Shown here: one piece after another, positions 1 through 41,094 of the stretch
Numbering within the stretch: the stretch's first letter is position 1
How the letters are laid out: each line of letters begins with the position of its first letter
Source of the DNA: Chlamydiota bacterium
Lineage (GTDB): Bacteria; Chlamydiota; Chlamydiia; Chlamydiales; JAJFMA01
Length of the DNA stretch: 41,094 bases
Direction of reading: 5' to 3'
NCBI GenBank assembly: GCA_021772415.1
Contig: JAJFMA010000266.1
Coordinates: 1-41,094, forward strand
Made by a program: the position numbers and the translations under genes
Notes under the pieces: model-generated
Seen by the model: only the letters and a program-made list of their open reading frames with translations
The model's database searches: none
What the model was told of the DNA's origin: nothing

Positions 1-146
1 CGATAAATTCTTCTCTTAATGACATTTTGCTCTTGGGTTCCCACGGCACTTTCAATTCTCCTGTTTAGGCGATGAAAGTGACCATTAAAAGTGTCACCTA
101 TGTCCTGACACAAGTTGTTAACGATGTCATGATACAGAACACTAAG

Positions 147-162
147 ACAGCCCTTCGGGCCT
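147..162. repeat. Small hairpin module ACAGCCCTTCGGGCCT, which also occurs inside repeat copies A and B
   Basis: The same 16-mer occurs at 5197-5212 and about 37843-37858. It forms a GC stem with a TTC(G) loop and lies in the intergenic region downstream of cysS. Confidence 0.6.
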
Positions 163-303
163 TAGAACCAACAACTTAGTACTATCGCTAATTTCGTGAG
201 CTCGGTTGCAGTCATACTATCAAAATAGTATTCACACAACGCGGGTAATAACAAGCCGCCGGGTGGGGCTATCATAAGACGGCCCTGCAGGCCTTAAAAG
301 GGC

Positions 304-1743
304 TTAGCGTCGCTTGAGGGTGGCGCCGGAAGAGGAGTCTTCAATGGTGAAGCCTGCGTTAGCGATGACATCACGGAGGCGGTCGGCCTCGGCCCAGTTC
401 TTATTCGCGCGTGCCTCGTTGCGCTCTACTAGGGCCTGCTGGATATCTTCGGGGATATCGAGGCTTTGCCCCTCAATATCTAAGACAGCAAGGACCTCGT
501 TGAAGCGTCTCATGCGTTCTATGACCGCTTGTGCGTCGGGTTTACCTATAGCCTTCTGGTCGGCAAGGAGGTTGATTTCACGCACCATATCAAAAATCGT
601 TGCTAACGCAGCAGACATATTGAGGTCATCAGCGAGAGCCCCTGCGAAGTCCACCGCGGCAGCATGAACGACTTGGTCCGCCTTGCCTGTAGCTTCGTCA
701 CCTTCGATCCCGCGCATACGCGCGAGGAAGTCGTTGAGGCGCTGTAGAGCCACTTTAGCCCCTTCAAGGCCATCAAGGGTGAAATTGAGCTTAGTCTTAT
801 AATGCGTCTGCATTAAGAGGTAACGTACCTGGTCTCCGTTAAACCCTTTATCGAGCAGATTACGCAGTGTGTAGAAATTCCCGAGACTTTTGGACATCTT
901 CTTGTTGTCGACCACAAGGTGTTCCGAGTGCATCCATAGGCCAGAGAACTTTGTACCCGAACATGCTTCCGACTGCGCGATCTCATTCTCGTGGTGCGGA
1001 AAGATGTTATCAACACCGCCACAGTGAATATCTAGGCTATCTCCAAGAAGCTGCATCGCCATGACGGAGCACTCCAGGTGCCAGCCTGGACGTCCCTTAC
1101 CCCAGGGACTTTCCCAGAACACTTGACCGTCGCGTTCGTCGTCGTATGCCTTCCACAAAACGAAGTCACTGACATTGTCCTTGTCATATTCGTCACTGCT
1201 TACACGGTCGGAAGCTCCACTTTGAAGCTCATCGAGCTTAAGGTGTGAAAGGCATCCATAGTTAGGGAATTTGGATATCGCGAAGTAGACACTCCCATCA
1301 CGCCCTGGATAGGCCACACCCTTGTCTATCAGAGTCTGTATCATCTCGATCATCTCTGAGATATACTCCGTCGCCGCGGGATAGTGGTGGGCGGGCAACA
1401 GCCCTAAGGTTTCGACATCTTCAAAGAATGCATTTTTGTATGGCTCCGTGTAGTCGTCTAAACTCACGCTTTTGGCAATAGCACCGCGTATGGTCTTGTC
1501 GTCGACATCGGTGATGTTCATGACATGCAGGACACCATAGCCAAAATACCCTAGGGTGCGCCTAAGGATATCTTCGAACACATACGTACGAAAATTTCCA
1601 ATATGCGCAAAATCGTACACCGTGGGTCCACAGGTGTAGAGCCGTACTTTCTTTGGGTCTTGAGGGCGGAAAACCTCTTTTGCACGTGTCAACGTGTTGT
1701 GGAGGCGTAAAGGAGGTGTTGAGATCTCTACTTCCGTTGTCAT
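304..1743 (-). CDS. cysS: Cysteine--tRNA ligase
   Basis: 479-aa ORF with a class-I aaRS HIGH-type motif (FAHIGNFRTY) and a KMSKS motif (KMSKSLGN). It also has the conserved GWHLECS and HCGGVDNIFPHHENE blocks and a typical length. Confidence 0.97.
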   Translation of the reverse strand: MTTEVEISTPPLRLHNTLTRAKEVFRPQDPKKVRLYTCGPTVYDFAHIGNFRTYVFEDILRRTLGYFGYGVLHVMNITDVDDKTIRGAIAKSVSLDDYTEPYKNAFFEDVETLGLLPAHHYPAATEYISEMIEMIQTLIDKGVAYPGRDGSVYFAISKFPNYGCLSHLKLDELQSGASDRVSSDEYDKDNVSDFVLWKAYDDERDGQVFWESPWGKGRPGWHLECSVMAMQLLGDSLDIHCGGVDNIFPHHENEIAQSEACSGTKFSGLWMHSEHLVVDNKKMSKSLGNFYTLRNLLDKGFNGDQVRYLLMQTHYKTKLNFTLDGLEGAKVALQRLNDFLARMRGIEGDEATGKADQVVHAAAVDFAGALADDLNMSAALATIFDMVREINLLADQKAIGKPDAQAVIERMRRFNEVLAVLDIEGQSLDIPEDIQQALVERNEARANKNWAEADRLRDVIANAGFTIEDSSSGATLKRR

Positions 1744-1777
1744 ACTCGGTTCCGTAATCGTGTGTGCGTTTTCAGTG

Positions 1778-4528
1778 CTATACCAAAACTGGCTCAGGAG
1801 CGACTTCCCCTACCTGTGCTTGGAGGTCTCGGTAATGGATCTTCCCTGAACCCATGATGGGTATTTCTTCGATTTGCGAGATATCAGAGACCCTGACGAG
1901 GTTGCTAAAACCTGACTTCCTCAGGAGTGCATTGACTTCTCCAACGGAAGTATTGAAGGTCGTAAAAAGCACAACACGTGCCTTCTCGCCTTCACGCTCT
2001 TGGGCTACTACAGCAAGAGCAGGTCTGTCGTCTGCAACGGGCCATTCAGCCTCTTGTGCAGACTCTAGAAGGGCTTCTTCGATACCACCTAGGCTGACCA
2101 TCTCTCCGCCTATCTTCACAAAACGCTTCTGACGGCCGGCAAGAGTGAGGTGTCCTTCGGGGCTTAGGAACCCTAAGTCGCCGGTGACGTACCAGGACTC
2201 TCCCTCAATGTTGAGAAAAGGAGGGGCGATATCAGGATTCAAGTACCCACTAAATATGTTAGGGCCACGCGCTAGGATAAGACCGCGCTCACCTTGCGGC
2301 AGCACTTGATGTGTATCAGGGTGCACCGTACAAAGCTGCACGCCAGGAAGAGGCTTACCGACACCAACATGTTTTTCGTTGGGGAGGTTAAGGGTTAGTA
2401 CAGGAGCACACTCAGTGATTCCGTACCCTTCAAGCACCGTATGTTCTAGATCGAATTTCGCACATAGCGCAAACAGCTCGGGAGGTGCTTTTTCTGCTCC
2501 GGTAACGCAGTAGCGCAGGTGTTCGAGGTCTTCTGGTTTAGAAGCTCTTAACATAGCCTTGAGGAATGTTGGCGCCCCACAAATAATCGAAGCATTCCAG
2601 CGTTTCATGCCACGTGCCAATCCCCGCCCGTTGGTGGGATTAGGGTAGAAAGCCGTTTTGATCCCTGACACCAGGCCGATCAAACTGCTGATGGTAAAAC
2701 CAAAAGCATGGAATGGCGGTAGCACCCCAAAGAGACTGTCGTCCGTGGTAATTTCAAGTGCTTCAAGGACAGAGTGGTGGTTGGACAATATGTTGCGATG
2801 TGTCAAAGGCACCCCTTTAGGCATACCTTCGGTGCCACTAGTAAAGAGCAACACAGCTTGGGAGTCACCGCTCACCTTGTCGAAGTCGAAGGTACGCAAA
2901 ATCTTCTTCGTGCTCCAACGCGAGCGCACAAGAGCGCGCAGCTTGTCTTTGACTGAAAACTCGGAGCGCAGGTCTTCGAGGAGGATAAGTTTATCTTCGA
3001 TACAGTCGAGATCTACGTTTTCGATGCGGTCTAGGAAGGCCCAAGAGCTAAGGACATGCTGAACGCCCGAAAGCTTCGTCACCGATTCTAGGTGCCGCGA
3101 CCCCACGGTCCAGTTCACCATCACAGGTACCTTTCCGGCGAGCTGGCACGCAAGAATACACGCCGACGCAGCGACGGTTGCCGGTAACATGATCCCGATA
3201 TTTCTACCTTCAAGCTTACGCAGGTGCTCTGCAAGAAGCAGCACGCGAAGTTTCAGTGTCGAATAGCTGAGAACACCGGAGCGGTCGTCTGCAACAGCGG
3301 GGCGTTTTCCCATACGTGCGCAGTTGTTGAGGAAGGCCTCAGTAATCGTATTTCCTGGGGCTACCTGCGCACGCATGGTTCCCCCACGTGATCGCATCCA
3401 CGCTTCGGGTGTTGTGTGTAAGTCGTCTTCAGCCACTTCGAATGTTACCTCCTTCGCCGCTATTGCCATCACGCGTTCCACTGTAGTGAGTTCACTAGGT
3501 GGCACGCCTTCAACTTCAAATTGATCCTGTAAAAAAGCCAAAATATCGGCAGCATCCAAAGAATCTAGCCCCAAGTCCGAGGACAGGTGTGTTACGGGGC
3601 TAATATCCTCAGGACTACGCTCAGAAAGCTCGGCCAAAAACTTAACAACTTTATTCTGTACTGACTGGGGGATACGGGACAGGTCCACATCTTGCTCTTT
3701 CTGGCGGTCCGCCTCAATAAGAGGGAGTTCTTGACGCCAGAAGCTATGTGATACTAGGTGTAGCGACTCCCCTGGGGCTTTCTCCTCAGCTAAAGCTGGG
3801 TCTAAGCCGTCGGGGGCGTTGTACCAGTGTTCCAGATATTTGTTGAACTCCAGGCGCGAAGCATTAGCAGGGAACTCAGGTCCTACAGGCACATATTCAA
3901 TGGTCACTTCGCGGCGAGGAGTAAAGAAGATGAGATTCTTTACAGCTATCTTAATGCCCTGCCAAATCGTTGGGAATAGGTAGGGGACCTGCCCCGTTGG
4001 AGCCACGGAAAAGATGCTGCCATAAAGACCTGTGACTTTCACGAGTACTACGTTTGTATCAGGGGCCTTCTGTAGTACAGAATGCACCCCAGATGCTCCG
4101 CCAATCAACTCATAGTTGGAGCGCTTTACCTTTCCGGCGGGATAGATTAAAAAATTCTCACCTTTCCAAAGGCCTTTTTCCACATCACTCAGGGCCTTTT
4201 CGCTCTTTTTGCGTTTCAGGCTATTGGTTGAGTGCTGATGGTTTGGCACAGGGAGGGCATCCATGAAGCTCATGAGCCACTTCACCCCTGGTGTGTAGTA
4301 CATATATTCTACAATCAGAGGCCGGATGGGGAACCTACGATACACACCAATCACCACCAACGAGGGATCGACTAAAATGGTGGGATGGTTGGGTAAAAAG
4401 AGAAGGCCCCCCGGTTTATTGAGGTTCTCAGGGGTGAGTTTATCCAGGCCTTTGAAGCGCACGCGATAACGCAATGACAGCGCAAAATTGATGACGTGAA
4501 GGATCACCATTGCTACAAGTTTCTTCAC
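1778..4528 (-). CDS. aas: Fused lysophospholipid acyltransferase / carrier-protein-like domain / acyl-ACP (AMP-forming) synthetase, Aas-like
   Basis: 916-aa ORF with a GTG start 7 nt after AAGGGAG. The N-terminus is PlsC-like (LPNHPTILVDP, IYPAGKV). The middle carries a phosphopantetheine-attachment-like motif (DLGLDSLDAADIL). The C-terminus is an AMP-binding domain (LLFTSGTEGMPKGV, EGYGITE, YVTGDLG, GRQKRFVKIGGEMVS). Confidence 0.9.
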   Translation of the reverse strand: MKKLVAMVILHVINFALSLRYRVRFKGLDKLTPENLNKPGGLLFLPNHPTILVDPSLVVIGVYRRFPIRPLIVEYMYYTPGVKWLMSFMDALPVPNHQHSTNSLKRKKSEKALSDVEKGLWKGENFLIYPAGKVKRSNYELIGGASGVHSVLQKAPDTNVVLVKVTGLYGSIFSVAPTGQVPYLFPTIWQGIKIAVKNLIFFTPRREVTIEYVPVGPEFPANASRLEFNKYLEHWYNAPDGLDPALAEEKAPGESLHLVSHSFWRQELPLIEADRQKEQDVDLSRIPQSVQNKVVKFLAELSERSPEDISPVTHLSSDLGLDSLDAADILAFLQDQFEVEGVPPSELTTVERVMAIAAKEVTFEVAEDDLHTTPEAWMRSRGGTMRAQVAPGNTITEAFLNNCARMGKRPAVADDRSGVLSYSTLKLRVLLLAEHLRKLEGRNIGIMLPATVAASACILACQLAGKVPVMVNWTVGSRHLESVTKLSGVQHVLSSWAFLDRIENVDLDCIEDKLILLEDLRSEFSVKDKLRALVRSRWSTKKILRTFDFDKVSGDSQAVLLFTSGTEGMPKGVPLTHRNILSNHHSVLEALEITTDDSLFGVLPPFHAFGFTISSLIGLVSGIKTAFYPNPTNGRGLARGMKRWNASIICGAPTFLKAMLRASKPEDLEHLRYCVTGAEKAPPELFALCAKFDLEHTVLEGYGITECAPVLTLNLPNEKHVGVGKPLPGVQLCTVHPDTHQVLPQGERGLILARGPNIFSGYLNPDIAPPFLNIEGESWYVTGDLGFLSPEGHLTLAGRQKRFVKIGGEMVSLGGIEEALLESAQEAEWPVADDRPALAVVAQEREGEKARVVLFTTFNTSVGEVNALLRKSGFSNLVRVSDISQIEEIPIMGSGKIHYRDLQAQVGEVAPEPVLV

Positions 4529-4724
4529 TAGTCACTCCCTTGTTTTTCTACTGTATCTTACAGGCAATGATTGTCTTCGATCCCCCTGTTATTGACAAGC
4601 TCTATCTTGCCAGGATTAATCACAAGTAACTGATAATGACTTAGATAGAAAGGCAACAATACATACGAAATAAATAATCCAATACGTCCAAAATGAGATA
4701 TTTGGTGTATTTTGCCCCCTTTTC

Positions 4725-4891
4725 TTCTTCCCCTGCCCGTGCCCGAATCTTCTCGTTTTTAAGCACCCTTGCCCATAAATTCATGCAAACTCGGAAAACC
4801 ATGGAGGTCATGGAGGGAAGCTTGACAGCGGAGCTAACATGGAGGAGTGAGCTTCTGGCTATCTTTCTTCCCCTACCCGTGCGAGCGAATC
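4725..4891 (+). repeat. Pair of imperfect ~26-bp direct repeats (TTCTTCCCCTRCCCGTGC..CGAATC)
   Basis: 4725-4749 (ttcttcccctgcccgtgcccgaatc) and 4865-4891 (ttcttcccctacccgtgcgagcgaatc) lie about 140 bp apart in the aas/ade divergent intergenic region. Confidence 0.55.
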
Positions 4892-4958
4892 AAAGTGTTA
4901 CCGATATTGGTGAACTTTACCGTGCGACATATGTTTCGCGTTAATGTGTCGCCCTTAC

Positions 4959-5247
4959 GAGAGGGTCAGGAAATTGGTGGTGGTGATGAAATGACCATTA
5001 GCCTACATAAATTCGCACATTGTCCGGCGGCCTGAAAGGCCAGCAACCTGCATAGCCCCGGGCGCAGCCCGGGGAAGCTCCAAAATACACTCTGAGCGCT
5101 GTAAGCGCGACACACCCATGCGAAACATGTGTCGCACTTACAGCGCTCAAAAGCTTAATTAGCCTACCTGGGGCTACGCCCCAGGCTATACAGGTTACAG
5201 CCCTTCGGGCCTAAAAAAAGGTGCCGTCGTAATTTCTTTACACTCTC
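4959..5247 (+). repeat. MITE-like structured intergenic repeat, copy A (~289 bp, five local hairpins)
   Basis: It aligns end to end with 37605-37892, with roughly nine-tenths identity by eye. The right terminus atttctttacactctc (5232-5247) is the inverted copy of the family terminus. The left terminus gagagggtcaggaaat (4959-4974) is degenerate. Internal hairpins include 5056-5074, 5094-5148 and 5167-5185. Confidence 0.85.
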
Positions 5248-5255
5248 TGCAGGGG

Positions 5256-5288
5256 TGTCAGGAAACCTCGGAATTAGTTACGACACCT
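5256..5288. repeat. 33-nt module TGTCAGGAAACCTCGGAATTAGTTACGACACCT
   Basis: Its reverse complement occurs at 34978-35010 with one mismatch. Here it sits just outside the right end of copy A. Confidence 0.8.
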
Positions 5289-5406
5289 CTATTTTCTCAT
5301 GAGGCCCGGAGGGTCGCTAAAACTCTGTAGCACGGTGGTAATTTTCAGACGGAGACGAGGCAGGTTTTCGGGAAATCGCGAATGCGTTACAAATGGCAGG
5401 TAAAAC

Positions 5407-7056
5407 ATGCATAAAATGGGGATACCTATGAAGCTATCGGGACAGATTGTCGACATCCATACAAAAGAGATATTCCCTGGAGAGCTTGTTATCGATGACG
5501 GCAAAATCATCGCCATCAACCGCATGGAAGATGCACCTAAGGACCGCTACATCCTTCCTGGCTTCGTAGATGCCCATGTCCATGTTGAGAGCTCGATGCT
5601 TGTGCCTTCGGAATTTGCCCGTATGGCTGTGACACATGGGACTGTGGGAACAGTTTCGGATCCTCACGAGATCGCTAATGTCCTCGGTATTGACGGCATC
5701 CGCTTCATGATTGAAAACGGCAAGCAAGTACCTTTCCATTTCTTTTTTGGAGCCTCGTCGTGTGTACCTGCGACGACCTTCGAGACTGCTGGAGCCAACG
5801 TTGATGTGGAGAATATACGTGCCCTGTTCGAAGAGGATGGCTTGCACTATTTAAGCGAGATGATGAACTACCCCGGAGTTCTCAATAGAGCTCCCGACGT
5901 GATGGAGAAAATTGCACTGGCCCACGATCTAAAAAGGCCCGTCGACGGTCACTCGCCAGGTTTACGTGGTGATGACGCTCAGCGCTACATCGACGCAGGT
6001 ATAGATACCGACCACGAGTGCTTCACTCTCGAAGAAGGGCTGGACAAGGTCTCGCGAGGCATGAAAATACTCATCCGTGAGGGGTCTGCAGCTAGGAATT
6101 TCGAGGCTCTCCAGTCTCTCATTAGCAGCCATCCTAGCGAGGTGATGTTCTGTAGCGACGACAAACACCCGGATGCTTTGGAGTTGGGACACATCAACCT
6201 TCTTGTTCGCGACGCAATACACAAATATGAACATGATCTCTTCGACGTTCTGCGTTGTGCCTGTCTAAACCCGGTAATCCATTACGGGCTTGGTATCGGC
6301 ACACTGCGTGTCGGTGATAGTGCAGATTTCATCGTCGTCAACAATTTAAACGATTTTCATGTCCTCCAGACTTACATCTGTGGGCAACGTGTAGCCAATG
6401 AGGGAACGACTGAGATTCCCTCGGTTCCCGTCACACCAATTAATCAGTTCCATGCCAAGCCCGTTGTCGCTAGCGACTTCATATTGGAAGCTACGGGCAG
6501 CCAAATTCGCGTCATTGAAGCCGAGGAGGGACAGCTCGTCACAAAAGAGGGACACTACCCAGCCAAGATCGAAGATGGGCTGTATGTCTCCGATGTCGAG
6601 CGAGATATCCTCAAACTCACTGTTGTAAACCGCTACAAGCCCACCAAGCCCGCGGTGGCCTTTATCAGGAATTTTGGATTGAAGCGAGGAGCCATCGCCT
6701 CCTGCGTTGCACACGACTCACACAATATCGTCGCTGTGGGAACCTCAGACGCGGAGCTTTCTGCTGCCGTAAACATGGTGATTGGGGGCCAAGGGGGTAT
6801 TGCGGCTACTTGGGGAGGGCAGAGTTCTTACCTGTCTCTACCTGTAGCAGGGATCATGAGCGCTGAAGACGCCTGGGTTGCAGCAAAAAAATACGCTGAA
6901 GTCGACAAGGCAGCAAAAGCTCTAGGCTCGCCTTTGGAAGCACCGTTTATGACACTGTCTTTCATGGCCTTATTAGTCATTCCCTCACTGAAGCTCAGCG
7001 ATCTAGGGCTCTTTGATGGAACAAAGTTTGCATTTACGAGTGTTTCCGTAAGCTAG
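5407..7056 (+). CDS. ade: Adenine deaminase (amidohydrolase superfamily)
   Basis: 549-aa ORF with a metal-binding LPGFVDAHVHVESSML block and the length and C-terminal domain typical of Ade. An alternative start at ATG 5428 has a GGGGA RBS. Confidence 0.92.
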   Translation: MHKMGIPMKLSGQIVDIHTKEIFPGELVIDDGKIIAINRMEDAPKDRYILPGFVDAHVHVESSMLVPSEFARMAVTHGTVGTVSDPHEIANVLGIDGIRFMIENGKQVPFHFFFGASSCVPATTFETAGANVDVENIRALFEEDGLHYLSEMMNYPGVLNRAPDVMEKIALAHDLKRPVDGHSPGLRGDDAQRYIDAGIDTDHECFTLEEGLDKVSRGMKILIREGSAARNFEALQSLISSHPSEVMFCSDDKHPDALELGHINLLVRDAIHKYEHDLFDVLRCACLNPVIHYGLGIGTLRVGDSADFIVVNNLNDFHVLQTYICGQRVANEGTTEIPSVPVTPINQFHAKPVVASDFILEATGSQIRVIEAEEGQLVTKEGHYPAKIEDGLYVSDVERDILKLTVVNRYKPTKPAVAFIRNFGLKRGAIASCVAHDSHNIVAVGTSDAELSAAVNMVIGGQGGIAATWGGQSSYLSLPVAGIMSAEDAWVAAKKYAEVDKAAKALGSPLEAPFMTLSFMALLVIPSLKLSDLGLFDGTKFAFTSVSVS

Positions 7057-7154
7057 GACGCACTTCTGATTCACAGAATAGTCCAGAAACACTCCAAACT
7101 TGATCAATAAATTAATAGATAATATAATTATATTACAAAACGAAAGGTTTTTTA

Positions 7155-8078
7155 ATGAATAAATCAATTATATCTATATACCTAATTATATTTCCATCAT
7201 TAGCATCACCAACCCTTAATAGCGCTCCTGCTACGGACATTTTAGAGGCTGATGCTGTGGCGATAGATGAGTGTGTGGTCAACGACTTTGGTCAAGTTGT
7301 CCGCAATGTTCTACCCCAGCTTGAAGATCAGCTCTATTACCGCATGTGGCACAAGTCTGTTTTACCCGAGGGTGTTGATGCTGCCGAGTATTTAAGCGAG
7401 ACTTTGCCCCATCAAGGAAGTTGTCATGGTCACGCCTTTGCCATTCAAAACGCGTTGTATATGCATCCTGTCATGGACGTTACAACGGCGGTAACGCAGC
7501 AGGCACAAGAGAATGTCACACTTTTCGATGTTATGCGCCTTGTATACACAGAAACCTACACGCATATGGTCCAGTTAGAGGCGCTAGCAGCGGCAGGCGT
7601 TGTGGCCAATCCCGACGGCATCACTTTTGGTCAGATTAAAGAGATTTTGCGCGACGCCTACTACACTCACGTAGACACACTCTTGGGCAGTGCACATAAA
7701 ATTGACATCGTCGAACACGAAGCGGTGCTTCCCGAGAGCCGAGAAGCTTTGGTGGGACAGTTAGTTGATGCACTACAAACAGCCGGAAAGGACAACCAGC
7801 GCATTACAGCTTACATGAACATCATCAGTGGCGACGAGGTGCACTCATCGCTACTACTAACCGCTTGGGCGCCTGAGTACAACCTGGTTGATGCCGACCA
7901 CCCAAGCTTGCTCATTCCTGGACCTAACGCCGAGGGACGCTTCAATGATCTAAAGACCCTCGTCGAAGGGGCTCTAGACTATGCAAAAAACACCTATCTA
8001 CCGGCGTCATCGGAACCCAATTTTCTTCTAATCCAGTTGGTTATCTACGGCGAAAATACAAAAGATGGGCCTGGCTAG
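7155..8078 (+). CDS. Secreted hypothetical protein with a possible papain-like Cys motif
   Basis: 307-aa ORF with a GAAAGG RBS and a very AT-rich 5' region. It has an N-terminal signal-peptide-like segment (MNKSIISIYLIIFPSLASP) and an HQGSCHGHAFAIQNA block (Cys90, codon 7422-7424). Confidence 0.7.
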   Translation: MNKSIISIYLIIFPSLASPTLNSAPATDILEADAVAIDECVVNDFGQVVRNVLPQLEDQLYYRMWHKSVLPEGVDAAEYLSETLPHQGSCHGHAFAIQNALYMHPVMDVTTAVTQQAQENVTLFDVMRLVYTETYTHMVQLEALAAAGVVANPDGITFGQIKEILRDAYYTHVDTLLGSAHKIDIVEHEAVLPESREALVGQLVDALQTAGKDNQRITAYMNIISGDEVHSSLLLTAWAPEYNLVDADHPSLLIPGPNAEGRFNDLKTLVEGALDYAKNTYLPASSEPNFLLIQLVIYGENTKDGPG

Positions 8079-8117
8079 GTGACCAGAGCCCATCGTTCGG
8101 ATATGTGAGAAACTGTT

Positions 8118-8681
8118 TTAGCCAATAAGCTTTCTAGCGTACTCCACTAGAGAAGGCTGGCACTCGCCTCCGTCATCCTCAAGCAGCTGCACAAGGCGTC
8201 GTGTGACTACTGAGAAGGGACTGGTTTCTATGAGGACCTGCCCTGACTGCGTAGTCACTGGAAAACGAAAGCTAGAAAAATAGTATTTTGGAAAGCTTGG
8301 ATGCCAACGGGCGTCTATGTTACGGGCGAATTGAAAGTGATACTCTAAGCATGACCCCACATAGGCTCCACACTGGCTGACAAAGGTCTCCATCTGCTCC
8401 CATGTCGGCTGAGGATTCACGCGGCAAAACTCTTCAAGAAGTGCATCGACGCTGCGGAAGCTTTCGATACTGAAATCGAGCTTTTCTTTAGCAAATTTGG
8501 AACGTTCTGCAACGAACAGACAAGCCATATTTTTGATACCGGCCATCACGAAGCTTTGCTGTTGAATGGATTCGCATGCCACATGATAGGGACTTGCAGA
8601 GGCGAAGGAAGGAACTTCAAAGGTCAGAGGCGCGTTAGGAAGATTAGGATATTTGTGGTTAATGTAACTACCTTCGCTCAT
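8118..8681 (-). CDS. Hypothetical protein
   Basis: 187-aa ORF with an ATG preceded by a GGGGAA RBS. I recognise no motif. Confidence 0.6.
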   Translation of the reverse strand: MSEGSYINHKYPNLPNAPLTFEVPSFASASPYHVACESIQQQSFVMAGIKNMACLFVAERSKFAKEKLDFSIESFRSVDALLEEFCRVNPQPTWEQMETFVSQCGAYVGSCLEYHFQFARNIDARWHPSFPKYYFSSFRFPVTTQSGQVLIETSPFSVVTRRLVQLLEDDGGECQPSLVEYARKLIG

Positions 8682-8951
8682 GCTTAATTCCCCAATAATT
8701 GCCGGTTGTTTTCAAATTAAGGCCAAGATTCTATTCGCGAAGCTTATTTAGGTCAACAAAAGCGTGAATATATTAAGGCCTCGTTAATTAACAAAACAAA
8801 TTACTAATAGCGCTCAACTGATCGGTAAGTGTTTAGCAGAGTGACGCCAATACTAACCCGGTGAACTCCATTCTCGTGATACGATCGCGGTAGGAACGCC
8901 GGTTTCCCGGCGCCCCCCGCACAGATCCGTGATACCCTCTGTAGCTCCTTC

Positions 8952-8966
8952 GAGAGTGTAAAGAAA
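8952..8966 (+). repeat. Solo copy of the repeat-family terminus (GAGAGTGTAAAGAAA)
   Basis: It matches the first 15 nt of the left terminus at 34716 and 37605. The shared left flank TAGCTCC is also seen at 34706. A CGCCGG-TTTC-CCGGCG hairpin lies about 40 bp upstream. Confidence 0.7.
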
Positions 8967-9035
8967 CGCTACCTTGACCCGTTAAAAGTGGGTCAGACCC
9001 TAAGACTTCTCTGTTTTTAGTTCCGTACAGTGCTA

Positions 9036-10313
9036 TCACATGGACCTGTACATAGATCGTGGATCGTGCGCATTTAGATAGGCAAGAGCTGACGCGTAGC
9101 GAGCAACGACGTCGGTCGATGGTTCGTAGATATCTAGAGCCACGTCTGTTAGATCGAAACCTCGTTCGCGCAGAAGTCGCAATGCATCGAGGATATGCTC
9201 ATGACCTGGTAAGTAATGCCCACTTCTATTGGATATATAGAGAAGCTTTCCATTGTCATCGACAGTGAACTCTCCGGCACATACAACGGCTCCACCAGCG
9301 AGGTAACTCGTATGATGGAAGCGTCCATTAACAAACTCGCCAGCGTAGAAAGCTAAATCTGGCCCGATAACCCACGCACCGACACTCCGCCGCGATGTGG
9401 CGTGTGCGGCCCGCATTTTACGTGTACTGAAGGGCTTTCCAGCACGTAAAAAAATCCCTCGTTGGGTTGTGGTGTCCAACATGAAATCGTGCTGACGCTC
9501 GTCTGGAACATACATAACATGCCAGCCGTCAGCGACCCTCCTTTGGTACGCACTCGTTCCAAGCCAGTCTAGAAACGAAACGCCTTCAAGGCCATCAGCC
9601 TCCTTCCACTCAGCGATTGCCTCGTCCATTGCAGCTCCAATAGGGTGGCTAGGAGTGACTGCTTCGAGGAAGAAATTTTCACGTAAGATTTTTCCGTGAG
9701 GTGTGCGTCCCTCGATTTTTTGTTCCTTTAATAGAGACCATCCTCGAGTAATCACTAACATGGAATCAAAGAAGCGACTGAGCTTGCATTCCAAACGCTC
9801 GCGAACATCCAGCCATTCTTCTTTGGGGAGTTTGATTTTACCCTCGCGATGTAACTCTTCCCATCGCTCCTCCCGGGCCTTACGCTTTCTGACACTCATC
9901 TGTAGGCGCTCGATAAACTCCTTCGCAATGTCCTCTGGGTCGCATTTTGAATGGGTGATCTCGAGTCGCGGAGAGTTATGGGGACTACCGAAATCGGATC
10001 CACTGCTGTACCCTTCCGGGAGCACGAATTCAAGCCCAGACGATTCTGCCTCCAATATGTTCTCATCCCCTGGAGCCGTCGTAGCAACGCTAATACAGTC
10101 CCGGGAATGATCAGGAATAACAGAGACACTATTCAATGGAAGTACTGTGGAGCTATTGACTGGTTCCGTTGGTAATGCGCTTGGAGTATCCAAGCTCCTG
10201 CGCGCGGCTAGCGCTACATGTAGTGGAACACATATATTGGAGGGTACGTCCTGGTGGATTTTAGTAATCTTACCAAAACCCATGGGCATGACCATCTTTT
10301 CGATAGATTCCAT
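9036..10313 (-). CDS. Eukaryote-like IQM-type domain protein with an IQ-like motif
   Basis: 425-aa ORF. The C-terminal ~180 aa carry AWVIGPDLAFYAGEFVNGRFHHTSYLAGGAVVCAGEF...ISNRSGHYLPGHEHILDALRLLRERGFDLTDV. As I recall plant and fungal IQM proteins, this matches their conserved core (WIFV..LYVG.KKKG.FQHSSFL.GG...AAGRL....SGHY.PT..NF..F..FL.E..VDLT.V). Confidence 0.75.
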   Translation of the reverse strand: MESIEKMVMPMGFGKITKIHQDVPSNICVPLHVALAARRSLDTPSALPTEPVNSSTVLPLNSVSVIPDHSRDCISVATTAPGDENILEAESSGLEFVLPEGYSSGSDFGSPHNSPRLEITHSKCDPEDIAKEFIERLQMSVRKRKAREERWEELHREGKIKLPKEEWLDVRERLECKLSRFFDSMLVITRGWSLLKEQKIEGRTPHGKILRENFFLEAVTPSHPIGAAMDEAIAEWKEADGLEGVSFLDWLGTSAYQRRVADGWHVMYVPDERQHDFMLDTTTQRGIFLRAGKPFSTRKMRAAHATSRRSVGAWVIGPDLAFYAGEFVNGRFHHTSYLAGGAVVCAGEFTVDDNGKLLYISNRSGHYLPGHEHILDALRLLRERGFDLTDVALDIYEPSTDVVARYASALAYLNAHDPRSMYRSM

Positions 10314-10357
10314 GAAGAGTGCCCTGTATTTTACGTGTCTGCATCAGTACGTACAAT

Positions 10358-10864
10358 TCAGTCCTTCCAACTGGAACGCCGCTTTTGCCGCTCTCTAGCG
10401 TGCTCTTGACGAAGGCGGCGCCTTTCGCCGGCTTCTTCAAAGCGTCGCTTTTCCAGGGAAGTTTCAGGGATCACAGGAACAATTTCGGTAGGTTTGTGGT
10501 CATCGTCGACGGCGACGAATGTGAAGTAGGCCGATACAATGTGTTTCTTTGTGGCGGTAGAATAGTGCTCAGAGACAACCTTGACTCCAACCTCCATGGA
10601 GGAGCGCCAACAGCGGTTGAGGGCTGCTTTAAATATCAGAATATCTCCTCGACCTGCGGGAGCTAGGAAGTGCATGGAATCTACAGACACCGTCACGCAA
10701 AGGCGCTCGCTATGTCTTTCCGCGACAACGAGCGCCACACGATCCGACACCGCCATCACCATGCCTCCAAAGACTGTGCCGTGGGAATTGAGATCGTTCG
10801 GAAACACCTTATAGGTGTGGTCGTCAATAGCGGACTGTTGAACGGGTTTTCCTTGCGCGGCCAT
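10358..10864 (-). CDS. Acyl-CoA thioesterase (hotdog fold, YciA/BFIT-like)
   Basis: It carries the blocks VFPNDLNSHGTVFGGMVMAVSDRVA and VSVDSMHFLAPAGRGDILIFKA. ATG 10864 has an AGGGGGA RBS, and the ORF track extends to GTG 10885. Confidence 0.85.
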   Translation of the reverse strand: MAAQGKPVQQSAIDDHTYKVFPNDLNSHGTVFGGMVMAVSDRVALVVAERHSERLCVTVSVDSMHFLAPAGRGDILIFKAALNRCWRSSMEVGVKVVSEHYSTATKKHIVSAYFTFVAVDDDHKPTEIVPVIPETSLEKRRFEEAGERRRLRQEHARERQKRRSSWKD

Positions 10865-11015
10865 GATGCTTCCCCCTGCGGTCACAATGAACGCACTATA
10901 TCAGCAGATCCACGCAAATGCCAACGACATTATCGAGATTGGACTGGCTTTACTTGACCTAAATCCTTGTTATTCTGTTTAGTCGAGATAAAGAGATTAT
11001 TTTAAAGGTTAGAGC

Positions 11016-11579
11016 ATGGCAATAGGTCTAGGAGCGGCAATACTGGCACAGGCAGCAGGGGCTGCAGCAGCCTATTATGGTGCGACGTCGTCATCACCAC
11101 AGAATAACGTTGGTCAATACAATCCTGAGTATACAACGCAGCCTGCGCACCACAACGAATATGTGTACTCAGAGCCGCAGTATAACGAAGATTCGCCTTA
11201 CGGCTACCAGTACTCCCCTAGCCCACAACAAAGACCAGCTTTCCCACAGCAACCTGTTGCCATGTTGGAATCGTCCGGACATACAGCTCATACCGCTAAC
11301 CACAACGAAGTGCTTTACGACTCGCAGTCTATGCCCGACTTCGGTGAGCATTCGCATGGGGACTCGCAAGCTATTGCGCACGTAGACACGGAATCGTCAG
11401 CTCCCGATTCGTGTACAAAAAGACGCAAGTGTAACAAAGACCGGCCACCATCACCATGCCACCCCTATGGGTACATGTACTACCACTATTGGCCTCGGCA
11501 TACGCCTGGTCAGTATCACTATTTCGAGCGCTTTCCGAGACACTACTCCAAAAACGTTTTTGGCTGCCGCAGGCACTAG
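11016..11579 (+). CDS. Hypothetical low-complexity Tyr/Pro/Gln/His-rich protein with an N-terminal hydrophobic helix
   Basis: 187-aa ORF alone in an intergenic gap. It has an Ala/Gly-rich hydrophobic N-terminus and then YNPEY / YGYQYSPSPQQ / HPYGYMYYHYWPRH tracts. Coding status is uncertain. Confidence 0.45.
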   Translation: MAIGLGAAILAQAAGAAAAYYGATSSSPQNNVGQYNPEYTTQPAHHNEYVYSEPQYNEDSPYGYQYSPSPQQRPAFPQQPVAMLESSGHTAHTANHNEVLYDSQSMPDFGEHSHGDSQAIAHVDTESSAPDSCTKRRKCNKDRPPSPCHPYGYMYYHYWPRHTPGQYHYFERFPRHYSKNVFGCRRH

Positions 11580-11736
11580 AGCCCTAAAATCTTGTTAGCG
11601 AAAAACTTAAAATTCACCACCGAGCTCACAGAGATCACAGAGCGCCATTCATTCGAAGAGCCCAAGAAACTCAAAAAAAATGAATATGTTGGCGTTCCCT
11701 GTCACTTTCTACAGAACTCAGAGCATTTTGAACTTT

Positions 11737-11782
11737 CCCAGGACCGCGTCCTGGGCTATATCTGAGGCCGTGGGGCCGTCGG
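11737..11782. repeat. Hairpin module related to the 3' part of repeats A and B
   Basis: cccaggaccgcgtcctggGCTATAtctgagg followed by ggccgtggggcc parallels cctggggctacgccccagGCTATAcagg followed by agcccttcgggcct in copy A. The stem sequences differ but pairing is kept. It lies downstream of cydB. Confidence 0.55.
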
Positions 11783-11818
11783 ATGAATAGCGCAGCTCGG
11801 TTTCCTCCTTACTCCAAG

Positions 11819-12859
11819 CTAGTAGCTGTGCTTATCGAGCTTTACTTTGCCGCGGAAGATCCAGTAGATACTGACGGTGTATGCGAGCACCATAGGAATC
11901 CCGACAACAGCCATAAGCAATAATATCTTCAGCGTCAGTTCCGACGAAGAGCTATTGAAAATTGTCAAACTCAGCGCCGCGGGATCATTAACAGCGCGAA
12001 GGACTACCGGATAGGTCCCCACACCAAAAAGTGCGAGTAAAAACAAGACACAAAAACACGAAGAGATAAAGGCATGTCCATCGCGGCCCATGTGCACCTC
12101 TCGAGGGATATTTGCAATAGCAAGCATGTTTCCCAAAGCGATAAAAAAGAAAATGGGACGCTCTTTAATTGCGTCAGTCATATGCGGATGGTAAATCAGT
12201 GTGGCCATAGTGGTAGACGCATAGCAGATGATAAAGCAGATGATCGCCGGATTAATCCAATCGCGTAGTCGCTCATGTAGGGGACCCTCGGTTTTCATCA
12301 ACGCATAGATAGCGCCGTGCATCACAAAAAGTGTCACTGTCATCACTCCCACAAGCAGAGCGTAGGGATGGAGCATGTCGACAAATCGTCCGGTGTGCTC
12401 ACCGTAGGCATCGAGTGGAATACCACGAATGATGTTCCCCATGACGACACCGAGACCAAACGCGATAACAAAGCTCGCCACTGAAAAGGCTACATCCCAC
12501 GTCCATCGCCACCAGGCCATAGGTTGCTTGCTGCGAAATTCGATGGCGACGGCACGAAAGATCAAACCCGCAAGGAGAGCCATGATCGGAATGTAGAAGG
12601 CTGAACAAAATGTCGCGTAGACCGCGGGAAAACCAGCAAAAAGTGCTCCACCGGCGGTGACAAGCCATACTTCATTACCATCCCATACTGGCCCAATGCT
12701 ATTGAGCATTAGGCGGCGTTCTTTGTCTCCTTTGACAAAGGGGTGAAGCATACCTACTCCTAAGTCAAAACCATCCAAAATGGCATAACCAGCGAGTAGT
12801 GCTACAAAAGCTGAGAACCAAATGAACTGCAGCTCCGGTAATCCGAAAGGTAGCGTCAT
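11819..12859 (-). CDS. cydB: Cytochrome bd ubiquinol oxidase subunit II
   Basis: 346-aa polytopic membrane protein with a typical CydB N-terminus (WF...A...YA.LDGFDLGVG). It has a 4-bp ATGA overlap with cydA. Confidence 0.93.
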   Translation of the reverse strand: MTLPFGLPELQFIWFSAFVALLAGYAILDGFDLGVGMLHPFVKGDKERRLMLNSIGPVWDGNEVWLVTAGGALFAGFPAVYATFCSAFYIPIMALLAGLIFRAVAIEFRSKQPMAWWRWTWDVAFSVASFVIAFGLGVVMGNIIRGIPLDAYGEHTGRFVDMLHPYALLVGVMTVTLFVMHGAIYALMKTEGPLHERLRDWINPAIICFIICYASTTMATLIYHPHMTDAIKERPIFFFIALGNMLAIANIPREVHMGRDGHAFISSCFCVLFLLALFGVGTYPVVLRAVNDPAALSLTIFNSSSSELTLKILLLMAVVGIPMVLAYTVSIYWIFRGKVKLDKHSY

Positions 12860-14232
12860 CGATCAAGCTCCTCCATGTATTCATCCATATGGTGATATGG
12901 GGTATCACGGTCAAATTTCACAGGACCCGCCTTAATTTTGTGGTCGAGTAAAAAGACAAATAGCGCAAACAACAGCACATACAAAGCCGTGAACATAATG
13001 AGGGACCCTATAATTTCCGGAGATGTCACCGACTGCGAAAGTCCCTCAGAAATCCGCAACAACCCATAAACAATCCAGGGGTAGCGTCCCATTTCCGACG
13101 CCATCCATCCCGCTTGATTGCCGATCTGCGGCAGCAAGACCGACAGCACAAGAAGGCGCAATAGCCAAGGTTTCTTCCATAGCGATTTCTTCCATCCAAA
13201 CCACAATGCAAGCCCCGCCAGAAGGACCATTACCCCCCACATATAGAGCATGAAGTGATAGCTTTGAAAGACCCAACCTACCTTAGGCCAATCTTCTTCT
13301 GGAAAAGCATCTAATCCCGTCACTTCAGCATTGAAGTCATCCCAAGCCAAAAAACTCAAGACCTTGGGAATGGCAACACCATAGTCCACACGCTTCTCTG
13401 CGGTATTTGGAATACCCATTAGATAGATCGGAGCTCCTTCTTGAGTGTCGTAGAGCGCCTCCAAAGCAGCAAGTTTAAGCGGCTGATGCTCGGCCACGAC
13501 CTTGCCGTTGAAATGCCCGGTGATTGCCTGCGCCACAAGTGCCACACAAGCCAGAGCAAGGCCGACTTTCATACAACGATCAGAAAAACGCAGATGCCGC
13601 TTTTTAAGGAAGTAATACGCTGAAACACTAATGACCAAAAACGCTCCAGCAAGCCAACAGCCAAACAAGGTATGCGCCAGCCGCACCATCGACGATGGAT
13701 TGAACACCATGGCCCAAAAATCCGTAATCTCCGCTCGCGAAGCGAGCCCGTCGCTCACAATATGGAAGCCTGCCGGTGTCTGCATCCATGAATTGGCCAC
13801 AACAATCCAAACCGCCGAAAAATGGGCCCCCAACGCCACCATCAGTGTCGCAAAGAAGTGAAATTTTGGGCCTACACGATCCCACCCAAAGAGTAGAATC
13901 GCTAGAAACCCCGATTCAAGAAAAAATGCAAATACCCCTTCCGCTGCCAATGCGCTACCAAAAACATCGCCGACATATCGCGAGTAGTTGGCCCAGTTGG
14001 TGCCAAACTCAAACTCCATCACGATCCCCGTAGCAACCCCGATAGCGAAAGTCAGCGCAAAGATACGGGTCCAGAACTTCGCCATACGCCGGTAGCGGTG
14101 ATCCTTGGTCTTAAGCCACAGGCCTTCAAGGGCTACCATGATGACACCTAGGCCAATACTCAACGGCGGATAAATATAGTGAAACATAATTGTCACAGCA
14201 AACTGTAGGCGGGCTAAGGCTTCAGTATCCAT
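12856..14232 (-). CDS. cydA: Cytochrome bd ubiquinol oxidase subunit I
   Basis: The N-terminus [27 protein letters not shown] matches the conserved CydA start. [19 protein letters not shown] is the conserved C-terminal block. The ORF track extends to TTG 14259, but ATG 14232 is the more likely start. Confidence 0.93.
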
Positions 14233-14403
14233 ACGTCCTTCGGTAAATACGGGGTCCAAAAAGGGTATTACATCTTCATCCCTAATGCTTGTAAAGCAAT
14301 TCTTTATTCCGACAAACAGCGTAAACGATTGTGTAAAAATATCAGCCGCGCTACCCTAGCGCACTTTAGGACTATGTATGTTCCTAAGTACCTGGGGTTC
14401 ATT

Positions 14404-15225
14404 ATGCTCAATACCAAAATCATGGGAATTCTAAACGTCACCCCCGACTCGTGCTACGACGGAGGACGCTTCCTTACCTTTGATCACGCCGTTGCTCACG
14501 CCCTTGAAATGATCGAACAGGGGGCAGACATCCTTGATATAGGAGGCGAATCCACACGCCCAGGAGCCACCCCTGTTGATGTTCAGGAGGAGCTCGACCG
14601 CGTGCTACCGGTACTAGCAGCGATCCGAACTAAGGTTTCGGTACCCATTTCTGTCGACACCATGAAACCCGAAGTGGCCCTGAAATCCGTCGAATTAGGT
14701 GCAGATATTATCAACGACGTGACCGGTTTCCGCAACCCCGCCATGCGCGAGGTGGCAGCAAGCTGCAACGCCGACCTTTGCCTGATGCACATGCTCGGGG
14801 AACCACGCACTATGCAGAGCGACCCTCACTACCCCAATGGTGTTGTCAACGAAGTAATCGAGTGGCTTGAAGCTAGAATCGAGCTCCTGCTTAAAGCCGG
14901 CGTGTCGCAGGAGCGCATTATCGTAGACCCTGGAATAGGCTTTGGTAAAACGGTTGCTCATAATCTAGATATTTTACAGAATCTGCACAGATTTAAAGAG
15001 CTAGGATTTCGAGTACTCATCGGAGTCTCCCGCAAATCTTTCATGATGAAGATTACAGGTAAGGACCGACAGGACTTACTGCCACCTACCCTGGCAGTTA
15101 ACGCTCTGCTGATGATGCAGGGAGCGGATATTCTCCGTGTTCACGACGTGCAAGAGCATAGACTGTGCCGCGAAGTGCTGGGCCCTCTCAAAGAGCCCGT
15201 ATCTTTCGCTACCGCTATAGCGTGA
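14404..15225 (+). CDS. folP: Dihydropteroate synthase
   Basis: It has the pterin-binding blocks GILNVTPDSCYDGG, DIGGESTRPGA, SVDT and INDV, plus DPGIGFGK. ATG 14404 is the likely start, while the ORF track starts at 14329. Confidence 0.9.
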   Translation: MLNTKIMGILNVTPDSCYDGGRFLTFDHAVAHALEMIEQGADILDIGGESTRPGATPVDVQEELDRVLPVLAAIRTKVSVPISVDTMKPEVALKSVELGADIINDVTGFRNPAMREVAASCNADLCLMHMLGEPRTMQSDPHYPNGVVNEVIEWLEARIELLLKAGVSQERIIVDPGIGFGKTVAHNLDILQNLHRFKELGFRVLIGVSRKSFMMKITGKDRQDLLPPTLAVNALLMMQGADILRVHDVQEHRLCREVLGPLKEPVSFATAIA

Positions 15226-15274
15226 GTACCTTAGGAGGGTAACGAGGATTTATTAACGTTGGGATTTTGGACCC

Positions 15275-16078
15275 ATGAACATGTTTCAGTTGCTGATTCC
15301 AGGCCTGGAGATCATCATCATCGCGGTGATGTTCTACTACCTGCTATCATTTTTCTGGAACACGCGCGCTATGGACCTCATCCTGGGGCTTGGAGCTTTA
15401 CTGCTCGTCCTTGCTGCGGTTAACTGGCTAAAACTCCCGGTTCTCCAGCGCATGGTCTTCTATATGGGTAACGTCGCTGTTATAGCCCTGCTGATCATCT
15501 TCCAACCTGAGCTACGTCTTGCTCTTGCGCGACTGAGTGTCAAGGGCAAAAAATTTCGCGAAATCACCGAATTTGACTGCTTCCTCGACAATCTCACGCA
15601 ATCGGTGTATCGCTTAGCGGAAAAGCGCATTGGCGCCCTCGTCGTATTGGAAAATCAGGATTCCCTCGATGAATTCGCCAATAAAGCCGTACGCCTTAAC
15701 GCCGAGTTCACGTCAGAGCTGATTGAGTCGCTTTTTAGCACTACGACGCCATTGCACGACGGCGCAGTAATTTTACGTGGAAACACCGTCGTCTCCGCTG
15801 CTACAATATTACCTTTGTCAGACGAAAGCGCCCAGCTTTCTAAATCGATGGGCACGCGCCATCGCGCGGGTCTGGGCATCAGTGAAATGACCGACGCTCT
15901 GATCATCGTCGTATCAGAGGAATCGGGACGTGTTTCTATAGCTCGCGAAGGCATCATCACGCGTGGTGTTAAACCAGACCGTTTCAAAGGGATTGTGCGC
16001 AGCATCTTCACTCCTCCAAAAATCAATGTGCCCACGCGCTATGGCATAGTGGATAAGGTGAAGCAATGGACCACTTAA
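15275..16078 (+). CDS. cdaA: Membrane-bound diadenylate cyclase (c-di-AMP synthase, DisA_N domain)
   Basis: It has three N-terminal TM helices and then the DAC blocks TPLHDGAVIL, GTRHRAGLGISE and VVSEESGRVSIA. Confidence 0.92.
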   Translation: MNMFQLLIPGLEIIIIAVMFYYLLSFFWNTRAMDLILGLGALLLVLAAVNWLKLPVLQRMVFYMGNVAVIALLIIFQPELRLALARLSVKGKKFREITEFDCFLDNLTQSVYRLAEKRIGALVVLENQDSLDEFANKAVRLNAEFTSELIESLFSTTTPLHDGAVILRGNTVVSAATILPLSDESAQLSKSMGTRHRAGLGISEMTDALIIVVSEESGRVSIAREGIITRGVKPDRFKGIVRSIFTPPKINVPTRYGIVDKVKQWTT

Positions 16079-17307
16079 CCTTCTCCCGCCTGTTTAGAGA
16101 CTGGCGCCGCAAGCTTGTTGCACTGTTGGGCGCAGTAGCGGTGTGGATGTTCGTTAACCAGTCCATCACATCCACAAAGACGGTCGCTAACGTACCCGTG
16201 CGCCTTGTAAGCCTACCTCAAGACCGTACCGTTCAGGGTTTGCTACCCAACGGCATCCTTAACCGCAGGGTGACATTAACACTCACGGGCTCAAAAGACC
16301 TGGTCAAATCACTAGAGGCCAGTGATTTGGAAGTTCTCATTGATGCTTCGGGGCTCCCAGACGAATGGATACTCCAGGTTTCTAAAAAGCACCTCGTTAG
16401 CCTAAACCCTGAAATCGACTTGGCCGCACACATCCAGAGCGTGTCGAACAGCGAATTCGTGGTAAACATGAGCCGCCTTGTGACAGAGAAGATCCCTGTC
16501 ACCATAGCGTCGCCTCGAGGATGGGCACCAGAAGGATACCAGTTCCTAGACATCTGGCCACAAACGCTCTTTCACACCGTTACCGGACCGGAGGAACAGG
16601 TCAGAGCATTGCGAGACAAAGGCTTTCAGCTTGTCTTCGATCTCAACCAGATCACCAAGGCGCAGCTCGATGAGCTCAGAAGCTCCGCTGACACCCTGCA
16701 TGCTGACGAAGTCAATTTTATCGTGCCAGAGAGGTGGAAAAGCGTTGTTGTTCCCTTTGATAGTGAAATGCCGGAAACCATCAATGACGCAAAATCCCCG
16801 GATCTCCACATAAGCTTCCTCCGCAAGGAGCAGCTACCTATGGGCAAGAACCTACCTATACGTGTTTTCTACCCCGTAGAATATGCGGATACCATCAATC
16901 CGCAAACGCACCCGTTAATGACCACCCACGTTGTACAGAATGAACAAGGCGTCTACTACTTGGACTACCCGCTCCTTGTAGGGCAGGTAAGCCGCCTATT
17001 CATCGATGTTGTACGAGACAACATGGAAATCGTCGTCGCTGCCGCCCCACAAACTGAGCGCGATTTTTTACAGTGGAGCGTGGAATTTATCAATCAGAGA
17101 GATCTCGAAGACACTTTCGTGAACCTGCTCATGAATGACCGAAGCGAACAAGTGAACTTAAAAAAGAAAGAAGTGCGCCTACGACGACGCTTCCGCGAGT
17201 ACATGCAAAACCTAAGCCTTTACAAGCAGTCGGGTCAGAAGCTGTTACTCGAAGCCCAGATGAAAAATGACGGCATCAGAATCAAAGACATCTCCGACGC
17301 ATTTTAA
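16066..17307 (+). CDS. cdaR: YbbR-domain protein (CdaA regulator)
   Basis: 413 aa with an N-terminal TM anchor. It overlaps the end of cdaA by 13 bp and occupies the conserved operon-partner position. Its repetitive beta-rich composition fits YbbR repeats. Confidence 0.75.
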   Translation: MDHLTFSRLFRDWRRKLVALLGAVAVWMFVNQSITSTKTVANVPVRLVSLPQDRTVQGLLPNGILNRRVTLTLTGSKDLVKSLEASDLEVLIDASGLPDEWILQVSKKHLVSLNPEIDLAAHIQSVSNSEFVVNMSRLVTEKIPVTIASPRGWAPEGYQFLDIWPQTLFHTVTGPEEQVRALRDKGFQLVFDLNQITKAQLDELRSSADTLHADEVNFIVPERWKSVVVPFDSEMPETINDAKSPDLHISFLRKEQLPMGKNLPIRVFYPVEYADTINPQTHPLMTTHVVQNEQGVYYLDYPLLVGQVSRLFIDVVRDNMEIVVAAAPQTERDFLQWSVEFINQRDLEDTFVNLLMNDRSEQVNLKKKEVRLRRRFREYMQNLSLYKQSGQKLLLEAQMKNDGIRIKDISDAF

Positions 17308-18442
17308 ACGCAGCGTCGTTCTGCTCAAGCAGCGCCTAGACCGCTTTGGTGGACTGGAAAAAGCCACCCGCAATCTCGCAGTAGCTTTTGCCGATGCTGG
17401 ATGCGACGTGACCGTGCTCACATTGGGAGACGTCCCAATGCCTTGGGATTCACGTATACAATTGAAGTCGTTGGGACCTGTGAGCAAGTTGAGCGTATTG
17501 AATCTACGACGCTTCGACACTTTGTGCCGACGCTGGCTATCCCAACACCCTGCTGATATCATTTTTGGCTTGGACCGCAACACGTCTCAAACACATTACA
17601 GGGCAGGCAATGGCGTACATGCCGAGTACTTGCTACGTCGTAGGGCTACTGAGCCTTGGTTAAAGTCGTTGAGTTTTAGTTGCAACCCCCTTCATCGAAG
17701 CCTTCTTAACTACGAAAAAGCCGCTTTCACCGACCCACACCTAAGGTGCATTTTTGTTAACAGTCACATGGTAGCAGAAGAGATTCGTCATCACTATGAT
17801 GTCGATCCCGCACGCATCAAAGTCAGCCACAACGGCATCGACTTAGAACAGTCAAATGCAGCGATAAATACATGGAAACAAGAGCGCCCCAGTCTACTCA
17901 AGGAATTTGATCTTCCGAGCGATGCCTATCACCTTCTGTTTGCTGGGCATGGATATAGACGAAAAGGACTCGAGTATCTACTAAAGGGTATAGCGCAGCT
18001 TAGGGACTCTAATGTACACGTTTCCGTTGTCGGCCGAGATCGCCATGTCGACAAATTTAGGCGTCTCGCCTCTGAGCTCGACATCCACAATCAAGTGCAT
18101 TTTTTTGGGGCTGTCAACGATATCACCCCTTTTTTCAAACTGTCGGACGCAATAGTCATTCCTTCGGTCTACGATCCCTTTGCTAATGTTACCGTCGAAG
18201 CTCTTGCCGCCGGTCTCTATGTGGTATCGTCGGCATACAACGGAGGAAAAGAGGTGCTCACTCCGAATACAGGCACCGTCATCGCGCAGCTCCAAGACCC
18301 AGAATCTGTTGCAGAGAGCCTGCATTTGGCATTGCAAAATCCCAAAACAGCCTCAAGTGCTCTAACGAGCCGACAGTCGGTGGAGAATCTGGACTCTAAA
18401 ACACTTCTAGGACATCTCGTAACCCTAACCCTAACAAGCTAA
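17267..18442 (+). CDS. Group-1 (GT-B, GT4-like) glycosyltransferase
   Basis: 391 aa. The C-terminal half has the typical LLFAGHGYRRKG...PSVYDPFANVTVEALAAGLYVVSSAYNGGKEV pattern. The ATG overlaps cdaR by 41 bp. Confidence 0.8.
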   Translation: MTASESKTSPTHFKRSVVLLKQRLDRFGGLEKATRNLAVAFADAGCDVTVLTLGDVPMPWDSRIQLKSLGPVSKLSVLNLRRFDTLCRRWLSQHPADIIFGLDRNTSQTHYRAGNGVHAEYLLRRRATEPWLKSLSFSCNPLHRSLLNYEKAAFTDPHLRCIFVNSHMVAEEIRHHYDVDPARIKVSHNGIDLEQSNAAINTWKQERPSLLKEFDLPSDAYHLLFAGHGYRRKGLEYLLKGIAQLRDSNVHVSVVGRDRHVDKFRRLASELDIHNQVHFFGAVNDITPFFKLSDAIVIPSVYDPFANVTVEALAAGLYVVSSAYNGGKEVLTPNTGTVIAQLQDPESVAESLHLALQNPKTASSALTSRQSVENLDSKTLLGHLVTLTLTS

Positions 18443-19161
18443 TGCCGCACAATCGCTTCTTCTCCGATAGTACACTTCATCAAGATCAGGAAATAATCCT
18501 ATCGCCTCCCGAATCCCGACATATGGTACAGGTCATGCGCCAAAACGTCGGAGACACCGTCGAAGTTGTCAACGGCCACGGACAACTCGCTCAGTGTCAC
18601 ATCGTCAAAACCCCCAAACAAGGCGCCGTACTAAAAATCATAGAACTCGCGTACGAGACTCCTCCGACGTTTCCAGTTATTTTAGCTCAAGCCCTACCGC
18701 GTCCTAACCGCCTAGACACAGTTGTGGAAAAAGGTACAGAACTCGGCATGACCGAGCTGTGGCTCTTCCCTGGAGATCGCAGCGAAAAAAAGCGCGTATC
18801 CGAAACACAAATTAAGCGGATTGAACACCTCATGATCTCCGCTGTCAAACAAAGCGGTAGGCTATACCTCCCCAAACTAAAGATCGCCGCACCCATCAAC
18901 GAGTGGAAACAGCAGCACATCGCTACATTCTTTGGCGAACCCAGCTACTCTGCAGCGAGCTTCCAGCAAATATGGTCCGAGAAGGAACCGGGAAGTGGAG
19001 CCATTTTCGTAGTAGGCCCTGAAGCGGGTTTTAGTGAGGGCGAAGTGTCCTGCTTGCGAGATATTGGAGCACAAGGTGTATGCCTACACCCCAACATCCT
19101 GAGGACTGACACTGCTCCGCTGGTAGCTCTAAGCCTCATCCAACACTGGCGCCTCGGATAG
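18442..19161 (+). CDS. rsmE: 16S rRNA (uracil1498-N3)-methyltransferase
   Basis: 239 aa with an HNRFF N-terminus, a PUA-like region and the C-terminal SPOUT block GPEAGFSEGE...LHPNILRTDTAPLVALS. It overlaps the upstream stop by 1 nt. Confidence 0.88.
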   Translation: MPHNRFFSDSTLHQDQEIILSPPESRHMVQVMRQNVGDTVEVVNGHGQLAQCHIVKTPKQGAVLKIIELAYETPPTFPVILAQALPRPNRLDTVVEKGTELGMTELWLFPGDRSEKKRVSETQIKRIEHLMISAVKQSGRLYLPKLKIAAPINEWKQQHIATFFGEPSYSAASFQQIWSEKEPGSGAIFVVGPEAGFSEGEVSCLRDIGAQGVCLHPNILRTDTAPLVALSLIQHWRLG

Positions 19162-19163
19162 AT

Positions 19164-19532
19164 TTAATTTACTGGAAACGCCGTGATGACCTTCTTGTTG
19201 CCGTCAGTAACGACACGCAGTGAGTAGGCGCGCTTGCCATTTGTTCCCCATCCTACCGGCCTGTTGAAGCGATACTGATGCACCTTCCTACCCTGACCGT
19301 GCTTAGAGTCTTTTATTGAACCTCTATTAATCGTCTTCGTGATGATCGCATCCAACTTCTGGTTCGTCATCGACTGATTGAACCGAGAGTTGGCTGTACC
19401 TGAAATGTTTAAATACCAGTGTCTTTGATGGATGTGCTGTAGCGCGCTAGTCGATATATAGGCCTCCAGCCCAGAGACCGAGACCGTTAAAAAGACACAT
19501 AAAAATAGTAATAGATTTCTAGATTTACTCAT
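19164..19532 (-). CDS. Small secreted hypothetical protein
   Basis: 122 aa with a signal peptide (MSKSRNLLLFLCVFLTVSVSGLEA). A very AT-rich region lies upstream. It converges on rsmE with a 2-bp gap. Confidence 0.65.
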   Translation of the reverse strand: MSKSRNLLLFLCVFLTVSVSGLEAYISTSALQHIHQRHWYLNISGTANSRFNQSMTNQKLDAIITKTINRGSIKDSKHGQGRKVHQYRFNRPVGWGTNGKRAYSLRVVTDGNKKVITAFPVN

Positions 19533-19674
19533 TATAGAACATGTTTTGTTTAGTTATTAAATAAAATACGTCGATAGTTTACAACATATTTATTTATATA
19601 ATATTAAGAGTTAACTAACCTCTCTTTAAGATTGTACATTTCACGGGTATACAATAAAAACATTGAGCCCTGTT

Positions 19675-19883
19675 GAGAGTGTATAGAAATCGTCGCGACC
19701 TTATGTTTAAGTCATAAGCCTTAAGCAACCAATGATATACACCGATAGCGCGAGTCCTCGAGTGCCATGGAGCGCACGCACTCCATGGCACTCGCTGTGC
19801 TCGCGCTATAGGGAATCTACGTAGTTAAACATTAGCGAATTAAGAAGTGTTTCGAGTTTGCTCCTGTATTTCCTTACACTCTC
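19675..19883 (+). repeat. MITE-like repeat, short member D (209 bp)
   Basis: The termini gagagtgtatagaaat (19675-19690) and atttccttacactctc (19868-19883) are inverted copies of the family terminus. The centre is a long interrupted hairpin at 19745-19809, with a 10-bp outer stem and a 13-bp inner stem. Confidence 0.8.
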
Positions 19884-19987
19884 GAAGGGGCGACAGACGG
19901 TGTTCATCGATTAGCCAGCGGACTATAAAGCCTGTTTAGATCTCTACCCTCATCAGATAGAGCCGGCTCGAGCTAATCCACGACTGA

Positions 19988-21136
19988 CTAGGAGACAGCA
20001 AGGGGTTTAAGATGACTTGTGGGGGCGTGGCATTCGCGCTTGGAATTTACTGGAATGGTGACTTCGAAACTAGATCCGCTAGCGGCTGATTTGATCAATT
20101 GAAGATCCCCACCTTGAAGGTGAACGAGTTCCTTAGCAATAGCAAGCCCATTTCCTAGGCCTCCATATTTTTGAGCAACATTGCGGCTTCCGTGTGTGTA
20201 TGCCGAAAATATTTTCGTTCGAGAGCGAGAAGGTATCCCAATTCCTGTATCTGTTACCTTTATGTTAATGCCAGCTTGATCCACTGACACAGCGGTGTAA
20301 ATGCGTCCTTGTTCCGTAAATTTTACCGCATTGTCTAGAAGGCAGGCGTACGCAGTCACAAGCTTATATTCATCGACATCAACAGCCGTGCCGTCTTCTG
20401 GAAAATCTGCAACGAAGGCAAGTCCCTTTTCAAGAGCTTTCACCCTATATCGCTCCACTACACCAGCGAGAGATTCATTTAACGACACATGACTTAATGT
20501 GATACCCTTGCGTTCATCGTCAATAATTGACCGCGCGATCATGCGATCCATCACCTGTTTCTGCTTTTTCGTACAGCCATAGATATACTGTACGATATCC
20601 AGAAGATGCTGAGGGGATCCGTAGAGCTGCTTATTCTCAAAGAAATTGTCACAGTACTCAAATAGAGTTTCTAAGGGGCGTTTTAAATCCCGGGACATCT
20701 CCAAAAGAAACTTCTCTTTCGCCTGATTTGCCAAATGCAGTTGCTGTATCAATGCATGTCGTTCCATCGCGTGCAATAGCGCTCTTTCCAAAGCCTCGGG
20801 CCTAAGCCCTCCCTTATCTAAATAGTCAGCAATTCCTAGCTGCAACATTTCCTGATCGAGCTTTGGATCAGCATAGCCGGTGATGATCACTATAGGGGTT
20901 TCATTATGTTCCGCATCACAAAGCTGAACAAATTCTTGGGCGTCCATATCTGGAAGGTTTTGATCTAGGATCACGCACGAGAACTCGCGTTCTTGTAATA
21001 GGCCAATGCCTTCATGCCCTGTCACAGCTGTGTGGAGGTTAAATGTATTTAACGTACTCCTATTTAGGTAGCTCTTATAGACCGCCGCGTCTGCAGGCGA
21101 ATCTTCGACGACAAGAACTTCATAGATATTATGCAC
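19988..21136 (-). CDS. Hybrid receiver (REC) + histidine-kinase-like protein with a degenerate H-box
   Basis: 382 aa with a GTG start after AGGGGGG. The REC domain has the acidic pocket (VVEDSP), VILDQNLPDMD, IITG and YLDKG. The DHp-like segment reads EMSRDLKRPL (Arg149 where His is expected). The N box (LLDNAVKFT), G1 (VTDTGIGI) and G2 (GGLGNGLAIAKE) are intact. Confidence 0.85.
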   Translation of the reverse strand: MHNIYEVLVVEDSPADAAVYKSYLNRSTLNTFNLHTAVTGHEGIGLLQEREFSCVILDQNLPDMDAQEFVQLCDAEHNETPIVIITGYADPKLDQEMLQLGIADYLDKGGLRPEALERALLHAMERHALIQQLHLANQAKEKFLLEMSRDLKRPLETLFEYCDNFFENKQLYGSPQHLLDIVQYIYGCTKKQKQVMDRMIARSIIDDERKGITLSHVSLNESLAGVVERYRVKALEKGLAFVADFPEDGTAVDVDEYKLVTAYACLLDNAVKFTEQGRIYTAVSVDQAGINIKVTDTGIGIPSRSRTKIFSAYTHGSRNVAQKYGGLGNGLAIAKELVHLQGGDLQLIKSAASGSSFEVTIPVNSKRECHAPTSHLKPLAVS

Positions 21137-21336
21137 TTTGCCCCCCTAGTTCTTTTAGACACGCTTAAATGAACCTGTTGCATTTCAACCAAGCGACACG
21201 TGTTAGCTCCTCATGGATAGAGTACACGAACAGGTAGTCTATCAATCAGATCCTTAGCACTCTGCTAAGACTGCCGCACTAATTCGACATTTCGCTCAAT
21301 ATTCAATGGGTCGTGAAAACCTTCTACAACAGGATC

Positions 21337-21789
21337 TCAGTTCGGACTACCGTGTCGAGGAAGTACTGAAAGCGATAACCAGTACTGTGTAAACGAATCA
21401 ACAAAGTGCTGATACGTTGAGAGCTTCATTGGCTTTTGCATATATGAGTTTGCATGGTTTCTATAGGCATCAAATACATCCGCGTCATGGCTAGAGTTCG
21501 TCAGCATCACCACGGGTATCAGCCGTGCACCGTCTTCCGATTTTATTCGATGCAATAGCTCAAGTCCGCTCATTTTTGGCAGGCCAATGTCCAACAAAAT
21601 GATATCGGGTGTTTCCGCGTCTTCGTAGCCATTCCGCTTCAAGATATAGTCCAGAGCATCAAGGCCGTCTCTACAGATAATTGTGTTGAAATCGATTTCA
21701 CAGCGCGAAAGACAGTACTTAGTAATATCGGCATCTGCCTCGCAATCCTCCACAAGCAGAACTGTGGCCTTCCTAACATCTCCATTCAT
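21337..21789 (-). CDS. Single-domain response regulator (Rcp1/CheY-like)
   Basis: It carries VLLVEDCEADAD, IILLDIGLPKMSG, VVMLTNS and YMQKP. ATG 21789 lies 6 nt after AGGAG, whereas the ORF-track start at 21795 abuts the RBS. Confidence 0.9.
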   Translation of the reverse strand: MNGDVRKATVLLVEDCEADADITKYCLSRCEIDFNTIICRDGLDALDYILKRNGYEDAETPDIILLDIGLPKMSGLELLHRIKSEDGARLIPVVMLTNSSHDADVFDAYRNHANSYMQKPMKLSTYQHFVDSFTQYWLSLSVLPRHGSPN

Positions 21790-21854
21790 GTTCATCTCCT
21801 AGGTAAGCGATAGTATTAAGCATCGATCGTAGAAACCGATGAGCCAAACGACAT

Positions 21855-23009
21855 TCAATCCTTCTTCAGAGTGAAATGCATTGTTGTACCTTCGTTGGGC
21901 TTGGAATCCGCCCATATCTTTCCGCCATGGTGTTCGATAATTTTTTTACATATTGCAAGTCCAATACCGGATCCAGGCCTGCTTAGAATCGACTTTGATC
22001 GATAAAATATCTGAAAAATCCGCTGTGCGTCTTCGGTGGTAAAACCGACTCCGTTGTCCGATATCACAAAGATCCATCTATCCCCATCGGATCGGGCGCT
22101 GATCTTCACAGTTTGAAGGGAGTCGCTCCTACGGTATTTGATAGAATTTCCCAGCAAGTTTATCAAGACTTGCTTCATCATTCCTCTATCTACAGAAACT
22201 GTTGGGAGTTTGCCTAGTTTAAATTCGAATGGAACGCCATCGAACTCGCCAGCAAGGCAGTGTTTAACCTCTGCTATCAGCTGGTTCATATCCACAGGTT
22301 CCGTTTGCAGCTCCTTTCTTCCCACTCTGGACAGTTCCAACAAGTCACTAATGAGCTGCCTCATAGAATCCGCAGCATCGAAGACAAATTTCATTGAAAC
22401 CAGATCGTCGTCCGACAATTTATCTGAAATGGAGTCTCTAAGAATTTCAAGATGAGACGATATATGCCTGATGGGCGCTTGTAGGTCGTGGCTGGCTACG
22501 TAAACAAACTGCTCAAGTTCATTATTGGAAAGCTCAAGCTCAGATTTTTGCTCCAAAATTCTCTTTTCGATTTGCTTAAACGCTGTGACATCTGTGTGAG
22601 AGCCAATCATACGAATAGGCTGACCATCCTCATTCCACTCAATAACCTTACCTCGACACAGCACTGTAACCGTAGATCCATCTTGATGACGATACCGCAC
22701 CTCTTGTGCGTACGGATGCTTGCCGTGGCTTTGAACATGCTTCTGAAAGGTCTTCATAGCAACAGCCTCATCCTCGGGAAAGATGAGTGATTTCCATTCA
22801 CTTGCGTGGTGCTTCTTGGTTTTTGGGTCGACGCCAAAAATTTCCCAGAATCGGGAGGACATGTACTCGTAATTGTCTTGAAGATGCCAGTCCCAGTATC
22901 CGTCGTAGCTGGCATTTACAAACTCTTCTCGGATTGTTTCGCTCTCCCTTAATTTTTGTTTCAAATCCGCGATTTCAGATAAGAGGTCTCTCTCGTCCTT
23001 TACCTTCAT
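21855..23009 (-). CDS. PAS-domain sensor histidine kinase
   Basis: 384 aa with an N-terminal coiled coil and a PAS-like region (YDGYWDWHLQDNYEYMSSRFWEIFG). The H-box is ASHDLQAPIRHI. The N box is LLGNSIKY, G1 is ISDNGVGF and G2 is GSGIGLAICKKI. Confidence 0.9.
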   Translation of the reverse strand: MKVKDERDLLSEIADLKQKLRESETIREEFVNASYDGYWDWHLQDNYEYMSSRFWEIFGVDPKTKKHHASEWKSLIFPEDEAVAMKTFQKHVQSHGKHPYAQEVRYRHQDGSTVTVLCRGKVIEWNEDGQPIRMIGSHTDVTAFKQIEKRILEQKSELELSNNELEQFVYVASHDLQAPIRHISSHLEILRDSISDKLSDDDLVSMKFVFDAADSMRQLISDLLELSRVGRKELQTEPVDMNQLIAEVKHCLAGEFDGVPFEFKLGKLPTVSVDRGMMKQVLINLLGNSIKYRRSDSLQTVKISARSDGDRWIFVISDNGVGFTTEDAQRIFQIFYRSKSILSRPGSGIGLAICKKIIEHHGGKIWADSKPNEGTTMHFTLKKD

Positions 23010-23185
23010 GGTCCCCCCAGATGTACAAACTCGCGCCGCTCACAATGAGCTATGGCAACGCAAGTCAAGCCCTCCTTTCCTATAGCATTTATTTTGAAAA
23101 AATTCCGAACGCTTTTTCGCACATGGATATACTTACGGCGTATTGATCTAACCCAGTATTAGTTACGGTAAGCACACGAGCGCTT

Positions 23186-24949
23186 TTAGAGCACGACGCC
23201 CTTATAGACGAGTCCCTTCTCGGGGTCTACGGTGACGAGTTGTCCTTCGCTAAGGATAGAAATAGCGCCTTCAGCTCGTACAACGACAGATTTATCGTAC
23301 TTCTTCGCCATCTCCAGAAGGTAGCCTTCGGACTTGGCGTCATCAACGTGGTTATGTAGAACAATTGCGGCAGCGTCACGCAAAAGCGGAAGATATGTCG
23401 GGTCACACTTGGTAACTACAAGTATTTGATTTCGTACCATAAACGGTTCGCTGGAATCAGCAGACAGCACCACAGTGACATTACCGTGGACCCGTACTCC
23501 TACTCCTGCGAGTCCTCTCACAAGAACATCTCCGATGTTCTCGACAATCATGGTATTGGTAGTACCACTCACACCGAAAGGTGAACCTGCCGTTACAATG
23601 ACTAGGTCACCGTAGCTGACATAGTGATGATCTAAAGCATAGCGGCTGATACTGCGGTATGCCTCGTCAAAATCATTCGATGTCGCGCAGTGAACAGGAA
23701 TCACACCCCAGTTGAACGCGAGCTGGTTGTAAGACTTCTCATTGGGTGTCATCGCAATAATAGGCATTTCAGGACGTAAGCGTGAAAGTAGACGTGCTGT
23801 GCTACCGCTACGAGTAAAGGCAAAAATCACCTTAGCATGGGCGCTATAAGCCGTTTTAACTGTCGCGAGCGTTACCGATGATGGGACATCGTGGTAGATT
23901 TTATTCGAGTGGTATTCCAGAAACTGTTGATAGGGGAAGTCTGCTTCTGCCTCGCGAATAATGCTGCGCATAACTCTAACGGTTTCTATGGGGTGCTTAC
24001 CTATAGCGGTTTCACCAGATAGCATCACAGCGGATGTGCTATCAAAGATGGCATTCGCTACATCAGATACCTCAGCACGTGTTGGGCGCGGGTGCTGGAT
24101 CATAGATTCAAGCATTTGCGTTGCAGTAACAGAGGGCTTACCAGCAAGGTAGCATTTGCGAATCATCATCTTTTGCAAACGCGGAACCTGACTGATGGGC
24201 ACTTCGACGCCAAGGTCTCCTCGAGCGATCATAATGCCGTCGGCAACCTGAACAATATTATCTAGGTTTTGCACCCCTTCGGCATTTTCAATCTTGGCTA
24301 TCACCAGGATGTTGGTACGTCCCTGTTCGTCGACAAGCTTCTTAATCGCGACAACGTCATCGGCGGTGCGTACGAAAGATGCCGCAATGATATCCACATC
24401 CTGCTCACAACCGAAGACAATATCAGCGCGGTCCTGATCCGTCATGGCAGGAAGGTTTAACTTCTCGTTGGGGATATTGACACCCTTCCCAGCTTTGAGA
24501 ACACCGTCGTTGTGAATTTCTACCAGGACCCCACGGTCGTCTTTAGTCACGACGTGTGAACTGATATAGCCGTCATCAAAGAGTATGCGTGTCCCCTTGC
24601 CAAGGCCGTCCAATACATCCGGAGGGGTGATTGAAATTCCCTCCGCGTCACCTAAAACATTCTCTTTGAGAACCCACAGTTTCTGACCGGCAGTGAGAGT
24701 GATAGGGCCATCCTTGAGCTGACGCAAGCGCACCTCAGGCCCGCGGGTATCTAGCATGATAGCTAGAGGCTTACCCAGCTTTTTTCTCGCCGACTTAAGG
24801 CGTGCTATCGTTTCTCCGTGCGTACTGTGGCTGCCGTGGCTAAAATTTAGACGGGCAACATTCATGCCTGCCTGGAGGAGCTCCAGCATCATCTCCTCGG
24901 ATTCTACCGCTGGTCCTATGGTGCAGACAATTTTGGTACGGGTTAGCAT
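23186..24949 (-). CDS. pyk: Pyruvate kinase with a C-terminal PEP-utilizer-like extension
   Basis: 587 aa carrying TKIVCTIGPA, NFSHG, MLDTRGPEVR, IAKIENAEGV, MIARGDLGVEV and ATQMLESM. An extra ~100-aa C-terminal domain resembles the extension of Bacillus/Geobacillus pyruvate kinases. Confidence 0.95.
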   Translation of the reverse strand: MLTRTKIVCTIGPAVESEEMMLELLQAGMNVARLNFSHGSHSTHGETIARLKSARKKLGKPLAIMLDTRGPEVRLRQLKDGPITLTAGQKLWVLKENVLGDAEGISITPPDVLDGLGKGTRILFDDGYISSHVVTKDDRGVLVEIHNDGVLKAGKGVNIPNEKLNLPAMTDQDRADIVFGCEQDVDIIAASFVRTADDVVAIKKLVDEQGRTNILVIAKIENAEGVQNLDNIVQVADGIMIARGDLGVEVPISQVPRLQKMMIRKCYLAGKPSVTATQMLESMIQHPRPTRAEVSDVANAIFDSTSAVMLSGETAIGKHPIETVRVMRSIIREAEADFPYQQFLEYHSNKIYHDVPSSVTLATVKTAYSAHAKVIFAFTRSGSTARLLSRLRPEMPIIAMTPNEKSYNQLAFNWGVIPVHCATSNDFDEAYRSISRYALDHHYVSYGDLVIVTAGSPFGVSGTTNTMIVENIGDVLVRGLAGVGVRVHGNVTVVLSADSSEPFMVRNQILVVTKCDPTYLPLLRDAAAIVLHNHVDDAKSEGYLLEMAKKYDKSVVVRAEGAISILSEGQLVTVDPEKGLVYKGVVL

Positions 24950-25124
24950 GAAACTTCCCTAGATAGCTCGATTATTTCACCATAACGTTTAAAAGGATAA
25001 GATACCAGCCGATCCTCTCCAAGCAACTGAGATTCAATAACCCATTAATTTACCCCAATAGCGTAATAAGACAAAATCACGTATAGTCCGCTATTTACAA
25101 TAACTTTTAACAAGGCAGTGTCCG

Positions 25125-25712
25125 ATGTCCTTCGTTGGGTTCACGCAAAGACTGATTTCACTATGCGTTGCAGTTCTGGTACTAGCATCCGCTCCCCTTA
25201 GCGCGGAAGTGGTGTGGGTTAAAGTTTCTTGGGATCCGACGTCATGCCCAGGCTCTTGCTATCCCGTACTTGAACGACGCCTCAATGCCATCAAAGGCGT
25301 TGCGGATGCGCACTACAACTTCGTCGAAGGCGAGGCCACATTGAGATGGAAACCCGGATACCAGTACGAAGACCGTCTAATCAAAACTGCCGTTGCTTGG
25401 GTTGGTATAGCAATCGAAGACATCGCTATCAAGATCCGTGGTAGCATCTTCCACGGTGAGAAGCAAGTTTACGTGGCGTCGCTAGGTGATGAGACCAAAC
25501 TTCCTCTTATCAGTGCTCCAAAACCGGAACAGGGGCGCTACGTTATCCGTAAAGGTGAGGGAGCCCACAAGCTGGACAGCAAAGAACGTGAGCGCCTACT
25601 TCAGGCCGAAGAGAATTTCGAGCTCATTACAATCGAAGGCAGGATTTTTCAACCCTACCGCCCTCCAGTTCGATTGATGATCGACCGCGTTAGCTATCCG
25701 ACGCCGTTGTAG
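25125..25712 (+). CDS. Secreted hypothetical protein, possibly with an HMA-like fold
   Basis: 195 aa with a signal peptide (..LASAPLSAEV). The segment CPGSCYPVLERRLNAIKGVADAHYNFVEGEATLRW loosely resembles a heavy-metal-associated domain, but with CxxxC. Confidence 0.6.
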   Translation: MSFVGFTQRLISLCVAVLVLASAPLSAEVVWVKVSWDPTSCPGSCYPVLERRLNAIKGVADAHYNFVEGEATLRWKPGYQYEDRLIKTAVAWVGIAIEDIAIKIRGSIFHGEKQVYVASLGDETKLPLISAPKPEQGRYVIRKGEGAHKLDSKERERLLQAEENFELITIEGRIFQPYRPPVRLMIDRVSYPTPL

Positions 25713-25770
25713 ACTGACTACAGCATCTCGCTGTAAAGCTTAGCCCACAAGTAGTTAAGGAGATATCTTT

Positions 25771-27375
25771 GTGAATACTCTGGAAGGTACAGAAACAGAC
25801 GTATCCAAGAACGTAGCGGGAAGTTCCAGTGAACACGCACTTGTGGCTCCAAAGCCTCCCGTCCTCAACTGGACGGAGCTACTTTCCCTCGGTAAACTAC
25901 AAGCACCTAAAGCCACACCTGAAAAGGCTCAAGAGCTCCTGGAAAATGTTTGTGTTGGTGTACTTAGCAGTGATTACGATCCCCGTATCAAGCACCTGTT
26001 TAAACTGTTTTTAGATGGTTCCGATGGTGAGCTGGCCAACTACATCGAGCACTTGATAGGTCATAATCCACAGTTGGTTGAGCAGCTAACCACTGAAGTG
26101 CTGGCCCCCAACAAGACCATCGTACCGGTTACTCTTCTTCTAGCCACCGTCCTTAAGGGAAGCGCTCCAGCGTTCAAAGCTCTTTGGCGTCTAGGTACGA
26201 GACCACAAAACGACAAGTTGAAGTACAGCGAACTTCATTGGGCAGCGATGCTATTGCGCACTGATATACTTAAATTCGTCAGTACAGAAGCCAAGCGAAA
26301 GCCTTGGCTAGATAAATACCGAAACACTTACGGGGCTACACCTAAGAGCATTCTCACGTACATGATCGAACCCTCTACTATTAGTATCAGCTTGGACGGT
26401 GAGGCTCCATGCACCACGCAAGAGGAGTTTAAAAGCAAGTGGGCCAAAGAGTTTCTTCCCACCGGGCGCTGGGATTTTGATGCGCTCTATCATCTGCGTA
26501 TGGAAGGGGACCCAAGACTTGCGGACCTCAATATGGACCCAATTGGGAAGCACCTTTCTAAGCAATGCCTCGCCCAACTCCCTTACTCCCCGACTCCACC
26601 TGTTCATGTTGTAGATCTAACCCACAACGACAAAATGAAGCCCGTCCCCGATGAAATAGTGGGTCAGAAGCAAGCTATTGCATCCCGTGGCATAGAAGCC
26701 GGAGAGTTGATTTGCCTATATGGAGGAGAAATTCGCAAACTCATCCCTGGATCCAAAACATACGTAGAAGACATGACCCTAGCTAACGCCTACATACATT
26801 CGGTAGTATGCTGCAGCCACGACAAAAGCAATGCAGCACCCTACATGAATGATGGCCGACCAAACGTGGCACTACGGCCCATTCTAGTGCAAGGCATTCC
26901 ACAAAGAGCCGTATATGCGTTAGAGAACATCACAGCCGGAACCCCCCTAAGACAGCTCTATACCGGAAACTGGTTCCTATTAAATGAGATCGAGCATGTG
27001 GAGCTCCACCCAAAGGCTCTAGAAGTATTTATTAAGGAGACAAACGGACTCAAATTCATGTCTCCGATGATATTCGATGGCAAGACGGCTGTGAGTTTCG
27101 AATTGAAATCGGGAAAATGCGATTACACAGGTGCCAAAATCACCGGACCAGAGAACATCCTCAACTGCCATCTCGCAACGAAGCGTAACCAACTCGGGCT
27201 TGGCTACATCTTCGCTAACAACAACTGGAAATACGTGATCGATAATAAGCTCGCTACACCATCGATGCTCCTCGGATGGCTCGAAGTCATCACTTTGTAT
27301 AAAATACCTAACCTCTTCCACCTGAGTCCAGAGCGCGTACTACTACTCAAAAGTGAACTCACGAAGCTTCTGTAG
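25771..27375 (+). CDS. SET-domain protein with an N-terminal ankyrin-like region (putative protein lysine methyltransferase)
   Basis: 534 aa with a GTG start 8 nt after AAGGAG. It has the SET-like blocks GELICLYGGEI, APYMNDGRPNV (NHSxxPN-like) and GTPLRQLY. The ankyrin-like segment is SELHWAAMLLRTDILKFV. Confidence 0.75.
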   Translation: MNTLEGTETDVSKNVAGSSSEHALVAPKPPVLNWTELLSLGKLQAPKATPEKAQELLENVCVGVLSSDYDPRIKHLFKLFLDGSDGELANYIEHLIGHNPQLVEQLTTEVLAPNKTIVPVTLLLATVLKGSAPAFKALWRLGTRPQNDKLKYSELHWAAMLLRTDILKFVSTEAKRKPWLDKYRNTYGATPKSILTYMIEPSTISISLDGEAPCTTQEEFKSKWAKEFLPTGRWDFDALYHLRMEGDPRLADLNMDPIGKHLSKQCLAQLPYSPTPPVHVVDLTHNDKMKPVPDEIVGQKQAIASRGIEAGELICLYGGEIRKLIPGSKTYVEDMTLANAYIHSVVCCSHDKSNAAPYMNDGRPNVALRPILVQGIPQRAVYALENITAGTPLRQLYTGNWFLLNEIEHVELHPKALEVFIKETNGLKFMSPMIFDGKTAVSFELKSGKCDYTGAKITGPENILNCHLATKRNQLGLGYIFANNNWKYVIDNKLATPSMLLGWLEVITLYKIPNLFHLSPERVLLLKSELTKLL

Positions 27376-27433
27376 CACCACCACTAAGTCGTCTTACAGT
27401 GACTTGAAGCACAAGCCGGTCAGCCCGTCTTTT

Positions 27434-27530
27434 GAGAGTATCAAGAAACCTCGAAATCGCTCCAAAACATGTACGTTTTCATGAGGCCCGTTTTAGCCGT
27501 ACTAAAACTCTCCCTTCAACCCTCTAGACA
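27434..27530 (+). repeat. Partial member E of the repeat family
   Basis: gagagtatcaagaaac (27434-27449) is a variant terminus. The following ctcgaaatcg...ttttcatgaggccc...ctaaaactct parallels the left part of element C (34716-34780) and the flank of copy A (5289-5330). Confidence 0.6.
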
Positions 27531-27563
27531 TCCCTGTAAGGGCGAAAATAAAAAATATTTTTC

Positions 27564-41094: not shown

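Follow-up and report, generated by a model that had tools for sequence, protein, structure and literature searches.

Two intergenic regions in the genome of an uncultured environmental chlamydia carry closely similar, hairpin-dense sequences, and this raises the question of what kind of element they represent. The stretch of DNA that we analyzed (41,094 nucleotides, here called the window) is a whole contig. In it, copy A (4959–5247) and copy B (37605–37892) had been described, in a sequence-only reading, as two collinear copies of about 289 bp, and our alignment bears this out: 290 alignment columns with 91.7% identity and a single 1-nt indel, the homology beginning at (C)GAGAG and ending with the final C of ..CTC. 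Copy A lies between the genes for an aas-like acyl-ACP synthetase and an adenine deaminase and copy B between uvrA and ssb; as had been noted, both gene pairs are divergent. The lack of coding capacity was likewise confirmed, since the longest open reading frame within any element of the window comprises 64 amino acids; with a size of 209–295 bp, the elements thus possess the dimensions and the non-coding character of MITEs. When pseudo-ORFs were used for searches, the sole match was a spurious 86-amino-acid protein call (NCBI P0121) that reads through another copy, and a chimeric query made from 17 pseudo-ORFs gave no match and revealed no coding remnant inside the elements. Scans for promoter and terminator consensus sequences found none within or at the elements. 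Independent Logan contigs cross the flank/element junctions without mismatch, which indicates that the copies are not an assembly artefact.

We assessed the abundance of the elements from the depth of Logan contigs in four biofilm metagenome runs (X1–X4), one biofilm run being SRR15505512; the depth ratios given here assume that similar contigs belong to the same organism. The flanks had depths of 3.4, 5.5, 3.0, and 2.5 in X1–X4, respectively, and element modules reached values of 80–1500. Depth within the elements was about 20–270 times that of the flanks, as is expected for many dispersed copies, and this contradicts the possibility, raised in the sequence-only reading, that there are no further genomic copies. 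For copy A, depth was 60–1000 versus 3–5 in the flank. The bins of copy B gave, over X1–X4, 22–255 beside the terminus, 360–1500 at hairpin 1, 43–365 in the centre, and 136–550 at hairpins 4 and 5; the pattern in A was alike. Across the whole window, with a baseline of 3–6, the four largest spikes (58–188) all fell into element-bearing bins. A contig of a near-identical core of 110–130 nt (37727–37857; at most two differences) had depths of 44.9, 77.8, 41, and 34.2 in X1–X4, that is 13.2, 14.1, 13.7, and 13.7 times the flank, and such a constant 13- to 14-fold ratio over four runs is expected if every copy sits in one genome. Per genome equivalent, this amounts to about 14 A/B cores that are nearly identical and to related module copies numbering on the order of 100. 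Logan contigs terminate at every copy, and the contig carrying ssb ends before it reaches B.

Each copy had been described as containing five consecutive local hairpins. All five are present; they are, however, not independent of each other, since hairpins 1 and 2 approximate the reverse complement of hairpins 4 and 5 (71% over 178 nt). Hairpin 1 is GGCC-TGAAA-GGCC and hairpin 5 is GCCC-TTC-GGGC; hairpins 2 and 4 both have an 8-bp stem, closed by a GCA and a TAC loop, respectively. The five hairpins are a symmetric foldback in which two inverted two-hairpin units are arranged around a central hairpin with a 23-bp stem. In A (5093–5149), this stem has one C/A mismatch (22 of 23 pairs) and encloses an 11-nt loop; a repeat search detected its 22-nt arms at 95%. 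In B (37739–37795), which judging from alignment and contigs is nearer to the family consensus than A, all 23 pairs around the 11-nt loop are perfect, and the hairpin is contained in the near-identical core contig. The folding z-scores were -8.0 as DNA and -9.7 as RNA.

The foldback is framed by a 16-nt inverted terminus, GAGAGTGTAAAGAAAT, for which the window holds nine matches with at most three mismatches versus 0.48 expected; none of 100 shuffles reached nine. As with the shared terminal repeats of MITEs, this 16-mer is present at both ends of A, B, and a third element, C, with 0–3 mismatches. The claim that 16-bp inverted termini bound both copies therefore stands, but the left terminus of A (4959–4974, plus strand) is degenerate (GAGAGGGTCAGGAAAT, three mismatches); 4959 is the exact position at which the contigs of other copies diverge. 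The right terminus of A (5232–5247, minus strand) is the exact 16-mer. In B, the left terminus (37605–37620, plus strand) is exact and the right one (37877–37892, minus strand) has one mismatch. At least 20 contigs of run X2 diverge at this left terminus, 14 of them at 37605 and six at 37603, and their low-agreement flanks represent no fewer than 20 distinct left flanks. In most copies, a semi-conserved GC-rich motif is found 3–4 nt outside the terminus and renders the true element end, which may be about 29 nt long, ambiguous. With the true end obscured by this outer motif, flanking direct repeats read GTC/GTC in B (3/3), TAC/TGC in A (2/3), and GTT/GAA in C (1/3); taking A, B, and C together, six of nine flanking bases match as direct repeats versus three of nine as inverted repeats. 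Empty-site alleles, seen as contigs skipping A or B, were not found in the four metagenome runs.

The same terminus had been reported around internally different elements. This proved correct for the C-type element (19664–19897), whose termini at 19675–19690 (plus strand) and 19868–19883 (minus strand) have one mismatch each. Its interior differs, with a single long hairpin (19742–19812) and no unit of the kind related to the Rfam motif Acido-Lenti-1 (RF01687) that is found in A and B; depth was 100–580 versus 2.5–3.4 in the flank, with boundaries at 19664/19675 and 19883/19897. For the D-type foldback element (34716–35010), the left terminus is exact, as claimed, but the right end is the variant TGTCAGGAAACC. 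Acido-Lenti-1-like units of the D-type element at 34767–34812 (minus strand) and 34919–34964 (plus strand) enclose a central hairpin (34833–34897); the left arm (34715–34815) has a depth of 150–540, and the centre and right arm are low-copy. One terminus thus encloses at least three different interiors (A/B, C, and D-left), all of which are themselves high-copy.

The variant end of the D-type element also opens a half-element that abuts A (5250–5330, plus strand) and in which the variant terminus GGGGTGTCAGGAAAC is followed by a spacer, TCATGA, and a hairpin. Homology links this half-element to the right arm of the D-type element, with 57 nt that are 89% complementary to 34954–35010, and has a depth of about 17–25 versus 3–5 in the flank. 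The left end of A is abutted by a fragment of a central-hairpin arm from another copy (4922–4958, minus strand; 84–86% identical to the inverse of 5101–5137 and 37747–37783). The solo or degenerate termini that had been noted at 8952 and 27434 were recovered with one and three mismatches, respectively. The former is part of a half-element (8934–8995, plus strand) with the outer motif, the terminus, and one hairpin, located in a bin of raised depth (8672–9338); the latter opens a truncated D-left-type arm (27434–27490, plus strand) in which it is followed by a spacer and TTTTCATGAGGCCCG, and a contig joins 27489 to 34790. Further contigs join 5073 to 19795, 5219 to 19850, 5316 to 8944, and 34813 to 37610. 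Other copies hence join A-, C-, and D-type modules in varying order, by recombination or nesting, and the family is a true mosaic. A solo Acido-Lenti-1-like unit with its adjacent spacer (11710–11782, plus strand), which has no terminus nearby, is 83% identical to the inverse of 37698–37749. At 140–299 (plus strand), we found decayed remnants composed of a GCCC-TTC-GGGC hairpin (147–167) and a partial Acido-Lenti-1-like unit (259–294); nine contigs diverge at 294.

Copy number, varied flanks that diverge at the terminus, and reordered modules support the proposal of the sequence-only reading that this is either a MITE-like family or a REP/BIME-like mosaic. In a system of the REP/BIME/REPIN type, GC-rich hairpin units would replicate via a RAYT-like single-strand transposase (Y1/HUH) or via recombination and gene conversion into mosaics of alternating orientation, and the 16-nt terminus would be one more module. 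Such a process would account for the independent copy numbers of the modules, which differ about tenfold within one element (hairpin 1 is present at about 120–270 times and the centre at about 17–37 times flank depth), for the reshuffling of modules in other copies, and for solo units devoid of termini. It would also fit the high-copy units of A, B, and D, which alternate in orientation and are inverted around a spacer like those of REPINs and BIMEs. Moreover, the Acido-Lenti-1 seeds of Lentisphaera araneosa form dense arrays in both orientations (coordinates in the supplement of PMC2864571), and two related loci from a metagenome collection (JGI L004 and L009) are hairpin arrays without termini. 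However, the same 16-nt inverted repeat bounds three interiors and the copies diverge there. REP/BIME systems are not known to possess such terminal repeats. A and B are furthermore collinear over 289 nt and about 14 copies have a near-identical core of more than 110 nt, which points to the copying of whole units; a direct reading of the units revealed no conserved GTAG-type tetranucleotide beside their hairpins, and the window contains no RAYT gene. We regard a pure REP-type origin as rather unlikely; the evidence points to a hybrid, a MITE-like non-autonomous family built of REP/BIME-like hairpin modules.

What are these hairpin modules? In A and B, the order is terminus, spacer, inverted Acido-Lenti-1-like pair, central hairpin, direct pair, spacer, and terminus. 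The annotation of RF01687, which covers Acidobacteria and Lentisphaerae, is that of an sRNA gene with unknown function and not of a repeat. At the Rfam gathering thresholds (37 bits for RF01687), there was no match in the window; the best RF01687 scores (28.8, 26.4, 23, 21.8, and 21.3 bits) are all below it. A MAFFT alignment of the window units with the published seeds placed units with 3-nt loops out of register, and we therefore used a separate covariance model built only from the 40 published seeds. This model detected six units in the window with E-values of 8e-7 to 3e-4 plus two weaker ones, all of them intergenic. In A, the unit formed by hairpins 1 and 2 (5028–5074, minus strand) scored 21.8 bits with RF01687 and 22.8 bits (E 3e-4) with the seed-built model, and that formed by hairpins 4 and 5 (5167–5212, plus strand) scored 21.3 and 24.4 bits (E 1.2e-4), respectively. 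The units of B are located at 37674–37720 (minus strand) and at 37813–37858 (plus strand; 24.4 bits with the seed-built model), and the solo unit at 11710–11782 reached 15.2 bits with this model. Window units have in common with RF01687 an 8-bp P1 stem of the form CC...GG, a CUA, a linker of 10–14 nt, a 4–5-bp P2 stem, and a UUC-type loop. They differ from it in scoring 21–29 bits versus the gathering score of 37, in an A/B linker that is 2 nt longer, in their occurrence in Chlamydiota, a phylum outside the described range of RF01687, and in being arranged as inverted pairs within elements that have terminal repeats at their ends. Read directly, the units show covariation in their P1 stems (CCTGGGGC, CCCCGGGC, CCCAGGGC, CCCCACCC), and the minus-strand unit of B contains a compensated stem change, with an A-T pair at 37705/37717 in place of the C-G pair of A and most copies.

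The E-values obtained with the seed-built model, the compensated pair, and the very stable predicted fold (z-score of -9.7) would all be compatible with functional structured RNAs, either Acido-Lenti-1-type sRNAs or cis-acting elements that influence the divergent neighbors, which were duplicated for their usefulness and are not mobile; the motif itself was judged a likely RNA with covariation by Weinberg et al. (2010; PMC2864571). Yet a single element carries units on both strands, and with respect to genes the units occur in all orientations, so that no single transcript carries both members of a pair as sense. Neither about 100 copies nor the shuffling of modules resembles sRNA genes, the promoter and terminator consensus sequences are absent, every window match stays below the Rfam gathering score, and compensation within hairpins is equally expected when these act at the DNA level. 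We consider a functional-RNA origin improbable.

The sequence-only reading had conceded that its claim would be weakened if the elements were fragments of a known IS or of an annotated ncRNA family. This applies in part: the core units have a sub-threshold relationship to RF01687. In our view, this likeness does not refute the repeat interpretation but is informative about RF01687 itself. Three loci that we found via words from the element modules exceed the RF01687 gathering threshold, namely one in a Granulicella MAG (L001) and two from JGI (L004 and L009); L001 additionally has the adjacent module GTGTCGC.CTTACAGCGCTCA in common with the element. We tentatively suggest, at somewhat less than even confidence, that Acido-Lenti-1 is not an sRNA gene but the hairpin-pair core of probably mobile mosaic repeats that cross phyla (PVC, Acidobacteriota, Bacteroidota); in this chlamydial lineage, such cores would have become enclosed by terminal inverted repeats and multiplied as foldback MITEs. 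A conserved spacing of about 92–106 nt between inverted pairs, shared with Lentisphaera, was considered and dropped; the intervening sequence there consists of further units and has no long central hairpin.

Among species-representative genomes, the central-hairpin 22-mer matched only two distant loci (L001 and L002), and the hairpin-1 21-mer matched six unrelated loci without an Acido-Lenti-1 match. In the metagenome collection, the same 21-mer was found at eight loci, of which only L004 and L009 are related, and a Lentisphaera-type P1 pattern gave no match in the genome collection. A UvrA-based search of the species-representative genomes retrieved no close relatives. The related chlamydial loci L011–L015 contain no copy; one of them, L014, is the syntenic ssb-uvrA locus of a related 3.9-Mb chlamydial genome, a distant locus that cannot be aligned. 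MITE-like elements in Chlamydiae were not reported in the literature that we searched.

Consistent with the statement that no transposase is present in the window, Pfam and NCBIfam searches of its ORFs of at least 100 amino acids detected no transposase, integrase, or reverse transcriptase. The elements might also be remnants, namely solo ends or internally deleted copies, that derive from a known insertion sequence or from some other annotated element. The half-elements and the degenerate termini at 8952, 27434, and 5250 would be in keeping with such an origin, and the GAG-starting ends together with the possible 3-bp duplication recall some IS5-family subgroups, a resemblance that we take to be a lead only. 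Against this stand a blastn search of the plasmid collection, which gave no match to the element, the terminus words, which appeared in no relevant context in the literature searched, and the matches of the terminus 16-mer among species-representative genomes, which are scattered singles (at least 81) consistent with chance; the pseudo-ORF analysis likewise found no coding remnant inside the elements. An origin as IS remnants is, in our judgment, very improbable.

On balance, we lean toward the interpretation that A and B are members of a high-copy, selfish, non-coding foldback mosaic family that is bounded by terminal inverted repeats, colonizes chlamydial intergenic regions, and would be moved in trans by a transposase presumed to be encoded elsewhere in the genome. 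Such an enzyme would move, or would recently have moved, the units by recognizing their 16-nt, or possibly about 29-nt, ends. Units would tend to land in or beside the GC-rich hairpins of earlier copies, and such landings may have built the mosaics and left half-elements behind. The hairpin modules themselves may be older REP-like sequences, common to Lentisphaerae, Acidobacteria, and others, that became captured between the ends. Terminus-free Acido-Lenti-1-like units are present at 11737 and 259 and, in other phyla, as arrays; together with the about tenfold differences in module copy number, this indicates that the spread or persistence of the interior modules, at least, does not depend on the termini.

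Bacterial MITEs with dyad symmetry over their whole length include the Correia elements of Neisseria, enterobacterial ERIC, pneumococcal RUP, the QMITEs of Coxiella, and the palindromic elements of Rickettsia, and they are common in host-restricted bacteria. Like these, the chlamydial elements are 100–300 bp long, non-coding, and intergenic, carry terminal inverted repeats, and adopt a long hairpin fold; they number tens to hundreds of copies, among them subfamilies of differing interiors as well as decayed and half copies. Unlike these, their interior consists of separable hairpin modules that differ in copy number and are found, in addition, in other phyla and away from the terminal repeats, and the family has no established target-site duplication or parent IS. 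With the proteobacterial REP/BIME/REPIN-RAYT systems, they have in common short, GC-rich, intergenic hairpins at high copy number, inverted doublets that fold around a spacer into a long hairpin, and mosaics; they differ in the 16-nt terminal inverted repeat that is separate from the hairpins, in unit sequences unrelated to known REPs, and in the lack of a conserved GTAG-type cleavage motif and of a RAYT gene in the window.

The repeat family described here is dense and probably recently active, and its host is an environmental chlamydia. Families of this type break short-read assemblies, yield spurious protein calls such as P0121, and can rewire promoters. For an Rfam motif that has been without a function for 16 years, the present family offers a concrete explanation that can be tested; genome annotations (e.g., bioRxiv 10.64898/2026.02.09.704811) continue to treat Acido-Lenti-1 as a regulatory ncRNA and would need reinterpretation if the motif is a repeat module. 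The family could also lead to its mobilizing enzyme, an end-specific transposase or a hairpin-specific one. About six insertions or remnants are present in the 41 kb of the window, some of them at distances of 70–160 nt from gene starts.

Alignment of the two hairpin-dense copies, A (4959-5247) and B (37605-37892), bore out their collinearity, with 91.7% identity and a single 1-nt indel; homology starts at (C)GAGAG and stops at ...CTC. Since the flank/element junctions are crossed without mismatch by independent Logan contigs (assembled contigs of the biofilm metagenome runs X1-X4), A and B are not an assembly artefact. Their divergent flanks are as proposed, an aas-like acyl-ACP synthetase and adenine deaminase for A, uvrA and ssb for B, and ORFs inside the elements reach at most 64 aa, in line with the suggested lack of coding capacity. 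The repeated 16-nt terminus, GAGAGTGTAAAGAAAT, has nine matches in the window at up to three mismatches (0.48 expected by chance), a count reached in none of 100 shuffles. Exact or near-exact matches stand at both ends of B, at A-right, at the two ends of 19675-19883, at the left end of 34716-35010 and at 8952; those at A-left and 27434 are degenerate (three mismatches). The sequence-only reading that inverted termini bound both copies and two further elements holds, with a degenerate terminus at A-left and a variant at the right end of 34716-35010; of the two sites called solo or degenerate, 27434 is the degenerate one.

All five hairpins described for the element are present. Together they form a symmetric foldback in which hairpins 1 and 2 correspond to hairpins 4 and 5 in inverted, diverged form, with a central hairpin (23-bp stem) between them; 5036-5205 (in B, 37682-37851) is 71% self-complementary over about 175 nt, and the predicted fold is much stronger than in shuffled controls (z -8.0 for DNA, -9.7 for RNA). 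The D-type element (34716-35010) follows the same plan in a different sequence: terminus, about 35 nt, TCATGA, unit (-), central hairpin, unit (+), TCATGA, about 35 nt and the variant terminus, a unit being the two-hairpin half that resembles Rfam RF01687 (Acido-Lenti-1). In the C-type element (19664-19897) the termini surround a single long hairpin without this unit. A half-element at 5250-5330 abuts A, and half-elements or remnants lie at 140-299, 4922-4958, 8934-8995, 11710-11782 and 27434-27490. Just upstream of the one at 8934-8995 we noted an additional 45-nt repeated module (8885-8929; hairpin CGCCGG-TTTC-CCGGCG), around which contigs of run X2 diverge, five before 8885 and seven after 8929/8930.

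The possibility that the genome holds no further copies fails on the raised depth of the elements in the metagenome runs. With the Logan contigs of X1-X4 aligned to copy B, the unique flanks had depths of 3.4/5.5/3.0/2.5, and depth across runs was 22-255 beside the terminus, 360-1500 at hairpin 1, 43-365 at the central hairpin and 136-550 at hairpins 4/5; copy A gave the same pattern. One contig matching 37727-37857 with at most two differences had depths of 44.9/77.8/41/34.2, i.e., 13.2, 14.1, 13.7 and 13.7 times the flank, and such a near-constant ratio over four samples is the expectation for identical copies inside one genome. In run X2, 14 contigs part from B exactly at 37605 and another six at 37603, all with different flanks. 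Repetition was just as high in the C-type element (depth 100-580) and in the D-type left arm at 34715-34815 (150-540), whose flanks had depths of about 3-5. The window-wide baseline was 3-6, and the four largest spikes (58-188) all fell in element-containing bins. Modest rises to 6-14 occurred in a few other bins, some holding remnants or half-elements (1-667, 8672-9338, 11340-12006), the remainder being conserved coding regions (cysS, folP). Local rises within coding sequence, at 668-1334 (cysS; 79.7 at position 1000, six contigs) and 13988-14011, most likely reflect conserved gene segments of other metagenome organisms, not repeats.

Contigs of other copies join window modules in changed orders (5073 to 19795, 5219 to 19850, 5316 to 8944, 27489 to 34790 and 34813 to 37610, besides several opposite-strand joins), so that A-, C- and D-type modules occur recombined or nested at other genomic sites, in agreement with the tenfold spread of module copy numbers. 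A REP/REPIN-type mechanism (single-strand, hairpin-recognising), or pure recombination, is in our view a rather unlikely way for the elements to have spread. Of the two options offered from the sequence, a MITE-like family or a REP/BIME-like mosaic, features of both are found, and a hybrid fits best. Its outer layer would be MITE-like, with at least three interiors enclosed by conserved terminal inverted repeats, ends that are sharp, about 14 near-identical cores that point to whole-unit copying, and copies that are decayed or halved, while the interior would consist of REP/BIME-like hairpin modules, presumably older, common to several phyla and shuffled one by one. We slightly favor mobilisation of the elements in trans by a putative transposase recognising the termini; as the sequence had indicated, window ORFs of at least 100 aa are without transposase, integrase or reverse-transcriptase domains. 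Only the small remaining probability falls to remnants of a known IS.

Window sequences, loose-end consensuses and a translated protein disclosed a GC-rich motif ((T/G)AGC(C/T)CC or GTCGCCCC) 3-4 variable nt outside the terminus in most copies, inverted between the two ends. The protein, P0121 (NCBI, 86 aa, from a 9403-bp contig outside the window), is a spurious ORF that runs through another A/B copy and exits its left end; its ...NFFTLS|KEL... points to TAGCTCCTTC|GAGAGTGT as the flank, with the outer motif also seen at 8942. The terminal repeat may in truth measure about 29 nt, with a variable spacer; alternatively, the elements may insert into short GC-rich hairpin loops (e.g., P2 GCCC-TTC-GGGC) with a 3-bp duplication. 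The flanking triplets form a perfect GTC/GTC repeat in B and match at two of three bases in A and one of three in C; jointly, six of nine bases match as direct repeats versus three of nine as inverted ones, an excess that may hint at a 3-bp duplication.

Each 46-47-nt half matches RF01687 at 21-29 bits, below the gathering score of 37. A covariance model built solely from 40 published seed sequences (PMC2864571 supplement) and run without filters found six window units at E-values of 8e-7 to 3e-4 (5028-5074, 34767-34812 and 37674-37720 on the minus strand; 259-294, 5167-5212 and 37813-37858 on the plus strand) and weaker plus-strand units at 11737-11763 and 34919-34964, all intergenic. The P1 stems covary among units (CCTGGGGC, CCCCGGGC, CCCAGGGC, CCCCACCC) and the CC...GG-CTA frame is retained; pair 37705/37717, A-T in B and C-G in A and most other copies, is a fully compensated change. 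The RF01687 seed alignment includes about 55 copies from Lentisphaera araneosa, many of them arrayed in tandem or in alternating orientation. Further seeds come from Koribacter, Rhodopirellula, Geobacter and metagenomes; the authors of the alignment assigned no function and noted only occasional nearness to group II introns (PMC2864571). The link to our units suggests that this orphan "sRNA" could itself be a repeat module, a reading we put forward tentatively. A 2026 preprint still regards the motif as a possible regulator (bioRxiv 10.64898/2026.02.09.704811); a primary RNA function of the elements is, in our estimation, quite improbable, and a scan found no promoter or terminator consensus within them.

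Exact module words located relatives outside the window. A Granulicella MAG locus carries the central-hairpin arm GTGTCGCGCTTACAGCGCTCA followed by an Acido-Lenti-1 unit at 45.7 bits, and two JGI loci (L004, L009) contain hairpin arrays of the same types, in which one unit scores 38 bits. The hairpin array of a Prevotellaceae MAG (L002, 3460-3600), with CTGTAAG/CCGTAGG loops (GGGCTGTAAGCCC, GGTAGTCTGTAAGGGCTACC, GCACCGTAGGTGC), ends with the central-hairpin arm of the window in exact form, ATGTGTCGCACTTACAGCGCTCA, which suggests that GTGTCG..CTTACAG..CTC, the motif of this arm, is a widespread module in its own right. The terminus is absent from these four loci, and no element copy is present in related chlamydial loci, among them the syntenic ssb-uvrA spacer of the genome L014. 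In L004 (300-560) and L009 (1900-2100), both from JGI Ga0256404, a second kind of tandem repeat (about 45-50 nt; GGAGCATGC.../ATACA(A/G)AG...) adjoins the hairpin array.

Repeats of this broad type are well documented. Our literature search turned up neither a MITE-like family described in Chlamydiae nor any mention of the terminus sequences; the absence of such reports and the RF01687 link raise the interest of the elements.

The window spans a contig of 41,094 bp from end to end. Among named relatives, its UvrA is closest to proteins of Chlamydiales, Parachlamydiaceae and Protochlamydia (55-64% identity), and several window proteins match the NCBIfam models PRK06334, PRK00635 and PRK06293, which we take to be chlamydia-derived. 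The 3.9-Mb genome L014, which supplies the top UvrA match (64% identity), shares the STAS-DHH-ssb/uvrA gene order. A gene content with cydAB, a DisA-type cyclase accompanied by YbbR, and two-component proteins also fits a chlamydia. The source organism was present only in X1-X4 and absent from the species-representative genome collection searched. Its UvrA (35051-37522, minus strand) is a short form of 820-823 aa. Only a clade of 800-836-aa MAG homologues aligns with it from end to end, and its alignment with canonical UvrA (930 aa) covers only about 64% of the short form; the precomputed Pfam list for this protein keeps PF17760 and lacks PF17755 (UvrA DNA-binding/insertion domain). Three consecutive plus-strand ORFs of 534, 1069 and 899 aa (25771-27375, 27629-30838, 30941-33640), without Pfam matches at E <=1e-5, may be lineage-specific chlamydial proteins. 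Between the start of a 122-aa minus-strand ORF (19164-19532) and the C-type element, 19533-19660 is strongly AT-rich, in contrast to the GC-rich repeats.

Follow-up and report, generated by a model that had tools for sequence, protein, structure and literature searches.

The window, the whole 41,094-nucleotide stretch of DNA analysed here, carries on its minus strand a complete and real open reading frame of 425 amino acids (9036..10313, ATG to TGA), which was the only copy of its family when all window ORFs were scanned with the family HMM. A gene encoding a 4HBT-family thioesterase lies upstream on the same strand (10358..10885, minus), 44 bp from the start codon of the target gene, and the two are possibly carried on one transcript. 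We found a minus-strand promoter-like site upstream of the thioesterase (10924-10895; the count of such sites was not above shuffle expectation) and none in the 44-bp gap between the two genes. Downstream of the target gene, 354 bp away and also on the minus strand, is an orphan ORF of 187 amino acids (8118-8681) lacking Pfam matches, and minus-strand promoter-like sites are present in the intervening spacer. Nothing notable emerged when the target flanks were checked against Rfam, for tRNAs and for RNA folding. The target gene stands alone amid orphan ORFs, and no chaperone-like Pfam match was found among its neighbours in the window.

The wider neighbourhood is bacterial and chlamydia-like, including cysS, an aas-like fusion, cydAB, folP and cdaA-ybbR, and the CydA encoded in the window is 63-65% identical to CydA of Parachlamydiales/Chlamydiae MAGs. 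A syntenic copy of the target beside cydAB was absent from 80 loci, about eight of which came from chlamydial MAGs, and synteny with the thioesterase or with cydAB was not conserved in related chlamydial loci or in three other loci of the family. In a Parachlamydia relative, the gene lies two genes from a weak YbjN-like match.

Residues 1-125 of the protein (9939..10313, minus) were delimited by composition and hydropathy as a Ser/Pro-rich region, the enrichment being moderate (14% Ser and 10% Pro over the N-terminal 130 residues). No hydrophobic signal peptide or transmembrane segment was found in the N-terminus by hydropathy, and no relative matched the first ~87 residues, one weak match (P0259) extending back to residue 88, in agreement with the original prediction, made from the DNA letters and a list of ORFs, which had described the N-terminal 130 amino acids as Ser/Pro-rich and unrelated. 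This region is probably a disordered leader and could possibly act as a secretion signal.

An AF2 model spanning residues 125-425 of the protein places two long helices after the leader. The first, which is highly charged, is predicted at residues 126-156 (9846..9938, minus; pLDDT about 69-83; positions 2-32 in the numbering of the model) and includes the string LQMSVRKRKAR (residues 137-147; 9873..9905, minus), discussed below. The second, at residues 164-197 (9723..9824, minus), contains the linker KEEWLDVRERLECK, common to the target and to its closest chlamydial-type relatives, P0124 and P0132. These helices are followed by an alpha/beta core, defined by homology as residues 198-400 (9114..9722, minus), with pLDDT values mostly between 80 and 97. 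The N-terminal block of the core (residues 208-253; 9555..9692, minus) has the form FFLEAVTPSHPIG...W...FLDWLGT, with FFLEAVTPSHPIG at residues 214-226 and FLDWLGT at 247-253, and contains the family-invariant E217 and W236. The C-terminal module (residues 306-400; 9114..9398, minus) is the minimal unit, found both alone and repeated in tandem in TPS and eCIS proteins. It comprises AWVIGPDLAFYAGEFVNGRFHHTSYLAGGAVVCAGEF (residues 313-349), in which lies the signature FHHTSYLAGG (residues 332-341; 9291..9320, minus; family consensus F[HQ]HSSFLAGG, with H334 and S336 invariant), and SGHYLPGHEH (residues 364-373), which opens with a second signature, SGHY (residues 364-367; 9213..9224, minus), which has a conservation of 92-100% in the bacterial as well as the eukaryotic branch and which no repeat shown for eight listed multi-module proteins lacks. 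All the peptide blocks quoted in the original prediction lie in the target where it had placed them.

IQM proteins have been called 'plant-specific', with a single N-terminal IQ motif as a trait common to all of them (PMC8469326), and the literature describes their conserved C-terminal region as essential, assigning the core no biochemical activity (PMC9271181). The nearest known eukaryotic proteins are the plant IQMs (Arabidopsis IQM1-6, rice OsIQM1-8) and homologues in fungi and amoebae annotated 'IQ calmodulin-binding motif protein / IQM6'. By BLASTP, the target matched a Cryptococcus 'IQ domain-containing calmodulin-binding protein' in two colinear segments. With hhalign, residues 205-395 aligned to a set of 16 plant IQMs with a probability of 98.6% (E 1.1e-15) and to a set of 20 fungal and amoebal IQMs with a probability of 97.7% (E 1.9e-12), and reciprocally the bacterial-core profile A2 matched plant IQM1/2/3/6 with E values of 1e-43 to 1e-34. 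On sequence grounds, residues ~198-400 share a distant but true homology with the conserved core of IQMs from plants, fungi and amoebae. Profile similarity to IQMs is thus significant, and the proposal that the ORF encodes a bacterial IQM homologue, which was to be given up had such similarity been lacking, was borne out.

The ~200-aa core of the target has the same order of blocks as that of the eukaryotic proteins, is likewise preceded by a helical region, and fits the IQM core pattern HWLEAIDPRHRYG ... FFYWLD ... LYVG.K.G.F[QH]HSSFLAGG ... AAG ... SGHYRP ... V[DN]L..V. The invariants shared with eukaryotic IQMs are the Glu of LEA, the Trp, F[HQ]HSSFLAGG, AG and SGHY-P; at residue level, both bacteria and eukaryotes keep E217, W236, H334, S336 and S364-G365-H366-Y367. 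Sixteen positions are conserved in both branches, and the target keeps 13 of them exactly, plus two conservative swaps. It differs from the eukaryotic proteins at several residues that are invariant among them, having LEAVT in place of LEAID, Phe in place of the Lys of LYVGxK, and FHHTSY in place of FQHSSF.

An exhaustive search recovered 3,157 representatives with an IQM core at E<=1e-3, 366 of them at E<=1e-10. The target matched 150 relatives by phmmer with E values of 1e-33 to 1e-14, the best matches (about 1e-33) being an eCIS-core protein of Nostoc and a protein from a Chlamydiales MAG, and its closest named relatives are bacterial, from Chlamydiales/Chlamydiae/Parachlamydia MAGs and Nostoc. 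Named members of the family belong to the Chlamydiota, Cyanobacteria, Planctomycetota, Actinomycetota, Myxococcota, Bdellovibrionota and Pseudomonadota. Against the A2 profile the target scored 205.5 bits over residues 198-400, a value inflated by its own inclusion in A2, and it has the full two-block bacterial core, with E217, W236, H334-S-S, G340, A346-G347 and S364-G365-H366-Y367. Its identity to bacterial relatives averages 30% (maximum 38%), as compared with 27% to plants and 25% to fungi. No orthologue with more than 50% identity was found in 15 billion proteins, the exact protein was not found on record elsewhere, a scan of genome contigs with the target protein returned no relatives, and a scan of viral contigs with the family profile returned nothing. 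Other bacteria carry adjacent paralogues of the IQM-core gene.

In a neighbour-joining tree, an eukaryote-exclusive split was recovered in 498/500 bootstraps and a split uniting the target with eukaryotes in 0/500, so that the target falls in a bacterial clade, outside the eukaryotic one. The sister of the eukaryote clade, P0260, is itself a eukaryote-type IQM. The target grouped with the Chlamydiales MAG protein P0124 and with P0132 and P0197, its exact nearest neighbours having weak support (20-72/500 bootstraps), and most close relatives are metagenomic sequences. The target is best explained as a divergent protein within the bacterial branch of an IQM-core superfamily. Because it is closer to a large bacterial family and in no bootstrap joined the eukaryotes, it does not look recently derived from them, and the eukaryotic origin put forward in the original prediction, for which a phylogeny had been proposed as a check on horizontal transfer, could not be upheld.

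The setting of the IQM core in other bacteria indicates how it may be used. P0137 and P0139 consist of a TPS domain and Fil_haemagg_2 repeats followed by three to four C-modules at the extreme C-terminus, while in P0123 and P0126 two cores follow an eCIS_core domain; in all four proteins the payload copies have intact HSS and SGHY motifs. In eCIS toxins, the rule is an N-terminal DUF4157 domain and a C-terminal toxin (PMC8213781). Given that the core occupies the payload position of TPS giant proteins and eCIS cargo, it is a delivered effector or toxin module there. No Pfam-A model matched a payload domain of IQM-core type, and we found no publication describing one. The target shares the core domain with these polymorphic toxins (TPS/CdiA-like proteins and eCIS cargo), but it is a short, stand-alone protein with one full core instead of tandem modules, and no TPS, FHA-repeat, eCIS-core or other Pfam domain was found in it.

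Scans of the target and canonical relatives against Pfam, NCBIfam, PADLOC and PHROGs gave no matches, nor did sequence searches of the PDB with the single sequence or with the A2 profile. Two independent models, of target residues 125-425 (pLDDT 84) and of P0128 (core pLDDT >90), were searched against the PDB with Foldseek, and their best E values were 0.83 and 0.88. Many of the sub-threshold matches were nucleases of the PD-(D/E)XK fold (Cas4, phage exonucleases, cap-snatching and tRNA-splicing endonucleases), a reading that we rejected because none of the matches reached significance and neither plants nor the target conserve the candidate PD...ExK residues. Since no relative of the IQM core has a solved structure, the core makes a target for structure determination. 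A likeness of IQMs to the ribosome-inactivating protein trichosanthin, claimed in the older plant literature, was unsupported by every sequence and fold search performed here.

Taken together, we consider the target to be probably a secreted effector candidate of an environmental chlamydia, with an IQM-type core from the bacterial branch of the superfamily. A Parachlamydiales-like chlamydia would produce a protein with a Ser/Pro leader of ~125 aa, two long helices and an alpha/beta core of ~200 aa, which would be secreted as a stand-alone effector, most likely as a type III substrate by way of its disordered N-terminus, and would act in the cytosol of a protist host. There the Glu/His/Ser-Gly-His-Tyr site may provide the same catalytic or ligand/metal-binding activity as the eukaryotic IQM core. 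A Ser/Pro-rich leader with neither signal peptide nor transmembrane segment is compatible with a chlamydial type III effector, and the setting of the gene is effector-like in that it stands alone among orphans and that other bacteria carry adjacent paralogues. Against this reading, the target itself has no recognised secretion signal, chaperone or delivery domain.

We think it unlikely that the target is instead a non-secreted cytoplasmic protein with an ordinary enzymatic or regulatory role, perhaps tied to the adjacent acyl-CoA thioesterase. Co-transcription with a housekeeping-type thioesterase, suggested by the 44-bp spacing and by the location of the sole promoter-like site upstream of the thioesterase, would fit such a role, as would the lack of a recognisable secretion or delivery domain and the existence of short stand-alone family members in free-living Nocardia and Rubripirellula. 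However, the gene order is unconserved, whether in related chlamydial loci or in three other family loci, and the recurrent fusion to TPS/eCIS delivery modules is an argument for action of the domain outside the producing cell. Lineage-specific expansion of paralogues and very fast divergence are likewise typical of effectors and not of housekeeping proteins, and a long low-complexity N-terminal leader also speaks against a cytoplasmic role.

The original prediction had further proposed that the protein, as a eukaryote-derived or eukaryote-mimicking IQM, retained an N-terminal IQ motif and could engage host calmodulin, in which case calmodulin would activate it or it would interfere with Ca2+/CaM-IQM signalling. 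The string LQMSVRKRKAR does fit the relaxed pattern [ILV]Qxxx[RK]xxxx[RK], which shuffled sequences reproduced with a frequency of 1.1% (strict) to 2.5% (loose); the chance expectation is only about 0.01-0.02 per protein. It lacks the Gly, as does the Arabidopsis IQM4 motif LQKVYKSYRTR, validated experimentally for CaM binding (PMC6008652), and it lies within a predicted long helix 55 aa before the core, a distance similar to that in plants (median offset -59 in a match set containing plants). Amoebae, the likely hosts, carry IQM proteins themselves (P0119), and host-calmodulin-dependent effectors exist, an example being Legionella SidJ, a CaM-activated glutamylase with an IQ motif (PMC6858067). 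Nevertheless, the pattern was found upstream of the core in 0/110 close relatives of the target, as compared with 62/105 fungal and amoebal IQMs, the full consensus occurred nowhere in 149 relatives, and P0124 and P0132, which share the linker, do not have the pattern at the equivalent spot. Residues 120-207 scored -0.1 bits against a model of the plant IQ-to-core region, with 111/500 shuffles scoring as well, and the hhalign alignments with IQMs end at residue 205-208. The Pfam IQ model did not match the target, and the hydrophobic anchor of the string is at +14, not +13. A global MAFFT alignment of the pre-core region with plant IQ regions was uninformative. The pattern itself was therefore found as described, but its retention from an IQM ancestor is unlikely, since the relatives lack it, the region is not homologous to the plant IQ region and Pfam IQ does not match; as far as the sequence goes, LQMSVRKRKAR is a pattern-level match only. 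Calmodulin binding through this string, perhaps as a site peculiar to this lineage, is possible but unlikely and stands outside our supported model, and the full proposal of a eukaryote-type IQM acting through calmodulin, for which a recent acquisition from eukaryotes is excluded by the phylogeny, is decidedly improbable.

In a more far-reaching scenario, which has a slimmer chance again of being correct, the core would be an ancient bacterial payload domain with a new fold, acquired once by eukaryotes, where an IQ helix was added for calmodulin control. The chlamydial effector would then be translocated and catalyse the reaction of host IQMs on the pathway that these serve, and would have evolved its own IQ-type helix independently, as a calmodulin switch similar to that of SidJ. 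The likeness to SidJ is a functional analogy, both proteins coming from intracellular bacteria and the helical IQ-type string of the target being the candidate switch; SidJ, in contrast, has an unrelated, kinase-like fold, and its calmodulin binding was demonstrated structurally, whereas the candidate site in the target is known from sequence and is not conserved.

It is very improbable that the target is the remnant of an antibacterial polymorphic toxin for interbacterial competition, with an immunity partner such as the orphan encoded at 8118-8681: although the domain is C-terminal in TPS/CdiA-like proteins and eCIS cargo and the 187-aa ORF follows on the same strand, the target has no delivery domain, the ORF is 354 bp away beyond minus-strand promoter-like sites, a generally lethal activity is hard to square with conservation of this site in regulatory proteins of eukaryotes, and chlamydiae, as obligate intracellular bacteria with few chances of contact, could scarcely engage in contact-dependent competition.

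The reading of the target as a secreted chlamydial effector would make it part of a new candidate family of effectors, which has expanded in environmental chlamydiae and has its domain in common with proteins found in their amoebal hosts. The region conserved among plant IQMs belongs, as one branch, to a large superfamily; the named, context-checked members of that superfamily are bacterial, and its bacterial and eukaryotic branches share the invariant Glu/His/Ser-Gly-His-Tyr site. As bacteria mount this core on two-partner-secretion and contractile-injection delivery proteins, its activity should lend itself to assays in tractable toxin systems of bacteria, from which the result could be carried over to plant Ca2+/auxin/ABA signalling. 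Catalytic toxin domains are not usually repeated in tandem as the C-modules of the giant proteins are, and the repetition could point to a binding module instead.

The ORF listing of the window contains a 425-aa ORF at 9036..10313 on the reverse strand, whose product contains each of the peptides quoted in the original prediction that it is a homologue of the IQM proteins. This product had no match by sequence in Pfam, NCBIfam or the PDB, and apart from itself a word-indexed protein search yielded just two matches. One, P0002, is a high-GC, bacterial-looking metagenomic protein whose similarity is confined to the final ~75 residues of the region (43% identity); the other, P0003, is a Cryptococcus 'IQ domain-containing calmodulin-binding protein' for which two segments align in colinear order (query 206-251 and 306-393). 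A search with P0003 as the query brought up 179 proteins from fungi and amoebae, many of them called 'IQM6' or 'IQ calmodulin-binding motif protein'. Homology to IQM proteins is settled by profile comparison (hhalign), in which the window protein reached a probability of 97.7% against 20 fungal/amoebal IQMs (E 1.9e-12, over residues 205-394) and of 98.6% against 16 plant IQMs (E 1.1e-15, over residues 208-395). The similarity stated in the prediction was therefore correct.

When 1.84 billion cluster representatives were searched exhaustively with HMMER, 3,157 relatives emerged at E<=1e-3, of which 366 reached E<=1e-10; the best (E 1e-33) scored far above any eukaryotic IQM in the word-indexed search. 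The closest named relatives are all bacterial, namely a Nostoc 'eCIS core domain-containing' protein, a Chlamydiales MAG protein and a Chlamydiae MAG protein. A profile built from 37 bacterial-type core segments and the window core matched plant IQM1/2/3/6 (E 1e-43 to 1e-34) as well as named proteins from Parachlamydia, Rubripirellula, Nocardia, Myxococcales, Bacteriovoracia and Pseudomonadales. Three loci of the family, each on a long contig, are beyond doubt bacterial, with housekeeping genes in compact arrays; the family member stands alone amid orphan ORFs in all three, and two of the three have neighbouring paralogues. We found no paper on bacterial IQM-core proteins or their signature motif, and the plant literature still terms the IQM family plant-specific (PMC8469326).

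Paralogues occur side by side and convergent in locus L082, at 7992-8990 (+) and 9077-10219 (-), and as tandem short forms in locus L085, at 9881-10591 (+) and 10875-11561 (+), which indicates local gene duplication within the family. Relatives P0143, P0151, P0152, P0153 and P0140 carry a different conserved N-terminal region before the core, with motifs such as ...GGHTWKL.K... and ...EFK.FAR.I...; as this region is missing from the window protein, the family has at least two N-terminal architectures. In a Parachlamydia MAG (locus L086), a weak YbjN-like gene and an Exo_endo_phos (endonuclease/exonuclease/phosphatase) gene, at 6370-6876 and 6925-7923, precede the IQM-core gene. YbjN-like proteins have a type III chaperone-like fold, and this group could be an effector cluster.

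In order to place the window protein, 150 cores were aligned to the profile (206 match columns). Its identity to bacterial/metagenomic members averages 30% (maximum 38%), compared with 27% for plants and 25% for fungi. In a neighbour-joining tree it clusters with P0124 (from a Chlamydiales MAG), P0132 and P0197, although bootstrap support for this closest grouping is low (20-72 of 500). All 35 labelled eukaryotes fall in one clade that contains no other sequence and excludes the window protein; the sequence directly sister to it, P0260, is likewise an IQM of eukaryote type that has an IQ motif, and the next sister group includes the planctomycete protein P0291. On a 46-taxon subset the eukaryote-only split was recovered in 498/500 bootstraps and a split joining the window protein to eukaryotes in 0/500. 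The proposed derivation from a eukaryote is thus not supported, and a recent acquisition from a eukaryotic host is ruled out. Together with the wider range of taxa and architectures in bacteria, the tree suggests a bacterial origin of the domain, the direction of transfer being unproven.

An IQ-like calmodulin-binding motif had also been described as retained. LQMSVRKRKAR (residues 137-147) does match the pattern [ILV]Qxxx[RK]xxxx[RK], and lies within a long predicted helix, with 55 aa between the motif and the core; for the match set that includes plants, this offset has a median of -59. The validated motif of Arabidopsis IQM4, LQKVYKSYRTR, is also without the Gly (PMC6008652). Also in the motif's favour, the strict pattern arises in 1.1% of composition-preserving shuffles, and among 149 relatives it was observed at 0.044 per 1000 aa, or ~0.02 per protein of this size. 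Against the motif, the strict pattern is found upstream of the core in 62/105 fungal/amoebal IQMs versus 0/110 close relatives, and the full IQ consensus, found in 42/120 eukaryotic members versus 0/149 relatives, is missing from the window protein too. The two nearest relatives have its linker (EELHR...KEEWVEMR.GLE.K) but lack any IQ pattern at the corresponding position. Residues 120-207 scored -0.1 bits against a model of the plant IQ-to-core region, equalled by 111/500 shuffles, and the hhalign alignments to fungal/amoebal and plant IQMs end at residues 205-208. Given the absence from close relatives, the lack of similarity to the plant IQ region and these alignment ends, the motif is probably not retained from a eukaryotic ancestor, being either a chance match or a lineage-specific gain. 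We consider functional calmodulin binding unlikely.

An AlphaFold2 model of residues 125-425 (87-sequence alignment) was confident (mean pLDDT 84, pTM 0.81), with two long helices (126-156, 164-197) followed by an alpha/beta core, and a model of the canonical relative P0128 had identical core topology (core pLDDT >90). A PDB structure search with the two models gave nothing significant (best E 0.83 and 0.88). At sixteen positions of the alignment, conservation is common to the bacterial and eukaryotic branches; the window protein keeps E217, W236, V315, H334, S336, G340, A346, G347, G355, S364, G365, H366 and Y367, with conservative changes S335T and F337Y. As both branches have the Glu/His/Ser-Gly-His-Tyr constellation, it implies one conserved molecular function, putatively catalytic or metal/ligand-binding. 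The sole significant structural match anywhere was BFVD entry G8DGH9, a viral protein of 351 aa without a name (E 4.9e-6, 16% identity over 212 aligned columns), so that a family member may be encoded by a virus; scanning IMG/VR with the bacterial profile revealed none.

In other bacteria, P0123 and P0126 have a Pfam eCIS_core (DUF4157) domain and, after it, two full cores, while P0137 (3,947 aa) and P0139 (4,028 aa) have a TPS secretion domain and filamentous-haemagglutinin repeats followed, at the extreme C-terminus, by three to four copies of the C-terminal module (residues 306-400 of the window protein). eCIS toxins are published as having DUF4157 N-terminally and the toxin C-terminally (PMC8213781). 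In polymorphic toxins of the TPS exoprotein type the payload sits C-terminally. Among the eight listed multi-module proteins, each repeat shown keeps the HS[ST] and SGHY motifs. The best-supported reading is that the window protein is a chlamydial effector candidate with a bacterial-branch IQM core. This uncharacterised domain is delivered through TPS and eCIS systems by other bacteria; in eukaryotes, where it is joined to an IQ motif, it serves in Ca2+/calmodulin signalling. The original observation was real and its homology right, whereas its evolutionary and calmodulin interpretation finds no support.

The gene content of the window is bacterial (cysS, an acyltransferase-ACP-AMP-ligase fusion, adenine deaminase, cydAB, folP, cdaA-ybbR, a GT4 glycosyltransferase, rsmE, two-component proteins and pyruvate kinase). 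Because the best matches of its CydA among 185,579 species genomes are Parachlamydiales and Chlamydiae MAGs at 63-65% identity, the contig comes from an environmental chlamydia far from every representative genome. The window holds a single family copy, and no fetched locus has a member near cydAB. The gene is flanked by orphan ORFs without Pfam match, at 7155-8078 (+), with a signal-peptide-like hydrophobic start (MNKSIISIYLIIFPSLASP), 8118-8681 (-) and 11016-11579 (+), which is low-complexity with abundant Gln, Pro, Tyr and His; with the gene itself they form a small orphan island between adenine deaminase and cydAB. A 4HBT thioesterase gene lies 44 bp upstream, and the only promoter-like site on this strand precedes the thioesterase, the site count not exceeding shuffle expectation.

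Elsewhere in the window, ORFs of 195 aa (25125-25712, +), 1,069 aa (27629-30838, +) and, consecutive with the latter, 899 aa (30941-33640, +) have no Pfam match; in chlamydial genomes ORFs of this kind are typical candidates for lineage-specific effectors, inclusion or surface proteins. A 534-aa ORF (25771-27375, +) shows weak similarity to the SET domain, short of the threshold (E 9e-4; 20 bits, the cut-off being 22.4), and could be a eukaryote-like histone-methyltransferase effector, of which Chlamydia NUE is a known example. An 823-aa UvrA-type ORF with a TTG start (35051-37522, -), comprising UvrA_inter and two ABC ATPase halves, is apparently shorter than typical UvrA, and may be a paralogue or have a mis-set start. 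The pair of cdaA, encoding a DAC-domain c-di-AMP synthase, and ybbR (15275-17307, +) is consistent with c-di-AMP signalling in this chlamydia.
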